From: Campylobacterota bacterium
GTDB taxonomy: Bacteria; Campylobacterota; Campylobacteria; Campylobacterales; Thiovulaceae
Assembly (NCBI GenBank): GCA_030152305.1
Contig: JASKOM010000001.1
Location: 201,174 to 265,173 of the forward strand
Direction of reading: 5' to 3'
DNA: 64,000 bases
Part shown: positions 1-64,000 of the stretch, in pieces
Layout of the letters: every line of letters starts with the position of its first letter
Numbering within the stretch: position 1 is the stretch's first letter
Notes under the pieces: model-generated
What the model saw: only the letters and a program-made list of their open reading frames with translations
Told to the model about the DNA's origin: nothing
Database searches by the model: none
Translations under genes and position numbers: made by a program

Positions 1-1092
1 AAGTGCCTGATCGCTAAATATTAAATTTGCACCATCAAGTTCAAAAAGCTTTTGATATTGCTTAACAAGTGCATTTTTCGGTTGAGTTAATATATGTTTC
101 ATGTCTTCGATCGATATTTGATTAAGAACACCGATAACTGGCAAACGACCAATTAATTCTGGAATTAATCCAAATTTGATGAGGTCATCTGGTTCAACCA
201 TTCCAAGAACTTCGTTTTTCTCAACTTTTGTTTTTTTCGCTTGAGTAAAACCCATGCTATTTCCAGTTAATTTTTTCTCGATAATCGAATCGATACCGTC
301 AAAAGCACCGCCACAAATAAATAAAATATCATTTGTATTAACTTGAATAAATTCTTGATGTGGATGTTTGCGACCACCTTGAGGCGGAACATTTACGATA
401 CTGCCTTCGATAATTTTTAATAAAGCTTGTTGAACACCTTCGCCAGAAACATCTCGAGTAATACTTCGATTTTCACTAAGACGAGCGATTTTATCGATTT
501 CGTCAATAAAAACGATTCCTTTTTCAGCTAATTTAACATCACCGTTTGCTGATTGCAAAAGTCGAACAAGAATATTTTCGACATCTTCGCCAACATAACC
601 AGCTTCAGTTAAACTTGTTGCATCAGTAATTGCAATTGGAACATTAAGAGTTCTTGCGATTGTTTGAGCTAATAAAGTTTTGCCTGAACCAGTTGGACCA
701 AGAAGAAGAACATTTGATTTTTGAAGTTCAATTTCACTATTTTTATCAGATCGTTGCATTAATCTTTTATAATGATTATAAACAGCAACAGATAATATTT
801 TTTTTGCATTTTCTTGACCAACAACATATTGATCAAGAATAGTTTTAATTTCTCGTGGAGTTTGAATTTTCAAACCATCGTAACTATGCTCATGTCCGAC
901 TTTGTTTCGTCTTTTATCTTGAGCATTTTTAAATTCAGGAGTGATATTTCCAACGGCTTCAGTCGAAAATAGATCATAAATTTGATAAGAACAATCTCGA
1001 CATATTTTTCCGTTTTCACCAAGAATAAATGGATTATCTTGTGTTTCTTCTACACCGCAGAAATCACATCTGTCGTCTCTTTTTTTTGCCAT
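1..1092 (-). CDS. clpX: ATP-dependent Clp protease ATP-binding subunit ClpX (3' end of the gene runs off the left edge)
   Basis: Not in the ORF track because no stop lies inside the window. My minus-strand translation from the ATG at 1092-1090 gives [13 protein letters not shown]...CRDC (N-terminal zinc CxxC pairs), Walker [11 protein letters not shown], Walker [10 protein letters not shown] and [10 protein letters not shown]. Confidence 0.9.
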
Positions 1093-1164
1093 TTAAAATT
1101 TCCTTATAAATTAATTATTTCTAAAATTTTGAGATCATAGCAAAAAAGAGAGACTAGTCAAAAG

Positions 1165-1653
1165 TTATTCATTTAATTTTTCGGTTTCAACACCAACTTT
1201 ATTTAAAAAATCTAAACCGTCATCACGATATCGTTCGTTATAAACAACTCGTTTGATACCTGATTGAGCGATAATTTTTGAACATTGTTTGCATGGTGAA
1301 TGAGTTAAATACAAAGTGCAACCTTCAGTCGAGATTCCTCTTTTTGCTGAAAAAGATATTATATTTTGTTCAGCATGTAAAACAAAATCAGAAGTAATTA
1401 AACTTTCTGTTATTTCATGTGAATTACAAATTTGACAAATATGAGTTTCAACAATACTTTTATGATTACAATTTTTACAAATCCAAAAATGATCTTCGCA
1501 TCTATTTTCGGCTCCGCTAATAGTGCCGTTATAACCCGTAACTAAAATGCGACCATCTTGAGATAAAACAGCACCAACTTTTAATCTTTTGCAATAAGAT
1601 TCTTCAGCCCAAATCTTAGCCGTAGCCATCATGACACGATCATATTTTTTCAT
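1165..1653 (-). CDS. deoxycytidylate (dCMP)/cytidine deaminase family protein
   Basis: 162 aa. Has the zinc-deaminase motifs HAEQN and PCKQC, plus GYNG upstream and an extra CxxC...CxxC segment. Confidence 0.8.
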   Translation of the reverse strand: MKKYDRVMMATAKIWAEESYCKRLKVGAVLSQDGRILVTGYNGTISGAENRCEDHFWICKNCNHKSIVETHICQICNSHEITESLITSDFVLHAEQNIISFSAKRGISTEGCTLYLTHSPCKQCSKIIAQSGIKRVVYNERYRDDGLDFLNKVGVETEKLNE

Positions 1654-1666
1654 ATTAAAACTTTTT

Positions 1667-2944
1667 TTAAAAATAATTAGTTAGCGATAATAAAACGATT
1701 AATAAAACTGGCGGAGTAATTATTAACCCAAATTTCGAATATTCCCAGAAAGTGATTTTTACACCTTTTCGTTCAAGAACATGAAGCCATAACAAAGTTG
1801 CAAGAGATCCAAACGGTGTCATTTTTGGACCTAAATTACAACCGATAATATTTGCATAAGCTAAATTTAAATAATCTGTATTAGTTAATACTATATCGCC
1901 TAAAGCTATATCCATAATCATAACTGTTGGCAAATTATTCATAATTGCACTTAAAAATGCTGATAAAAATCCTGTGCCAATGATTGCCAAATTATTATCA
2001 ATTTCGATTAATTTAATGATAATATTTTTTATTTCTTCAGTTAAACCTGCATTTTTTAAACCATAAACAACAATATATAAACCGATACTAAACCAGACAA
2101 TTTGCCACGGAGCTGTTTTTATCGTGAGCATAAATTTTGCAACTTTCAAATAAGAAGCAATGCCTAAAAAAATAATTCCACCTGATAAAGCAAATAACGA
2201 AATCGGTAAATTAAATTCATCGCCAATAAAATATAAAATTAATAAAATAGCTAAAAATATCCAACTCCAATAAAATAACTTTTTATTTTTTAGAACCTCA
2301 TCGGGATTTTTTAATAAATTAATATCGATGAGGTCTGGAATATCTCGCCATAAAATTAATAATAAAAATATTAACGAAGCAATGACACTTACAAAAAACG
2401 GAAAAGTCATATCAATTAAATATTCTAAAAAGCCAATATCAAAATATTCAGCCGTAATAATATTAGTTAAATTCGAAAAAACAAATGGCAACGAAGCCGA
2501 ATCGCTTATAAAACCACCAGCCAATAAAAAAGCAACAATCGTTTTGAAATTTAAATTTAATATTCGCATTTTTGAAAGCAAAATTGGAGTTAAAATTAAA
2601 ACTGCTCCATCATTTGCAAAAAGTGCTGAAACGATTGAACCTAAAATTATCGTATAAACGAACATTAATTTACCGTTGCCTTTTGATAATTTTGCCATTT
2701 TAATAGCTAACCATTCAAAAAAGCCAATTTCATCAAAAACCATTGATAAAATTATTATTCCAATTAATGTTAAAGTTGAATCCCAAACGATATTTGTTAC
2801 ATCGATCATGTCATTAAACGAAACAGTTCCGACTAAAAACGAGATAACAGCTCCAATAATTGCTGAAGTCCCAATTTGAATATTATACGGTCTCCAAATA
2901 ATCGCTACAAGAGTAACGACAAAAATAGAAAAAGGCAATAACAT
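1667..2944 (-). CDS. arsB: arsenical pump membrane protein ArsB (ArsB/NhaD permease family)
   Basis: 425-aa polytopic membrane protein. Long collinear matches to E. coli ArsB as I remember it: FANDGAVLILTPI, APWQIVWFSIGLYIVVYGLKNAGLTE, GTGFLSAFLSAIMNNLPTV, IGCNLGPKMTPFGSLATLLWLHVL. Confidence 0.85.
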   Translation of the reverse strand: MLLPFSIFVVTLVAIIWRPYNIQIGTSAIIGAVISFLVGTVSFNDMIDVTNIVWDSTLTLIGIIILSMVFDEIGFFEWLAIKMAKLSKGNGKLMFVYTIILGSIVSALFANDGAVLILTPILLSKMRILNLNFKTIVAFLLAGGFISDSASLPFVFSNLTNIITAEYFDIGFLEYLIDMTFPFFVSVIASLIFLLLILWRDIPDLIDINLLKNPDEVLKNKKLFYWSWIFLAILLILYFIGDEFNLPISLFALSGGIIFLGIASYLKVAKFMLTIKTAPWQIVWFSIGLYIVVYGLKNAGLTEEIKNIIIKLIEIDNNLAIIGTGFLSAFLSAIMNNLPTVMIMDIALGDIVLTNTDYLNLAYANIIGCNLGPKMTPFGSLATLLWLHVLERKGVKITFWEYSKFGLIITPPVLLIVLLSLTNYF

Positions 2945-2962
2945 ATTAATAAATAAAATTAA

Positions 2963-4063
2963 TTAAACATTAAATCTAAAGTGCATAATATCGCCGTCAT
3001 TAACGATATAATCTTTTCCTTCGAGTCGCATTGCTCCAGCTTCTTTCGATTTTGCTTCACCACTATATTTTATAAAATCGTTATATGCGATAACTTCAGC
3101 TCGAATAAAACCTTTTTCGAAATCATTATGAATCACCGAAGCCGATTTTGGAGCTTTCCAACCTTTTTCGATTGTCCAAGCTCGAACTTCTTTAACTCCA
3201 GCCGTAAAATAAGTAATCAAACCTAATTTCTGAAAACCTTTTCGAATAATAATATTTAAACTGCTTTCTTCAACTCCAAGCGATTCTAAAAATTCAGCAC
3301 TTTCTTCTTCACTTAAACTGATTAATTCTTCTTCGACTTTTGCACATAATTTAACAACTTCAGAACCATTTTTATTTGCATAATTTTTTACGGCTTTGAC
3401 ATAATCGTTATCTTCGGCGAGAGTTTCTTCGCTAACATTTGCACCAAAAATTACATCTTTACCAGATAAAAAATTAAGAGCTTTATTTAACGATAAATAT
3501 TCTTGACTATCTTTTTTTGAAAAAGTTCTTGCAGGTGAGCCATTATTAAAATGAGCTAATAATTCTTGAGCAGTTTCTAATTCAGCTTTTGCATCTTTGT
3601 CAAATTTTGCATTTTTAATTAATCGTTCGATTCGTTTTTCTAACGATTGAATATCAGAATATAATAATTCTAGTTCGATAATTTCGATATCTCGAATTGG
3701 ATCAACACTATTTTCAACATGAACAACATTTTCATCGTCGAAACATCTAACAATATGCAAAATGGCGGTTGTTTCGCGAATATTTGCAAGAAACTGATTT
3801 CCTAAACCTTCACCTTTTGAAGCACCGCGAACAAGACCAGCGATATCGACAAATTCAACAGTTGCATATTGAACTCGTTCAGGTTTAACGATTTTTGATA
3901 ACTCTTTTAATCGATTATCAGGAAGTGGAACAATTGCTTTGTTTGGTTCAATTGTGCAAAAAGGATAATTCGCTGCTTCGGCATTTTGAGCCTTTGTGAG
4001 AGCATTAAAAGTTGTGCTTTTGCCAACATTTGGCAAACCTACGATTCCGATACTAAAAGCCAT
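2963..4063 (-). CDS. ychF: redox-regulated ATPase YchF
   Basis: 366 aa. N-terminal G1 motif GIVGLPNVGKST, the coiled-coil insert, and the C-terminal TGS-like end (DGDIMHFRFNV). Confidence 0.93.
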   Translation of the reverse strand: MAFSIGIVGLPNVGKSTTFNALTKAQNAEAANYPFCTIEPNKAIVPLPDNRLKELSKIVKPERVQYATVEFVDIAGLVRGASKGEGLGNQFLANIRETTAILHIVRCFDDENVVHVENSVDPIRDIEIIELELLYSDIQSLEKRIERLIKNAKFDKDAKAELETAQELLAHFNNGSPARTFSKKDSQEYLSLNKALNFLSGKDVIFGANVSEETLAEDNDYVKAVKNYANKNGSEVVKLCAKVEEELISLSEEESAEFLESLGVEESSLNIIIRKGFQKLGLITYFTAGVKEVRAWTIEKGWKAPKSASVIHNDFEKGFIRAEVIAYNDFIKYSGEAKSKEAGAMRLEGKDYIVNDGDIMHFRFNV

Positions 4064-4214
4064 GATAAATCCTACATATTTTTATTTTATGAATTAAGCG
4101 AATTTTATCAAGATAAATCACAACGATAACGAGACAGTTTGATTATTAATAAAAGTTTTTTTATGCAACCTCATCATACTCTCGGAAACGGTCAGCAACC
4201 ATTCCCTGCAAATT

Positions 4215-4946
4215 TTACATGATCGTTTTTATCTTCCACTTGATTTGATTATATTTACCAACGATCGCAATTCCAAAATCACGACCAGATGAGGTCATCT
4301 TCCAAATGCCATTTTCTCGAACTTGAAAACCTTTGTTTGCCAACATCAAATTAATCTCGACCGCTGATTTATTTATCATTTTGCCTAATTCAGTTGGTAA
4401 AAAGAATTGTGAATCGAGATCGATCTTGAAAGTTTTGAGAGGTGAAGTTCCAAATTGTTGGAGCATGATTTTGTCAAAACGAAATAGAGTTGTCTGTTTT
4501 CGTGTTTCTAAATTTTCAATAAAACCTAACAGCTTGTTTGAATAAATTTCATAATCGTTAAGTTCATTTGTCAGTTTTAGAAAGTCATGATTTTGTGAAG
4601 TTTGTTGTTTTTTAAACTGTTTTTCAACATTAATAAAATATTTTCTCACAGCTCGACCAATTGGATTATTTTCAATCATTGCTAATTCTTTCGCAACATC
4701 AATCGTTACAAGACAATCTCGATATTCAGCATAACCATTTTGTCCATTTTCTCGATGAGTTACTAAACTTTTAGTATGCCAAATAAAGTCTTCGTTTTCA
4801 ATAAACTCAAATTTATTAATTCGATTATTTATCCAGTCGTTAAAACGACTTTTTATATTTAAATGTTCGTGTAATTTTCTAGCTGAAACAAAATTGATTT
4901 TTTCGTTAGAAATCTGATATTCTATAATTTCGAAATTCAAAGGCAA
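4215..4946 (-). CDS. phage-type antirepressor (AntA/Bro-like N-terminal domain plus KilAC-like C-terminal domain)
   Basis: 243 aa. The N-terminus (VSARKLHEHLNIKSRFNDWINNRI...ENEDF) has the AntA/BRO pattern. The C-terminal roughly 60 aa are duplicated at 5388-5572. Confidence 0.65.
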   Translation of the reverse strand: MPLNFEIIEYQISNEKINFVSARKLHEHLNIKSRFNDWINNRINKFEFIENEDFIWHTKSLVTHRENGQNGYAEYRDCLVTIDVAKELAMIENNPIGRAVRKYFINVEKQFKKQQTSQNHDFLKLTNELNDYEIYSNKLLGFIENLETRKQTTLFRFDKIMLQQFGTSPLKTFKIDLDSQFFLPTELGKMINKSAVEINLMLANKGFQVRENGIWKMTSSGRDFGIAIVGKYNQIKWKIKTIM

Positions 4947-5063
4947 ATCCTTTTAAAAAATTGAGTGGTTTCTGTATTTTAAAACTTTTTGTCTTTGAGT
5001 TTGCTTAATGTGTTTTATATTATAAAATAATAATGTTTTATTTATTAAAACAAAGGAGGAAAA

Positions 5064-5288
5064 TTGACATATCAAGATTACGAAATAAAAATAAAAAAAC
5101 TTAATTTATCATCTGGAAAATTAACTAAAATTATGGGAATGGCAAGAACAACACCATCAGCTGTTTGGAAAAAAAAGGGAGATATTCCTATTCCTATTGA
5201 GAGATTTTTAGAAGTTTTGGAAAAATTAACAGAAGATGAAAGAATATTATTTGTTCATCATAAATTAGAAAATTATAAAAATATTTAA
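5064..5288 (+). CDS. small Cro/CI-like helix-turn-helix protein (hypothetical)
   Basis: 74-aa ORF with a TTG start preceded by aaaggagg. The pattern LTKIMGMARTTPSAVWKKKGDIPIPIERFL resembles small phage HTH regulators and the minus-strand ORF at 5589-5848. Confidence 0.4.
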   Translation: MTYQDYEIKIKKLNLSSGKLTKIMGMARTTPSAVWKKKGDIPIPIERFLEVLEKLTEDERILFVHHKLENYKNI

Positions 5289-5326
5289 ATATTAAATTTG
5301 GATTACTATAAGTTTAGTAACCCATT

Positions 5327-5347
5327 ATTCCGTGCATTGACACGGGA
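5327..5347. terminator. TTCCGTG...CACGGGA hairpin (member of a recurring stem family)
   Basis: attccgtg-cattga-cacggga lies 39 nt downstream of the stop at 5288. The same stem sequence occurs at 8971, 34358 and 48053. Confidence 0.4.
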
Positions 5348-5387
5348 TCTTTTCTCGGAAACGGTCGGCGACCATTCTCTACAAATT

Positions 5388-5572
5388 TTACATGATCGTT
5401 TTTATCTTCCACTTAATCTGGTGATATTTACCAACGATCGCAATTCCAAATTCGCGACCCGATGAGGTCATTTTCCAAATGCCATTTTCTCGAATTTGAT
5501 AACCACGATTTGCCAACATCAAATTAATCTCGACTGGCGATTTATTGATCATTCCTCCAAGTTCGGTAAGTT
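5388..5572 (-). pseudogene. orphan 3' fragment of an antirepressor gene (KilAC-like tail)
   Basis: My translation is LTELGGMINKSPVEINLMLANRGYQIRENGIWKMTSSGREFGIAIVGKYHQIKWKIKTIM*. It is collinear with the last roughly 62 codons of 4215-4946 and has no N-terminal part. The 34 nt after the stop are also duplicated. Confidence 0.7.
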
Positions 5573-5588
5573 ATAAAAAGCAATATTA

Positions 5589-5848
5589 TTAACTTGAAAG
5601 CATTGTTACACGATTTGTAAATTCTTTAAATAATGAAATTGTTGATTTTTGTGTTTCATATTCACTTAAAATTTTCAAATATTGAGATCCACAAGTTGGT
5701 ATTTTTTGACCTGCCCCCAGTTTCTCAATGTTTGTTCAGCTATGCCCGTTTTAATAGCAAGTTCTTTATATGTAATTTTTAATAATTCACATGTTTTTTT
5801 AACAAGATTTTCTTCTTTGTCTTTTTCGGTTTTTTCGACTTCGCTCAA
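5589..5848 (-). CDS. small HTH protein, possibly frameshifted at a G5/C5 run
   Basis: My minus-strand translation from the TTG at 5848 gives MSEVEKTEKDKEENLVKKTCELLKITYKELAIKTGIAEQTLRNWG. The frame then stops after 56 aa, but a shift at ctgcccccag (5711-5720) continues as GAGQKIPTCGSQYLKILSEYETQKS...MLSS* ending at 5589. Confidence 0.35.
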
Positions 5849-5975
5849 GTTCAGTCCTTTTTTTAATTAATTTTTATTTCTCGTAATTTTAATATTTTTG
5901 CAATTTTTATATAAAAATCGTTTCTTGACTCTTTGATAAGATTCTTAAAAATTTGAAAGAAAATAAAATAATAAA

Positions 5976-8966
5976 ATGACTTCCGAAGAAATTAATAGAA
6001 AATTAGCTGATCCGAAACGGCTTTTGACTGATATATATTTTGAATTACAAGAAGCCTTTGAAAATAAATATGGCGAAAATGTTCTTATTTTTCTTGAATT
6101 GGGTAGCTTTTTTGAAATTTATTCGGTTGATAATGAACAGCTCAAAATTGGCAAAGCCCGTGAAGTTGCTGAAATGTTAAATATTCAGCTAACACGAAAA
6201 AATAAAAGTATCGCCGAAAATTCGATAAAAAATCCATTTATGGCTGGTGTTCCAACTGTTTCGTTTGAACGACATTTAAATAGAATTATTTCAGAAGCAA
6301 AATATACGATTGTTCTTATTCGTCAGCGAGGCGAACCGCCTCAAGTTGTTAGATATTTGCATCAAATTATTTCACCCGGAACAAATTTTGATTATTTGTC
6401 TGATAGTAACGAAAATTTTATTGTTGCTCTTTCGATTGATGCACATAAAAATAGCTATTCGATCGGTTATTCGGCTATTGATGTTTCAACTGGTGTTTCG
6501 TTAGTTTCTGAAATTCATAGCAGTATCGAAGATCAAAATTATGCTCTCGATGAGGTTTTTAATTTGTTGCATATTTATAAAAGTTCAGAAATCGTGTTGA
6601 ATTTTTTATCGAAATTTATAAATCAGCAAAAAATTATCGAATATCTCGAAGTGAAAAAAAATTATCATTATTCTGTTCATTCTGGACGAATAAAAATAGA
6701 TTTTCAAAATGAACTTTTTAAACGAGTTTTTAATACAAGTTCGTTTTTATCGCCAATCGAAGAGTTAAATCTTGAACATTTGCCACTTGCTTCTGAATCG
6801 TTGGCAATTTTGATCGAATTTATTTTTCAGCATGATTATAAAATCGTTGAAAGACTTGATCGTCCGCAAATTCTCGAAAATCGTAATCGATTATATTTAG
6901 GCAATAATGCAATTGAACAGTTAGATATTATAAAAAATATAAATGACAACGGTTTATTATCGTTGATTGATAAAAGTTCAACGGCAATGGGCAAAAGATT
7001 ATTAAAAGCTAGACTTTTAAATCCTGTTTCTGATTCGAAAGAGATTCGAGATCGTTTCGCTTTGAATGATCGAGTTTATCCGTTTTTGTCAGAAATCGAA
7101 TCGAATTTAAAAAAAATATATGATCTTGAGCGAATTTCTCGACGAATAAAATTAAAAAAATTACATCCGTTTGAAATAAATTATTTACATATTTCACTTT
7201 TGGCAGTTGTCGAAATTTCAAAACTTGTCAAAAAGAACCTCATCGAAGATTTTCATTTTTCAGAAAGTGAAATTCGTGGCATGATCGATTTAATCGAAAA
7301 TTATTTCGAACTTTCGATAACTCAAAAATATAATATTGACAAAATCGAAGAGAATCTTTTTTTGCATGGTGTCAGTCGCGAAGTTGATCGAATTGAAAAT
7401 GATATTTCAGGTTATATAAAAACTTTGAATTTAATCGTCGAGAAAATAGCAAGTTTATTAAAAACTAAAACGAATAAAAGCGACGGCGAAATGGTCAATT
7501 TGGGTTCTCTCGAAAAAGAAGGCTATTATATTTCGCTAACGGCAAATCGTTTTAATTTAATCGAACGAGATTTTCTCGAAGAAAAAATAATAATAGGCAG
7601 TCGAGAATATTTTTTTAGAGATTTTAAAATAAGAAAATTATCGAACAATGTAAAAATCACAGCTGAAATTATCGATAAATTTTCTGAACAGATTTCAGCT
7701 TCTCAAACTAAATTAGCTTCGTTAATATATGACGAATTTTTAATTCAGTTACATGAAATAGATCAAAAATATTCGATAATTCTAGAAAAAATCGCATATT
7801 TTATTGCCAAAATTGATATTGCAGTTTCAAATGGCAAAGTAAAAAATAGTTTAAAATATTCTCAACCTGAAATTATCGATGTTGATTCTGGTGATAATTT
7901 TTTACAAATTGCAAAATTAAGACATCCGTTAATTGAACGACGAGAATCAGCGGGAATTTTTGTTCCGAATGATATTTTTTTAGGCAAGAAAAAATATTTA
8001 ACAGATCTTGATAATTTTGATAAAAATGTTATCGATGCTACTGAAGATGAACAAATAAATGGCATTTTATTATATGGCATAAATTCGAGTGGCAAATCGT
8101 CATTAATGAAAAGTATCGGAATTGCGGTTATTCTTGCTCAAGGCGGTTTTCCAGTTCCAGCTGAAAGCATGAAATTTTCGTTATTCAAATCGCTTTTTAC
8201 TCGAATTGTTTCTCGAGATAATTTGCAAAAAGGACTTTCAAGTTTTGCCGTCGAAATGGTCGAATTAAAAAATATTTTTAATCGAGCAGGTGAAAAAACT
8301 ATCGTTTTAGGTGATGAGATTTCTCACGGAACTGAAACACTTTCGGGAGTTGCAATCGTTTCAAGTGCAATTATGCGACTTGTCGAAAATAAAACACTTT
8401 TTGTTTTTGCTACACATTTGCATCAATTAACGAAAATCGATGAGGTGCAAAATTTAACGACAGTTGTCAATTTGCATTTAGCCGTAAAATATGATGAAAG
8501 TAGTGATAAATTAATATTTAATCGAAAATTGCAAATTGGAAGCGGAAGTAGTATTTACGGGCTTGAATTCGCTCGTTCGTTGCATATGGATGAAAAGTTT
8601 TTAAAAAATGCGAATTCGATTCGAAAAAAATTAGCCGACGAATATAGCGACATCGAAATGTTAATGCAAAAAAAACAGAGCAAATATAACAGCAATTTAT
8701 ATTTAACGAAATGTATTATTTGTGGCGAAAAAGTAGATGATGTTCATCATATTGCAGAAAAAAAATTATCTCGAAACGGTTTTATTGGTCATTTTTCTAA
8801 AAATCACAAACATAATCTTATTCCACTTTGCAAAAATCATCATATGGCAATTCACGATAAAAAAATTGATGTCAAAGGTTTTATGATGACATCATCAGGT
8901 TTAGAATTGCATTATGAAGATGAGTCTGAACCTGAAACAGAAGAAAAGATAGAAAATAGAAACTAA
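5976..8966 (+). CDS. MutS-family ATPase with C-terminal HNH nuclease (MutS7-like)
   Basis: 996 aa. N-terminal MutS domain-I-like region (FMAGVPTVSFERHLNRII), core/clamp region, Walker A GINSSGKSS, Walker B LGDEISHGTE, and a C-terminal HNH (CIICGEKVDDVHHI...NLIPLCKNHHMAIH). Confidence 0.85.
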   Translation: MTSEEINRKLADPKRLLTDIYFELQEAFENKYGENVLIFLELGSFFEIYSVDNEQLKIGKAREVAEMLNIQLTRKNKSIAENSIKNPFMAGVPTVSFERHLNRIISEAKYTIVLIRQRGEPPQVVRYLHQIISPGTNFDYLSDSNENFIVALSIDAHKNSYSIGYSAIDVSTGVSLVSEIHSSIEDQNYALDEVFNLLHIYKSSEIVLNFLSKFINQQKIIEYLEVKKNYHYSVHSGRIKIDFQNELFKRVFNTSSFLSPIEELNLEHLPLASESLAILIEFIFQHDYKIVERLDRPQILENRNRLYLGNNAIEQLDIIKNINDNGLLSLIDKSSTAMGKRLLKARLLNPVSDSKEIRDRFALNDRVYPFLSEIESNLKKIYDLERISRRIKLKKLHPFEINYLHISLLAVVEISKLVKKNLIEDFHFSESEIRGMIDLIENYFELSITQKYNIDKIEENLFLHGVSREVDRIENDISGYIKTLNLIVEKIASLLKTKTNKSDGEMVNLGSLEKEGYYISLTANRFNLIERDFLEEKIIIGSREYFFRDFKIRKLSNNVKITAEIIDKFSEQISASQTKLASLIYDEFLIQLHEIDQKYSIILEKIAYFIAKIDIAVSNGKVKNSLKYSQPEIIDVDSGDNFLQIAKLRHPLIERRESAGIFVPNDIFLGKKKYLTDLDNFDKNVIDATEDEQINGILLYGINSSGKSSLMKSIGIAVILAQGGFPVPAESMKFSLFKSLFTRIVSRDNLQKGLSSFAVEMVELKNIFNRAGEKTIVLGDEISHGTETLSGVAIVSSAIMRLVENKTLFVFATHLHQLTKIDEVQNLTTVVNLHLAVKYDESSDKLIFNRKLQIGSGSSIYGLEFARSLHMDEKFLKNANSIRKKLADEYSDIEMLMQKKQSKYNSNLYLTKCIICGEKVDDVHHIAEKKLSRNGFIGHFSKNHKHNLIPLCKNHHMAIHDKKIDVKGFMMTSSGLELHYEDESEPETEEKIENRN

Positions 8967-8970
8967 TTCT

Positions 8971-8997
8971 ATTCCGTGTTCTAATTTAGCACGGAAT
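8971..8997. terminator. perfect 8-bp hairpin ATTCCGTG-N11-CACGGAAT after the mutS-like gene
   Basis: attccgtg ttctaatttag cacggaat starts 5 nt after the stop at 8966. Confidence 0.55.
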
Positions 8998-9055
8998 CAA
9001 AAAATATTAAAATATAAATACTAAAATTACGATAAATTAAAAGGTTCTTAAAAAA

Positions 9056-11944
9056 ATGATACACAAAAAGATTCTCGAGCGGGAATTAAAAAATATAAAT
9101 GAAATTGAAGTTAGCAGTGCTTTTGCAGGTTTGGAAAAGTTTAAAAACTCAATCGAAAATATCAAAAAAGCAAAAGAAGAAAGTTATCAATACGGTTTTC
9201 TCGAAGACTTTTTTGTAAAAAGCTTAGGCTATATATTAAATCCGTCGCCAAATTATAATTTGACAACTGAATTTAAAAACGAAAGCAACAATAAAAAAGC
9301 TGACGGTTCGATTTTGATAAATGGCAAACCGATCGCTGTTATCGAATTAAAATCAGTTGCAACGAAATCAATGGATAAAATCGTTGATCAAGCATTTAGT
9401 TATAAAAACAACCATCCAAGTTGTCATTATGTTATAACTTCTAATTTTGAAAAAATGCGGTTTTATATCGAATATTCAAATGAATTTATAGAATTTGATT
9501 TGTTTAACTTGCGGTTCGAAGATTTCAAAAAGCTTTATTTGTTGGTTGGGCGAAATTCGATTTTGAACGATTTGCCGAAAAAATGGCGAGACGAATCGAA
9601 ATATAATCAGGTGAATATAGCGAACGAGTTTTATAAAAAATTCTCGAATTTGCGAACCAGACTTTTTGATGAAATTGCAAATATAAATAAAATCGAAAAA
9701 TTAGATGCTCTTTCGCTTTCTCAAAAGTTGCTCGATAGAGCTATTTTTATATTTTTCGCTGGTGATCGAGGTTTAATCGATTCGAAAACGGTTGATGATT
9801 TTATCGCGAGATTTAAAAATGATCTCGAAGGTCGCGATTTATATCATTTTGTCAAGCTTTTATTCAAAGCGATTGATATTGGAAATGCAAAAATTAGAAT
9901 TCCTCCATATAATGGTGGCTTGTTTGCAAATGACGAAATTCTCGATTCGTTGAAAATTAGCGATTCGCTTTTGTTGGAAATATTGAATTTATCGAGTTAC
10001 GATTTTGAAAGTGATATCGATGTTAATATTTTAGGGCATATTTTTGAAAATAGCCTTGATGAACTTGAGAAAATTCGCGAAGATTTAATCGGTGGAAAAT
10101 TTGATTCGAATCGTTCAAAACGAAAACGAGACGGCATTTTTTATACTCCTAATTATATAACTGAATTTATAGTTGAGAATTCAGTTGGTGCAATTTGTGA
10201 AAAGCGAAAAGCTGAACTCGAATTAATTAATTTTGAAGATGCAAGTGAAGAAAAAATAAAAAGCTATTTAGATTTTTTGACAAATTTGAAAATTGTTGAT
10301 CCTGCTTGTGGTTCGGGAGCATTTTTAAATATGGCTTTTAACTATTTATTTGTTGAATATAAACATTGTTATGATATTTTAAACAATTTTGCGATGAAAA
10401 AAGGCGATTTATTTTTGAGTTCTGATTTTGATGTTTCGATTCTCGAGAATAATTTGTTTGGTGTTGATTTGAATGCTGAAGCGGTTGAAATTGCGAAATT
10501 GTCGCTTTGGTTGAAAACGGCAAAACGAAACAGAAAATTAACTGATTTGAATAAAAATATAAAAGTTGGTAATTCACTTATAAGTCATTCTGAATCTCAA
10601 ACATTAAAACAAGTTACAAAAGCTTTTGATTGGCAAAATGAATTTCCTGATATTTTTGCAAAAGGCGGTTTTGATATCGTAATCGGAAATCCGCCGTATG
10701 GTGCAAATATTGAACACGAAAAGACATTTTTTGAAATTCAATCTGGCGAAAGTGCAATTTTATTTATGCAACTTGCTCGTCAATTGTTAAAAAATAATGG
10801 AATTGCTGGTTTTATTGTTCCAAAACCTTTTCTTTATTCTTCGAGTTGGGAAGAAATTAGATCTGTTTTGAAAGAAGAAATTTCTCATATTGTTGATTGT
10901 GGCAAAGTTTGGGATGAAGTAAAATTAGAACAGGTGATATATATTTCTCATAAGTTAAATAAAATTGATAATTATAAAAATTACCAATTGGAAGAAACAA
11001 AATTTAAAGAATTATCAACAGTAAAAAAAGACCTCATCGAAAAATTTGGATTTTTTGTAAATGGAGTTAATCAGAGAGAAATAGAAATTGCTTTGAAAAT
11101 TAAAAAGCAGTTAAATAATTTGTTTGATATTTCAGCTGAATGTAGTCGTGGCGGAGCATTTCAACATGCAATCAATTCAACTGGAGAAATTCAAGTTTTA
11201 GGCGGAATTAATTTAGCAAGATATGAAATTAAAGATGTCAAAGGTTTTATTTCTTCAGATTTTGAAATTTCAAATGATTCTTTTATTAAAGCTAATTCGA
11301 TATTAGTTCAGAGAATTATTGCTCATATTCAAAATCCAACTGATCACATTAAATTGATAGGAACAATTAGCGATAACTTAAATAATATTGCCATTGTGAA
11401 TACAATTTACCAAATCACATTTGATGAAAAATATTCTAATAAATATATTCTCGCTTTACTTCATTCAAATTTAATAAATTGGTTTATTTATCGTTTTGTA
11501 TTCGCAAAAGCTATTAGAACAATGGATTTATCGAATCATGTAATAAAACGAATCCCAATTCCTGAAATTTCAGAAAATGAACAAAAACCGTTCGTCGAGC
11601 GAGTTGATAAATTGGTTGAACTTTATGCTCAACTTCAGCAAACCAAAAACGAATTTCTCGAAACTCTCGAACTCGAAAAGATTCCGCAAAAACTTGATAA
11701 TTTTGCAAAACTCGAATTTGACGAATTCATCATCGAATTATCAAAAGCGAAAAAAATAAAATTGTCTGACAAAAAATTAGAACGGGAATTTAAAAAAAGC
11801 TGGAAAAATATATTCGACGAAGATAAATCAAAAGTTCAAAACCTGCTCTCGCAAATTTCAAAAATCGAACACGAAATCGATCGTGAAGTTTATAAACTTT
11901 ATGCTTTAAACGAAGATGAAATAAAAATCATCGAGAATATATAA
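9056..11944 (+). CDS. Type IIG restriction-modification enzyme (fused PD-(D/E)xK nuclease, N6-adenine methyltransferase and specificity region)
   Basis: 962 aa. Nuclease-like DGSILINGKPIAVIELKS, methyltransferase motif I VDPACGSGAFL, motif IV GNPPYG, and a C-terminal tail (VYKLYALNEDEIKIIENI) typical of Eco57I/MmeI-like and PglX-like enzymes. Confidence 0.85.
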   Translation: MIHKKILERELKNINEIEVSSAFAGLEKFKNSIENIKKAKEESYQYGFLEDFFVKSLGYILNPSPNYNLTTEFKNESNNKKADGSILINGKPIAVIELKSVATKSMDKIVDQAFSYKNNHPSCHYVITSNFEKMRFYIEYSNEFIEFDLFNLRFEDFKKLYLLVGRNSILNDLPKKWRDESKYNQVNIANEFYKKFSNLRTRLFDEIANINKIEKLDALSLSQKLLDRAIFIFFAGDRGLIDSKTVDDFIARFKNDLEGRDLYHFVKLLFKAIDIGNAKIRIPPYNGGLFANDEILDSLKISDSLLLEILNLSSYDFESDIDVNILGHIFENSLDELEKIREDLIGGKFDSNRSKRKRDGIFYTPNYITEFIVENSVGAICEKRKAELELINFEDASEEKIKSYLDFLTNLKIVDPACGSGAFLNMAFNYLFVEYKHCYDILNNFAMKKGDLFLSSDFDVSILENNLFGVDLNAEAVEIAKLSLWLKTAKRNRKLTDLNKNIKVGNSLISHSESQTLKQVTKAFDWQNEFPDIFAKGGFDIVIGNPPYGANIEHEKTFFEIQSGESAILFMQLARQLLKNNGIAGFIVPKPFLYSSSWEEIRSVLKEEISHIVDCGKVWDEVKLEQVIYISHKLNKIDNYKNYQLEETKFKELSTVKKDLIEKFGFFVNGVNQREIEIALKIKKQLNNLFDISAECSRGGAFQHAINSTGEIQVLGGINLARYEIKDVKGFISSDFEISNDSFIKANSILVQRIIAHIQNPTDHIKLIGTISDNLNNIAIVNTIYQITFDEKYSNKYILALLHSNLINWFIYRFVFAKAIRTMDLSNHVIKRIPIPEISENEQKPFVERVDKLVELYAQLQQTKNEFLETLELEKIPQKLDNFAKLEFDEFIIELSKAKKIKLSDKKLEREFKKSWKNIFDEDKSKVQNLLSQISKIEHEIDREVYKLYALNEDEIKIIENI
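11631..11944 (+). repeat. copy 1 of a 314-bp direct repeat (3' end of the Type IIG gene)
   Basis: Aligns without gaps to 14265-14578 (offset 2634). About 5 mismatches in the first roughly 270 bp by hand alignment; the last roughly 45 bp are clearly diverged. Confidence 0.9.
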
Positions 11945-11963
11945 AATTCTTAAGTTTTCTTTT

Positions 11964-12030
11964 CTTCGATGATGTTTAGTTTTTATTAATTAAAACCTCA
12001 TCGGGGAATTTGGGATAGAATTACAGCAAA
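11964..12030. repeat. junction repeat copy a (imperfect GATGATGT/ACCTCATC hairpin plus G/A-rich tail)
   Basis: ttcgatgatgtttagtttttattaattaaaacctcatcggggaatttgggataga. Homologous to 14158-14230 and more loosely to 30731-30822. Probably the terminator of the Type IIG gene. Confidence 0.55.
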
Positions 12031-12052
12031 ATATAACTAGCAAGATAAAAAT

Positions 12053-12580
12053 ATGAGACAAGAAAAAATTAATTATATACAAGCAGTTGTAACAGAAATA
12101 AGAAAGTATTTTCAATTAAAAGATTTTTTATCAAGAGAAGATTTAACTAATTTAGTGGAAAAATTAGAAGGTAGTTTAGAATTTCAATTTGACTTAGATG
12201 TTGATGCTAAAATAGAAAGAATAGATAAAAATTTTAAGATTACTATTAAACCGTCTAACTTAGCATTAAGAGACAACTTTAGTATAGCTCATGAGTTGGG
12301 GCATTTATTTTTACATATGGGTTATCTAATAGATAATAACATGTGGATGAACTCTAAGCTTAGATATGATCGTTTTGGTTATTCTCAAGAAGAATTTGAA
12401 GCAAATGAGTTTGCAGGTAATTTACTTATGCAAGAACATTTGTTTATTAAAGAATTTAGAAACAATTATGACTCTAAACAGCAAGTAGTTAATCTAAAAA
12501 AAATGAGCAAAATATTTAATGTTTCTCCAAAAGCAATTGAAGTTCGTGCCAAAAATATAGGTTTGATTAAACAGTGTTAG
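12053..12580 (+). CDS. ImmA/IrrE-family (COG2856-like) zinc metallopeptidase
   Basis: 175 aa. HEXXH in SIAHELGHLFLH, followed by the family-typical EEFEANEFAGNLLM. The stop overlaps the GTG start of the next ORF (gtgttag). Confidence 0.75.
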   Translation: MRQEKINYIQAVVTEIRKYFQLKDFLSREDLTNLVEKLEGSLEFQFDLDVDAKIERIDKNFKITIKPSNLALRDNFSIAHELGHLFLHMGYLIDNNMWMNSKLRYDRFGYSQEEFEANEFAGNLLMQEHLFIKEFRNNYDSKQQVVNLKKMSKIFNVSPKAIEVRAKNIGLIKQC

Positions 12581-13200
12581 AAGATTTAAGCAATAACTTA
12601 CAAACTGTCAATCGAGAACATACTAATAAAGATGAGTCTGGAGTATTCGTATTTTTCTCTTTTGATCTTGTTAATTCAACACTGTTTAAAACATTACATC
12701 AAAATAATTGGTTTGTTTTTATTAAAGAATTTTATGATTCCATCATATCTATTCGAAAACATGAACCTACCATTACATTATGGAAATATGTTGGTGATGA
12801 GGTCTTATTTTATAAAAAAATATTAGACAAAAACGAAATTTATAATTTATTATTAAAAACTAGAGAAATCATAGATTATACAGAGCGAAAACTACAAGAA
12901 ATTGATCTTATAGAACAAGAATCAAATAAATGTAAAACAAATTTAGATATAAAACTATATGTCAAAGCAACTTTATGGATTGCAAAAGCTTCAAAAAATG
13001 TAAAAGGATCAAAAAATATTGTTATTGATACTGAAAAAGGTCTTGATTTTATAGGAGAAGATATTGATTTAGGCTTTAGAATATCTAAATATTCATTTGA
13101 TTCAAAAATAGTTCTTGATGCAATAATCACTTATATGCTGATCAAACAGGAACATGAAATAAAAAAGAAATATCATATATCAATAAGGCACATATATTAA
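12574..13200 (+). CDS. class III nucleotidyl-cyclase-like domain protein (5' part of a frameshifted gene)
   Basis: 208 aa. FFSFDLVNST matches the FaDivGfT metal-Asp strand, WKYVGDEVLFY matches the K-x-iGD strand, and FIGEDIDLGFRISKYSFDSKIVL matches the G-x-x-VN-x-A-x-R segment. The final cyclase strands continue in the +1 frame from 13187. Confidence 0.5.
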   Translation: MLEDLSNNLQTVNREHTNKDESGVFVFFSFDLVNSTLFKTLHQNNWFVFIKEFYDSIISIRKHEPTITLWKYVGDEVLFYKKILDKNEIYNLLLKTREIIDYTERKLQEIDLIEQESNKCKTNLDIKLYVKATLWIAKASKNVKGSKNIVIDTEKGLDFIGEDIDLGFRISKYSFDSKIVLDAIITYMLIKQEHEIKKKYHISIRHIY

Positions 13201-13288
13201 AATCGTTTCATTTGAAGAGTTAAAAGGTGTTTGGAACAGTAGAAAATATCCCATCATTTGGTATGACGAATCGTGGGATATTCAAAAG

Positions 13289-13900
13289 ATGTTTAAATAT
13301 GATGATAGATTTAATAATAAAATCGTTGAAAATATTATAAATGGTTCTTTTTCTAAATATTCAAATATTATAGATTTAGAGCATATTTTAAAAGATTTAA
13401 ATAAGCTTGATTTAGTTCAAGATTTAGAATTAACAATTAAGAATACTAAAAAGACAAAACCTATTTTAGAAAAGAAATTATCAGAAATACATTGTGTAGC
13501 TATCAGCTTCTATGAAACAAAAGTATTAATTGGTAAACGAAAAGCAAATAAAGAACTATTGCCAAATGTATGGGATTTTGGTTGTGCAAAAATGGGATTT
13601 AAGGATACATTTCAAGATGCAATAAAACGAGATTATAAAACGGATTTCAATGTAGATTTAATTTTAGAAGAAAATGATTTAACACCTATTGCAACATATA
13701 CAATAGAAAAATCTTCTGTTTCTGGTGTAATATTTGTGGCTAAAATTCATGACATTAGTATATTAAAATCTAATAAACATAGTGAATCTAAAATGTTAGA
13801 TATTGCTGAAGTTAAAGATTTCATAAATAATAATGAAACTATTCCAAATTTTGAATCTACTATAAATAAAGCATACGAATTATTCATAAAAAAATTTTAA
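13289..13900 (+). CDS. 3' part of the same gene: end of the cyclase domain, linker, and a degenerate Nudix-like domain
   Basis: This frame is already open from 13187 (GTYIKIVSFEELKGVWNSRKYPIIWYDESW...). The C-terminal VLIGKRKANKELLPNVWDFGCAKMGFKDTFQDAIKRDYKTDFNV follows the Nudix layout, but the Nudix-box glutamates are largely replaced (RDYKTD instead of RExxEE). Confidence 0.4.
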   Translation: MFKYDDRFNNKIVENIINGSFSKYSNIIDLEHILKDLNKLDLVQDLELTIKNTKKTKPILEKKLSEIHCVAISFYETKVLIGKRKANKELLPNVWDFGCAKMGFKDTFQDAIKRDYKTDFNVDLILEENDLTPIATYTIEKSSVSGVIFVAKIHDISILKSNKHSESKMLDIAEVKDFINNNETIPNFESTINKAYELFIKKF

Positions 13901-14157
13901 TTTAAAAATTAAATAGAGATAAATCAGATGTTATCAGAGAATTAATTGAAGAATTTGCTAAAACATCAGAATTTAATAGCTTTATTGAGCATATTGAAAA
14001 GTGGTTGTTAAACCGAAAAGAAGCTTTAAAACTTTAATCTCCAAAAATATTAAAATTAAATTAACATAAGAAATTTGTCATTTTAAAGAATTAAAAATTA
14101 TTGATTATTCTTGGCTAAATCGCTGAAATTTGGCATTACGGCATATATTTTTTATTT

Positions 14158-14230
14158 ATTCGATGAGGTCTAGTTTTTATGAAATCTCATCGAAGAGAAT
14201 TTGAGATTTGAGAGTAGCGAAGTTTTATAG
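14158..14230. repeat. junction repeat copy b (GATGAGGT / ATCTCATC hairpin plus GAGAATTTGAGATTTGAGAG tail)
   Basis: ttcgatgaggtctagtttttatgaaatctcatcgaagagaatttgagatttgagagtagcgaagtt. Homologous to copy a and to 30731-30822. Confidence 0.55.
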
Positions 14231-14264
14231 TTTGTAAAAAAGACTGTTCTAAATTTAAATTATA

Positions 14265-14578
14265 AAGTTCAGCAAACCAAAAACGAATTTCTCGAAACTC
14301 TCGAACTCGAAAAGATTCCGCAAAAACTTGATAATTTTGCAAAACTCGAATTTGACGAATTTATCATCGAATTATCAAAAGCGAAAAAACTAAAATTGTC
14401 TGACAAAAAATTAGAACGGGAATTTAAAAAAAGCTGGAAAAATATATTCGACGAAGATAAATCAAAAGTTCAAAATCTGCTCTCACAAATTTCAAAAATC
14501 GAACACGAAATCGATCGTGAAGTTTATAAACTTTATGGCTTAACTCGAAATGAAATAGAAATCGTGGAGAAAATATAA
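14265..14578 (+). pseudogene. orphan 3' fragment of a Type IIG RM gene (copy 2 of the 314-bp direct repeat)
   Basis: In-frame translation is ...QQTKNEFLETLELEKIPQKLDNFAKLEFDEFIIELSKAKKLKLSDKKLEREFKK...VYKLYGLTRNEIEIVEKI*. It has no upstream methyltransferase or nuclease part. The track ORF 14396-14578 is its tail. Confidence 0.85.
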
Positions 14579-14664
14579 AAAGCTAAATCGCAACTTACAA
14601 ATCATAATTCTTAGATCCCGAAACAAGCTCCAGTAACTTGTTTCTTGATTGTTGTTTTTTTTAA

Positions 14665-15276
14665 TTAAATATTCGATAAATAATAACTTATTGATGTTTT
14701 TCCAAATTTTTTTGTTTTAATTAAATTTAAATTTCCAAGTTGCAGATTAGGATTATAACTTGACATGTGTTCTAATATAATAATATTAAAATTATTATTA
14801 TTTTTTAATAAAAGTTCTATTTTATTATAAATATTTGTCATACCATCGCGAATAGCAAATGGTGGATCGATATATAAAATATAATTTGACGACAATGTAT
14901 TTTTAGCAAGTTTTTTTAAATTCTCAAAACTATCACCAGCGATTATTTCAAGATTATTTTGTGTAATTTCATGTGATAAAAAAAGTTCTCGATTTTTATG
15001 TAAAGTATAAAGTGCCTCTTTGTTTATTTCAAAGAATATTATTTTTTCGGCTCCTCGAGAAAGAGCTTCGAATCCAATAGAACCACTTCCAGCAAACAGT
15101 TCTACAAAAGTAGAACCTCTAATTTCGATTTGAAGCGAATCAAAAATAGAATCTCTAACTATTGATTTCGAAGGTCTCGTTTTATCAGTTTGTGGCAATA
15201 AAATTTTCTTGCCTTTATATTTACCACCGCTAATTAATATAAACAATTGTTTATCTGTTTTTTGATTATTTTTCAA
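14665..15276 (-). CDS. rsmD: 16S rRNA (guanine966-N2)-methyltransferase RsmD
   Basis: 203 aa. SAM motif ELFAGSGSIGFEALSRGA and catalytic DPPF (YIDPPFA). Confidence 0.8.
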   Translation of the reverse strand: MKNNQKTDKQLFILISGGKYKGKKILLPQTDKTRPSKSIVRDSIFDSLQIEIRGSTFVELFAGSGSIGFEALSRGAEKIIFFEINKEALYTLHKNRELFLSHEITQNNLEIIAGDSFENLKKLAKNTLSSNYILYIDPPFAIRDGMTNIYNKIELLLKNNNNFNIIILEHMSSYNPNLQLGNLNLIKTKKFGKTSISYYLSNI

Positions 15277-15598
15277 GCATTCTCCTGATTTTAATTTCTA
15301 AACTTGAATTATGTTCAGAAATTAATTTTAATATTTCAGATTCTATTATATTATTATCTTTTATTATAGGAGTTATGTTTTTATTTTTTAACATATTTTC
15401 CAATTGTTTAATTTGTTCAATAATTTTTTCAAAATCCAAATTTAATGTAAAATCGATAAAAATAATATTATTACCTGATAAATTTTTGCGATCTGTAATA
15501 ATAATTTGCGAAGAATTTTCATTAAAATAAATAAAGTCTTTTAATTTAATTTCTAAGATTCGTTGAGTTAAAGGTGAATAACAATCAATAATAATCAT
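15266..15598 (-). CDS. hypothetical protein
   Basis: 110-aa ORF overlapping the rsmD start by 11 nt. No recognisable motif. Confidence 0.4.
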   Translation of the reverse strand: MIIIDCYSPLTQRILEIKLKDFIYFNENSSQIIITDRKNLSGNNIIFIDFTLNLDFEKIIEQIKQLENMLKNKNITPIIKDNNIIESEILKLISEHNSSLEIKIRRMLEK

Positions 15599-15617
15599 AA
15601 ATTACTTCTTATTTAAT

Positions 15618-16100
15618 TTATTTTGAACTTCGAACACAACGAACATAATGAGTTGCATTTGTATAAGAAAAGTCATCATATCCAGCTTCAAAATCGATAA
15701 ACCAAGCTTCATCTTCTTCATTTTTGGCAGTTGCAGCATGATCAGAAAGACTCCAATAGTCGCCTTCGTTACCCATATTATGTTTTAATTTAATTTTTAT
15801 AAAAAACCTACCATTTTTAGATTTTTCATTTTTTAAGAACCATTTGTTCCAATTGGCATTATATTCGCCAAACATTGGCACATTTGAAGTAGTTCTTAAT
15901 TGTGTTGTTGATGGTAGCCACCAATCATCAAAACCATTTAACATTAAAGTATCGCAATAGCTATTAGCCTCTTTCCAGTTATATTCTTTCATGATATTAA
16001 CATCACTTTTTATTTCCCACATAAGTCCTGTGTCATCATCAGTCCAAACGGCTGAAAACAGCCATTGAACACAAGTCAATAAAAATACTAAAAACTTCAA
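15618..16100 (-). CDS. secreted DUF1566-like (Lcl C-terminal-like) domain protein
   Basis: 160 aa. Signal peptide (MKFLVFLLTCVQWLFSA), then WTDDDTGLMWE...WWLPSTTQL...YWS...YVRCVR, the pattern of DUF1566 proteins. Confidence 0.55.
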   Translation of the reverse strand: MKFLVFLLTCVQWLFSAVWTDDDTGLMWEIKSDVNIMKEYNWKEANSYCDTLMLNGFDDWWLPSTTQLRTTSNVPMFGEYNANWNKWFLKNEKSKNGRFFIKIKLKHNMGNEGDYWSLSDHAATAKNEEDEAWFIDFEAGYDDFSYTNATHYVRCVRSSK

Positions 16101-16115
16101 GGTATATTTAAATAT

Positions 16116-16949
16116 TTAAGATAAAAGTTTTAAAGTGGCTAGAGCTAATTTATAAATTGGTTCGTCTATAAATCCATATTTTTCATGAGAAAAGCCATGA
16201 ACTCCTTGCTTAACCATTGATTCATATATTTCTACAATATCTCGAGATCTTTCAAACTCATAATCATTAATTACAAAAGTTTTAAAAATTTCTGATACTT
16301 GAGTTGTAGAAATTGCACCTTTTGCTAAATATCCCATTCTTTTTTCTAGATTTAACCATTTAGTAAAAAGTTCTGTATTTTTATAATCTTGAAAAACTGG
16401 AGCAACTGGAAAAGCGCCGAGAGCATTACTTTGAAATAAAAAATGAGATAAAACATATTGAACAGTTGGGTTATCTGGATGAATTAATTCATGTCTGAAA
16501 CCCAAATCAGCAAACAAATCCAAAATGCCCAAATAAAAAACAGTAACTCGTTCATTAATTTTTAAATTATTTAATTCTAGCCATGCTAAACGAGTTTCTA
16601 TCGATAAATGAATATCTATATTTGGCTTTGAAGCTGATAGGGCCATTGCGACATCGCCTTTGTTTCTAACTTTTGGAATTCGATAGGCATCTGGTTTAAA
16701 CGAATTAAATTTTAATATTTCTTCGATTCCACCTTCAAACAAAGGACGAGTTCTAATTATTAACATGCGAGGATCTTTTCTTGGTTCTGATAAAAATTTC
16801 TCAAGATTTTCAACGGCTTTTTTATAATCACTGACACCATCTTCTAAATTTAAAATAACAGAATCAGTCATTATTTCCCAAATCTTCGAAACATGTTTAT
16901 CATTATCCATAGAAACCATTAAAGGAGCTAACGGAAATTTATTTCTCAT
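16116..16949 (-). CDS. HpcH/HpaI aldolase / citrate-lyase beta (CitE)-like protein
   Basis: 277 aa. LNLEDGV matches the CitE DLEDaV motif; the YRIPKV, SIET...L and FYLGILDLFADLG segments follow in CitE order. Confidence 0.5.
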   Translation of the reverse strand: MRNKFPLAPLMVSMDNDKHVSKIWEIMTDSVILNLEDGVSDYKKAVENLEKFLSEPRKDPRMLIIRTRPLFEGGIEEILKFNSFKPDAYRIPKVRNKGDVAMALSASKPNIDIHLSIETRLAWLELNNLKINERVTVFYLGILDLFADLGFRHELIHPDNPTVQYVLSHFLFQSNALGAFPVAPVFQDYKNTELFTKWLNLEKRMGYLAKGAISTTQVSEIFKTFVINDYEFERSRDIVEIYESMVKQGVHGFSHEKYGFIDEPIYKLALATLKLLS

Positions 16950-16970
16950 TTTATTCTTTCTTTAAATATA

Positions 16971-18233
16971 TTAATTAGGCGATGCTATATATCCAGCAAT
17001 AGCACTAGCAGCAGCAACAGCTGAATTCGATAAATAAATTTGAGAACTTCTTGCACCCATTCGACCGACGAAATTTCTATTTGTTGTTGAAATTGCAACT
17101 TCATTATCAGCTAGAATACCCATATAACCGCCTAAACAAGCTCCACAAGTTGGATTACTCACAACGGCTCCAGCATCGATTAAATCTTTAATATAACCTT
17201 TTGACGAAGCCTCTTCGAGAATCTTTTGAGTTGCAGGTGTTACGATCATTCGAGTATGTCTAGCTACTCTTTTGCCTTTGACAATTTTTGATGCAATTTC
17301 AATATCCGATAAACGACCATTTGTGCAACTTCCGATAAATACTTGATCTATTTTTATTTTCGAATTAACAGCTTCAGAAAGTGGATGACCATTTGATGGC
17401 AAATGCGGATAAGCAATAACAGGTTCTAAATTATTAACATCAATTTCAATAATTTTTATATATTTTGCATCAGAATCTGAACTATAAAATTTTGGTTCTC
17501 GAGTTAAATTTTTATCAGCTAAAAATTTTTTCGTTACCTCATCGGCTTCGATAATTCCAGATTTTGCACCTGCTTCAATTGCCATATTACATAAAGCAAA
17601 ACGATTATCCATATCTAAACTTGCAATCGTTGAACCAGTGAATTCAAGGGCTTGATATAAAGCACCATCAACACCGATTAATCTAATTAATTCTAAAATT
17701 AAATCTTTGCCACCGACATGTTTTTTTAATTTGCCATTAAATACAACTTTAATAGTTTCAGGAACTTTAAACCAATTGCCACCTGTAACCATTGCATAAG
17801 CTAAATCAGTTGATCCCATTCCTGTTGCAAAAGCGCCTAATGCTCCGTGTGTGCAAGTATGAGAATCGGCACCAATAATTACATCACCAGGTAAAACAAG
17901 ACCTTTTTCAGGCAAAAGTGCATGTTCAATTCCCATATCTTTTTCATCAAAAAAATATTTTAAATCATGTTCATAAGCAAAATCGCGACTTATTTTTGCC
18001 TGATTTGCCGATGCGATATCTTTTGCGGGAATAAAATGATCTAAAACTATCGAAAAAGCTTCTGGATTTGCTAATCGTTCAGCTCCACTATCTCGAAATG
18101 CTTTAATCGAAAGCGGAGTTGTTATATCGTTTCCGATAACCATATCAATTTGAACTTCGACGATTTCTCCAGCTCGAACAGTTTTTCCTGCATGAGCCGA
18201 GAATATTTTTTCTGTAATCGTTAAACCTGACAT
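16971..18233 (-). CDS. leuC: 3-isopropylmalate/homoaconitate dehydratase large subunit (aconitase family, short LeuC type)
   Basis: 420 aa. Fe-S ligand motifs GADSHTCTHGALGAFATGMG and GSCTNGR, plus NRNFVGRMG. Confidence 0.85.
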   Translation of the reverse strand: MSGLTITEKIFSAHAGKTVRAGEIVEVQIDMVIGNDITTPLSIKAFRDSGAERLANPEAFSIVLDHFIPAKDIASANQAKISRDFAYEHDLKYFFDEKDMGIEHALLPEKGLVLPGDVIIGADSHTCTHGALGAFATGMGSTDLAYAMVTGGNWFKVPETIKVVFNGKLKKHVGGKDLILELIRLIGVDGALYQALEFTGSTIASLDMDNRFALCNMAIEAGAKSGIIEADEVTKKFLADKNLTREPKFYSSDSDAKYIKIIEIDVNNLEPVIAYPHLPSNGHPLSEAVNSKIKIDQVFIGSCTNGRLSDIEIASKIVKGKRVARHTRMIVTPATQKILEEASSKGYIKDLIDAGAVVSNPTCGACLGGYMGILADNEVAISTTNRNFVGRMGARSSQIYLSNSAVAAASAIAGYIASPN

Positions 18234-18251
18234 TTATTTCTCCATAATTAA

Positions 18252-18995
18252 TTACATGTGTAATCCGCCATTAACTTTTAAGGTTTCACCAGTAATATAA
18301 CTAGCTCCATCACTTAAAAGAAAAGCGACTGCTTCAGCAACTTCTCGACCTAAGCCAAATCTTTTTAATGGAATATCTGACATATAGCTATTTTTGACAT
18401 CTTCAGAAAGTGATGAGGTCATATCAGTTTCGATAAATCCTGGAGAAATGACATTAAATCGAACATCACGAGATGCACCTTCGAGGGCGAAGCTTTTTGT
18501 CATCGAAATAACGGCACCTTTAGAAGCGGAATAATTTGTTTGACCGATATTTCCAGTTTCGCCAACGATCGAAGCAATATTAACAACTGAACCGAATCGT
18601 TTTTTGCTCATAATTTTCAAGGCTTCACGGCAACCATAAAAAGTCGAATTTAAGTTGCCACGAATGACACTATTAAAATCTTCGCCTTTCATTCTGATAG
18701 CTAATTTATCATTAGTAATTCCTGCATTATTAACTAAATAGCTTAATTCACCGTCAGATTCGATAATAGTTTTAATGCCAGATATAAAACTTTCTTCATC
18801 ACTTGCATCAAATTTAATAATAGCCGAAGATAATTTTTTATCATTTAATTCGCTATGTAAACGATCAGCTTCAACAAAAGAATTTTTATAATTAATCCAA
18901 ACTTTTAAGCCATAATTAGCAAGAACACGAGCAATTTCAGCACCGATACCGCGACTTGCACCAGTAATTAATACATTTTTTCCAGAAAATTTCAA
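18252..18995 (-). CDS. fabG: 3-oxoacyl-[acyl-carrier-protein] reductase FabG
   Basis: 247 aa SDR. TGASRGIG, NNAG, YSASKGA and the C-terminal GETLKVNGGLHM. Confidence 0.88.
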   Translation of the reverse strand: MKFSGKNVLITGASRGIGAEIARVLANYGLKVWINYKNSFVEADRLHSELNDKKLSSAIIKFDASDEESFISGIKTIIESDGELSYLVNNAGITNDKLAIRMKGEDFNSVIRGNLNSTFYGCREALKIMSKKRFGSVVNIASIVGETGNIGQTNYSASKGAVISMTKSFALEGASRDVRFNVISPGFIETDMTSSLSEDVKNSYMSDIPLKRFGLGREVAEAVAFLLSDGASYITGETLKVNGGLHM

Positions 18996-19027
18996 ATTAT
19001 CTCCAATATAATTTTTATAATATTTAA

Positions 19028-19360
19028 TTAGCTTAAAGCTTCAATTTTATTTTTTAAATTTATCATTTCTTCTTCAAGTCGTTTTTTCTCAAATTTAAGA
19101 GAAGAATGACTTTGTTTAACACCTTTTAGATCGGCTTTAATAGAAATCATCTCTGAAGTCATTAAATCAACATTGCCGAGAGATCTTTGAAGTTGAACTT
19201 GATATTTTCTAATAAGAGTTTCTGCTTCTCTAAGTGTTGTTTTCATGACACTTGTCCCTTTTTGTTCTTTTTCGAGCATATTTTTATAAAATAAAACTTG
19301 TAAAAATAAAAAAAGAGCTGTAAGTGAAACAACAGATAGTAGTGTCCATTCGAGAAACAT
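19028..19360 (-). CDS. hypothetical membrane-anchored coiled-coil protein
   Basis: 110 aa. An N-terminal TM helix followed by heptad-like sequence. Confidence 0.45.
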   Translation of the reverse strand: MFLEWTLLSVVSLTALFLFLQVLFYKNMLEKEQKGTSVMKTTLREAETLIRKYQVQLQRSLGNVDLMTSEMISIKADLKGVKQSHSSLKFEKKRLEEEMINLKNKIEALS

Positions 19361-19372
19361 TTATATAAAAAC

Positions 19373-19885
19373 CTATAATTTTTCGCTAGAGCTTTCGATC
19401 GAGTTAATTTTGATAACTCTTTGTAAGTGGCGACCACCTTCAAATTTCGTCGAATTCCAAGCTGAAATAATAGACTCAACTGTTCCTTCTCCAGTAGTTC
19501 TAGCACCGAAACATAAAATATTGCCATTGTTATGAGCTCGACCCATTTCAGCGGTATAAGCATCATGACAAAGAGTTGCACGAATTCCATTAATTTTATT
19601 AGCAGTTATACTCATGCCGATACCAGTTCCACAGATTAAAATGCCATAAACACCAGTTTCTTGCCAATCTAAATTTTCATTTATATTTCCAGATAATTCC
19701 AAAACTCGTTTAGAAACTTTAACGGCAAAATCAGGATAATCAACTCTTTGACTGTCAAAAGGGCCGAGATCTTCGACATCGTTACCCATTTTTTCTAATA
19801 AATCTTTAACAAAATTTTTCATGATTAATCCAGCATGATCAGTGCCAATTATATATTTCAAAGCATATCTCCTTAATAAATACAT
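19373..19885 (-). CDS. rpiB: ribose-5-phosphate isomerase B
   Basis: GTDHAG near the N-terminus, CGTGIGMSITANK, NILCFGARTTG. The true start may be internal to the 170-aa ORF. Confidence 0.88.
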   Translation of the reverse strand: MYLLRRYALKYIIGTDHAGLIMKNFVKDLLEKMGNDVEDLGPFDSQRVDYPDFAVKVSKRVLELSGNINENLDWQETGVYGILICGTGIGMSITANKINGIRATLCHDAYTAEMGRAHNNGNILCFGARTTGEGTVESIISAWNSTKFEGGRHLQRVIKINSIESSSEKL

Positions 19886-19935
19886 TATATTTTTAAATAT
19901 TAAAACACGAAATTATATCAATCGAATTTGTGGGA

Positions 19936-20949
19936 TTAATATCTTAAAAGTTCTTCGCCTTGTAAAATAACAAAATTATGATCCTGTTTATAATCTTTTG
20001 AAAATTCAACAATGGCTTTTTCAAAGTCAGAATCTAAATTTAATAATTTTCCAACTTTGCGATAAACGCGATTTCTTTTTTTTAAAACTTCGGCAATAGC
20101 AAAAGTCAAAATATATTTAAGAGGTTGTTCAGCATCTTTTGGTGAATAACCTGTTCCGAAACTTCTTTTTTTAAATATAAAAATAGGACTTCCAGTTACA
20201 TCATCTTTTTCGACAACTGAAAATTTCACTCCACCAAGAGTTTGAATCGAAGTAATTGCAACGGCGACATGATCTTTAATTGAAAAACTAGCAAAAAGTT
20301 GAAGTAAAGTTTCGAACTCTTTTTCTATTAAATCTCTAATTGGATTTGTAAAATATAATTTTCCTTCGAGATATTTTTCACATTTCAATGGAACAAATAA
20401 AACCAGACGATTTCTAGTTTCTAGACTTCCTCGAATCGATGCGAAAATATCATATAATTTAGCGGGACTATTAATTTCTTCGTTATAAATGCCACCTTCT
20501 TCTATTAATGCAGGAGTATCAATCGGAATTATTAAAACATCTGATTCTTTGACCCAATCTTTAACTTTTTGTCGTTCAGTTTCAAGATATCCACCAGGAA
20601 AATCTCTAAAAACGATATTTATTCGTTCTCGAGAATCTTCATCTTTGGCAATAAAAAAATCAAATTCTTCGCCATGTTTTGTTCCAGAAATTATAGGTCT
20701 TGTTCTAATTTGATCTGTTGCTATTTGCTGTTTTAATATTGCTAATTTTTTATTTAATCTATTAGAAGTATCATTATCTGGAATAAACTGAAGAGCTATA
20801 TTTTTATCGATTACACGATTAAATTGATCATACATTGCAGTTAAAGTTGATGTTTTACCAACTCCACTATTGCCAAACATAAGAACTTGAACTGTTCGAT
20901 CTTTTTTATCTCGATTGTCTAACACACTACCAATAAGTTTTTTGAACAA
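19936..20949 (-). CDS. P-loop NTPase (GTPase-like) of unknown function
   Basis: 337 aa. Walker A FGNSGVGKTS, DxxG-like FRDFPGG, then VLIIPIDT and LVLFVPLKCEKY. No family assignment possible by eye. Confidence 0.5.
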   Translation of the reverse strand: MFKKLIGSVLDNRDKKDRTVQVLMFGNSGVGKTSTLTAMYDQFNRVIDKNIALQFIPDNDTSNRLNKKLAILKQQIATDQIRTRPIISGTKHGEEFDFFIAKDEDSRERINIVFRDFPGGYLETERQKVKDWVKESDVLIIPIDTPALIEEGGIYNEEINSPAKLYDIFASIRGSLETRNRLVLFVPLKCEKYLEGKLYFTNPIRDLIEKEFETLLQLFASFSIKDHVAVAITSIQTLGGVKFSVVEKDDVTGSPIFIFKKRSFGTGYSPKDAEQPLKYILTFAIAEVLKKRNRVYRKVGKLLNLDSDFEKAIVEFSKDYKQDHNFVILQGEELLRY

Positions 20950-20969
20950 AACAGTCCTCCTATTTTTTA

Positions 20970-21500
20970 TTATAAATAACTATCTTTAAATTTTACATAT
21001 CGTCGAGCTGAAGCATATAATTCGGCTACCTCATCGTTATTTAATTCTCGAATAACTTTAGCGGGAGAACCCATAATTAACGAACGAGGAGGAAATTTTT
21101 TACCTTTTGTAACTAACGAACCTGCTCCAACGATAGATTCGTCACCAATTTCAGCACCATCTAAAATCGTAGCACTCATGCCAATTAAACATGCATTACC
21201 AATTTTACAACCGTGAAGCATAACACGATGACCAACAGTAACATCATCACCAATAACAGTTGGATTACCGTCATCCATTCGTCTTTCGATACTTTTATGA
21301 TGAGTCGTATGAACCATTGATAAATCTTGAATATTAGTTCTATTACCAATAATTATCGAATGAACATCACCACGAATAACAGTTCCAAACCAAATAGCTG
21401 AATCTGTGCCAATTTTTACATCACCGATTACAGTTGAACCTTCAGCGATCCAACTTCGTTCCCCAATTTCTGGAACATAATTTAAATATTTCATAATCAT
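20970..21500 (-). CDS. gamma-class carbonic anhydrase-like / hexapeptide-repeat protein (YrdA/PaaY-like)
   Basis: 176 aa left-handed beta-helix repeats. IGDDVTVGHRVMLHGCKIG, IGMSATILDGAEIG. Confidence 0.8.
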   Translation of the reverse strand: MIMKYLNYVPEIGERSWIAEGSTVIGDVKIGTDSAIWFGTVIRGDVHSIIIGNRTNIQDLSMVHTTHHKSIERRMDDGNPTVIGDDVTVGHRVMLHGCKIGNACLIGMSATILDGAEIGDESIVGAGSLVTKGKKFPPRSLIMGSPAKVIRELNNDEVAELYASARRYVKFKDSYL

Positions 21501-21515
21501 TTTATAAAATCCTTG

Positions 21516-21860
21516 TTAAAAAATACTATCAACAATATTACTTTTATATTTTTGTTGTTCTAATTTAGTTTGAAGAATTGCATTTTGTTCTGCAAGATAA
21601 TTTTTTTCACTTTTTAAGTTAGCGATATCTTTACTTAATTCATAAATTCTATTGCTAAAATGAATTTTAATACCTAAAATAAATACGACTAAAAAAAGTG
21701 CAATAATAGAACCTACGAGAGTTCCCAATGGCAACATATTGTTTCTCTCCATTTCCGCCATGATCTCCTCTAAAATTAATTCTTTTTCGATCTGATTTTG
21801 ATTGGAGATGAGACTGTCCTCATCTGGAATCAGTAAATCTATCTCTATTTTTCCTTTCAT
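21516..21860 (-). CDS. hypothetical single-pass membrane coiled-coil protein
   Basis: 114 aa. A central TM helix (LGTLVGSIIALFLVVFILGI) then coiled coil. Confidence 0.4.
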   Translation of the reverse strand: MKGKIEIDLLIPDEDSLISNQNQIEKELILEEIMAEMERNNMLPLGTLVGSIIALFLVVFILGIKIHFSNRIYELSKDIANLKSEKNYLAEQNAILQTKLEQQKYKSNIVDSIF

Positions 21861-21938
21861 TAGGCTATCTCCAATTTGTTATATTTTAATTTAGTATCCT
21901 GAATTATTATTATCAAGATACTAAACTTTTTAATTAAA

Positions 21939-22823
21939 TCAACCTCCGAAGAAGTTATCTTTTTTGCTTCCTGATGAACTTGAACTTGAGCTTGATGACG
22001 AAGAAGAAGAAGTTGATGGAGAAGATTTTGTTAGATCTGGTTTTGATGATGAGGTCGAACTTTGAGTTGTTGAAGCAGGACTTGAACTAGAAGTAGAAGA
22101 ACTTGATGTTCCACCAAAGAAACTTTGTTTTGTAGCAGGTGTTGCAGTTGCTTTTGTGCTTGTTCCAGAACTTCCCATATTGTTATTATTAGCATTGTTT
22201 GGGTTATTGCCATAATTATTATTAGCATTGTTTGGATTATTGCCATAATTATTATTACCACCGTTTGGATTTGGAGAACCGTGATAACCAGAAGGTGAAT
22301 TATAAGATGATTGTCTAGATTGATAATTTGAATTATTCGAAAGCATATTAGCGGCAACACCACCAAGAAGAGCACCAGCCGCACCAGCTAATAATAATTC
22401 ACCCATTCCGAAACCTTCATCTTCAGCTTTTGGTTGAGCATTTGGCGAAGTCAAATTCGATGTATTATTTTCAACTTTTTTCATTTCAGCTTCAGCAAAC
22501 TGTTTCATTTCAGCTTCGTTCATAACTTTTGTTGTGCCATTTATATCAGTAACAATTGCTTGATTTGGACCAGTTGTTGGAGTTGATTCAACAATTTTAT
22601 ATTGCCCTGGAGCGGTTTCCTGAATTCGTAAAATTTTATTTTCAGCTGGTTTTTGAACTTCAGCTTCTGGCTTTTTTTCTTCTTCAGTAGATGCACAACC
22701 AATACCAAACATGGCAGTTAAAACACTAATCGTAAGTGATCCGATAACTTTTTTTGATTCTTTTGACACGAAATGTTTCATAACAGTTTCCTCTCTAGTT
22801 ATTTTATAAATTTTAGCTTTCAT
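21939..22823 (-). CDS. low-complexity lipoprotein (Asn/Gly/Ser-rich)
   Basis: Lipobox MFGIGCAS (the likely real start is the internal MKHFVSK). The C-terminal half is N/G/S/T low complexity, including NNYGNNPNNAN repeats and poly-Ser. Confidence 0.6.
   Translation of the reverse strand: MKAKIYKITREETVMKHFVSKESKKVIGSLTISVLTAMFGIGCASTEEEKKPEAEVQKPAENKILRIQETAPGQYKIVESTPTTGPNQAIVTDINGTTKVMNEAEMKQFAEAEMKKVENNTSNLTSPNAQPKAEDEGFGMGELLLAGAAGALLGGVAANMLSNNSNYQSRQSSYNSPSGYHGSPNPNGGNNNYGNNPNNANNNYGNNPNNANNNNMGSSGTSTKATATPATKQSFFGGTSSSSTSSSSPASTTQSSTSSSKPDLTKSSPSTSSSSSSSSSSSSSGSKKDNFFGG
22183..22260. repeat. 33-bp tandem repeat (2 full units plus a partial) inside the lipoprotein gene
   Basis: ttattattagcattgtttgg(g/a)ttattgccataa starts at 22183 and again at 22216. 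It encodes the 11-aa NNYGNNPNNAN repeat on the minus strand. Confidence 0.7.
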
Positions 22824-22835
22824 TTTTTTGAATTT

Positions 22836-24953
22836 TTAAGCCTTTTGTAATTCTATCTTTTTACCTTTTACAGACAGAACTTCAACACGAACTTTATCAC
22901 CAACTTTTAAATGATCTTCAATATTAGTAATTCTAGTTTTAGCGATTCTAGAAATATGAATCATGCCATCATGACCCATAGGTAATTCAACAAAAACACC
23001 AAAAGGAGCAATTTGTTTAACGACGACATTATAAAAAGAGCCGACTGGATAAATTTCTTCTGGAGTGCGATCATCACTAAGTCGTCTAATTTGCAATGAA
23101 GCATTTTCAACATCGCGGAATCGTCGCCCGATAATTTTAATATCACCAGTTTCTCGATTAATATCAACTTTGACACTATTAGAATCGATAATAGCTTTTA
23201 TATTTTTGCCACCTTGACCAATAACATCACCGACTTTTGCAGGATTAATTTTTATATTTTCAACTTTAGGCAAGATATCATAATTAACTTCTAACTTAGA
23301 AACAGATTCTTCCATGATATTTAAAATATGACTTCGAGCTTCACGAGCTTGTTCAAGTGCATTTGATAAAATTTCTCGAGAAATACCACCTAATTTAATA
23401 TCCATTTGAAGAGCAGAAATTCCGTTGCGAGTGCCTGTAACTTTAAAGTCCATATCACCGTCATGATCTTCTAAGCCCATAATATCAGTTAAAACAGCAT
23501 ATTTATCGCCTTCAGTAATTAAACCCATGGCAACACCAGAAATTAGTTCTTTTGTTTCAACACCACCAGCTTTAAGTGCAATTGCTCCACCGCAAACTGT
23601 TGCCATCGAAGAAGATCCGTTAGATTCTAAGATTTCAGAAACAAGTCGAACGGTCATTCCGTCGGCATTAACTAAACTAGATTCTAAAGCTCGTTTTGCC
23701 AAATTGCCATGACCTAATTCTCGTCGTCCAACAGCTTTCATTCGAGATGCTTCACCAACTGAAAACCCTGGAAAATTATAATGAACCATAAATTGTTCTT
23801 GTTGTCCAGAAACTTTTGTTAATTCTTCGAACATTTGAGCATCATCACCTGAACCAAGAGTCAAAGTAACAAGAGCTTGAGTTTGTCCTCGAGTAAATAA
23901 ACATGAGCCATGAACTTGAGGCAAAATATTTGTTTCAATTGAAATTGGACGAACATCTCGCAAACCTCGACCGTCAGCTCGTTTGCCAGTTTCAAGAATT
24001 TGAGTTCGCATGATTTTTCGTTTATGTTTTTGCAAAGCTTCGAGAATATCAGACATTTCCCAATTGACATTTATTTCATCAACAGGCATAGATTTAATTT
24101 CTTGACCCAATTTTAATAAAATAGTTGCTCGTTCGCTTTGAGAAAGCTGTTTTAACGAATTTTCTAATTTTTCATGATAATTATTTTCTATAAAAGTCAT
24201 TAAGCCTTCAGGTAATTCATGTAATATTAATTTAATATCTTTTGTTTCACGACCAATTGGTAAAAACAGTTTTTCATATTGAGTATTTTCTAATTTTAAT
24301 TGAGTTTCAGCTAATTCGATAGCTTCAAGTAATTTATTTTCAGGAATGACATTACTATTTTGAATATTTTGATCAAAAGTTGCAACAGCTCTCATTTCGA
24401 TCATTAATAATTCATCTTTTGTTCCAGCAACAAATAAATCAAGAGAACTGTGTTCTCGTTCTAATTTATTTGGATTAATAATAAATTTATTATTGATTCT
24501 ACCAATACGAACAGCAGAAACAGATTTTCTAACAGGTAAACTAGAATTAAAAAGAGAAGCGGAAGCGACTTTAAGGGCTAATGTTTGAAGATCAGCATTT
24601 TCATCAACACTTAAAACCATAATAGTAATTTGAACAGGATAATTAAAACCTTTTGGAAAAAGAGGTCGTAAGGCACGATCAACAACTCGAGAAGTTAAAG
24701 TTTCGAAATCGCTAGGTTTGCCCTCTCGTTTAATAAAACCGCTTGGAATCTTACCAACGGCATATAATTTTTCAACATATTGAACAGTTAAAGGCAAAAA
24801 GTCCTCTTTGGATTCAGCCATTTCATCGACAACAACAGTAGCAAGAATAGCTGTTCCTCCAGATTGAAGAAATGCTGAACCGTCGCTCTGTTTTGCCAAC
24901 TCGTTAATTCTATAATTTTCACTAAATTTATCAAAATTTATATCTATAATCAA
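22836..24953 (-). CDS. pnp: polyribonucleotide nucleotidyltransferase (PNPase)
   Basis: 705 aa. Two RNase PH domains, KH (IGQGGKNIK) and S1 (FGVFVELPMGHDGMIHIS). Confidence 0.95.
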   Translation of the reverse strand: MIIDINFDKFSENYRINELAKQSDGSAFLQSGGTAILATVVVDEMAESKEDFLPLTVQYVEKLYAVGKIPSGFIKREGKPSDFETLTSRVVDRALRPLFPKGFNYPVQITIMVLSVDENADLQTLALKVASASLFNSSLPVRKSVSAVRIGRINNKFIINPNKLEREHSSLDLFVAGTKDELLMIEMRAVATFDQNIQNSNVIPENKLLEAIELAETQLKLENTQYEKLFLPIGRETKDIKLILHELPEGLMTFIENNYHEKLENSLKQLSQSERATILLKLGQEIKSMPVDEINVNWEMSDILEALQKHKRKIMRTQILETGKRADGRGLRDVRPISIETNILPQVHGSCLFTRGQTQALVTLTLGSGDDAQMFEELTKVSGQQEQFMVHYNFPGFSVGEASRMKAVGRRELGHGNLAKRALESSLVNADGMTVRLVSEILESNGSSSMATVCGGAIALKAGGVETKELISGVAMGLITEGDKYAVLTDIMGLEDHDGDMDFKVTGTRNGISALQMDIKLGGISREILSNALEQAREARSHILNIMEESVSKLEVNYDILPKVENIKINPAKVGDVIGQGGKNIKAIIDSNSVKVDINRETGDIKIIGRRFRDVENASLQIRRLSDDRTPEEIYPVGSFYNVVVKQIAPFGVFVELPMGHDGMIHISRIAKTRITNIEDHLKVGDKVRVEVLSVKGKKIELQKA

Positions 24954-24972
24954 TAAAGCTCCTAAACTTATA

Positions 24973-24996
24973 AATATTCAACATACATTGAATATT
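24973..24996 (-). promoter_or_regulatory. perfect 9-bp stem-loop in the pnp 5' leader
   Basis: aatattcaa-catača-ttgaatatt in ASCII is aatattcaa catača; plainly aatattcaa / 6-nt loop cataca / ttgaatatt. It lies between the predicted promoter (25013-25021) and the pnp ATG (24953). Confidence 0.4.
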
Positions 24997-25012
24997 AATA
25001 TCTAAACTTAGA

Positions 25013-25021
25013 ATCTTACCA
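25013..25021 (-). promoter_or_regulatory. extended -10 promoter element for pnp (TGgTAAGAT)
   Basis: The minus strand reads ttttggtaagattc, the same motif as upstream of gatB and acs. Confidence 0.45.
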
Positions 25022-25159
25022 AAATTTTTCAATTGTAATTTTGAACTATTGACATGGTGAAAATAACGATTATTTCACGAAATAATTATTTATTATTTTA
25101 CATTTGTATCTTTCTGATAGAATTTAAATCTCAAACTTAATTATCAAACGGAGAATTCA

Positions 25160-25603
25160 ATGTTTCTATTTTTTGTTTTAATATCTTGCATTCTACAAAG
25201 TGAAGATTTATTTATGACAGAATATGATTATTCTAAAATGTTATATTTTGAACCAAACGGTGTTTCATGTGCATCATGCCATGGTGAAGATGGTAAAAGT
25301 AATCTTGTATTTGAATATGTTGTTTATAATAAAGGCTCATATCAACAAAAGAAAGTTCCTGTAAAACAACTTCAAAATCTGTCATTTGTAGATTTCGTGC
25401 ATGGAGTTCAAGAAAAAAATAGATTTATGCCAATATACAGATTGTCTAAACAAGAATTAACATCAATTTATTATTATATTCAAAAGAAAAATGGTCTTAT
25501 TCTTTCGGCTGATCCTTCTCTTTCAAAGTTTTATAACGAATCTATGCGAAACAAAGAAACAACTTTAGAACCTTCTGAACCTATAAATCGTAAAAAAAAG
25601 TAA
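25160..25603 (+). CDS. c-type cytochrome (single heme)
   Basis: 147 aa. Signal-like N-terminus, heme motif CASCHG, and a distal Met region (RFMPIY). Confidence 0.65.
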   Translation: MFLFFVLISCILQSEDLFMTEYDYSKMLYFEPNGVSCASCHGEDGKSNLVFEYVVYNKGSYQQKKVPVKQLQNLSFVDFVHGVQEKNRFMPIYRLSKQELTSIYYYIQKKNGLILSADPSLSKFYNESMRNKETTLEPSEPINRKKK

Positions 25604-25623
25604 TATTTTTTATCAAAGTTTAG

Positions 25624-25652
25624 CTTGATCGACTCAATTCTTTTGATATAAT
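25624..25652 (+). promoter_or_regulatory. htpG promoter region: CTTGA..GACTCAAT element plus extended -10 TGaTATAAT
   Basis: gcttgatcgactcaattcttttgatataat lies 27 nt upstream of the htpG ATG. GACTCAAT is shared with the clpB promoter. Confidence 0.4.
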
Positions 25653-25678
25653 TCCGCAAATTTTTTATAGGAGTCAAT

Positions 25679-27517
25679 ATGGCTAAACATGAATTTCAAA
25701 CCGAAATCAATCAGCTTTTAAATCTAATGATTCATTCTCTTTATTCAAATAAAGAGATTTTTTTACGAGAACTTGTTTCAAATAGTTCCGATGCAATCGA
25801 TAAATTAAAGTTTTTAACCGTAACAGATGACAATTATCGAAATATATCTTTTCAGCCAAAAATCGAGATTAAAATCGATAAAAATGCTAAGACTATCACA
25901 ATTAGCGATACTGGAATCGGTATGAACGATGAAGAACTTGTTGCACATTTAGGAACAATTGCAAAATCTGGAACAAAAGCTTTTGTTGAACAAATGAGCG
26001 GAGATGCAAAAAAAGATTCTCAACTTATTGGTCAATTCGGTGTAGGTTTTTATTCTGCTTTTATGGTTGCTGATAAAATCGAAGTTTTAACAAAACGAGC
26101 AAACGAAACTCGAGCTTTCAAATGGATAAGTTCAGGCAATGGCGGTTATGAAATCGTTGAATCTCAAAAAAATAATTACGGAACTGAAATTACTTTATTT
26201 GTCAAAGAAGACGAAAACGAATTTTTATCTGATCACAAAATCGAATCGATAATTAAAAAATATTCAAATCATGTTCCGTTTCCAATTTTCTTAGAAAAAG
26301 AGGTTGAATCTGAAACAGAAAATAGCGACGAAACAACTAGCAAAACTGAACAAATCAATAAAGCTTCTGCTCTTTGGACTTTAAATAAAGCTGAATTAAC
26401 CGACGAAGATTATAAAGACTTTTACGGCACAATCGCACATTCAAGCGAAGAACCATTATATTGGATTCATTCTCGAGTTGAAGGAACACTTGATTATACG
26501 ACTTTATTTTATGTTCCTGCAAAAGCACCAATGGATTTATATCGAGCTGATTGGGAAAGTGGCTTAAAGCTTTATATTAAACGAGTCTTTATTTCTGATG
26601 GCGAACGAGAACTTCTTCCGACTTATTTACGATTTGTTCGTGGTGTTGTTGATTCAGCGGATCTTCCGTTAAATGTTTCTCGAGAAATTTTACAAAATAA
26701 CCGAGTTCTCGAAAAAATCAAGACCTCATCAATCAAAAAAATATTATCTGAACTTGCTAAATTCTCAAAAAATGACGAAGAAAAATATGCAATTTTTTAT
26801 AAAGAATTTGGTAAAACGATAAAAGAAGGTCTTTATACAGATCATGCAAATCGAGATGCAATTCTTGATTTATTAAAATTTAAATCGCTTAACGGTGATA
26901 ATATTACTCTTAAAGCCTATAAAGAAAAAATGGCTGAAGGTCAAACAGAAATTTATTATCTAGCTGGTGAAAACGAAAAAATTCTCAAAAATTCGCCAAT
27001 TCTCGAACAGTTCAAAGCGAAAAAATATAATGTCTTGATTCTTGATCAAGAAGTCGATTCTATCGTTTTCCCAATGGTTCATGAATATGACAAAACTCCG
27101 TTTAAAGCTGTTTCTGAAGCTGTTTTCGAAAAAAGCAATGACGATCAAAATCATCAATCTGTGATTAATTTGTTTAAAAATGTTCTTGGCGATGAGGTTT
27201 CGGCTGTCAAAGTTTCGAAAATTCTTGTTGATGCTCCTGTTTGTATCGTAAATGATCCAGAAGATCAAAATTATATGATGGCAAAAATCATGAAACAAAT
27301 GGGCAATGCTGAAAATATTCCTGATGTAAAACCGATTCTCGAAATTAATCCAAACAATGCAATTATTAAAAAAATTGCTGAAAATCAAAATCGTGAAGCA
27401 GTCGAAGATAGCATTAAATTATTAATGGATCAAGCTAGATTATATAACGGCGAAGAATTAAAAGATTCAGTTGAGTTTTTAGCTAGATTAAATCGAACAC
27501 TTTTACGAGCTAATTAA
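25679..27517 (+). CDS. htpG: molecular chaperone HtpG (Hsp90)
   Basis: 612 aa. HSLYSNKEIFLRELVSNSSDA and GQFGVGFYSAF. Confidence 0.95.
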   Translation: MAKHEFQTEINQLLNLMIHSLYSNKEIFLRELVSNSSDAIDKLKFLTVTDDNYRNISFQPKIEIKIDKNAKTITISDTGIGMNDEELVAHLGTIAKSGTKAFVEQMSGDAKKDSQLIGQFGVGFYSAFMVADKIEVLTKRANETRAFKWISSGNGGYEIVESQKNNYGTEITLFVKEDENEFLSDHKIESIIKKYSNHVPFPIFLEKEVESETENSDETTSKTEQINKASALWTLNKAELTDEDYKDFYGTIAHSSEEPLYWIHSRVEGTLDYTTLFYVPAKAPMDLYRADWESGLKLYIKRVFISDGERELLPTYLRFVRGVVDSADLPLNVSREILQNNRVLEKIKTSSIKKILSELAKFSKNDEEKYAIFYKEFGKTIKEGLYTDHANRDAILDLLKFKSLNGDNITLKAYKEKMAEGQTEIYYLAGENEKILKNSPILEQFKAKKYNVLILDQEVDSIVFPMVHEYDKTPFKAVSEAVFEKSNDDQNHQSVINLFKNVLGDEVSAVKVSKILVDAPVCIVNDPEDQNYMMAKIMKQMGNAENIPDVKPILEINPNNAIIKKIAENQNREAVEDSIKLLMDQARLYNGEELKDSVEFLARLNRTLLRAN

Positions 27518-27527
27518 TTTTAAAAAA

Positions 27528-28364
27528 TTGAGTTCAAAACTATTAATTATCGAACGAGTCGTAGATTTAAAAAAAATTCTAGCTGACAAAAAAAATCGTT
27601 CGGTTGGCTTTGTTCCCACAATGGGAGCATTGCATAATGGACATCGAACATTAATCGAACGGGCGAGAGCCGAAAACGATTTTGTCGTTGTCTCAATCTT
27701 TGTTAATCCTACACAATTTCTCGAAGGTGAAGATTTCTCGAAATATCCGCGAACCTTTGAGAAAGATCATGAAATTTGCCGTCTTGCAAATGTTGATATT
27801 ATATTTTTGCCAACTGTCAATGAAATTTATAAAAGTGATGATATTTCTGTAATTTCTCCTATTAAACGGGGCTATATTCTCGAAGGGTTCAGTCGTCCAA
27901 ATCATTTTAACGGAGTTTTGACAGTCGTTTTAAAATTATTTAATATCGTTCAGCCGACAAAAGCATATTTTGGAAAAAAAGATGCACAGCAACTAATTTT
28001 AATAAATCAAATGGTTCAGGATTTATATTTAAATATCGAAATAGTTCCTATCGATATCGTTCGCGATCGTGATGGAGTTGCTTTAAGTTCAAGAAATGTT
28101 TATTTGTCGCAAGACGACCGAATAATTGCAAGAGCGATACCTAATTCGTTAATTTCAGCTTCAAAATTAATTATGACTGGCGAACGAAATATTATAAAAA
28201 TCGAAACTCATATTAAAAACGAATTGAAAAATTTGCAAATAGAATATGTCTCTATTTTAAAACGGGATTTAACTCAAATTGATCAAATCGAAATGGGAAA
28301 TTCAATTATATTAATCGCTTGTAAAGTTGGCGGTGTTCGACTTATTGATAACTTATGGATTTAA
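27528..28364 (+). CDS. panC: pantoate--beta-alanine ligase
   Basis: 278 aa, TTG start. VPTMGALHNGH, FGKKDAQQ, SSRN. Confidence 0.93.
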   Translation: MSSKLLIIERVVDLKKILADKKNRSVGFVPTMGALHNGHRTLIERARAENDFVVVSIFVNPTQFLEGEDFSKYPRTFEKDHEICRLANVDIIFLPTVNEIYKSDDISVISPIKRGYILEGFSRPNHFNGVLTVVLKLFNIVQPTKAYFGKKDAQQLILINQMVQDLYLNIEIVPIDIVRDRDGVALSSRNVYLSQDDRIIARAIPNSLISASKLIMTGERNIIKIETHIKNELKNLQIEYVSILKRDLTQIDQIEMGNSIILIACKVGGVRLIDNLWI

Positions 28365-28381
28365 GTTTTTATCATCAAAAT

Positions 28382-28422
28382 ACCTCATCGCAAAAAATAT
28401 TTTTAAAATTTAGTGATGAGGT
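28382..28422. terminator. inverted pair of the ACCTCATC/GATGAGGT motif forming a hairpin after panC
   Basis: tacctcatc-(N24)-gatgaggta gives 9-bp perfect arms, 18 nt after the panC stop and at the left edge of the RM cassette. Confidence 0.5.
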
Positions 28423-28454
28423 AATTAGAAAAATTATTTAAAGTAAAAGGATAG

Positions 28455-29558
28455 ATGAACAAATATAAAACTATTGATCTATTTTGCGGAATAGGTGGTA
28501 TCAGAAAAGGTTTTGAATTAACAGGTCATTTTGACAATATTTTATCTGCCGAAATTGACAAATATGCCTGTGCGACTTACAAACATCTTTATGGCGACAA
28601 TCCATTTAATGATGTAACAAGTGATAAATTTAAAGAAAAAATACAGCAATCTTATTATGATGTTTTACTTGCGGGTTTTCCGTGTCAGTCCTTTTCAATA
28701 GCAGGAGATAAAAAAGGATTTCGAGATACTACAAGAGGGACACTATTTTTTCATATAGCAGATATTATCAAAATTAGTAAGCCAAAAGCTTTTTTGCTTG
28801 AAAATGTTGAAGGTTTATATAGACATGATAAAGGAAATACTTTTAAGATTATTATTAATACTTTGGTTAAAGAGTTGAATTATAAAGTTGTTGGTGTTGA
28901 TGAGGTCGATGGAGAATTGAAATACATTTCAGAATCTTTTTTACGAAAAACAACAGATTTTGGCTTACCACAAAAAAGAGTTAGAACTTATATCGTTGGA
29001 TTTTTAAATGAAATAGTTCCTGATAATTATAAATTAAAACCTTTGCCACATAAAAATAATAAAACGATTTTTAAAAACTTAAATAATCTACTAGAACAAG
29101 ATGTATCTGCAAAATATTATTTGTCAGAACAGTATATAAATACACTTGAAAAACATAAAGCAACTCATAAATCTAAAGGTAATGGATTCGGATATAAAAT
29201 TGTTAATATTGGAGAAAATCCTATTGCAAATACAATTTTGGCAACAGGTGGCAGTGGAAAAGAAAGAAATTTAATTTTTCAAGAAAAACCTGAATACAAT
29301 GGTCAAATGTTTGGTAATAAACAAAGTCCAATTAATGACCAAGGTATAAGAACAATGACACCAAATGAATGGGCAAGGCTTCAAGGATTTAAAGATTATG
29401 CTTTTATGCAAAATGGTATTGATACTTTTTCATTTCCTCAAGAAGTTAGTGAAACCCAACAATATAAACAGTTAGGTAACAGTGTTTCAATTCCTGTTAT
29501 TGAAGAATTAGCAAATTATATTTTTCAAACTTTAGAGGATTTACAAAATGGGATTTAA
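28455..29558 (+). CDS. DNA (cytosine-5)-methyltransferase
   Basis: 367 aa. Motif I DLFCGIGG, motif IV GFPCQSFS, motif VI ENV, motif VIII QKRVR, motif X GNSVSIPV. Confidence 0.93.
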   Translation: MNKYKTIDLFCGIGGIRKGFELTGHFDNILSAEIDKYACATYKHLYGDNPFNDVTSDKFKEKIQQSYYDVLLAGFPCQSFSIAGDKKGFRDTTRGTLFFHIADIIKISKPKAFLLENVEGLYRHDKGNTFKIIINTLVKELNYKVVGVDEVDGELKYISESFLRKTTDFGLPQKRVRTYIVGFLNEIVPDNYKLKPLPHKNNKTIFKNLNNLLEQDVSAKYYLSEQYINTLEKHKATHKSKGNGFGYKIVNIGENPIANTILATGGSGKERNLIFQEKPEYNGQMFGNKQSPINDQGIRTMTPNEWARLQGFKDYAFMQNGIDTFSFPQEVSETQQYKQLGNSVSIPVIEELANYIFQTLEDLQNGI

Positions 29559-30572
29559 TAAAGGAGAGTGGTCTGAATTATATACAATTTTATATTTACT
29601 TAAAAATCAAAATTTAATTATAGTTGATGAAAACTTGCAAATTATAACAGACAAATTATTTAAATTATTGGAAATACTTTTCAGTGATAAGAAATATAAA
29701 ATAGATAATAGTTATGTAATAAAAATTTTTAACAATAGTGATAAAAGTCAAAATTATCAAATTAGCTATTTATCTGAACAAATGAATATATTATTAAATA
29801 AAATAGTTAGTCATCAACAAGCCAACGGTTCATTTCAAATTGCTGAAATTCAACCTTTAATTAACGATTTTTTGATGGTAAAAAACCTAAAGGTAGTTCA
29901 AATATAAAGGCAGATTTGGAAACTAAGGTTTTAGACAACCATCGTAATATGGCAATATTGCTTAAATATAATATTAAGTCAAACTTGGGAAATCCTGCAA
30001 CATTATTAAATGCTTCTAATCATACGAATTTTATCTATGAAGTAACTAATATTAATGATTCTATTATGTATCAATCTAATGCTATAAGCACTCATAAAAA
30101 ACTATTGGATAAATACAATTTCTTAAAAAACAACAAAGCTAGTATTAATTTTGTTAATACAGAAAGCGAAGTTTTTAAAAATAACTTAAAATTAATTGAC
30201 TCAAAGCTTGACGAAATACTGGCTAAGATACTATTAATATCTTATGATAATAACAACAAAGATATAAATGAACTTTTGTCAATAATTTCAGTTAATGATT
30301 ATGAACATATGTTTTATAAAAAGAAAATAGGTGATTTTGCAAATGCGGTTACTTTTGGAATGAGAGCAGGAGAAATATGGAATGGCATAAATGAAGTTAA
30401 TGGAGGTATTTTACTTGTTACAAAAACAGGAGAAGTATATTTACTTGATTTAATTTATTACAAATATATTGTTGATAGATATTTAATTGATAACATTAAG
30501 CTAGATAGTCCTAGTTCTACTAGATATAAAATGTTTGATATTTATAAAGAAAATGATAGATATTTTTTTTAA
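29548..30572 (+). pseudogene. HpaII-like Type II restriction endonuclease, split by a frameshift at a T-run (about 29868-29874)
   Basis: ORF1 starts with NKGEWSELYTILYLLK. ORF2's frame is open from 29865 and reads FFDGKKPKGSSNIKADLETKV...NIKSNLGNPATLLNASNHTNFIYEV. Both halves match the HpaII-family pattern as I recall it. The frames differ by one nucleotide around gattttttgatgg. Confidence 0.6.
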
Positions 30573-30730
30573 GTTAAATTTACAAATAAGATTTAAATAA
30601 CTGCCATTTGAAAATATTTTCAAATAAATTAAAATTAAATAAGTTAATAAGAATAAATTCGTGGAATTTAAAAAAAAGAAGATTTTCGTCATCCTGAAGC
30701 GGTATCTCTTGTAACTTGTTTCTGGATCTT

Positions 30731-30822
30731 TTGATTTTTGTGTAGTTTGTTAAAAAGAGGAAAACCTCATCGGCGAGAAATAGATTTTTAAATCTAGCGA
30801 TTAGGTTTTGAGAGAAGTTAGT
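30731..30822. repeat. junction repeat copy c (degenerate left arm, ACCTCATC, GA-rich tail)
   Basis: ttgatttttgtgtagtttgttaaaaagaggaaaacctcatcggcgagaaatagatttttaaatctagcgattaggttttgagagaagttag. Similar to copies a and b. Sits at the right edge of the RM cassette. Confidence 0.4.
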
Positions 30823-30825
30823 TAG

Positions 30826-31302
30826 CTAAATGGCTATTTTTAATGTAGGTCTTTCGACTTTATAAACTGATGATGTGTCATTTGAACATCTTCGACCACA
30901 ATTAGGACATCTACTGCTATTAATCCATATGTCATTATTATCAGAACCAAATTTTTTGTTATATAGTTCAATAGTTTCATACCAAGCATTTTTTAAATTT
31001 TCAGCATCTTCTTTACCTCGCATTCCAAAATATGGAAAATGATGTAAAAAATGACCAAAAATCATATCACAATCTTCTTGATATTTTAGGGTATCCAATA
31101 TATGAAAATGCCAAAATTCATCTACTGGTTTCGCTGGAACAATCGCTAAATTTGAATATTCTAAACAAAGGGACAAATATTTTTTATATTCTATTTCAAT
31201 TTGTTTTGCATATTCAAAAGACCAACCTAGTCCTTCATCATTATCCATTAGCTTAATAATAATTGGATCTAAGTTTAAAGAATTTATTTTTTCTTCGATC
31301 AT
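30826..31302 (-). CDS. hypothetical protein with a DUF1399-like (glycine-rich-domain-protein-like) core
   Basis: 158 aa. EFWHFHILDTLKYQEDCDMIFGHFLHHFPY resembles the fWHxHxLxTxxYxxxC signature. C-terminal CPNCGRRC. Confidence 0.4.
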   Translation of the reverse strand: MIEEKINSLNLDPIIIKLMDNDEGLGWSFEYAKQIEIEYKKYLSLCLEYSNLAIVPAKPVDEFWHFHILDTLKYQEDCDMIFGHFLHHFPYFGMRGKEDAENLKNAWYETIELYNKKFGSDNNDIWINSSRCPNCGRRCSNDTSSVYKVERPTLKIAI

Positions 31303-31329
31303 ATTTCTATACCTTTATTTTGTAACAAA

Positions 31330-31566
31330 CTATTTTTTTATACACTCGTATATTATTTTACATTTATAACTATTACCGTTGTTCCTTTTTTCACATATTT
31401 TATCAATGATTTTGACAGTGTTGTTACTTGAACAATTTACTTGGTAATGAGCATTTGTTGTAGCATGACTTATTGTTCCGCCATTGCCTTCAGCTGTTTG
31501 CCCCCACAAGTTAGAAGTTAACCCAATTGCAACAAAACCTAAAAAGGCTAACTTTTTGAATTTCAT
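31330..31566 (-). CDS. small secreted cysteine-containing protein (hypothetical)
   Basis: 78 aa. Signal peptide (MKFKKLAFLGFVAIGLTSNLWGQ). The mature part has 4 Cys (C45, C58, C69, C75). Lies immediately upstream of, and co-oriented with, 30826-31302. Confidence 0.45.
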   Translation of the reverse strand: MKFKKLAFLGFVAIGLTSNLWGQTAEGNGGTISHATTNAHYQVNCSSNNTVKIIDKICEKRNNGNSYKCKIIYECIKK

Positions 31567-31780
31567 TTTTCAAACTCCTATTTTTTACAATCAATTTATA
31601 TTTCACCCGTCAAAAAACGAGCTGTCAAATTGTAAAAAAAAAACGGTTTTGTCAAATCGAGTTTTAAATTAATAAATATTTAACAAAAATAGTTTTATAA
31701 ATACGTTTCACGGTTAAAATAGTTAAGTTCAATTTTTGCATATCACAGCAAAGTATATTTACAAAACACAACTAAACAAA

Positions 31781-31811
31781 CTTGACATAGCTAGACTCAA
31801 TGTTGTAATAT
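31781..31811 (+). promoter_or_regulatory. clpB promoter (TTGACA-N18-TAATAT) overlapped by a HAIR-like inverted repeat
   Basis: CTTGACA-tagctag-ACTCAAT matches 11 of 14 positions of the HspR HAIR consensus CTTGAGT-N7-ACTCAAG. The -10 TAATAT is at 31806-31811 and the ATG at 31848. Confidence 0.4.
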
Positions 31812-31847
31812 TTCGCACGAAAATTTAAAATTAAATTGGAGTGAAAT

Positions 31848-34352
31848 ATGGCAAATATTTTAGAAAAACTTACCTCATCGCTAAATGAAAATCTCGAAAA
31901 AAGTATTTCGTTGGCACTTTCTTCAGGCAACAGCGAAATTGAACCTATTCATCTATTTTGGAATTTAACAGTTGAAACAAATTCTATTTTACGACAGGCT
32001 CTTAATAAATTAGGCGAAGAACCACGAAATTATGAATTAAAAATTAAAAGCGAAATATCTAAATTATCAAGTAGCACAGGTTTAACAAAAGATAATATAA
32101 AAATTTCAAGACGAATGATCGATTCGTTAAATAAAGCCGAAGCCGTTGCAACTCAAAACGGTGATAAATATATCGCTGTTGATAGTTGGATTGAAGCAAA
32201 TATAAAAGATTATAAAAATATTTTTGTTAATTACATGGAAATTGTTAAAACTTTGAATTCGATTCGTGGCGGTCAAAAAATAGATTCTCAAACTGGTGAT
32301 GAAAATTTAGAAGCACTTGCAAAATTTACGATCGATTTAAATAAAAAAGCTATCGAAGGCAAATTAGATCCTGTGATTGGTCGCGACGAAGAAATCGAAC
32401 GAACTATTCAAATATTAATTAGAAAAACGAAAAATAATCCTATTTTATTAGGCGAACCAGGAGTCGGGAAAACGGCACTTGTCGAAGGTTTAGCTTCTCG
32501 AATTGTTCGAGGCGATGTGCCAAATTCTTTAAAAAATAAAAAAATATTAAATTTAGATATGACTTCGCTTGTTGCTGGTGCAAAATATCGAGGCGAATTC
32601 GAAGATCGTCTTCAGGCAGTTGTTCGAGAAGTTAAAAATGCTGGAAATATTATTTTATTTATCGATGAAATTCATGTAATTATTGGTGCTGGTGCAAGTG
32701 AAGGAAGCATGGATGCCGCGAATATTCTTAAACCTGCTCTTGCTCGTGGCGAATTGCGAACAATTGGAGCAACGACATTAAAAGAATATAGAAAATATTT
32801 CGAAAAAGATACGGCTTTGCAACGACGATTTCAACCTGTTAATCTCTCTGAACCGACAGTCCCTCAAGCTTTGCAAATTTTACGGGGCTTAAAAGAGCGA
32901 CTCGAAACTCATCATAATATTTCGATTACAGATTCGGCTCTTGTTTCGGCTGTTAAATTAAGCGACAGATATATTTCTGATCGTTTTTTACCTGATAAAG
33001 CTATTGATTTAATTGACGAAGCATCAGCTGAATTACGAATGCAAATCGAAAGCGAACCTTTTCCACTTTCTCAAGCTAAAAGATTAATTGCTCAAATTCG
33101 TGTTGAACAAGAAGCTTTAAAAATGGAAGGTGTCGAAAAAAATCGTCTCGATGAGGTTGAAAAAGAGTTAGCTTTTGCTGAAAAACGACGAGCCGATCTC
33201 GAAGAAAAATTTGAAAATGAAAAACGAGTTTTTAAACAAATTGCTGATACAAAAAGCGAAATCGAATCTAAAAAAAGCGAAATTTCAAGATTAGAATCTG
33301 AAGGCAAATATGAATCTGTTGCTAAATTAAAATATGGAACTATTCCTGATCTTGAAAAAAGAGTTGATTTATTAATTAAAAGTTGGGATGAAATGCAAAA
33401 AACTGGAACTTTATTAAAAAATAAAGTTGATGATGAAAGCATTGCAAAAGTTTTAAGTCGATGGACTGGAATTCCTGTTTCAAAAATGTTGCAATCCGAA
33501 CGAGACAAAATTATAAATATCGAAGAATATTTAAATAAAGAGGTAATTTCTCAAGAAAATGCAATTCGGGCAGTTGCAAAAGCGATTAAACGAAATCGAG
33601 CAGGTTTATCAGATGGCAATCGTCCAATTGGTAGCTTTTTATTTTTAGGTTCAACAGGTGTTGGAAAAACCGAAACAGCAAAAGCATTAGCTAGATTTTT
33701 ATTTGATAGCGAAAATTCGATGATCAGATTTGACATGAGCGAATATATGGAAAAACATTCTGTTTCGAAATTAATTGGTGCTTCAGCTGGTTATGTCGGC
33801 TACGACGAAGGCGGTCAATTAACTGAAGCAGTTCGACGAAAACCGTATTCTGTTTTATTGTTCGACGAAATCGAAAAGGCTCATCGAGATGTTTGGAATA
33901 TTTTATTACAGGTTCTTGACGATGGCAGATTGACAGATAATAAAGGTGTTACAGTTGATTTTCGAAATACGATCGTTATTTTGACTTCGAATTTGCAACA
34001 AGATAAATTAGGCGAATTTTTCAGACCTGAATTTTTAAATCGACTTGACGAAATCGTTAATTTTAAACGACTTGAACAAAACGATATTATTAAAATTCTC
34101 GAGATTTTTATTAAAAAGATTGAGAAAAAAGTTGCTGAACGAGGCTTAAAAATATCGCTTTCAGGTTCGGCAAAAAATTATATTGCAAATATTGGTTTCG
34201 ATGAGGTTTATGGAGCAAGACCATTAAAACGAGCTTTATACGAAGAAATCGAAGATCGACTTGCTGATTTAATTCTCGAAGATAAAATAAAAGATGGCGA
34301 TTTGATAAATTTTGATTTTGTTAATAACGAAATAGTTACAAAAATAAATTAA
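31848..34352 (+). CDS. clpB: ATP-dependent chaperone ClpB
   Basis: 834 aa. Two AAA+ modules (GEPGVGKTA; GSTGVGKTE), a long middle coiled coil, and the GARPLKR sensor. Confidence 0.95.
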
Positions 34353-34357
34353 TTTTT

Positions 34358-34388
34358 TGCCGTGTCAATATCAAATTTGGCACGGAAT
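34358..34388. terminator. CCGTG...CACGGAA hairpin after clpB (same stem family)
   Basis: tgccgtg-tcaatatcaaatttgg-cacggaat starts 6 nt after the clpB stop. Confidence 0.45.
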
Positions 34389-34490
34389 AACATGTTTTTC
34401 ACCAGAAACACCGAATCTCTTTTTGAAAGTGGTTAAATTATGACTGTCCAATTTGGATATCTCTTTCAAATGGGTGATGTTGCAAAAATA

Positions 34491-36125
34491 TTATTTGCTG
34501 ATTTGTTTTATAAAATAGCCTTTTAACGGTTCAAGAATTGTTAAAGAATCAATTGAGCCGTTGTAATCTTTATAACAAATTTCCCAATTCTGTTTTTCTG
34601 AATTAAATCCGAAGATTACATAATTTTGATTATTAAATATGTTTGTTAAATTATCAGTTGAAGCGGTAACGATAGGTTTTAATTGATATTTATTGCTAAA
34701 AGATTCATCATCATTTATAATTAAACTTTCTGGATTCATTATGTTTAATAGTGAAATATTTGTATCTTTTTCAGTGAAAACCCAAGCTCCTTCGCCAGAA
34801 TGGAGATAATCCGTAAAAATATTGCCTGTTTTTAAAATAGATTGCAAATGTTGATTATTCGAAAAACCGTAATATTTACCGTCTCTTAAAATCCAGATAA
34901 ATTGATCTTGAAACATTGCTGTTAAATTGAAATTTTCTTTAAATGGATTGCCGATGAGGTTCCAATTTGCTTTTAATTCAAATTGATTTGCAATGTTTTT
35001 CGCGACTAAATTACTTGACATTTCATAATTTGAAATATTTAACAAACCAATTGTATCGTTTGTAGACACGACTTCATTATTTTCATGTTGTGTTGCAAAG
35101 TGTAAATATTGCTTATTTGAACCTAACAAATAATTATTTGTATTGTTATTAAAAAAGAAAAAACCATATTTGCCTATATTTTGAATTTTTGTAATATTTT
35201 TAATTAATGGCTTTGGATAGCCTTTTGAACCATCGTTAAAATTATCTATATTTAATAAATTTAGTCCAAATTCTCGCATTGAATTATTAAAATCCTGATC
35301 ATATTTTTCGATTAAAGATAAAAAAGTTGTGTTAAGTTCGATATTTTCTAAAGGATATTTTATAATCGAAAGATTATGATCTCGCTCGATAAAATATTTG
35401 AAAAATATTGATTTCCCATATTCGATTGAGCCATTTTTAAATTCCAAGCCTGAATTTAAGTTATCTGTGTAATTATCAATCAACGAAATATAATCGTTAT
35501 TATCTGGAAATACCTCATCTTCAATTGTTACAGCTGAACCTTCAAGAAACCATATATTTTTTGTCCAAGCTTGATTATCCATTTTATTTTTATCAAAATA
35601 TGAAAACTGAACAGCATGAAAAAATTCGTGAGCAATTGTAACTTCCAATTGTTTCAAAGTTATAACTGGATTGATTACTATATATGCAACACCGTTTGAA
35701 TATGTGTCAGTATAACCTGCATAATTACCATTAATAGTCATATATTTTGATTTGTCAAAATTATATGCATCTCTATTTGCAATATAAATATCTATTTTAT
35801 ATTTATCGCTATCAACAGGTTTTTTAAATTGAAGTTCATCAATAATTTTACTGTGAGATTTTTCTGCGATTGCCAAAATAGAATTTGCTAAATCTTTGTT
35901 TAAATTTGAGCTTTTATAAGAATTGCCTAAAATAACTCGAAAATTGCCAGAAGTAAAAAAGAAATTTTTTGAGTCGGAAGAGATATTTGAATCATGAAAC
36001 GATGGATAATTAGATATATAACTTAAGATTCTTGTTTCATTATGATTATTATTTTGTTCAAGTGGCTGATCAACAATAGCAAAAGCCAAAGTTGAAATTG
36101 TTGATATTAATAAAATTTGTTTCAT
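34491..36125 (-). CDS. secreted protein with an HExxH zinc-metalloprotease motif
   Basis: 544 aa. Signal peptide, and HEFFHAVQ embedded in TIAHEFFHAVQFSYFD. Last gene of the surface-protein cluster. Confidence 0.5.
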   Translation of the reverse strand: MKQILLISTISTLAFAIVDQPLEQNNNHNETRILSYISNYPSFHDSNISSDSKNFFFTSGNFRVILGNSYKSSNLNKDLANSILAIAEKSHSKIIDELQFKKPVDSDKYKIDIYIANRDAYNFDKSKYMTINGNYAGYTDTYSNGVAYIVINPVITLKQLEVTIAHEFFHAVQFSYFDKNKMDNQAWTKNIWFLEGSAVTIEDEVFPDNNDYISLIDNYTDNLNSGLEFKNGSIEYGKSIFFKYFIERDHNLSIIKYPLENIELNTTFLSLIEKYDQDFNNSMREFGLNLLNIDNFNDGSKGYPKPLIKNITKIQNIGKYGFFFFNNNTNNYLLGSNKQYLHFATQHENNEVVSTNDTIGLLNISNYEMSSNLVAKNIANQFELKANWNLIGNPFKENFNLTAMFQDQFIWILRDGKYYGFSNNQHLQSILKTGNIFTDYLHSGEGAWVFTEKDTNISLLNIMNPESLIINDDESFSNKYQLKPIVTASTDNLTNIFNNQNYVIFGFNSEKQNWEICYKDYNGSIDSLTILEPLKGYFIKQISK

Positions 36126-36257
36126 TTGTTTTGTTTAACTCATTATATTTTAAATAGCGATCCGCTCGTTATTGAGCAGATCTTGAAGAAAAGAGATAGA
36201 TGTGAAATAGAGGCAACCAATTAATAAATTAACTGATTGCTTTAATTTAGTTATTTG

Positions 36258-39200
36258 TTATAAGTTTGGAACTTCTGGAGCTCTTGGAAGAATTCTATTA
36301 GATGCATCTTCAATATAAATCTCTTTCAAGAATGTTTGAGTTGCATTTGTTTCATTATCTTTAACTGTTAAAGTAATTTCATGATTACCAGAAACATTTG
36401 ACTCAAAAGTTACATTCGCTTCAGTTGAAAACCTATTTTGAACTCCAGAACTATTTTCGTCTAAATAATAATCAAACCACTCATAGCTGTAATTACCATC
36501 AACTGGTGATAAATCAGCTGAAAGAGAGTAACTATTGCCATTTTGTATTTCATTGATTCCATAAAGTGAGAAATCTGGAACAGCAATTGATGAAGCATCA
36601 AATCTTGAAAGATTGACATCAACTGAACCAGTTTTATTTACTGGAACAGACATTGCTTTAAGCTTAAATTCATCTTTCAAATCAAAATCTGGATAGATAA
36701 TATAAGTTCCTGACACTAAATCTGTAAATTCAGCTTGACCTTGAGAATTTGTCATTTTTGTTGAAAGCAATTGATAAGAATCTGTGTAAAGCGATACATA
36801 GTAATCTGTTAATGCTGAACACTCTTTACCGTTTTCTTCGCAACCATTTAAATTAACTGTTAAGCTATTTGGTGTTTCACCAGCAGGAAGCCATTTAATT
36901 TGATAGTCTCTTGTCCAATCATAAGCATAATTTGGATTAATTGCCATGAGGTAGAAATTATTCACACCTTTATGTAATTTAATTGGATAGTTTTGAATTA
37001 TATAAGAATGTTCGCTTTGTTTTGTAACAAAATTAGATGAAGTGTTAATTTCGTAAAGATCATCATTTGTTATATAGAAAAGTCTTGCACTATGGTTTAT
37101 ATCTAAAAGTTTTAAATCAAAGTTACTTACAGTTGCATTTAATTCAAAAACACCATTTGCATTATTAACTAATGTTGGTAAGTTTCCAACTGTGTCAAAT
37201 AAAGGAGCACCAGAAACAGCACTTTCGCCTTGTAACATGATAATTGTCATATCAACTTGTGCAGTTTGTGCAGATGGAACCGTAACAGGAATTTTGTCAG
37301 AGTAACCTCTAAGTTTGCCATCTTTATCAAGTTGAAGAGCAACAAGTTTATAAGTTTCTTTAGCTTTTAAGTTTTCAAGAACATATTCAACTTTGCTGTC
37401 TTTAACATAAGCAGTAGCAGTGTTGATATATAAATTATCAGAGTTATAAACATCTACAAGAATTATTGAGCCTTCATAACCTGAAAGATTTGCATCAAGA
37501 ATCGATCCTTTAATATGTCCAATATTTGGATCATATTTAACAAATGTGCTTGATGATCGGCTGATACCTAATTGGTTAGCAACTTCAAAATAGACTTCAT
37601 TAACACCAATTTCAAGAGGCAATTCAAATTCATATTTTGTTGAATCGCCATCAACTGTTGATGATTTTTTGAATTTAACTTCTTTGCTATTAACATACGG
37701 AGTAATTACAGCACTACTTGTTAATGCTTTAACATCACTTGTATTGTTACCTGATAATTTGTCAAATGTTTCAATAAATACTTTTGTATTGCCTTTTTCC
37801 ATATCAACTTTATAATCGCTGATAGTTGTTGAAGCTTTTCGTGTTGGCTCTTCGTTGCTATTTACCAATTTAATAGTAATTTCTCGATTAGCAGAGAAGT
37901 TATTAACTGTTTTAATAGAAGCGATATAGCTTGTTGTTGTTTGATTAGGAACTTCAACTCGAACTATTCTGTTAGAGCTTCCACCGCCAATAACATTTGA
38001 GAATACTGCTGTTGAACCTTGAATTTTTGCAATTGATTGCGATTCTTCTAAGTTTTGAGCTGTTTTGATACCATCAACAGATACGACTGCATCGCTAATT
38101 GGATTGTTTGTTTCAGCATCAACAACTTTTACAGTTAATGTATATGTTGGTTTTGATTTAATTGAAAGATCAACTCGTTTAATATCTTCTCGCTCTGCTG
38201 TTTTAACATCATCGATTTTGAAACTTGGAACATTAATTGAAGAAGAATCAAAATAGCCTAATTTACTAGCTTGAATTCGAAGTAAAGAGATGCTTTCGTC
38301 TGATTTGAATTGACTGAAATCCATTTCAACAGGTGAGAATTGGCATAAACCGACTCTATCTGTAACATCATATTGAATAGCTGGAGTATAAACAGGTTTA
38401 GATGACACAACTCGATCAATTACGATGTAATCTTTGAATGTTTTGTTAGAACCTTCACCGCTTGATTTAAAGCTCATTTGTCCTCTACCTCTTAAAAAGA
38501 AGTTTTGATTATTCTCTTTAACAGTAAGCGACAATGTTGGAATCATATCTAGTGTGAAACCGTCGTCAAAAACATTTTTATTTGGTGATTTAGCAGTTTT
38601 AGAAACATTTGCTTCAGTTAAAACTTCTGAAAGAGGCATTGCTAGTTTTTCTAAGAATTTATTAGAACTTACAATTTGAGCAATTTTATCGATGAATAGT
38701 TTGGTGTTATCTGACTTTTGAACAGAAATTAATTCAGGAATATTTTCTTGATCTAAATTTGTGTTTGCAGTTGAACCATCACCATTAATTTTTACCCATT
38801 TAAAGCCACCTTGACCATTTGGAGCAACAGCTAAATTAATAGAGCTATCATCAGCCAATTTAACAGCAGTAATAACAATAAAGCCCCAATCTACATAATT
38901 TGTAGTGTAATCTTCTGGATTAAATACAGTGCCGTAATTTGCTCTAAGATATTTAACGGTTTTATTTCCGATAATTTTCATTGAAGTTGATATTTCGTCT
39001 GCTGACAATTCGTCATTTAATGCATTATAGTGAGTAATTTTTAAATTATCTAATGTATTAAAAATTGAGGTATTTTCTGCTTCCGTATTAAATCCATTGA
39101 TTTTTAGCCATTGTCCATTATTTAACTCATTTGTTTTAATAGCAAAACTTTTTACAGGATCTGAAAACTCGCTTGTAGCTTCTTCATACATTTTTGCAAG

Positions 39201-41423
39201 GTCAATCTTTGTAGCGATATAACCAATTGATGGATATTTTCTATCTGGACTAACTGTAAAATTTTTGTCTAAGTTATCTTTATCAGCTATATCTGTTGCA
39301 ACTTCTGAAAAATCAACTTTTTGATCTCTGTTTATATCGTGTTCAACTTGAACAGCAATATCAAACTGACCAGATGCTACGATTTTTACATCTTCTGGAT
39401 CACCAGCTAATGGCGACCTCATCGCAAGAGCAACAATTTGATCATAAGATAAGAAATTACCATTTGATGCAAGAGTTCCCTCTTTAATAAGAATCCATCT
39501 GTCTTCAGAAATTCTTTGAAGTGTTCTAGGACTTTGTGGTGTAACAGCTGATGAACTTAAATCATCTTTATGTTTTTTAACAAACCAGCTATATTTTGCT
39601 CCAACAATTCCGCCAACTTCAATACCTGTTTTTTCAACATCATTAATAATTCGTTTAACATCTTGATTTACAGTAGCAAGAGCAATTGGTGCGATTAATT
39701 GAACATTTGCATTTGCAACAGTGAAAGAATTTTCATCTTTTACTTCGCATTTAACAGTCGCATGTTCTGGAGGAGTCATCATTTCCATTGTTATATCAGT
39801 AGATGATTTGCCATTAACTATTTGATTTAAAGAAGAAATATTTAAAGTTTTTGATATTGGATAATGTTCGCCTTCGATAGCCGAAATTGTAAAGTCTTCA
39901 ACTGAACCTTGAGCTGAAAGTAATGTGAAAGTTGCTGTTCCGTTGCTATCAACATTTTTAAGAATTTCAACTCCGCCATTTCCTCGTTTTAGTTTAACAG
40001 CTGATCTATTAAGAGCTAATTTAGATCCAGCTTCGATAACTTTAACATTTAAAGTGTATTCATTAGGTTTTAAATCAGGAGTTTGATTAACAGCTTTTTT
40101 GTAGAAAGCATATATTGGTTTTGGACCTGTAACATATTTTGTTGAGATAAATGTATTAACTTTTGAGTTACTTTCTCTAACTATTTCTTTTTCACCAGAA
40201 CTTAAGGCACTAACTCCGTTCATTCTAAGTGAAAAAGATCCGTTCTCATCATTACGAATCTGTTTCCATTCATTATTGTTATAATAATACAACTCAATAC
40301 TACCAAAAGAAGTATTGCCTTCACAAAGCTTATCTAATAATGCTTGAGTAACATTGCCATCTTCATTTGAGACTTCAGCAATCATATCACTTGTTAATGA
40401 TATTCCTAAAATAGTTTCGATATCAGCGGTTTTTCCAGCATATTCACCTGTATATGAAACTACATCATTCCATGATTGATTAAAGTTATATTGATTATTT
40501 GTTGCTTGTGTTTTTGAAGAAATAATCATTTTACCAAGAGGATATATAATATAGCCAACTTGTTCAAGTTTAGTTGTAATGTTATTGTAATCAGGTAAAG
40601 CTGACCAATCAGCTGATTTTAACTTAAGAAAAGAACCTGTTATTTCCATACCACCAGCAGGTAAATAAATACCTCCAGCTGAACTCATATAAGTTTTCTC
40701 TATTGTTGCTTCAAGTATTTTATCTTCATCATCATTTAAGCTATTTAATACTCGACCTGTTGCAGATGCTTGAGCTTCAGCATTAAACGAAATAATTCCA
40801 GTTCCATCATCTTCAGAAATAAAAATATAATTTGCAGATCCACCAGCTGAAATTGTTTGAACAGTTGATTCATATTTTGCTTTTGCAATATAAACTTTTT
40901 TAGAAGTTGGAATTGTTGTTAAATATAAAAAGCCTGTTGAACTTGTTGAACCGATGAGGTTACCGACTGAACCGTTTGTTTCAACACTATAAACTTCAGC
41001 ATCAGCAATAATTGATGGACTTCCACCTTCAGAAATTGAATAAACATATAACGAAGAACCAGTTGTAGCTAAATCACTAGCAATTTTTGAATCATTTATA
41101 TTACTTAACATAGATGTTAAATTTGTTGCAAAGTTAGATTTAGGATCAACAGAAGCAGAAGAATATTTTTGTCCATTAACTGTTTTAGAAAGAACAACAT
41201 TTGAAACATTTGTATAAGTTAAAGATGAAATTTCAGATGCTTTTTTGCTAGAAATTTGAGTTTTTAATGAACTAATATCAACATTTTCTTTATCAACATA
41301 TAATTCAACATCTATATAATCGCTTGTTTGAACAACACCAGCAAGTTTTTGAACTTTAACCCAATAGCCTAAGATTTTAATTAAAAGAATTAAAATCTTG
41401 AGCATCAGAGTCCTTAGGATCAT
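36258..41423 (-). CDS. giant surface/adhesin-like protein with repeated Ig-like / carboxypeptidase-regulatory-like beta-sandwich modules and a C-terminal PKD-like domain
   Basis: 1721-aa ORF. Recurrent modules such as TLTVKVVDAETNNPISDAVVSVDG and SQGQAEFTDLVSGTYIIYP. C-terminal NYSYEWF...GNHEITLTVKD. The annotated start is probably not the ancestral N-terminus (see 41380-42081). Confidence 0.7.
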   Translation of the reverse strand: MILRTLMLKILILLIKILGYWVKVQKLAGVVQTSDYIDVELYVDKENVDISSLKTQISSKKASEISSLTYTNVSNVVLSKTVNGQKYSSASVDPKSNFATNLTSMLSNINDSKIASDLATTGSSLYVYSISEGGSPSIIADAEVYSVETNGSVGNLIGSTSSTGFLYLTTIPTSKKVYIAKAKYESTVQTISAGGSANYIFISEDDGTGIISFNAEAQASATGRVLNSLNDDEDKILEATIEKTYMSSAGGIYLPAGGMEITGSFLKLKSADWSALPDYNNITTKLEQVGYIIYPLGKMIISSKTQATNNQYNFNQSWNDVVSYTGEYAGKTADIETILGISLTSDMIAEVSNEDGNVTQALLDKLCEGNTSFGSIELYYYNNNEWKQIRNDENGSFSLRMNGVSALSSGEKEIVRESNSKVNTFISTKYVTGPKPIYAFYKKAVNQTPDLKPNEYTLNVKVIEAGSKLALNRSAVKLKRGNGGVEILKNVDSNGTATFTLLSAQGSVEDFTISAIEGEHYPISKTLNISSLNQIVNGKSSTDITMEMMTPPEHATVKCEVKDENSFTVANANVQLIAPIALATVNQDVKRIINDVEKTGIEVGGIVGAKYSWFVKKHKDDLSSSAVTPQSPRTLQRISEDRWILIKEGTLASNGNFLSYDQIVALAMRSPLAGDPEDVKIVASGQFDIAVQVEHDINRDQKVDFSEVATDIADKDNLDKNFTVSPDRKYPSIGYIATKIDLAKMYEEATSEFSDPVKSFAIKTNELNNGQWLKINGFNTEAENTSIFNTLDNLKITHYNALNDELSADEISTSMKIIGNKTVKYLRANYGTVFNPEDYTTNYVDWGFIVITAVKLADDSSINLAVAPNGQGGFKWVKINGDGSTANTNLDQENIPELISVQKSDNTKLFIDKIAQIVSSNKFLEKLAMPLSEVLTEANVSKTAKSPNKNVFDDGFTLDMIPTLSLTVKENNQNFFLRGRGQMSFKSSGEGSNKTFKDYIVIDRVVSSKPVYTPAIQYDVTDRVGLCQFSPVEMDFSQFKSDESISLLRIQASKLGYFDSSSINVPSFKIDDVKTAEREDIKRVDLSIKSKPTYTLTVKVVDAETNNPISDAVVSVDGIKTAQNLEESQSIAKIQGSTAVFSNVIGGGSSNRIVRVEVPNQTTTSYIASIKTVNNFSANREITIKLVNSNEEPTRKASTTISDYKVDMEKGNTKVFIETFDKLSGNNTSDVKALTSSAVITPYVNSKEVKFKKSSTVDGDSTKYEFELPLEIGVNEVYFEVANQLGISRSSSTFVKYDPNIGHIKGSILDANLSGYEGSIILVDVYNSDNLYINTATAYVKDSKVEYVLENLKAKETYKLVALQLDKDGKLRGYSDKIPVTVPSAQTAQVDMTIIMLQGESAVSGAPLFDTVGNLPTLVNNANGVFELNATVSNFDLKLLDINHSARLFYITNDDLYEINTSSNFVTKQSEHSYIIQNYPIKLHKGVNNFYLMAINPNYAYDWTRDYQIKWLPAGETPNSLTVNLNGCEENGKECSALTDYYVSLYTDSYQLLSTKMTNSQGQAEFTDLVSGTYIIYPDFDLKDEFKLKAMSVPVNKTGSVDVNLSRFDASSIAVPDFSLYGINEIQNGNSYSLSADLSPVDGNYSYEWFDYYLDENSSGVQNRFSTEANVTFESNVSGNHEITLTVKDNETNATQTFLKEIYIEDASNRILPRAPEVPNL

Positions 41424-42081
41424 AAATTTTTGTTACTTGACCTACTTTTGTAACAAACTTATCTGTTTTATATCCGTAGACAAGGTAAGGTTAATTTATT
41501 CTAAAACAATTGTTTGTTTTTCGTCATAGTTATAGATAACTTCTTGAAATTTACCAGAACTAGATTCAAAAATAATAAACTTAGAGCCTTTATAGAGACC
41601 ATCAGGTGCAATTTTTGCAACTTTAGTTAATCCAACATATATAACAATGATTTGACCATTTATATCTTCATGAGTGTTACTTGCTTTAGCATTAAAATTA
41701 ATAACTAAATTGTTAGAATAGTTATAGTCATTGCCTGAATATGGAGTTACAGAAACTCTTGCACTTGCAACATCTGATTCAATAACTGTTATATTTGTAT
41801 CGCCAGTTAATGTTACTGTATTATTTCCAGCATTTACAACTGTAACAGTTTGTGTTTGTGTAGCATTTTTATCATTTGCTGAAGCAATAACTTTTACAGT
41901 ATATGAACCTGATTTATTGAAATCAAAAGCATGTGAATTAAGAGTTGCCTACAAATGTTTCATTTAGATACCAATAATATGTAATATTTGCATTATTAGA
42001 AACATTGCCTTCAACTGATAAAGTAAGACTTGTATTAGTTACAACAGTAAAATTATTATCAGCTGATCTAATCGCTGAAAG
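41380..42081 (-). pseudogene. degraded coding linker between the 1031-aa and 1721-aa ORFs (PKD-like domain and more, broken by 1 in-frame stop and at least 3 frame changes)
   Basis: My minus-strand translation follows. After the TAA at 42084-42082, the same frame continues LSAIRSADNNFTVVTNTSLTLSVEGNVSNNANITYYWYLNETFVGNS* (41941-42081). The next frame reads TLNSHAFDFNKSGSYTVKVIASANDKNATQTQTVTVVN...YNYDEKQTIVLE* (41499-41948). A third frame reads PYLVYGYKTDKFVTKVGQVTKIYDPKDSDAQDFNSFN* (41380-41490) and runs into the 1721-aa ORF frame. Confidence 0.65.
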
Positions 42082-45000
42082 TTATGGAGCTTCTAACGGA
42101 CTAACAGTAATGTTAAATTCGTTACTTAATACTGTTTGATTAGCAGAATCTTTTGCCTGAACTTTACATTGTGAAACAGAAGCAGAATCACTTGTATTTG
42201 TTGGAGTTGCACTAATTAATCCAGAAGTTGAATTAATAGAAATACCAGTAGGTGAACAAGTTAAATTATATTCAAGTGTGTCATTCGCATCAGTAAAATA
42301 CGAAGAAACATTTTCATTAATTGGTGTTCCACTGAAAACTGAAATATTTGCAATTGTTCCGCTAAATGTTGGAGCAGGATTATTTACTGAATTATCAACA
42401 CAAACATTATTTACAAGACTTTGTCCAGCTGAACAAGTTGGTGTTGGATTTGTTGAGTTACTATTAATTACATTAACATTTCCAGAAAGCGAATAAAGTT
42501 TTGCAACATTAAATTTGTCGCTAATATATTCAGCTTTATCGCTAAATGGAGCAACTAAAGATAAGTTAGTGTCTGTTTTAAATCCGCTGAAAGCATCAAC
42601 ATTTGAAACATAAATTGTTACTGTGTAACTACCTTCTTTTGAGAAAAATTCTTTTGCTAAATCATCATTTCCAGATGTAACATCATTGTAAATTGCATCA
42701 ACTAATTTTGTATGATTAATTGTTAAATCATTTGTGTTAGAGATTGACAAAATTCTTGAGAAATTAACATCTTCAACTTCAGTATGTAATTCAGTTCCAC
42801 CAGATTTTTTGCCATAGCCAAAAACTGAACCGCTAGATTGAACACTTAATGAACCATTGATGTGAGTTAAGTTAGCATCTTTTACGATTGCAAATAATGC
42901 TCTATTTGAACTATCAGTAATTTTTATACCAACTGAAATATTTCTTGTTGAATTACTTGTGAAAGAGCTATTAATTTTTAATTTTAAAATTAAATCGCTA
43001 TTTCCTAAGTCGTCAATTTGACTTGAATCAATTGACGAATAATTAACAGTTACAAATGTTCCGTTTGAAATATTATATGTTTCATTAAGATCATCAAATC
43101 CTAAAACACCAATAAATATATTATTATCAGTTAAACCAAGATTAAAGTTATCAACTGTTGGCGATGGGTTATTTACAGGTCTTGTAATAGCAACAACATT
43201 CATTGTAGCAACTGAACTAACTCCGCCAACTGTTCCAGTTATAGAAACTGTGTGAGTTCCAAGAGTGCTAAAAATATAACTAAATGAATTTCCTGTTACA
43301 GATTGTGCTATTCCATCAACACTCCATACGAAAGTTGTATCTGGAATACTTGATGTTGCTGAAAATACAAATTCTTGATCGATATAAGCTGTTCCAAAAT
43401 TTGCATGAACAGAAACTTCAGGAGCATTACCAAGAGATTTAATTGTTATAGTTTGACTATCAGATTTACTTAAACCGTTTGATGTAGCCGTAACAGAAAC
43501 TATATAAGTTCCAGCAGATGTAAATTTATGACTAAAAGTTGAACTTGAACTAACAAATGAACCATTAATTGACCAAGAATATAGAATTGTTGAACTAACT
43601 AAATCAGCTGAATTCTTAAGTCCTGCTGTAAAAGTAATAGTATCTCCAGCCGAACCTGTTGATTCACCAGAAATATAAACTTCAGGAGCTACTTTAATTT
43701 GAACAGCCGAAGATAGATTGACATCTTTTGCTTTACTTGGATCTGCAATTACCTCATCAGATAAAAGAATAGATGATACTGTCTCGAGATTAACAAATTT
43801 ATCAGTTCCAGCTTGTTCAATAAGATTTGTCATTTGATCTTGAATTGCTTCGAAACCAACTTGTTCAATTGCATTAGCTAATTTTTCAATTTCTGAAATA
43901 ATATTATTAAGATCTGTGTCATTTGCATTAGCAAGTTTAGAAATATCTTTTTCTAATTTTGATGAAATAACTTCAGTAGCTTTTGAAACTGCCTCAAGCC
44001 CTTTTGCTCCACCTGTTTTAATAGTTGAAACATTCATAGTTGCAATAACAGTAACAAGTTTAGAAATAGATTTAGAAGCAGATTTCATTTTAACAAGCAT
44101 TGAAGCAAATTTATTTAAATCTGTTGAGCTAGTTTGTGAGTTTTTCATGTTCTCAACAATTTGATTAGCAAAAGTTTCACTTTCTTTTTCAAGAATAGCT
44201 GTTAAATTGATTTCAGAATTACTTGTCGCTGATTCTTTAAGTTTTTCTGCAACTGTTGAAAAAACAGCTGAAAATACTTGTGCAAAATCTGAACTTGACG
44301 ATGAGGTAGCAACTGATTTTGCCAAAGATTCAGCCATTTTTTGAACAACTAAAGCCTGTTTAATAGCATTTGCAGAAGCTTCTTTTTCAGCATCAGATCC
44401 ATTTTCCAATAAAGCAATAGGATCTTTGCCAATTATTGATTCATCTAAACCAAAAGATTTAGCAACCTGTTTTGTAGCCTCACTTTTTGAAATTGATGAA
44501 TTATTTTCAACGGTTTTTGCAACTAATGTTGTTAGCGGTGTAACAGGAACAGAAGTCATACTTTCTGGTTCAGTTGGTTCTGTATTAGCAGGATATGTTT
44601 TTTCAGCAAAATCAGATTCTTCAACTATATTTGAAAGTTCACCTTCAAAAGCTAAACCTGTTGAAAGATCAGTTCCACCAGAAACTTTAACAGTTCGATT
44701 TGTTGGTTTTGAATCATCAAAACGAGCTGACCAAGTTCCATTAGTTGCATCAGTTTGAACTGTTTTTGAGCCTAATACAACATTTGCTCCACCAATATAA
44801 CCGTCAATTGCAACACCTTTAATAAAATATGATTTTACAGTTTTGACAGGTTCGGTTATTGTTTTATCGGAACATTTACCATCAACAATTTCTTGATTTG
44901 CAGAACATTGAACACATTCGTTATTTGCATTTAAACCATAACCAGAAACATTTAATTCACAGTTATTTAAAACAGGTTTTTCAACACAATAACCTGAACT

Positions 45001-45177
45001 ATTAACTTCAAGATTTGAACTATTGCATTCTTGACATGTGCCATTTTTATCAAAACCATAACCTGTTTGACAAGTTTTAGTTTGCGATTGAACTGGATCG
45101 TCGCTATCGGTAGACGAACAACCAGTTAAAACAAGACTCACAAAAAAAGTGAGCCAAAAAAATTTATGTTTATACAT
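42082..45177 (-). CDS. large surface lipoprotein with Cys-rich N-terminal repeats and PKD-like domains
   Basis: 1031 aa. Lipobox LVLTGCSS. Repeated C-x-x-C-containing N-terminal units. PKD-like repeats (GDTITFTAG...YSWSINGSF...GTYIVSVTAT; FVWSVDG...GTHTVSITGT). Confidence 0.75.
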   Translation of the reverse strand: MYKHKFFWLTFFVSLVLTGCSSTDSDDPVQSQTKTCQTGYGFDKNGTCQECNSSNLEVNSSGYCVEKPVLNNCELNVSGYGLNANNECVQCSANQEIVDGKCSDKTITEPVKTVKSYFIKGVAIDGYIGGANVVLGSKTVQTDATNGTWSARFDDSKPTNRTVKVSGGTDLSTGLAFEGELSNIVEESDFAEKTYPANTEPTEPESMTSVPVTPLTTLVAKTVENNSSISKSEATKQVAKSFGLDESIIGKDPIALLENGSDAEKEASANAIKQALVVQKMAESLAKSVATSSSSSDFAQVFSAVFSTVAEKLKESATSNSEINLTAILEKESETFANQIVENMKNSQTSSTDLNKFASMLVKMKSASKSISKLVTVIATMNVSTIKTGGAKGLEAVSKATEVISSKLEKDISKLANANDTDLNNIISEIEKLANAIEQVGFEAIQDQMTNLIEQAGTDKFVNLETVSSILLSDEVIADPSKAKDVNLSSAVQIKVAPEVYISGESTGSAGDTITFTAGLKNSADLVSSTILYSWSINGSFVSSSSTFSHKFTSAGTYIVSVTATSNGLSKSDSQTITIKSLGNAPEVSVHANFGTAYIDQEFVFSATSSIPDTTFVWSVDGIAQSVTGNSFSYIFSTLGTHTVSITGTVGGVSSVATMNVVAITRPVNNPSPTVDNFNLGLTDNNIFIGVLGFDDLNETYNISNGTFVTVNYSSIDSSQIDDLGNSDLILKLKINSSFTSNSTRNISVGIKITDSSNRALFAIVKDANLTHINGSLSVQSSGSVFGYGKKSGGTELHTEVEDVNFSRILSISNTNDLTINHTKLVDAIYNDVTSGNDDLAKEFFSKEGSYTVTIYVSNVDAFSGFKTDTNLSLVAPFSDKAEYISDKFNVAKLYSLSGNVNVINSNSTNPTPTCSAGQSLVNNVCVDNSVNNPAPTFSGTIANISVFSGTPINENVSSYFTDANDTLEYNLTCSPTGISINSTSGLISATPTNTSDSASVSQCKVQAKDSANQTVLSNEFNITVSPLEAP

Positions 45178-45208
45178 AATTCCCCTTAAAAAAATTTTAT
45201 AAATTTAG

Positions 45209-45631
45209 TTATTTAAAAATAACTAACGAAACGATAAAGATAGCTACGAGAGTTGGAAACTCATTCAAGATTCTAAAAAACTTACCAGACTTATTGCAAA
45301 TATCGTGAGATAATTTAACCCGCAAAAACTCAAGATATATCTGAAAAACAAACAGAGACACGACAAATAAAAATTTAGCGATTAGCCAACCTTGAGAATA
45401 CAAACCTGTTATATATGCTAGAAAAACACCAGAAATTATAGTTGCCCACATTGCTGGGTTGCCAATATATTTTATTAATTTATATTCCATGATTTTTATA
45501 ACCGTTACAAAATCTTTTCGTTCGCGATGTTCTGCATGATAAACAAATAATCTTGGCAAATAAAATAACATTGCAAACCAAGATAAAAAAGAAAGAATGT
45601 GAAAAACTAAGATATAGTTATAAAATTCCAA
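45209..45631 (-). CDS. hemJ: HemJ-like protoporphyrinogen IX oxidase (UPF0093 membrane protein)
   Basis: 140 aa, 4 TM helices. LVFHILSFLSWFAMLFYLPRLFVYHAE matches the HemJ family signature (YLPRLFVYH). Confidence 0.65.
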   Translation of the reverse strand: MEFYNYILVFHILSFLSWFAMLFYLPRLFVYHAEHRERKDFVTVIKIMEYKLIKYIGNPAMWATIISGVFLAYITGLYSQGWLIAKFLFVVSLFVFQIYLEFLRVKLSHDICNKSGKFFRILNEFPTLVAIFIVSLVIFK

Positions 45632-45635
45632 TTAT

Positions 45636-47048
45636 TTACAGCCTCGATTTTAATAAATCATTTACCTTTTGAGGATTTGCACTGCCACCGCTTAATTTCA
45701 TAACTTGACCAACAAAAAAGCCAAAAAGTTTATCTTTTCCGCTTCGATATTCAGCAACTTTATTACTATTTTGAGCGATAACATTATCTATGATAGATAA
45801 GATAGAGCTATCATCACTTATTTGCTCGAGTCCCAGCCGTTTGATTGCTTCACTGACGGAGATCTGGTTTTCAAAAAGATAGTCTAACACATCTTTACCA
45901 GCTTTACCACTTATCGTGTTGCTATCAATAGCTTTGATAAGATCGCTCAATTTTTGAGAATTTATAGGAGTTTGGCTAATGTCAAGATTAAGCTTATTGA
46001 GTCTTCCGAGAAGTTCAACAGTTAGCCATGTTGTTGCCATTTTAGATGATGCTCCAAATTGAATAAGATCTTCAAAATATCTAGCTAATTCAATTGAACT
46101 AGATATAACTATGGAATTATATTCAGACAATCCTAATTCTTTTTGAAATCTTTCAGCTTTTTGATCTGGCAATTCAGGAATTTGTGAATATAAATTAATT
46201 ACCTCATCAGAAAGTTCAATATCTAACAAATCAGGTTCAGGAAAATAGCGATAATCAGAAGCTTCTTCTTTACTTCGCATACTTCGAGTTTCATTTTTTG
46301 CTGAATCATATAATCGAGTTTCTTGCCAAACATCACGAGAATAAACACCATCAAGCCAAGCTTCTCGTTGTCGTTCAACTTCAAATTCAATAGCTTTTTG
46401 AATAAAACGAAAGCTATTAATATTTTTTATTTCGACTCGAGTATATAATTTATCATCGCCTTTTGGACGAATCGAAACATTGGCATCACATCTAAAAGAG
46501 CCTTCTTGCATATTTGCATCGCTGATATTTATATAACGAATAATCGAATGCAATTTTTTTAAATATTCAATTGCCTCGTCAGAACTTCGCATATCAGGAG
46601 CCGTAACGATTTCCAAAAGAGGAGTTCCAGCACGATTTAAATCAACTTTCGAACCGTCATATTCATGAATACTTTTACCAGCATCTGCTTCTAAATGAGC
46701 TCGAACGATATTAATTTGTTTGCCTGTTATATTTAAAATACCGTTTTCTACAACTGGTTGATAAAATTGAGAAATTTGATAAGCACTTGGTGAATCAGGA
46801 TAAAAATAATTTTTGCGATCAAATTTAGAAGTTTTATTAATTTTTGCATTAACAGATTTTCCAAACTGAATAGCTTTATGAACAGCTTCTCGATTTACAG
46901 TTGGCAAAGCCCCCGGAAGAGCTAAACAAGTTGGACAAGTATTTATATTTTCTTGTTCGTTAAAACTTGTTGGACAAGAGCAAAAAAGTTTAGTTTCAGT
47001 ATTTAACTGAACATGAACTTCTAAGCCAATTACGGTTTCAAATTCCAT
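45636..47048 (-). CDS. gatB: Asp-tRNA(Asn)/Glu-tRNA(Gln) amidotransferase subunit B
   Basis: 470 aa. [30 protein letters not shown], and the C-terminal YqeY-like tail. Confidence 0.95.
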
Positions 47049-47088
47049 AAAAATACTCCTTGAATTTATTTTGTAGTAATTTCTAGAA

Positions 47089-47097
47089 ATTCTACCA
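47089..47097 (-). promoter_or_regulatory. extended -10 promoter element for gatB (TGgTAGAAT)
   Basis: The minus strand reads ttttggtagaatttc, about 40 nt upstream of the gatB ATG. Confidence 0.45.
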
Positions 47098-47168
47098 AAA
47101 GGATGGATTAAAAACTTGACATTCTAGTTCGTTAATGAGATAATAGACTTAAAATTATATTAAGGGTT

Positions 47169-47519
47169 TTGATTATGTTTCAAAAAACAATTTCTATGGC
47201 TCTAGCTTCAGCTGTGATTTTAACAGCTACATCTGGTGTTGCTTTTGCTGATATTAAAAAAGGGCAAAAATATTATTTAAAAGAATGTAAAGATTGCCAC
47301 GGCAATGGAACAAAAGGTGCAGCTATGTTAGAAAGAGCTGAATGGAACGAAATGTTTGCAAATGGTGCAAAAGAAATGATTCGAGTTCATGAAGAATCTA
47401 ACAATGAAAAAGCTAAAAAATATATTAATAGCGACAAATTCAAAGAACATGCTGAAGACTTACGAGATTTCTTACAAGAATACGGTTCAGATACTGGCAA
47501 TGTTCCAGCTTGTGGTTGA
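47169..47519 (+). CDS. small soluble c-type cytochrome
   Basis: 116 aa. Signal peptide ending AFA, heme motif CKDCHG. Confidence 0.7.
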   Translation: MIMFQKTISMALASAVILTATSGVAFADIKKGQKYYLKECKDCHGNGTKGAAMLERAEWNEMFANGAKEMIRVHEESNNEKAKKYINSDKFKEHAEDLRDFLQEYGSDTGNVPACG

Positions 47520-47638
47520 TTAAATATCTGTCTAACAAAAAATAGTTTCTGTTAAATTAAAGATTGATAGAAACTTAAATGTAGCTATCAATCTATTTAC
47601 CGAATAAGTTATCGGCAAATAAAATAACTAGAATAAAA

Positions 47639-47941
47639 TTAATAATAATTATAAGACAATTTAAAATTAATTGATTCTAAATTGTCTTTAATAGAATTAC
47701 ATTCTATTGTTTCTAGTCCTCTGTAAATAAACTCCATCTGTGATTTTAATAACATTTTTATAGATGGATGTTTTACTACTAATATTAATATCCCATTTTT
47801 AAATTCAAAACTGTTTATTTTTTGTGAAATTTCTTTATCAATGTTTTTTAATATATTTTCAAAACATTTATAATTAGATAATTTTTTTAAGTTAGGAATT
47901 TTATATATTAAATGAATCAATTCTTTGGTATCGTGCAACAT
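47639..47941 (-). CDS. hypothetical protein (possibly DUF721-like)
   Basis: 100 aa. The pattern GILILVVKHPSIKMLLKSQMEFI resembles DUF721, but this is weak. Confidence 0.35.
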   Translation of the reverse strand: MLHDTKELIHLIYKIPNLKKLSNYKCFENILKNIDKEISQKINSFEFKNGILILVVKHPSIKMLLKSQMEFIYRGLETIECNSIKDNLESINFKLSYNYY

Positions 47942-48043
47942 ATCGTAATTTTAGCATTCGTTAGCTTTATGTTTTCAAGTTGTGGTTATAAAGCCGATCC
48001 AACTTATTATCCAAATCAAAAAAATAAAAAAGTAGCTGATTAA
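47933..48043 (+). CDS. possible 36-aa lipoprotein
   Basis: Below the ORF-track size cutoff. GTG start, then (M)QHIVILAFVSFMFSSCGYKADPTYYPNQKNKKVAD* with lipobox FSSC, followed by the hairpin at 48053. Confidence 0.3.
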   Translation: MQHIVILAFVSFMFSSCGYKADPTYYPNQKNKKVAD

Positions 48044-48052
48044 CTTTTCACA

Positions 48053-48074
48053 ATTTCCGTGTTAGTCACGGAAT
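48053..48074. terminator. TTCCGTG-ttagt-CACGGAA hairpin between convergent genes (same stem family)
   Basis: atttccgtg ttagt cacggaatt. 7-bp stem. Confidence 0.45.
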
Positions 48075-48093
48075 TATAATTTTTATATTTAAT

Positions 48094-48810
48094 TTAATTA
48101 ATAGTTTTTAATGCTTTTTTTGAAAAATAAAAATATCCAAATGTCGCATAAATCGAACTCCAAATAATATAATGCACAAATAAATTTATATTTAAATTAT
48201 TTTCGAAAATATAATAATTTGGAATTATTCGAGCGAGAAATTCGTATAAAACTTGAAAATTGTGATCGACATGAAGTTTATAGCTATATATAAATAATTC
48301 GTCAAGACCATTTCCTAAAAAATATATTGCTATTGCAAAAATCACAGAAAATAGCATTGAAAATATTTGTCCAAATGACAAAATAGAAATCGATAATAAC
48401 GAAGCCGATAAAAAAGCTAATATCGTTTCATTTATAAAATTTTTATTTAATAATAAATCTCCAATTAAAAAAAAGATTGATATAAATAATAAAATTAACG
48501 AATGTGTTATTATTGACGAAAAAAAATATACAAAACGACTTGCTCCGACGGACATTGGCAATAAATATAAATTTCCTCGTTCTTCTCGTTGTATATGCGA
48601 AATTGCGAAAAATACAGCAAATATATTTAATAAAAAAGCTCTAAAAAAAAGTGAAGCATCTCGTGATAATTTATCGCCACCGTCTCCAATGTCAATTGGC
48701 GAAAGCGACAATGAAATCAATGTCGAAACTATTGCCAAAAAAATAAATATTATCGAAATATTCTGTTTAAAATATATTTTTAATATATATTTTACGGTTT
48801 CGAGAAACAT
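48094..48810 (-). CDS. polytopic membrane protein (hypothetical)
   Basis: 238 aa with about 6 hydrophobic helices. No diagnostic motif. Confidence 0.45.
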   Translation of the reverse strand: MFLETVKYILKIYFKQNISIIFIFLAIVSTLISLSLSPIDIGDGGDKLSRDASLFFRAFLLNIFAVFFAISHIQREERGNLYLLPMSVGASRFVYFFSSIITHSLILLFISIFFLIGDLLLNKNFINETILAFLSASLLSISILSFGQIFSMLFSVIFAIAIYFLGNGLDELFIYSYKLHVDHNFQVLYEFLARIIPNYYIFENNLNINLFVHYIIWSSIYATFGYFYFSKKALKTIN

Positions 48811-48813
48811 TTT

Positions 48814-49317
48814 TTATTCATCTTTAAAATATTTATCAGCAATTTTTATAAATTTATTATAAATTTCTTCAAAGTCGGTTGAATAAACTCGAACATTTGC
48901 AATTGAAGTCATAAAATTTGTATCTCGATTAAATCGCGGAAGAACATGTAGATGAATATGTTCGGCAATTCCAACTCCTCCACTTTCTCCGAGATTCATT
49001 CCGATATTTGCACCGTGAGCTTTAAATTCATTTTTTAATAATTGGACTCCTCGTCTTGCAAGTTTTGAAATATGCAACCATTCATTTTCTGGTAAATCTT
49101 CAAGATTTTGTAAATGTCTATGAGGTATTATCATAAAATGAGCAGGTGTATATGGAAAAAGATTCATAACAACAAAACATATTTCGTCTCGATATAAAAC
49201 TCTATTTTCTAAATCATCGTTATTAATATTTTTTGAAATATTGCAAAATACACATTCTTTATGTTTTGCACCAGCAACATATTGATCTCGCCAAGGAGCA
49301 TATAAAATATTATCCAT
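48814..49317 (-). CDS. HIT-family nucleotide hydrolase/transferase
   Basis: 167 aa. Histidine triad HIHLHVLPR, and an N-terminal CVFC. Confidence 0.8.
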   Translation of the reverse strand: MDNILYAPWRDQYVAGAKHKECVFCNISKNINNDDLENRVLYRDEICFVVMNLFPYTPAHFMIIPHRHLQNLEDLPENEWLHISKLARRGVQLLKNEFKAHGANIGMNLGESGGVGIAEHIHLHVLPRFNRDTNFMTSIANVRVYSTDFEEIYNKFIKIADKYFKDE

Positions 49318-49320
49318 TTT

Positions 49321-49686
49321 TTAAAATCCTAATTTTTTTAATAAAAATTGCCACCAAGTATAATTATAAAGAGCATAATCTGCCATTTCGAAATACCTCA
49401 TCGGATCAAGAAGACCCATTTCAACATCTTTTATTTTTTTTTCTTTATTAATCGAAACACAAAGAGGAACAGATTGAACACGATATTTATGAGCTAATTT
49501 TGGATTTCTAGAAACATCGCATTTAGCAATAACGACATCGCCTTTATAATGAATATCCATTTGTTCCATAATAGGAATAAGTCCCTGACAAGCACCACAA
49601 AGTGGAGTATAAAATTCTATAAAAATAGGATTGTTGGTTTGTTCGACAAAGTCCATATAATTATCATCTGTAACTTCAACTATCAA
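49321..49686 (-). CDS. thioredoxin-fold protein
   Basis: 121 aa. The CGAC redox motif in FYTPLCGACQ, and VQSVP (cis-Pro loop). Confidence 0.6.
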   Translation of the reverse strand: MIVEVTDDNYMDFVEQTNNPIFIEFYTPLCGACQGLIPIMEQMDIHYKGDVVIAKCDVSRNPKLAHKYRVQSVPLCVSINKEKKIKDVEMGLLDPMRYFEMADYALYNYTWWQFLLKKLGF

Positions 49687-49759
49687 AATATAGCCTTATT
49701 TTTTCTCAAAATTGTAACCGAAAACTCAAGAGCTAAACTAAAAATATATTAATAAATAA

Positions 49760-52700
49760 TTATTTATTCCAGTTCATTGATAAAATTTCAATTGCATTTT
49801 CGTAATCAAATTTCGAAATAGCATGATTTAATAATTTTGCAACTTCGTTACCACCAATTTGTTTAACTTGAGCAATGACAATATCTAATAATTCATTTGA
49901 AATATAATTATTATTTTTCAGGTCTTCTTTTAATTGATCAATATTTTTTGTGATTTCGTCATGAGAAAATAATATGTCGTTATTTTGATCTTTTTTTCCT
50001 ATTGTTATATTTATCGTTGATACGATATATTTTAATGTTTCTGATATATGTTCTAATATCGAATATCTTTCGTTTTCGATATGTTCAAATTCATAACATA
50101 ATCTATAAATATCATTCATTCCAAGATTTCCACCAACACCTTTTAATGTATGAATATATCTAAGAAATTCTTGACTATTTATTTCGAGATTTTTAATTAC
50201 TTGATCGAAATCATGATATTTATCAGCGAATTGCAATAATAAATCAGAAGCTGTGTCGATACTACCGACTTTATCAACGATTGATCTAAAATATATTCCA
50301 TCTATATATGGAATTGTTCCTGTAATTAAATTTGATCTATATAATTTATCAGCACCGATGAGGTATTTATTTAAAACGGTTTCAAGTTCTTTTAAATTTA
50401 AAGGTTTAGACAAATGCCAATTCATACCAAATTCTTGGGTTTTTTCGATATCTTTTTGCATAACTGCTGCTGACAATGCAACAATTGGAATAGTTTTATT
50501 AAAAGTTCTAATTTGTTGAGTAGCTTCAAAACCATCCATAATAGGCATTTGAAGATCCATAAAAATTAAATCATAACGATTAACTCGAGTTAATTCAACA
50601 GCTTCAAGTCCATTTTTTGCAAGAGAAGTTTCGATGCCATATAAATGAAGATTTTGCAAAATAACAGTTTGATTAATTTCGTTGTCTTCGACAACAAGAA
50701 CTTTTCCATGAATAGTATTTTGAATTGTGCAATATTCACCAGTTTCGATATTTTCAGCGAGAACAATAACATTATAAAGTTGCGAAGGAGTAAAAGGTTT
50801 AATCAAAGTTCGTTCAATATGAAGACCTAATTTTTCAGCACTTGTTGAAAGTTGATCTTTTGAAAAACCAGTAACCATGATAATTTCTGGGGTGTCAATA
50901 TTTAATTTTTTTTTATTAACAAGCATATCTAAACCGTTATCATTGCCAATATGCCAATCAAGAATTAAAAAATCATATTTATTTTTATTAATTAAATTAA
51001 TAGCATCGCTGACATTACTGATAGCTGTAACATCGCTACCCCAAGAAATTAAAATTTCTGATATTAAATTTCGTTCAATTTCGAAATCATCAACAACAAG
51101 AAAGCTTTTGCCATTAAGTGAAAAATTTTTACGAATAGTATCTTTTGTGTATGACAATGTTAAATAAAACGAAAAAGTTGAACCTACATCTTTTTCACTT
51201 TCAAACCAAACTTTACCGCCCATCATTTCGGTAATTTGTTTTGAAATAACTAAACCTAAACCACTTCCGCCATATTTTCGAGTATTACTATTATCGATTT
51301 GAGAAAACGGTTGGAAAAGTTTATTTTTTTGTGCATAAGTCATTCCAATGCCAGTGTCAATAATCGAAAACTGTAAATCAACTTCTTTGTCATTTCTATT
51401 AAGCAATATTACATGAACAGAAATAGAACCTCGTTCTGTGAATTTAATAGCATTACCTAAAAAATTATTAATAACTTGAGAGATTCGAACTTGATCACCG
51501 ATTAATTTTTCAGGAATATTTTGATCGATATGCAATGAGAACTTTAAGCCTTTTTCGAAAATCGAATAACTGAAAAAATTAGCGATTGAAGTCATCATCT
51601 CGTCAAAGTCGAATTCTGTTTGAACAATTTGAAGTTTTCCAGCTTCAATTTTTGAAAAATCCAAAATATCATTAATTATATTTAACAAACTTTTTGATGA
51701 TTTAATTGATTTATTTAAAAAACCACGAATATTTTCTGAAAGATCAGATCGCAAAACAAGTTCAGTTAAACCAATAATGCCGTTCAACGGAGTTCTAATT
51801 TCATGACTCATATTTGCAAGAAATTGACTTTTTATTCTGTTTGTACTTTCAGCTTTTTCTTTGGCTTGAATTAATTCGTTTTGAATTTCGCGATTTTTTG
51901 TGATGTCTTTTGTATTAACTAACATATGTTTGCCATTTGGCATAATCGAAACGGACATATTAATTGTTAATTTACGACCTTTTTTTACAATGCAACTTTT
52001 TTCAAAATTTGTAATATGTTTAACTTCAAATAATGTTCTTAAAGTTGCTACCGCTCGTTCCATGTCTTCAGGAGCTGTTAAACTCATGCAGTTTTTAGAT
52101 TTTAATTCGTCTTCAGTAAAACCTGTCATTTCAAGATATGAACGGTTAAATTTAACAAAATTTGTTTGTTCATCAAGAATAGCGATTCCATCGGCTAAAG
52201 AATTAAAAATAGTTTCAAACAAATTTTTTTGATCTTCTGTTTCTTTTTGACGAATAATTTTTTCTGTAACATCTTGAACAGTGCCTTGAGAAAATAACGG
52301 TTCGCCAGTTGGACTATATTTTGTTATACCAATTTCAGTTACATATTTAATATTTTTACCTATTATTCTATGAGTAATAGTATAACTTATTTTATTTTTA
52401 ACACTTTCCCTATAAATATCATCAACTAATTGTCTATCATCTGGATGAATACGACTTAAAAAAAACTCATATGACGGATGAACTTCTTTTTTTTGAACAT
52501 CAAAAATATTATAAATTTCATCAGACCAGCTGAATTTACCAGTTTTAAAATCAAATTTCCAACTGCCAATTTTTGCAAGATGTTGAGCTTCCTGAAAACT
52601 TCGTTCAAGTTCTTTTAACTTTGAAACATCGCGACCAATTCCGAGAACACCAATAATATTATTATCATGATCTAAAATAGCTGTTTTAATAGTTTGAAGA

Positions 52701-53350
52701 AATTCTCTATGTCCGTCGGATGCAAAAGTGATTTCTTCAAAATTTGTTACAGGTTCTGATGACCTCATCGCATTGCGATCGTTAATAAGAAAAAAGTCAG
52801 CGAGATCTTTATTAACAAAATCGTAATCAGTTTTGCCAATAATATTATTTTTCTTGGCACCAAAAAAATCTTCAAATCGTTTATTACAAGTTGTATAAAC
52901 TCCTTTAATATCTTTCATCCAAACTAAATCAGGAATAGAATTAAATAACGATTGAAGATGAGAAGAAAGTTCTTCTAGCTTTTTTTGTTCTTCAAATTGT
53001 TTAGTAACATCACGAGAAGATGAATAAATAAATATATCACCTTCGATATTTATTAATCTTGCATTTATTTCAACATCGATAGTCGATCCATTTTTTTTTC
53101 GATGTTTTCCCATAAATCTTTTTGGGTGATAAGCAAGTTCTTTATTAACTTTATGATGGAAAATTTCTCGAGTTAATAATGGATCGATATCAAACAAAGT
53201 TAAATTGTAAATTTCTTCAGGCAAATAACCTAACATTTTACAAAATGAACTACTAAACTCTAAAATTTGACCTTCTCGATTCATAATATGAATGCCATCA
53301 GATGCTAAATCTAATAATGTTTTATATTTTTCACATAATATTTTATCCAT
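49760..53350 (-). CDS. hybrid sensor histidine kinase (multiple PAS, HisKA, HATPase_c, two receiver domains, HPt)
   Basis: 1196 aa. H-box SHEIRTPLNG. G-boxes DTGIGM and GGSGLGL. Receivers with D in ILDWHIG and IFMDLQMP. C-terminal HPt (HTLKGVGGNLG). Confidence 0.9.
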   Translation of the reverse strand: MDKILCEKYKTLLDLASDGIHIMNREGQILEFSSSFCKMLGYLPEEIYNLTLFDIDPLLTREIFHHKVNKELAYHPKRFMGKHRKKNGSTIDVEINARLINIEGDIFIYSSSRDVTKQFEEQKKLEELSSHLQSLFNSIPDLVWMKDIKGVYTTCNKRFEDFFGAKKNNIIGKTDYDFVNKDLADFFLINDRNAMRSSEPVTNFEEITFASDGHREFLQTIKTAILDHDNNIIGVLGIGRDVSKLKELERSFQEAQHLAKIGSWKFDFKTGKFSWSDEIYNIFDVQKKEVHPSYEFFLSRIHPDDRQLVDDIYRESVKNKISYTITHRIIGKNIKYVTEIGITKYSPTGEPLFSQGTVQDVTEKIIRQKETEDQKNLFETIFNSLADGIAILDEQTNFVKFNRSYLEMTGFTEDELKSKNCMSLTAPEDMERAVATLRTLFEVKHITNFEKSCIVKKGRKLTINMSVSIMPNGKHMLVNTKDITKNREIQNELIQAKEKAESTNRIKSQFLANMSHEIRTPLNGIIGLTELVLRSDLSENIRGFLNKSIKSSKSLLNIINDILDFSKIEAGKLQIVQTEFDFDEMMTSIANFFSYSIFEKGLKFSLHIDQNIPEKLIGDQVRISQVINNFLGNAIKFTERGSISVHVILLNRNDKEVDLQFSIIDTGIGMTYAQKNKLFQPFSQIDNSNTRKYGGSGLGLVISKQITEMMGGKVWFESEKDVGSTFSFYLTLSYTKDTIRKNFSLNGKSFLVVDDFEIERNLISEILISWGSDVTAISNVSDAINLINKNKYDFLILDWHIGNDNGLDMLVNKKKLNIDTPEIIMVTGFSKDQLSTSAEKLGLHIERTLIKPFTPSQLYNVIVLAENIETGEYCTIQNTIHGKVLVVEDNEINQTVILQNLHLYGIETSLAKNGLEAVELTRVNRYDLIFMDLQMPIMDGFEATQQIRTFNKTIPIVALSAAVMQKDIEKTQEFGMNWHLSKPLNLKELETVLNKYLIGADKLYRSNLITGTIPYIDGIYFRSIVDKVGSIDTASDLLLQFADKYHDFDQVIKNLEINSQEFLRYIHTLKGVGGNLGMNDIYRLCYEFEHIENERYSILEHISETLKYIVSTINITIGKKDQNNDILFSHDEITKNIDQLKEDLKNNNYISNELLDIVIAQVKQIGGNEVAKLLNHAISKFDYENAIEILSMNWNK

Positions 53351-53601
53351 AAAATATTGCCCTTAAATTTATTATTTATTATTATAAACTGTTCTGAAAA
53401 CAAAAAAAATAAAAACATACTTATCTTTTTTGTAAAACGATACAAAAATTCATTTATCAAAAGTTATCGCTGAAAACCCCACCTAAAAATCCATTTATGA
53501 TTTAGGTAGCTAGATAAAATCGACTTTCGATGAACATTTACAAAGTCAGTCTTAAAAATGTTAAGATTATAATATGTTGAAAATCAAGGAAGTAATCATA
53601 G

Positions 53602-54234
53602 GTGAGAAAGTCAATAACACTTGGATTTAAATATAGAATGTATCCAAATAAAACTCAAAAAGAGCTTTTAGATCATCAAATGTTTATCGCAAATCAAACC
53701 TATAATATTTGCCTGAATTTAAAACAAAAAGAGTGGGAAAGCAATAAAGATTTAGAGAAAAACGATAGAAAATATCTAAAACAATCTCAAATTGACAAAA
53801 TTGTGAAAGATAAACTTTCAGAAAGAAATCTACCGTTTAAAACCGTAACAACTCAACAAGCTAGAAAAAATTCAGAAAAAGCATATAAAAATATGTTTGA
53901 AAGTGGTTTTGGCTCTCCAAAATTCAAGAATTCAAGTTTGGAAAAACAGTCATTTACTTGGAATAATCAAGGCTTTAAAATTGTTGATAACAACAAAAGA
54001 TTTAAATACTTGAGACTTTGGGGAGAAGAAATTCTCGTTCGATTTCATCGCGATCTTCCAGAAAATCATAAAATCAACTCAATCCATATTAGTCGGAATA
54101 ACGGAAATTATTTCGTATCATTTTCGGTAACTTTTGATGTGTCGATAGACGAAAATATCGATATTTCAAAAGCTATTGGAATTGATTTAAATATCGAAAA
54201 CATAGCTCTTGTGGTGGGTATTTCACTGCTATAA
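53602..54234 (+). pseudogene. tnpB: 5' fragment of an IS200/IS605-family tnpB (RNA-guided nuclease) gene
   Basis: 210 aa, GTG start. GFKYRMYPNKTQKELLDHQMFIANQTYN is the classic TnpB N-terminus. The ORF stops just after the first RuvC motif (IGIDLNIEN). The remaining roughly half of the gene, including the zinc finger and RuvC-II/III, is absent. Confidence 0.7.
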
Positions 54235-54265
54235 TAACATATAATAAAAGATTGAGATAAAAATA

Positions 54266-55591
54266 ATGTTAAAAAGATATTTTGAAATAGGAATAGCTAT
54301 TTATAGTTTTAGTATTTCTGGTTGCAGTAAAAAAGAGGTTCGAGATACATCTTCTATAAATATTACTGAAGTTAATGAGAGTTATAATAATAACGAATCA
54401 AACCAAAGTAACGGTGGTAATAAAGATGGAAATGTTAGTAATTCTGGAAGCAGTGGGAATAATAACAATAATAATGTTCCAAAAGTAGATAATATTTATG
54501 TAAATCCTCTTCAACCGACAGCTGAAGAAAATAGTTCTTTACCTAAATATGTCGAACCAACAGCTGAAAAATTAGAAACTTTAAACGGAAAATCCATTAA
54601 AATTATTTCTGGTGAAATATTTTCTGATTTAACACTTTCAGCTAAATACTTATGGAAAATATCAGGCGAAACAAAAATCATTGGAGCCTCTTTAATTATC
54701 GAAGCTGGAACAACTTTATATTTTAGTGATCGAAATAGCTCATTATCTATTTTAAACGGTGGAAATATTTTAGCCGTTGGTTCAAAAACTGCACCAATTA
54801 TTTTAACATCTGAATCTGATTTAAAATCAAAATTGGGTAACAGTGGTGATTGGAGCGGTTTATCTATTATAAAAAGTGAAGATTCTATTATAAAATATAT
54901 GATTATAAAATATGCTGGTTACAATCGTTCAGCTTTTGAAATTCAAGATTCAAGTTCTAATAATGTCATCGAATTTCTTGAAATTTATCGTTCTTATAAT
55001 AATGGCATTGAATTAAACGGCGGAACTGTTAATTTGCGAAATATTGCTTTTGTTCATGTCAAAGGCGATTCGTTATATATTAATGGCGGTTGGAATGGCA
55101 AAATGCAAAATATTTTAATATCTCAAGGCGACGATGCAACAAATGAATCTTCGGGCATTGAACTCGATTTTGGTTCAAATTTATTAGCAACAAATATCGA
55201 AATATTTAGCAAAAACAGTTCGGCAGGTTCTGGAATAGATTCTAAAGGTGGTTCAATTCACCTCATCAATTCGATAATCACAGGCGAACGAAAAGGTGCT
55301 TGTCTTCAATGGGAAAGTGTTGCAGGTTTAACTGGTCGAGGAGTTTTCGAAGCAAATAATTTTGGTAAATGTTCAGGCGGTTTCGTTTCACCAAGCAATT
55401 CAATTTCGATTAGCGACACATATAATAATTTTAATTCATTAGGCGACGATTTGCGAAACAGTTCAAAAGCGATAAATCCTTATTCGTTAGATAGCTGGTT
55501 TGACGAATATAATAATTTATATGTTGGTGCTTATATTATAAATAATCCATGGTTTAAAAATTGGACAATCGGTTTAGAGGATTTAGAATAA
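54266..55591 (+). CDS. lipoprotein, probable beta-helix surface protein (hypothetical)
   Basis: 441 aa. Lipobox SISGCSK, an N/S/G-rich linker, then repetitive G-x-I/L strands. Confidence 0.55.
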   Translation: MLKRYFEIGIAIYSFSISGCSKKEVRDTSSINITEVNESYNNNESNQSNGGNKDGNVSNSGSSGNNNNNNVPKVDNIYVNPLQPTAEENSSLPKYVEPTAEKLETLNGKSIKIISGEIFSDLTLSAKYLWKISGETKIIGASLIIEAGTTLYFSDRNSSLSILNGGNILAVGSKTAPIILTSESDLKSKLGNSGDWSGLSIIKSEDSIIKYMIIKYAGYNRSAFEIQDSSSNNVIEFLEIYRSYNNGIELNGGTVNLRNIAFVHVKGDSLYINGGWNGKMQNILISQGDDATNESSGIELDFGSNLLATNIEIFSKNSSAGSGIDSKGGSIHLINSIITGERKGACLQWESVAGLTGRGVFEANNFGKCSGGFVSPSNSISISDTYNNFNSLGDDLRNSSKAINPYSLDSWFDEYNNLYVGAYIINNPWFKNWTIGLEDLE

Positions 55592-56499
55592 TGACAATAA
55601 AAAAAAATTCAATCGGTGTTATCGGCGGTGGCAAATGGGGTCAAGCTCTTCAATTTGCTCTTTCTAAAAAAAATAATCAACAAGTTTTTATAAATTCAAG
55701 ACGAATTCGTGATTTACCTAATTTCGTTTCGCTTAATGAAATATTAAATTGCGAATATTTAATCGTTGCTATTTCGACAAATGCAATTAATTCATGGCTT
55801 CGAGAACAATTTATTTTTAAAGGTCAAAAAATATTAATTGCTTCAAAAGGAATCGATATCGAAAATGGTCTTTTTCCATCTCAAATTTTCGCTCAATTCG
55901 TTCCTGAATCTCATATTTCTTATCTTTCTGGTCCAAGTTTCGCCGATGAGGTCATGAATTCTCTTCCAACGGCTCTTGTCGTAAATTCTAAAAATTTAAA
56001 TTTAGCTGATGAATTTAAATGTCTATTTCCAAATTTTATAAAAATATATATATCAAATGATATTATCGGTGCTGAAATTGCAGGTGCTTATAAAAATATT
56101 CTTGCAATTGCTTCAGGAATTTGTGAAGGTTTGAATTTAGGAAATAATGCAAAAGCAAGTTTAATCGCAAGAGGTTTAGTCGAAATGGAACGATTTGGTA
56201 AAAAATTTGGAGCAACCGAAGAGACATTTTTCGGATTAAGTGGAGCAGGTGATTTATTTTTAACAGCAAATAGCACAATGTCGCGAAATTATCGTGTTGG
56301 CTTAATGTTGGCAAATGGCGAAACACTTGAAAATATTTTGTTAAAACTTGGCGAAGTCGCCGAAGGTGTTAAAAGTGTTGAAGCACTTGTTAAAATTCGC
56401 GAACAAGAAAATTTATATACTCCAATCGCTGATCAAATTTATAATATTTTATATAAAAATATGACTCCGCAAAATGCACTTTTAAATTTATTAAAATAA
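55591..56499 (+). CDS. gpsA: NAD(P)H-dependent glycerol-3-phosphate dehydrogenase
   Basis: I prefer the ATG at 55591 (MTIKKNSIGVIGGGKWGQAL) over the track start at 55561; it overlaps the previous stop as TAATG. Also LSGPSFADEV and GAGDL. Confidence 0.88.
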   Translation: MTIKKNSIGVIGGGKWGQALQFALSKKNNQQVFINSRRIRDLPNFVSLNEILNCEYLIVAISTNAINSWLREQFIFKGQKILIASKGIDIENGLFPSQIFAQFVPESHISYLSGPSFADEVMNSLPTALVVNSKNLNLADEFKCLFPNFIKIYISNDIIGAEIAGAYKNILAIASGICEGLNLGNNAKASLIARGLVEMERFGKKFGATEETFFGLSGAGDLFLTANSTMSRNYRVGLMLANGETLENILLKLGEVAEGVKSVEALVKIREQENLYTPIADQIYNILYKNMTPQNALLNLLK

Positions 56500-56513
56500 T
56501 AGGCATAAAATAA

Positions 56514-57125
56514 ATGAATAAATTTTTTAAAATATCAATGTTAATAAGCGGTTTATATGCAAATTTACATAGCAAAATTATTCACGAACAAATTCCTTTT
56601 TTTGTTCCAGATCATCCAGTTATTTTTGATGTTAATTTTTCACGAGAACAAATCGATAAAGCAGAAATTTATTATTCGACATCATCCAGAAAAGGCAATA
56701 ATGTCATGCAATGTAATAATTTTGCTTGTGTAACTATTTTACAAACTTTTATCACAGATATGTATATAGAATATATTATTCGAATTCGTTTAAAATCAGG
56801 TGAAGAGTTTGAAACTCCAGTTCTTGTCGTTAATAAATTAACTATTCCAGAATGGCAAATTGGTGAAAATCTTAGTAATTTTGAAACTATTGAAGCTAGT
56901 AATGTTCAGAATCCGATTGAAGGTTTTTCGTTAAATGGTTTTGCAATTATGGACAAAAATCAAGCTATGCAAAATAAAAATAATAACGATAATTTAGAAG
57001 AAAATTATGATTTAAAATTAAAAAGACAAGATAATTCGTCTCCAATATCTTTCGACAAAGAAAACAAATTTAATAATCGTGAATGGTGGAAATTTTGGTA
57101 TAGAAACGAAAAAGAAACTCCATGA
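56514..57125 (+). CDS. hypothetical secreted protein
   Basis: 203 aa. Signal-like N-terminus, no known motif. Confidence 0.4.
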   Translation: MNKFFKISMLISGLYANLHSKIIHEQIPFFVPDHPVIFDVNFSREQIDKAEIYYSTSSRKGNNVMQCNNFACVTILQTFITDMYIEYIIRIRLKSGEEFETPVLVVNKLTIPEWQIGENLSNFETIEASNVQNPIEGFSLNGFAIMDKNQAMQNKNNNDNLEENYDLKLKRQDNSSPISFDKENKFNNREWWKFWYRNEKETP

Positions 57126-57138
57126 AAAATATTCGTTG

Positions 57139-57468
57139 TTATTCTTCTTGTAAAAATTGTTTAACTTGTGTTTTTAAGACTTCTATTTCGTCATTTTCTT
57201 TTAATAAATATTCCATATTATAATTTTTAGCAACTTCTAAAGTTAGCGAATCTTGACTACCAAGTTTTTCTATATGTTTCAATACGATATCTCGTTGATA
57301 AATTCTAAGAGCTAGTTTTAGCTCGATAGCCTGATCATCTTGAATCCAATATCTATGAGCATCTCCTTCATGAAGAAGTTCGATTTTTAACTCTTGAGCT
57401 TTTTTTAAAACAATATATCTTGTTAAACCGTTTGTGCTATTTACAATTTCTTCTATAAAAACTGACAT
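57139..57468 (-). CDS. hypothetical protein
   Basis: 109-aa ORF. No known motif. Confidence 0.4.
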   Translation of the reverse strand: MSVFIEEIVNSTNGLTRYIVLKKAQELKIELLHEGDAHRYWIQDDQAIELKLALRIYQRDIVLKHIEKLGSQDSLTLEVAKNYNMEYLLKENDEIEVLKTQVKQFLQEE

Positions 57469-57519
57469 ATTTGTTATTACATTCCTCTAAATATTTATTT
57501 TTATTAGATTAAATATAAA

Positions 57520-57550
57520 ACCTCATCAAAAAATAATATCTTGATGAGGT
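57520..57550. terminator. perfect 10-bp hairpin made of an ACCTCATC/GATGAGGT inverted pair, downstream of acs
   Basis: acctcatcaa-(11 nt)-ttgatgaggt lies 17 nt after the acs stop (minus strand). It is followed on the minus strand by T-rich sequence. Confidence 0.6.
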
Positions 57551-57566
57551 AAGAGATAAATATAAA

Positions 57567-59513
57567 TTATTTATTAAATTTATCTACGATTCGTTGAACA
57601 ACAGCAGGATCTTCGAGAGTTGAAATATCTTGAGTAATATTTTCGCCTTTTGCAATTGCTCGTAAAAGTCGTCTCATGATTTTTCCGCTTCGTGTTTTTG
57701 GAAGAGCTGAAACAATAATAATACTATCGCATTTTGCTAAAGCACCAATTTCAGAATTAATAATTTTATTAACTTCTTTTAATAATTCGACATCTTCACC
57801 GAAACTATCTTCATTTTTAAGAACGATATAAGCAAAAACTGATTCACCTTTAATTTCATCAGGTCGTCCAACAACGGCAACTTCAGCAACATGTAAATGT
57901 TTTGCAATTGCACTTTCGATTTCAGCAGTTCCAAGTCTATGACCAGAAACATTAATAACATCATCGACTCGACCAGTAATTGTGATATAGCCTCGTTCGT
58001 CATACATTGCACCATCACCTGAAAAATAAACAGGTTTGCCATCTTTTTTAGCATCACCAAAATATGATTTTTTATATCTTTCTGGATCGCCCCAAATTGT
58101 TCTGATCATCGAAGGCCATGGTTTTGTTATGCACAATAAACCTTTTTCACCAACTGGCATTTTATTACCGTTTTCATCGATGATTTCAGCAAAAATCCCT
58201 GGAAGTGGCAAAGTAGCTGAAGCAGGTTTAATTGGAGTTGCAAATGGAAGCGGAGTAATCATATGACCACCTGTTTCTGTTTGCCACCAAGTATCAACGA
58301 TTGGACATTTTCCACCGCCAATTTCATTGTAATACCAAAGCCAAGCTTCTGGATTAATTGGTTCGCCAACTGTTCCAAGAACTCTAAGAGAAGACAAATT
58401 ATATTTTTTAGGTTCGTTTGCACCAGTTTTATGAAGAAGTCTAATTGCTGTTGGAGCTGTATAAAATTGATTAACTTGATATTCTTCAATCATTTTCCAC
58501 CATCGACCCGCATCTGGATAAACAGGAACACCTTCGAACATAATTGTTGTTGCTCCCATTGATAATGGACCATAAACGATATAAGTATGTCCAGTAATCC
58601 AACCGACATCAGCAGTTGACCAATATGTATCATTTTCTCGAACATCGAAAACATTTTCCATTGTCGTATGAGCATGTAACATATAACCAGCTGTCGAATG
58701 TTGAACACCTTTTGGTTTTCCAGTTGAGCCTGAAGTGTATAATAAAAATAGTGGATCTTCACTATCCATTTCTTCTGGTTCGCAAAATGGAGATTCGTTT
58801 TCAACGAGTTCAGCATAAGCAAAATCGCGACCAGCAACCCATTTAATATCAGATTTATTTCGTTCAACGATAATAACAGATTTAACTGTTTCGCATTTTT
58901 GTGAAAGAGCTTCATCGACAAGCGGTTTTAATAAATATGGTTTGCCTCTTCGATAAGCACCGTCAGCAGTCATGACAACTTTTGCTTCAGCATCAACGAT
59001 ACGATCTCGTAAAGCTTCAGCCGAGAATCCGCCAAAAACAACTGAATGAATTGCACCAATTCTTGCACAAGCCAACATCGAAATAGCAGCTTCTGGAATC
59101 ATTGGCATATAAATTACAACTCGATCACCTTTTTTTACACCGAATCTATTTTTTAATAAATTAGCTGTTTTATTAACTCGATGATAAAGTTCGCGATAAG
59201 TAATAATTTGTTTATCACCTAATTCACCTTCGAAAATAATCGCAGCTTTATTTTTTCGAGAATCAAGATGTCGATCGATACATTGATAACTAGCATTAAG
59301 TTTTCCACCAACAAACCATTTATAAAACGGAGCATTACTTTCGTCTAAAACTTGATTATATGGCTTAAACCAAGAGATTTTTTCTTTAGCTAATTGATCC
59401 CAGTAGCCTTCAAAATCTTCAGTTGCTCTAGCAACAAGTTCGTTATATTCGCATATGTTTTTTACTCTAGCATTTTTTGCTTCGGTCCTATTAGGATAAT
59501 ATAACTCTTCCAT
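57567..59513 (-). CDS. acs: acetyl-coenzyme A synthetase
   Basis: 648 aa. [19 protein letters not shown], and the acetyl-CoA synthetase C-terminal [12 protein letters not shown]. Confidence 0.95.
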
Positions 59514-59554
59514 TTGTTTACCTTATATTTATTGAGATTTTATCAACATAAAGA

Positions 59555-59563
59555 ATTCTACCA
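59555..59563 (-). promoter_or_regulatory. extended -10 promoter element for acs (TGgTAGAAT)
   Basis: The minus strand reads ttttttggtagaattc, about 42 nt upstream of the acs ATG. Confidence 0.45.
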
Positions 59564-59740
59564 AAAAATTTAATTTATATTAAAAAAATAGTTAATTTAA
59601 AAACTTAATAAATTTAACATAAAAATCTTGTATGAAATATATATAACTCAAATTTAATATTAAATATCTTTTTTACTATTTTTTATATATTCTTATTTTT
59701 AAGAATATGAATTTACGAGTTATAATTTTTTATAATAATT

Positions 59741-61693
59741 TTATTCATAATTATCTGGATTAATTTGAAAACTAAGTTTTCTTAATAATTTTTGCTGTTC
59801 GTGTTGGTTTTTGTTTTCTGGCAATAGTAATAATACAAGCTCTTCCCAAAGGTTAATTAATTTTTTTACAACATTATCTTTTATAATAATATGAAATCTA
59901 TATTTATTGTTCAATTTTTTAATATCTGCTTCACCTGAAATAAATATTTTATATTTGAACTTATTAATTATCAATGTTTCTAATTTATTTAATAAATTTT
60001 CGGCTTCTTCTTTTATTGCTGATTTAATAACGATTCTTCCAAAATTAACAAATGGCGGAAATAAACCTTGTCGTGCTTCGATTTCATATAATAAAAATTT
60101 TTCGTAATCATTTACGAAATTTTCAAAAAATTCACCAAATTTCGTATAAACAAGAACTTCACCAGCTTCTTTTCTGCCACTTCGTCCGACAAGTTGAACC
60201 AAAGTTCTCAAACTTCGTTCATAAGCTTGAAAATCAAGAAAATCAAGTGAATTATCAATATCTGAAACAATTACAAGATTTAAATCTGGAAAATCATGAC
60301 CTTTGCTCATAATTTGAGTTCCAACAAGAATATCAATTTTATTATTTTCAAATGCTTCTAATATTTCTTCAAGTTGATCTATTTTGCGAGTATTATCACC
60401 ATCAATATAAACTATATTTTTATTTGGAAATGCTTTTTTTAATATTTTCGTAACTTCAACTGTGCCGACATTTTGAAGTTTTAATTCGCCATTGCATTTT
60501 GGACAAAATTTAGGAACATTTTCAGTTTTGCCACATCGATTACATTTTAATTTAGTATCGTCAAGATAAACTCGCATTCCTGTTGAACAACTTTTGCATT
60601 CGATTTTTAGACCACATGACAAACATGATGCATATTTAAAATTGCCTTTTACAGGAACAAACCATAAAACTTTTTTACCATTTTCAATTTCTTCACGGGC
60701 TTTTTTAAGTGCAAAATTTATAAATTTTTTCTTATCTGAAATAAATGAAATTTGGTTTCCAGCATTTAAAGATTTATCTCGTTTTAATCTAACGATGTCA
60801 AATTTAGTATAGCTAGTAATTAATGGTGTTGCACTGCCTACAATGACTTTGATATTTAATTGATTGCCAAGATAAATAGCTGATTCTCGCCCTGAAAAAA
60901 ATGTTTTTTCGTGATTTCCTAACGAATAACTTTCACTATGTTCTTCATCGATAACAATTAATTGCAAATTTTTAAATGGCAAAAATATAGTTGAAATTGT
61001 TCCAACTGCGATTTTTATTAAACCTATTTCTATTTTTGCAAGAATAGTTTCTTTACTTTCTGTATTTACCTTAGAATGCCATGGAGCAATAAGATAATTA
61101 AAATGTTTCTCAAGTCGTTTGATAGTTTGCGGAACAATATTAATTTCTGGAACTAGAAAAACAATGTCGCCATTATTTAATAAAGCATCGGCAATTAATT
61201 TTTTATAAATCCGTGTTTTTCCACTTCCTGTTTCACCAAAAAGTAAAACAGTTGTTTGTGAATTAACAATTTGATTATATGCGATTTGTTGCTGATTTGA
61301 AAGTTCTATTTCTAAATTTAAATTCTCAAAACTTGGTTCAATTCTTTTGATATCTTTAGGATGAGGTTTGATAAATTTAAATACTTGTGAAAATGGCAAA
61401 AAATAGTAATGTTTTATAAAAACAGCCGTAGAAAAATATGCTAATGGCAAAGATTCAGGGCATATAGACAGAATAATTTTTACTTTATGGATTTCTACTT
61501 CTAAATGTTCAACAGCCCGTTTTTTAAAAATTATGCCTTTAGCCTTTTGATTTTTTAAATTTACTTTAACATATGTCAAATTTGGAATATCTGTATTTGA
61601 GGCATATGTTAAATATTTATGTTGTGGTTCGACATTATTAGATGTCATTATGACATCGTAATAATAAATTATCTGTTCTTCAATTTCTTCCAT
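59741..61693 (-). CDS. priA: primosomal replication restart helicase PriA
   Basis: 650 aa. Walker A GETGSGKT, DEEH box, Cys-rich zinc region (CLSCG...CKSC...CNRCG...CPKC). Confidence 0.9.
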   Translation of the reverse strand: MEEIEEQIIYYYDVIMTSNNVEPQHKYLTYASNTDIPNLTYVKVNLKNQKAKGIIFKKRAVEHLEVEIHKVKIILSICPESLPLAYFSTAVFIKHYYFLPFSQVFKFIKPHPKDIKRIEPSFENLNLEIELSNQQQIAYNQIVNSQTTVLLFGETGSGKTRIYKKLIADALLNNGDIVFLVPEINIVPQTIKRLEKHFNYLIAPWHSKVNTESKETILAKIEIGLIKIAVGTISTIFLPFKNLQLIVIDEEHSESYSLGNHEKTFFSGRESAIYLGNQLNIKVIVGSATPLITSYTKFDIVRLKRDKSLNAGNQISFISDKKKFINFALKKAREEIENGKKVLWFVPVKGNFKYASCLSCGLKIECKSCSTGMRVYLDDTKLKCNRCGKTENVPKFCPKCNGELKLQNVGTVEVTKILKKAFPNKNIVYIDGDNTRKIDQLEEILEAFENNKIDILVGTQIMSKGHDFPDLNLVIVSDIDNSLDFLDFQAYERSLRTLVQLVGRSGRKEAGEVLVYTKFGEFFENFVNDYEKFLLYEIEARQGLFPPFVNFGRIVIKSAIKEEAENLLNKLETLIINKFKYKIFISGEADIKKLNNKYRFHIIIKDNVVKKLINLWEELVLLLLPENKNQHEQQKLLRKLSFQINPDNYE

Positions 61694-61703
61694 TTATTTT
61701 ATA

Positions 61704-63365
61704 TTAAATTTCATAACCAGAAATAGAAATATTCCATTCTCGCAAATCGCCTTTGTAACTGCTATTTGTGTCATAAACTGTAATTGTCCAAAATCCTGAA
61801 CTGTTTTCATCAAGAAATCGCACTGAACTAAACTCCCAATTATCTAATGAACCAGAAATTCCAGTTGTTAAAAGTGTCGAAACTGTGCCACTTGGCGAAG
61901 TTATATTTATTTTCAAATCTGCAATTCTGTCATGTTCAGGAATTGAAACACCAACTGTAACATGCTGAACGGCAATATTATCTTTTATATAAATTTTTTC
62001 AGATAATGATCCTAAATCTGGAATTGGTTCATAAGGTTGAGATTTACTAAAAATAACGACCTCATCGCCTAAACCTTCGAAATTTTCAGCCATTGCAACA
62101 GCATCAACTGGATTAATCACACCAAAACCGTAATAAGGCGAAAAATAGATTCCAGCTTTATTTTCACTCCATTCATATTTTTTAATTCCAGCATATGACG
62201 AATTATTTTTTTTCGTAGCTGTTTTTGCCAATATATATTTCACATCTCGATAAGTTAAATCTGGATTTGCTTCTAATATCAAAGCAACAACTCCACTTGC
62301 AACTGGTGTCGCCGATGAGGTTCCATTCATCATATCTGTGTAATTGCCGTTATAATAATCCAAAGTTGAAGATTTATTATTAAAACCGTAAAGCCAACCT
62401 GTTAAATCTGTTGTTACGATTCCTTTATATAAACTAGCATCGCCTGCGGGAGCTGTAATTAATAAATTATCTCCGTGATTCGAATAACTTGGAACTGAAC
62501 TATCATAAATAACTGCTCCGACATTAACAACATATTTACTACCGTGCAATGTCGAATAATTCGAATTTCCGTTTTCATTACCAGAAGCAAATAAATAAAT
62601 TATGCCTTTGCCATCGCGACCATAAACGATTCCTTGTTTAATACCACGAATAGAAGAAGGATCATCATATAATTCTCCTGCATTATCGCCACCCCAACTA
62701 TTGCTAGAAATATCAACATTCAAATTTCCAAGTGCATCTTCGAAATCGCTATCTTTATTTGTCGAAAAAGGATTTAATCCAACGATATCAACAAGAGGAG
62801 CAACACCGATTACACCTTCATTATTCCAACCAGAAGCCCCGATAATTCCAGCTACGGCTGTGCCATGACCAGTTGCTTCAGGTTCTAACCTTAACTGTTC
62901 TGAACTTGGCGATGGATTTTTTGAACCATCTGAATATCTCAAACTATTTGAAAAATCTATATTATTATATAAATCTGGATGATTCCATTGAACACCACTA
63001 TCGACAACAGCGATTTTTATACCTTCACCTGTATATTTTGACCAAACAGATAATAAATTCAAATAAATTAAATGCCATTGATTTTTATAAAGCGGATCAG
63101 TCGGTGTAAGATTCGAAACAGAACGAGGATAACTTTTTATTTGATCATCAGGTATTTCAAAACCTGTTTTATCGATATTAATAGGATTTTCAGGTTCAGT
63201 TGTTGTTTGATCATTATTATCAACGATGACTGGAGTTTCTTGTTGGTTTGTTAAATAAGATGACAATTCTTTATCAGTTTCGATTGTGCAACCGTTAAAT
63301 AATATCAACGAAACAACTATTGATAAATTTTTATTAAAAGCTATCTTGTGATAAATGTTCTTCAA
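61704..63365 (-). CDS. subtilisin-like (S8) serine protease lipoprotein with a C-terminal P-domain-like region
   Basis: 553 aa. Lipobox LFNGCT. Catalytic triad contexts VVDSGV, HGTAVAGII, GTSSATPVASG. C-terminal beta-sandwich (WTITVYD...EWNISISGYEI) like the proprotein-convertase P domain. Confidence 0.85.
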   Translation of the reverse strand: MKNIYHKIAFNKNLSIVVSLILFNGCTIETDKELSSYLTNQQETPVIVDNNDQTTTEPENPINIDKTGFEIPDDQIKSYPRSVSNLTPTDPLYKNQWHLIYLNLLSVWSKYTGEGIKIAVVDSGVQWNHPDLYNNIDFSNSLRYSDGSKNPSPSSEQLRLEPEATGHGTAVAGIIGASGWNNEGVIGVAPLVDIVGLNPFSTNKDSDFEDALGNLNVDISSNSWGGDNAGELYDDPSSIRGIKQGIVYGRDGKGIIYLFASGNENGNSNYSTLHGSKYVVNVGAVIYDSSVPSYSNHGDNLLITAPAGDASLYKGIVTTDLTGWLYGFNNKSSTLDYYNGNYTDMMNGTSSATPVASGVVALILEANPDLTYRDVKYILAKTATKKNNSSYAGIKKYEWSENKAGIYFSPYYGFGVINPVDAVAMAENFEGLGDEVVIFSKSQPYEPIPDLGSLSEKIYIKDNIAVQHVTVGVSIPEHDRIADLKINITSPSGTVSTLLTTGISGSLDNWEFSSVRFLDENSSGFWTITVYDTNSSYKGDLREWNISISGYEI

Positions 63366-64000
63366 ATTTAGCCTCCAAATCTTTTACCCAAATTGTGCCA
63401 TTTGCAACCTCATCGCTACCTAAAACAGCACAATATTTATAACCTTTTTTCAAAGCATTCGTAATATGAGATGCTAAACTTCGGGTTTTATATTCGATAT
63501 GAACTCGAGAAACTTCTCGTTTTTTCGAAGCTAAAATATATAATTTTTCAAGATAATTTTCATCGAGAGTTCCGAAATAATAGCCGTTTTGTTCTTTTTC
63601 AGGCAATTTAACAAGATCTAAAATTCGTTCAATTCCGAGAGCAAAACCAACCGCAGGAGTTGATTTTCCGCCGAGATATTCAACAAGACGATCATATCTT
63701 CCACCACCAGCAACAGCATTTTGACTTCCAATTTCATTAGAAACAAACTCAAAAGCAGTTCGCGAATAATAATCAAGTCCTCGAACAAGATTCGAATCGA
63801 TTTCATATTTTATATTTTTTTCGTCAAACAATCTTTTCACTCGATCAAATTCGATATCGCATTCATCACATAAACAATCTTTTATTTTTGGACTATTTAT
63901 TAATTCGTGTTTGCAACTTTCAACTTTGCAGTCAAGAGTTCTAATCGGATTTGTTTCTATTCGTCGATGACAATCAGAACATAATTTTTCTTTTTTATCA
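63334..64000 (-). CDS. hisS: histidine--tRNA ligase (5' end off the right edge)
   Basis: The frame stays open to the window end. My translation upstream of the track ORF is ...CSDCHRRIETNPIRTLDCKVESCKHELINSPKIKDCLCDECDIEFDRVKRLF..., followed by LVRGLDYY and the motif-3 region GGGRYD. Confidence 0.88.
   Translation of the reverse strand, partial: DKKEKLCSDCHRRIETNPIRTLDCKVESCKHELINSPKIKDCLCDECDIEFDRVKRLFDEKNIKYEIDSNLVRGLDYYSRTAFEFVSNEIGSQNAVAGGGRYDRLVEYLGGKSTPAVGFALGIERILDLVKLPEKEQNGYYFGTLDENYLEKLYILASKKREVSRVHIEYKTRSLASHITNALKKGYKYCAVLGSDEVANGTIWVKDLEAKFEEHLSQDSF

What the first reader, a model, noticed from the sequence alone, without database searches (positions are those of the whole stretch)
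28382..28422. Inverted motif pair forms the panC terminator and marks the left edge of an RM cassette
tACCTCATCgc...gtGATGAGGTa gives 9-bp perfect arms around an AT-rich 24-nt spacer that itself contains aaaaatattttt. It lies 18 nt after the panC stop and 33 nt before the methyltransferase gene. Uptake sequences in Neisseria and Haemophilus are typically found as inverted pairs doubling as transcription terminators. The same architecture here supports the DUS-like reading. It also suggests the motif pairs are hot spots where foreign cassettes are integrated after uptake.
Basis: partly seen in the sequence, partly recalled or inferred. Interest (0 to 1): 0.6.

Follow-up and report, generated by a model that had tools for sequence, protein, structure and literature searches.

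The report
Uptake-signal-like hairpin flanking a restriction-modification cassette
The hairpin after panC is real and is built from two inverted copies of an 8-base word that saturates this uncultured Campylobacterota genome much as DNA-uptake sequences do; a diverged second copy lies on the other side of a restriction-modification gene pair, so it looks more like a terminator duplicated when the cassette inserted than a working panC terminator.

Summary
TACCTCATC (28381-28389) and GATGAGGTA (28415-28423) are perfect 9-bp inverted arms. As RNA they extend to an 11-bp stem with a 21-nt loop (-15.3 kcal/mol, z -5.45).

The arms are copies of ACCTCATC. This word occurs 44 times in 64 kb against 0.67 expected, on both strands equally and in several reading frames. 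16 of 17 Asp-Glu-Val tripeptides are spelled with it although GAG is only 8% of Glu codons. It is enriched 40-50x in relatives with 62-77% PanC identity and not enriched in more distant Campylobacterota. This is the statistical signature of a DNA uptake sequence; uptake itself is untested.

The terminator claim is weak. The + strand has no U tract and the loop is 21 nt. The T-rich tail lies on the opposite strand.

The new result is a second, degenerate copy of the same ~62-bp hairpin module at 30761-30824. It lies just beyond the HpaII-type methylase/endonuclease pair and abuts the stop of a convergent gene. The cassette is therefore bracketed by direct repeats, as in "insertion with long target duplication".

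A general integration hot spot is not supported. The same cassette sits at unrelated, motif-free sites in Aliarcobacter and other lineages.

The parts
28381..28389 (+). Left arm TACCTCATC (motif core 28382-28389)
28390..28414 (+). 25-nt AT-rich spacer holding the palindrome AAAAATATTTTT; its two outer bases extend the stem, leaving a 21-nt loop
28415..28423 (+). Right arm GATGAGGTA (reverse-complement motif core 28415-28422)
28379..28440 (+). DR-L: left copy of the ~62-bp hairpin module that flanks the RM unit
27528..28364 (+). panC (pantoate-beta-alanine ligase); stop codon ends 16 nt before the hairpin
28455..29558 (+). C5 cytosine DNA methyltransferase, M.HpaII-like; 80-82% identical to Aliarcobacter, Sulfurovum and Sulfurimonas homologues; carries one motif copy at 28899
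29548..30600 (+). HpaII-type restriction endonuclease, 62-72% identical to an intact 349-aa homologue, broken by two frameshifts at T runs (about 29870 and 30560); called as ORFs 29548-29907 and 29916-30572
30761..30824 (+). DR-R: right copy of the hairpin module, in the same orientation as DR-L; ends 1 nt before the orf158 stop codon
30764..30806 (.). Degenerate motif pair ACCTCATCG...CGATTAGGT (one mismatch in the second arm) with T-rich tails on both strands; likely bidirectional terminator between the endonuclease gene and orf158
30826..31302 (-). orf158, glycine-rich-domain protein (PF27765), convergent with the cassette; best homologues 63% identical, and the few named ones are beta/gamma-proteobacteria
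57520..57550 (-). Second perfect motif pair: 12-bp stem, 7-nt loop, UUUUAUAUUU tail, 16 nt after the acs stop; a canonical intrinsic terminator
2295..2334 (.). Third perfect motif pair, lying inside the arsB-family coding sequence (Asp-Glu-Val ... Asp-Leu-Ile); not a terminator

Best explanation
The hairpin is an inverted pair (ACCTCATC then GATGAGGT) of a clade-specific octamer maintained at the DNA level at about 0.7 copies per kb. The best available reading of that octamer is a DNA-uptake-sequence-like self signal of an uncultured Campylobacterota lineage. In intergenic DNA such copies mostly occur as inverted pairs that fold into gene-end hairpins.

This particular hairpin is one of two diverged direct copies of a ~62-bp module that bracket a 2.3-kb HpaII-type RM unit. 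The most likely history has three steps. A single motif-pair hairpin first served as the bidirectional terminator between convergent panC and orf158. The RM unit then inserted next to it with a long target duplication. The right copy kept T-rich tails on both sides and still ends orf158 and the endonuclease gene. The left copy kept only the tail that faces the wrong way and now sits in front of the methylase gene as, at best, a leaky terminator or 3'-end stabiliser for panC.

Shown: the hairpin, the motif statistics, the codon-level drive, the clade distribution, the flanking repeat and the tail asymmetry. Inferred: uptake function, the duplication event and its direction, and the present transcriptional role.
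For: Motif as a genome-wide DNA-level signal:
- 44 copies against 0.67 expected.
- 23 on the + strand and 21 on the - strand.
- 35 copies lie in coding sequence in five frame/orientation classes and 9 are intergenic, which is 20% of copies in 7.4% of the sequence.
- 16 of 17 DEV tripeptides are coded GATGAGGT although GAG is 8.4% of Glu codons (P = 8e-18). 7 of 20 TSS tripeptides are coded ACCTCATC.
- In relatives 25 of 28 DEV use the motif; in control lineages 8 of 33 do.
- Spacing is more even than random (CV 0.69, P = 0.008).

Clade specificity:
- The motif is enriched 40-50x in loci from lineages with 62-77% PanC identity.
- It is not enriched in loci whose ClpB is 59-66% identical or in Aliarcobacter-type loci.

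Hairpins:
- 7 of 9 intergenic copies have an inverted partner with at most one mismatch.
- The acs pair is a canonical terminator.

Flanking repeat:
- 28379-28440 aligns with 30761-30824 at 47 of 65 columns.
- The loops alone score 9 against -3.5 +/- 2.9 for shuffles (P = 2e-4). That score is reached by 0.15% of real intergenic 27-mers.
- The pair ranks 4th of 2343 motif-anchored comparisons, and the top three are true orthologues or paralogues.
- Similarity holds only in direct orientation. No further copy exists in about 140 kb of clade DNA.

Tails: the right copy has T-rich tails on both strands (-3.54 and -4.14). The left copy has one only on the minus strand (-4.31 against -2.38).

Precedent: RM units flanked by direct repeats longer than 30 bp, without mobility genes, are documented mostly in naturally competent species, including Helicobacter and Campylobacter (PMC2853133).
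Against: - No empty site could be found. The closest PanC in 5.8 billion proteins is 77% identical, and its genome has a different gene directly after panC with no hairpin.
- The repeat copies are only about 72% identical, lower than nearly all published long-target-duplication cases. AT-rich DNA gives many chance 20-45-nt matches at 70-75% identity.
- orf158 looks horizontally acquired itself, so the supposed ancestral junction is uncertain.
- One-mismatch variants of the motif are at background level (75 against 75.6). They are enriched in Haemophilus and Neisseria (my own knowledge).
- Relatives show few intergenic copies and no terminator pairs in 75 kb.
- No competence genes or uptake data are available.
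- Hairpins without U tails are common at gene ends in this window. Lack of a tail therefore does not exclude a 3'-end function.
Confidence: 0.5

Rival explanations
1. The hairpin is a working Rho-independent terminator of panC built from an uptake-sequence pair. Such pairs are preferred landing sites for foreign cassettes brought in by transformation.
For: A stable hairpin lies 16 nt after the stop codon. Another motif pair is a textbook terminator. USS and DUS pairs act as terminators in Neisseria and Pasteurellaceae (PMC1852404). Motif hairpins lie at both edges of this RM unit and after the Type IIG RM gene at 11968-12002.
Against: The + strand has no U tract, the loop is 21 nt, and the TransTermHP-style hairpin score is +4.3. 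The methylase gene starts 31 nt downstream with no consensus promoter. The same cassette sits at unrelated, motif-free sites elsewhere. One pair lies inside a coding gene. The cassette is old: CCGG is avoided, the methylase has gained a motif, and the repeats have diverged.
Confidence: 0.2
2. The two hairpins are independent. Both are ordinary gene-end hairpins that happened to be built from the abundant motif, and their loop similarity reflects chance or AT-rich convergence. The RM unit arrived by some other route, such as homologous replacement or illegitimate recombination, without duplication.
For: Intergenic motif copies are usually paired. Chance AT-rich direct matches of 20-45 nt at 70-75% identity abound in the same region. 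Identity between the copies is only about 72%. The pair was examined post hoc.
Against: The loop alignment reaches P about 2e-4 to 1.5e-3 against shuffles and real intergenic DNA. The pair is the best non-homologous one among 2343. Similarity runs on into the 18-nt tail and exists only in direct orientation. Loops of the other pairs do not align.
Confidence: 0.25
3. The octamer is not an uptake signal. It is kept abundant by another genome-wide process, and the hairpins are by-products of its abundance. Candidate processes are a binding site for an abundant DNA-binding protein, a methylation- or repair-linked word like cyanobacterial HIP1, or biased mismatch correction.
For: One-mismatch variants are not enriched, unlike classical USS and DUS (my own knowledge). 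That fits conversion or strict selection better than a leaky uptake drive. No competence data exist. Known self-DNA discrimination in Campylobacter uses methylated RAATTY, not an enriched motif (PMC8468864). HIP1 shows that an abundant octamer need not be a classical uptake sequence.
Against: Density, strand symmetry, multi-frame coding use, even spacing, clade specificity and +- pair bias together match the USS/DUS pattern (PMC1852404, PMC2817400). The 23:21 interleaved strand distribution rules out Chi- or KOPS-type polar signals. Non-conserved flanks rule out REP or MITE repeats.
Confidence: 0.3
4. The hairpins are terminal repeats of a small mobile unit, either MITE-like or the cassette's own ends, that carries the RM genes.
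For: Direct repeats flank exactly the M+R pair plus 160-190 nt of unassigned spacer.
Against: No other copy exists in the window or in 75 kb of relatives. Cassettes in other genomes have no such ends. DR-R abuts the stop of a resident gene and has terminator tails. No transposase or integrase is nearby.
Confidence: 0.08

Closest known systems
DNA uptake sequences: Neisseriaceae DUS (GCCGTCTGAA) and Pasteurellaceae USS (AAGTGCGGT / ACAAGCGGT), including their inverted pairs in terminators
   Same: A short word at roughly one copy per kb, equal on both strands. It is embedded in coding DNA in preferred frames through codon choice and shared by a family-level clade. There is an excess of closely spaced pairs in one configuration (+-), and some pairs form gene-end terminators (PMC1852404; PMC2817400).
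   Different: Different phylum (Campylobacterota) and an unrelated 8-nt sequence. There is almost no extended flank apart from a purine after the motif. One-mismatch variants are not enriched. The loop is long (15-25 nt, against 10 nt or less in Neisseria). Relatives show few intergenic pairs. Uptake bias, receptor and competence are untested. Only Neisseriaceae and Pasteurellaceae are known to use such motifs (PMC12616744).
[quoted passage not shown] 2010, PMC2853133)
   Same: An M+R pair with no mobility gene, an insert under 20 kb, flanked by direct repeats longer than 30 bp, in an epsilon-proteobacterial lineage.
   Different: The repeats here are about 72% identical, against mostly over 85% in published cases. 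No empty site is available. The duplicated target is itself a motif-pair hairpin, which was not a feature of the published cases as far as I read them.
Rho-independent (intrinsic) terminators
   Same: A stable stem directly after a stop codon. The sister element at 57520-57550 fits the class fully.
   Different: This copy has a 21-nt loop and no U tract on the sense strand. It fails a consensus scan and TransTermHP-style scoring.
HIP1 (GCGATCGC), the highly iterated palindrome of cyanobacteria
   Same: An octamer at about one copy per kb, maintained against codon preference, recently linked to transformation efficiency (bioRxiv 10.1101/2024.09.10.611283, listed).
   Different: HIP1 is a palindrome and a methylation site. 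ACCTCATC is asymmetric, and its methylation status is unknown.
Methylation-dependent self-DNA recognition in Campylobacter jejuni (CtsM, RAATTY)
   Same: Self/non-self discrimination at DNA uptake in the same phylum (PMC8468864).
   Different: RAATTY is a common hexamer that needs no genomic enrichment. Here a rare GC-rich octamer is enriched about 50-fold.

Membership tests
DNA uptake sequence (DUS/USS) | Short motif over-represented genome-wide at roughly one copy per kb | tested here: met
   44 copies in 64 kb against 0.67 expected. 93 copies in 139 kb of clade DNA against a mean of 3.3 for 8-mers of the same composition.
DNA uptake sequence (DUS/USS) | About equal numbers on both strands, with no replichore or transcription polarity | tested here: met
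   23 on + and 21 on -, interleaved. 16 coding copies are in sense orientation and 19 antisense. Only 64 kb was seen.
DNA uptake sequence (DUS/USS) | Embedded in coding sequence in a few preferred frames, shaping codon and tripeptide use | tested here: met
   DEV 16, TSS 7, xLI 8, other 4. 16 of 17 DEV tripeptides use the rare GAG codon. Relatives 25 of 28, controls 8 of 33.
DNA uptake sequence (DUS/USS) | Shared by a clade of related species and absent outside it | tested here: met
   Enriched in L002, L008, L218 and L221. Not enriched in L014-L017 or L138-L217.
DNA uptake sequence (DUS/USS) | Excess of closely spaced inverted pairs in one configuration, many at gene ends | tested here: inconclusive
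   In the window, 3 perfect +- pairs against 0.32 expected and 0 perfect -+ pairs. 7 of 9 intergenic copies are paired. One pair is intragenic. None occurs at gene ends in 75 kb of relatives.
DNA uptake sequence (DUS/USS) | Many one-mismatch copies alongside perfect ones, as in Haemophilus and Neisseria (from my own knowledge of those genomes) | tested here: not met
   One-off variants total 75 against 75.6 expected.
DNA uptake sequence (DUS/USS) | Competent cells preferentially bind and take up motif-bearing DNA; a specific receptor exists | not testable with these tools
   Uncultured lineage. No competence genes among the window genes annotated.
Rho-independent terminator | Stable stem-loop just downstream of a stop codon | tested here: met
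   11-bp stem, -15.3 kcal/mol, z -5.45, 16 nt after the panC stop.
Rho-independent terminator | Short loop and favourable overall hairpin score | tested here: not met
   21-nt loop. Score +4.3 with the TransTermHP parameters, against -9.2 for the acs hairpin.
Rho-independent terminator | U-rich tract immediately 3' of the stem on the transcribed strand | tested here: not met
   The + tail AUUAGAAAAAUUAUU scores -2.38. The minus-strand tail scores -4.31. The consensus scan found 0 terminators in 27000-32000.
Rho-independent terminator | Transcript 3' ends at the site | not testable with these tools
   No RNA data.
RM insertion with long target duplication (criteria of PMC2853133) | Both R and M homologues lie in the inserted segment | tested here: met
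   PF00145 and PF09561 between the repeats. The endonuclease is frameshifted.
RM insertion with long target duplication (criteria of PMC2853133) | Insert under 20 kb and no mobility genes | tested here: met
   28441-30760 is 2320 bp and holds only M and R.
RM insertion with long target duplication (criteria of PMC2853133) | Flanking direct repeat longer than 30 bp | tested here: met
   About 62 bp, 47 of 65 columns identical, P about 1e-3 to 2e-4. Identity is lower than in published cases.
RM insertion with long target duplication (criteria of PMC2853133) | A related genome shows the empty site with one copy of the repeat | tested here: inconclusive
   The nearest PanC is 77% identical and its locus has a different downstream gene and no hairpin. 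The orf158 homologues are distant.

The most novel reading that the evidence does not exclude
ACCTCATC is a genuine DNA uptake sequence of an uncultured Campylobacterota clade. That would be the third independent origin of sequence-specific DNA uptake, after Neisseriaceae and Pasteurellaceae, and the first in a phylum where self-recognition is otherwise known only through methylation. Its inverted pairs would serve both as gene-end hairpins and as the duplicated targets of RM-unit insertion.
Probability: 0.4. Interest if true: 0.8.

Novelty: new member of a known kind. Interest (0 to 1): 0.6.

Why it matters
Only two bacterial families are known to mark their own DNA with an enriched uptake motif (PMC12616744). 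A third, unrelated case in Campylobacterota, detectable from sequence alone, would open several tests:
- whether uptake specificity evolves readily;
- which receptor replaces ComP;
- how such motifs get co-opted as terminators.

The bracketed RM unit adds a dated, internally controlled example of RM insertion with target duplication at a terminator. It also shows that motif gain (amelioration) acts on acquired genes. For annotation, hairpins made of this motif should not be called terminators automatically.

Tried and rejected
1. A genome-contig scan with PanC found no relative.
It was a wasted scan.
3. A metagenome scan with ClpB returned only relatives at 66% identity or less. These serve as negative controls but give no empty site.
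4. Extending the flanking repeat into the 3' end of panC: the best alignment scored 27, P = 0.09, and lay out of register. Rejected.
5. Chi- or KOPS-like polar signal: rejected by the 23:21 interleaved strand distribution.
6. REP or MITE repeat: rejected because the flanks of the 44 copies are not conserved and no further copy of the 62-bp module exists.
7. Protein-motif or codon artefact: rejected because the word occurs in five frame/orientation classes and uses rare codons.
8. Integron attC: considered and dropped on reading the sequence, since the arms lack the RYYYAAC/GTTRRRY cores.
9. Known RNA family: none at Rfam gathering thresholds anywhere in the window.
10. Flanking direct repeats around the cassette in Aliarcobacter-type loci: only chance-level AT-rich matches.
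11. Literature search for ACCTCATC or GATGAGGT, or for uptake sequences in Campylobacterota or Epsilonproteobacteria: nothing relevant.
12. PADLOC and Pfam gave no function for orf158 or orf78 beyond the precomputed PF27765 hit.

Full report
OBSERVATION.
The sequence at 28381-28423 reads TACCTCATC-gcaaaaaatatttttaaaatttagt-GATGAGGTA. The arms are perfect 9-bp inverted repeats. A G.U and a C-G pair lengthen the stem to 11 bp around a 21-nt loop.

As RNA the stem-loop has -15.3 kcal/mol and z = -5.45, and none of 200 shuffles is as stable. Three minor corrections apply. The spacer is 25 nt, not 24. The motif begins 17 nt after the last base of the panC stop (28364), not 18. It ends 32 nt before the methylase ATG (28455), not 33.

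The neighbouring genes are as described: panC (PF02569), a C5 cytosine methylase (PF00145) and an HpaII-type endonuclease (PF09561).

THE MOTIF BEHIND THE ARMS.
ACCTCATC occurs 44 times in the 64-kb, 29.7% GC window against 0.67 expected. Of 45 CCTCATC copies, 44 are preceded by A. The next base is a purine in 41 of 44. Flanks are otherwise unconserved, so this is not a REP- or MITE-type repeat.

Copies are split 23 on + and 21 on -, interleaved, with no bias relative to gene direction (16 sense, 19 antisense). This excludes Chi- or KOPS-like polar signals.

Thirty-five copies lie in coding sequence in five frame/orientation classes: Asp-Glu-Val 16, Thr-Ser-Ser 7, x-Leu-Ile 8, others 4. Nine lie in the 7.4% of the window that is intergenic.

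The word is imposed at the DNA level.
- 16 of 17 DEV tripeptides are spelled GAT-GAG-GTN although GAG is only 8.4% of Glu codons (P = 8e-18).
- 7 of 20 TSS tripeptides are spelled ACC-TCA-TCN against 0.2 expected.

Spacing is more even than random (CV 0.69 against 0.98, P = 0.008). One-mismatch variants are at background level (75 against 75.6 in 139 kb of clade DNA).

WHO CARRIES IT.
PanC places the window in Campylobacterota. The best named hits are Arcobacter and Sulfuricurvum at about 56% identity. The nearest sequence of any kind is 77% identical.

Loci from four other lineages with PanC 62-77% identical show the same octamer at 0.4-0.9 per kb. In most of them it is at or near the top of the over-represented 8-mers. 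There, 25 of 28 DEV tripeptides use it.

Three groups of loci lack the enrichment:
- a lineage at 64% identity has only 3 copies in 21 kb;
- Campylobacterota loci whose ClpB is 59-66% identical;
- Aliarcobacter-type loci, where 8 of 33 DEV use the word, as codon usage predicts.

Two motif positions in htpG are conserved between the window and the 77% relative. I found no paper mentioning the word, nor any uptake sequence in this phylum.

The ensemble is the published signature of DUS and USS (PMC1852404; PMC2817400). It comprises density, strand symmetry, multi-frame coding use, clade specificity and paired copies at gene ends. Only Neisseriaceae and Pasteurellaceae are known to use such motifs (PMC12616744). 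The one known discrimination system in Campylobacter works through methylated RAATTY (PMC8468864). Uptake itself cannot be tested here. The absence of enriched one-off variants differs from the classical cases.

INVERTED PAIRS.
The window has three perfect close pairs, all in the order ACCTCATC...GATGAGGT, against 0.32 expected (P = 0.004).
- The pair at 57520-57550 is a textbook terminator for acs on the minus strand. It has a 12-bp stem, a 7-nt loop, a UUUUAUAUUU tail, a hairpin score of -9.2 and a tail score of -4.39.
- The pair at 2295-2334 lies inside a bona fide arsB-family gene, with the Pfam match spanning residues 6-422. It cannot be a terminator.
- The panC pair is the third.

Allowing one mismatch, 7 of the 9 intergenic copies have an inverted partner. 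These include opposite-configuration hairpins after the Type IIG RM gene (11968-12002) and at 14162-14191. In 75 kb from relatives, intergenic copies are few (4 of 49) and unpaired.

IS IT THE panC TERMINATOR?
Position and stability fit. The rest does not.
- The loop is 21 nt.
- With the TransTermHP parameters the hairpin scores +4.3.
- The + strand tail is AUUAGAAAAAUUAUU (-2.38).
- A consensus scan finds no terminator in 27000-32000 and no sigma-70-like promoter between the hairpin and the methylase ATG 31 nt away.

The good T tail (UUUUGAUGAU, -4.31) lies on the minus strand, where no gene now runs into the hairpin. Stable gene-end hairpins without U tails are common in this window, for example after clpB, mutS-like and 21939-22823. 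A role as a 3'-end stabiliser or weak terminator therefore cannot be excluded. Only RNA 3'-end data can decide.

THE RM CASSETTE AND ITS TWO EDGES.
The methylase is 80-82% identical to homologues in Aliarcobacter, Sulfurovum and Sulfurimonas, while PanC is only about 56% identical to those taxa. The unit has therefore moved horizontally within the phylum.

In three other genomic contexts the same M+R pair, with an intact 349-aa endonuclease, sits between unrelated genes. Those loci show no motif enrichment (0-1 copies each, none at the cassette edges) and no flanking repeats above chance.

In the window the endonuclease carries two frameshifts, both at T runs, and its original stop is near 30600. 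This may be real decay, phase variation or homopolymer sequencing error.

The unit is not recent, for two reasons.
- CCGG, the HpaII site, occurs twice against about 28-31 expected.
- The methylase has a motif copy at 28899 (DEV, GATGAGGT) where Aliarcobacter has DEI (GATGAAAT).

The right edge holds the decisive new observation. At 30764-30806 lies ACCTCATCG-N25-CGATTAGGT, a motif pair with one mismatch. It sits 19 nt from the stop of the convergent gene orf158 and has T-rich tails on both strands.

The segment 30761-30824 aligns with 28379-28440 in direct orientation at 47 of 65 columns.
- The loops alone, excluding the shared arms, score 9 against -3.5 +/- 2.9 for shuffles (P = 2e-4). Only 0.15% of real intergenic 27-mers reach that score.
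- Among 2343 comparisons of motif-anchored 64-mers, this pair ranks fourth. The three above it are true orthologues or paralogues.
- The reverse orientation and the loops of the other pairs do not align.
- No further copy exists in the window or in relatives.
- The similarity does not extend into the 3' end of panC.

The 2.3-kb M+R unit is thus bracketed by diverged direct repeats of a hairpin module, with no mobility gene. It meets the published criteria for 'insertion with long target duplication'. That mode is seen mostly in naturally competent bacteria, including Helicobacter and Campylobacter (PMC2853133). The empty-site comparison cannot be made, because the nearest relatives have other genes directly after panC.

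The tail pattern fits a history in which one bidirectional terminator between panC and orf158 was duplicated. DR-R keeps both tails. DR-L keeps only the tail that served the minus strand.

VERDICT.

The uptake-sequence-like character of the motif is well supported statistically but functionally unproven; I put it at about 0.4-0.5.

The left-edge claim is supported and extended to a matching right edge. I give the repeat homology about 0.7 and the target-duplication mechanism about 0.45.

The panC terminator claim is doubtful; I give efficient termination about 0.3. The integration hot-spot generalisation is not supported.

The object is a new member of two known kinds: uptake-sequence-pair hairpins, and RM units with long target duplication. 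It lies in a lineage where neither has been described together.

Noticed in passing
whole window; CCGG only at 6376 and 46913: Extreme avoidance of GC-rich 4-bp palindromes. CCGG occurs 2 times against about 28-31 expected, GGCC 3 against 41, GCGC 2 against 27, while CGCG is normal (28 against 25). Relatives L002 and L008 also avoid CCGG; L218 does not. This suggests long exposure to HpaII-, HaeIII- and HhaI-type RM systems.
   Followed up: partly
window 29860-29880 and 30550-30570: The HpaII-type endonuclease gene is broken by two frameshifts, both in homopolymer T runs. The cause could be genuine decay, phase variation or homopolymer sequencing error. The intact homologue is 349 aa.
   Followed up: partly
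window 5976-13900: A probable defence cluster. It holds a MutS-like protein with a C-terminal DUF968/HNH region (996 aa), a Type IIG restriction-methylase (962 aa, PADLOC 4.8e-163), a CapP/RmrA-like protein (12053-12580) and a PDC-S07-like protein. A degenerate motif hairpin follows the Type IIG gene at 11968-12002.
   Followed up: no
window about 4284-4347 vs 5457-5520 (motif copies at 4288 and 5461): The stretches beside the motif copies at 4288 (inside the antA antirepressor gene) and 5461 (intergenic) are near-identical: score 91 of a possible 128 over 64 nt. This is a local partial duplication.
   Followed up: no
window coding regions vs L002, L008, L218, L221: Glu codon usage differs sharply. 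GAG is 8.4% of Glu codons in the window but about 42% in the pooled relatives, despite similar GC content. In the window at least 16 of the 119 GAG codons lie inside the motif.
   Followed up: no
window 30826-31566 (minus strand): orf158 is a PF27765 glycine-rich-domain protein. Its best homologues are 63% identical, and the few named ones are beta/gamma-proteobacteria (Moraxella, Nitrosomonas, Stenoxybacter, Wielerella). Together with orf78, the whole panC-clpB interval looks accessory.
   Followed up: partly
window 36258-41423 (minus strand): A 1721-aa ORF with no Pfam match at E <= 1e-5. It is followed, after a gap holding only a 78-aa ORF, by a 1031-aa PKD-domain protein.
   Followed up: no
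window 53602-55591: An IS605 OrfB-type helix-turn-helix ORF (210 aa) is followed by a 441-aa ORF without a Pfam hit. This may be a split or divergent TnpB-like element.
   Followed up: no
L218 11701-11719: In a relative, two perfect motif copies in the opposite configuration (GATGAGGT-N3-ACCTCATC) lie inside a murG-like gene.
   Followed up: no
L001 (Logan contig of SRR24719468), end corresponds to window about 30645: The independent Logan assembly of the same locus ends about 45 nt after the original endonuclease stop, inside the spacer before DR-R. The exact orf158 protein is on record only from NCBI, not from Logan. This may reflect population heterogeneity or a low-complexity break at the right junction.
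   Followed up: no
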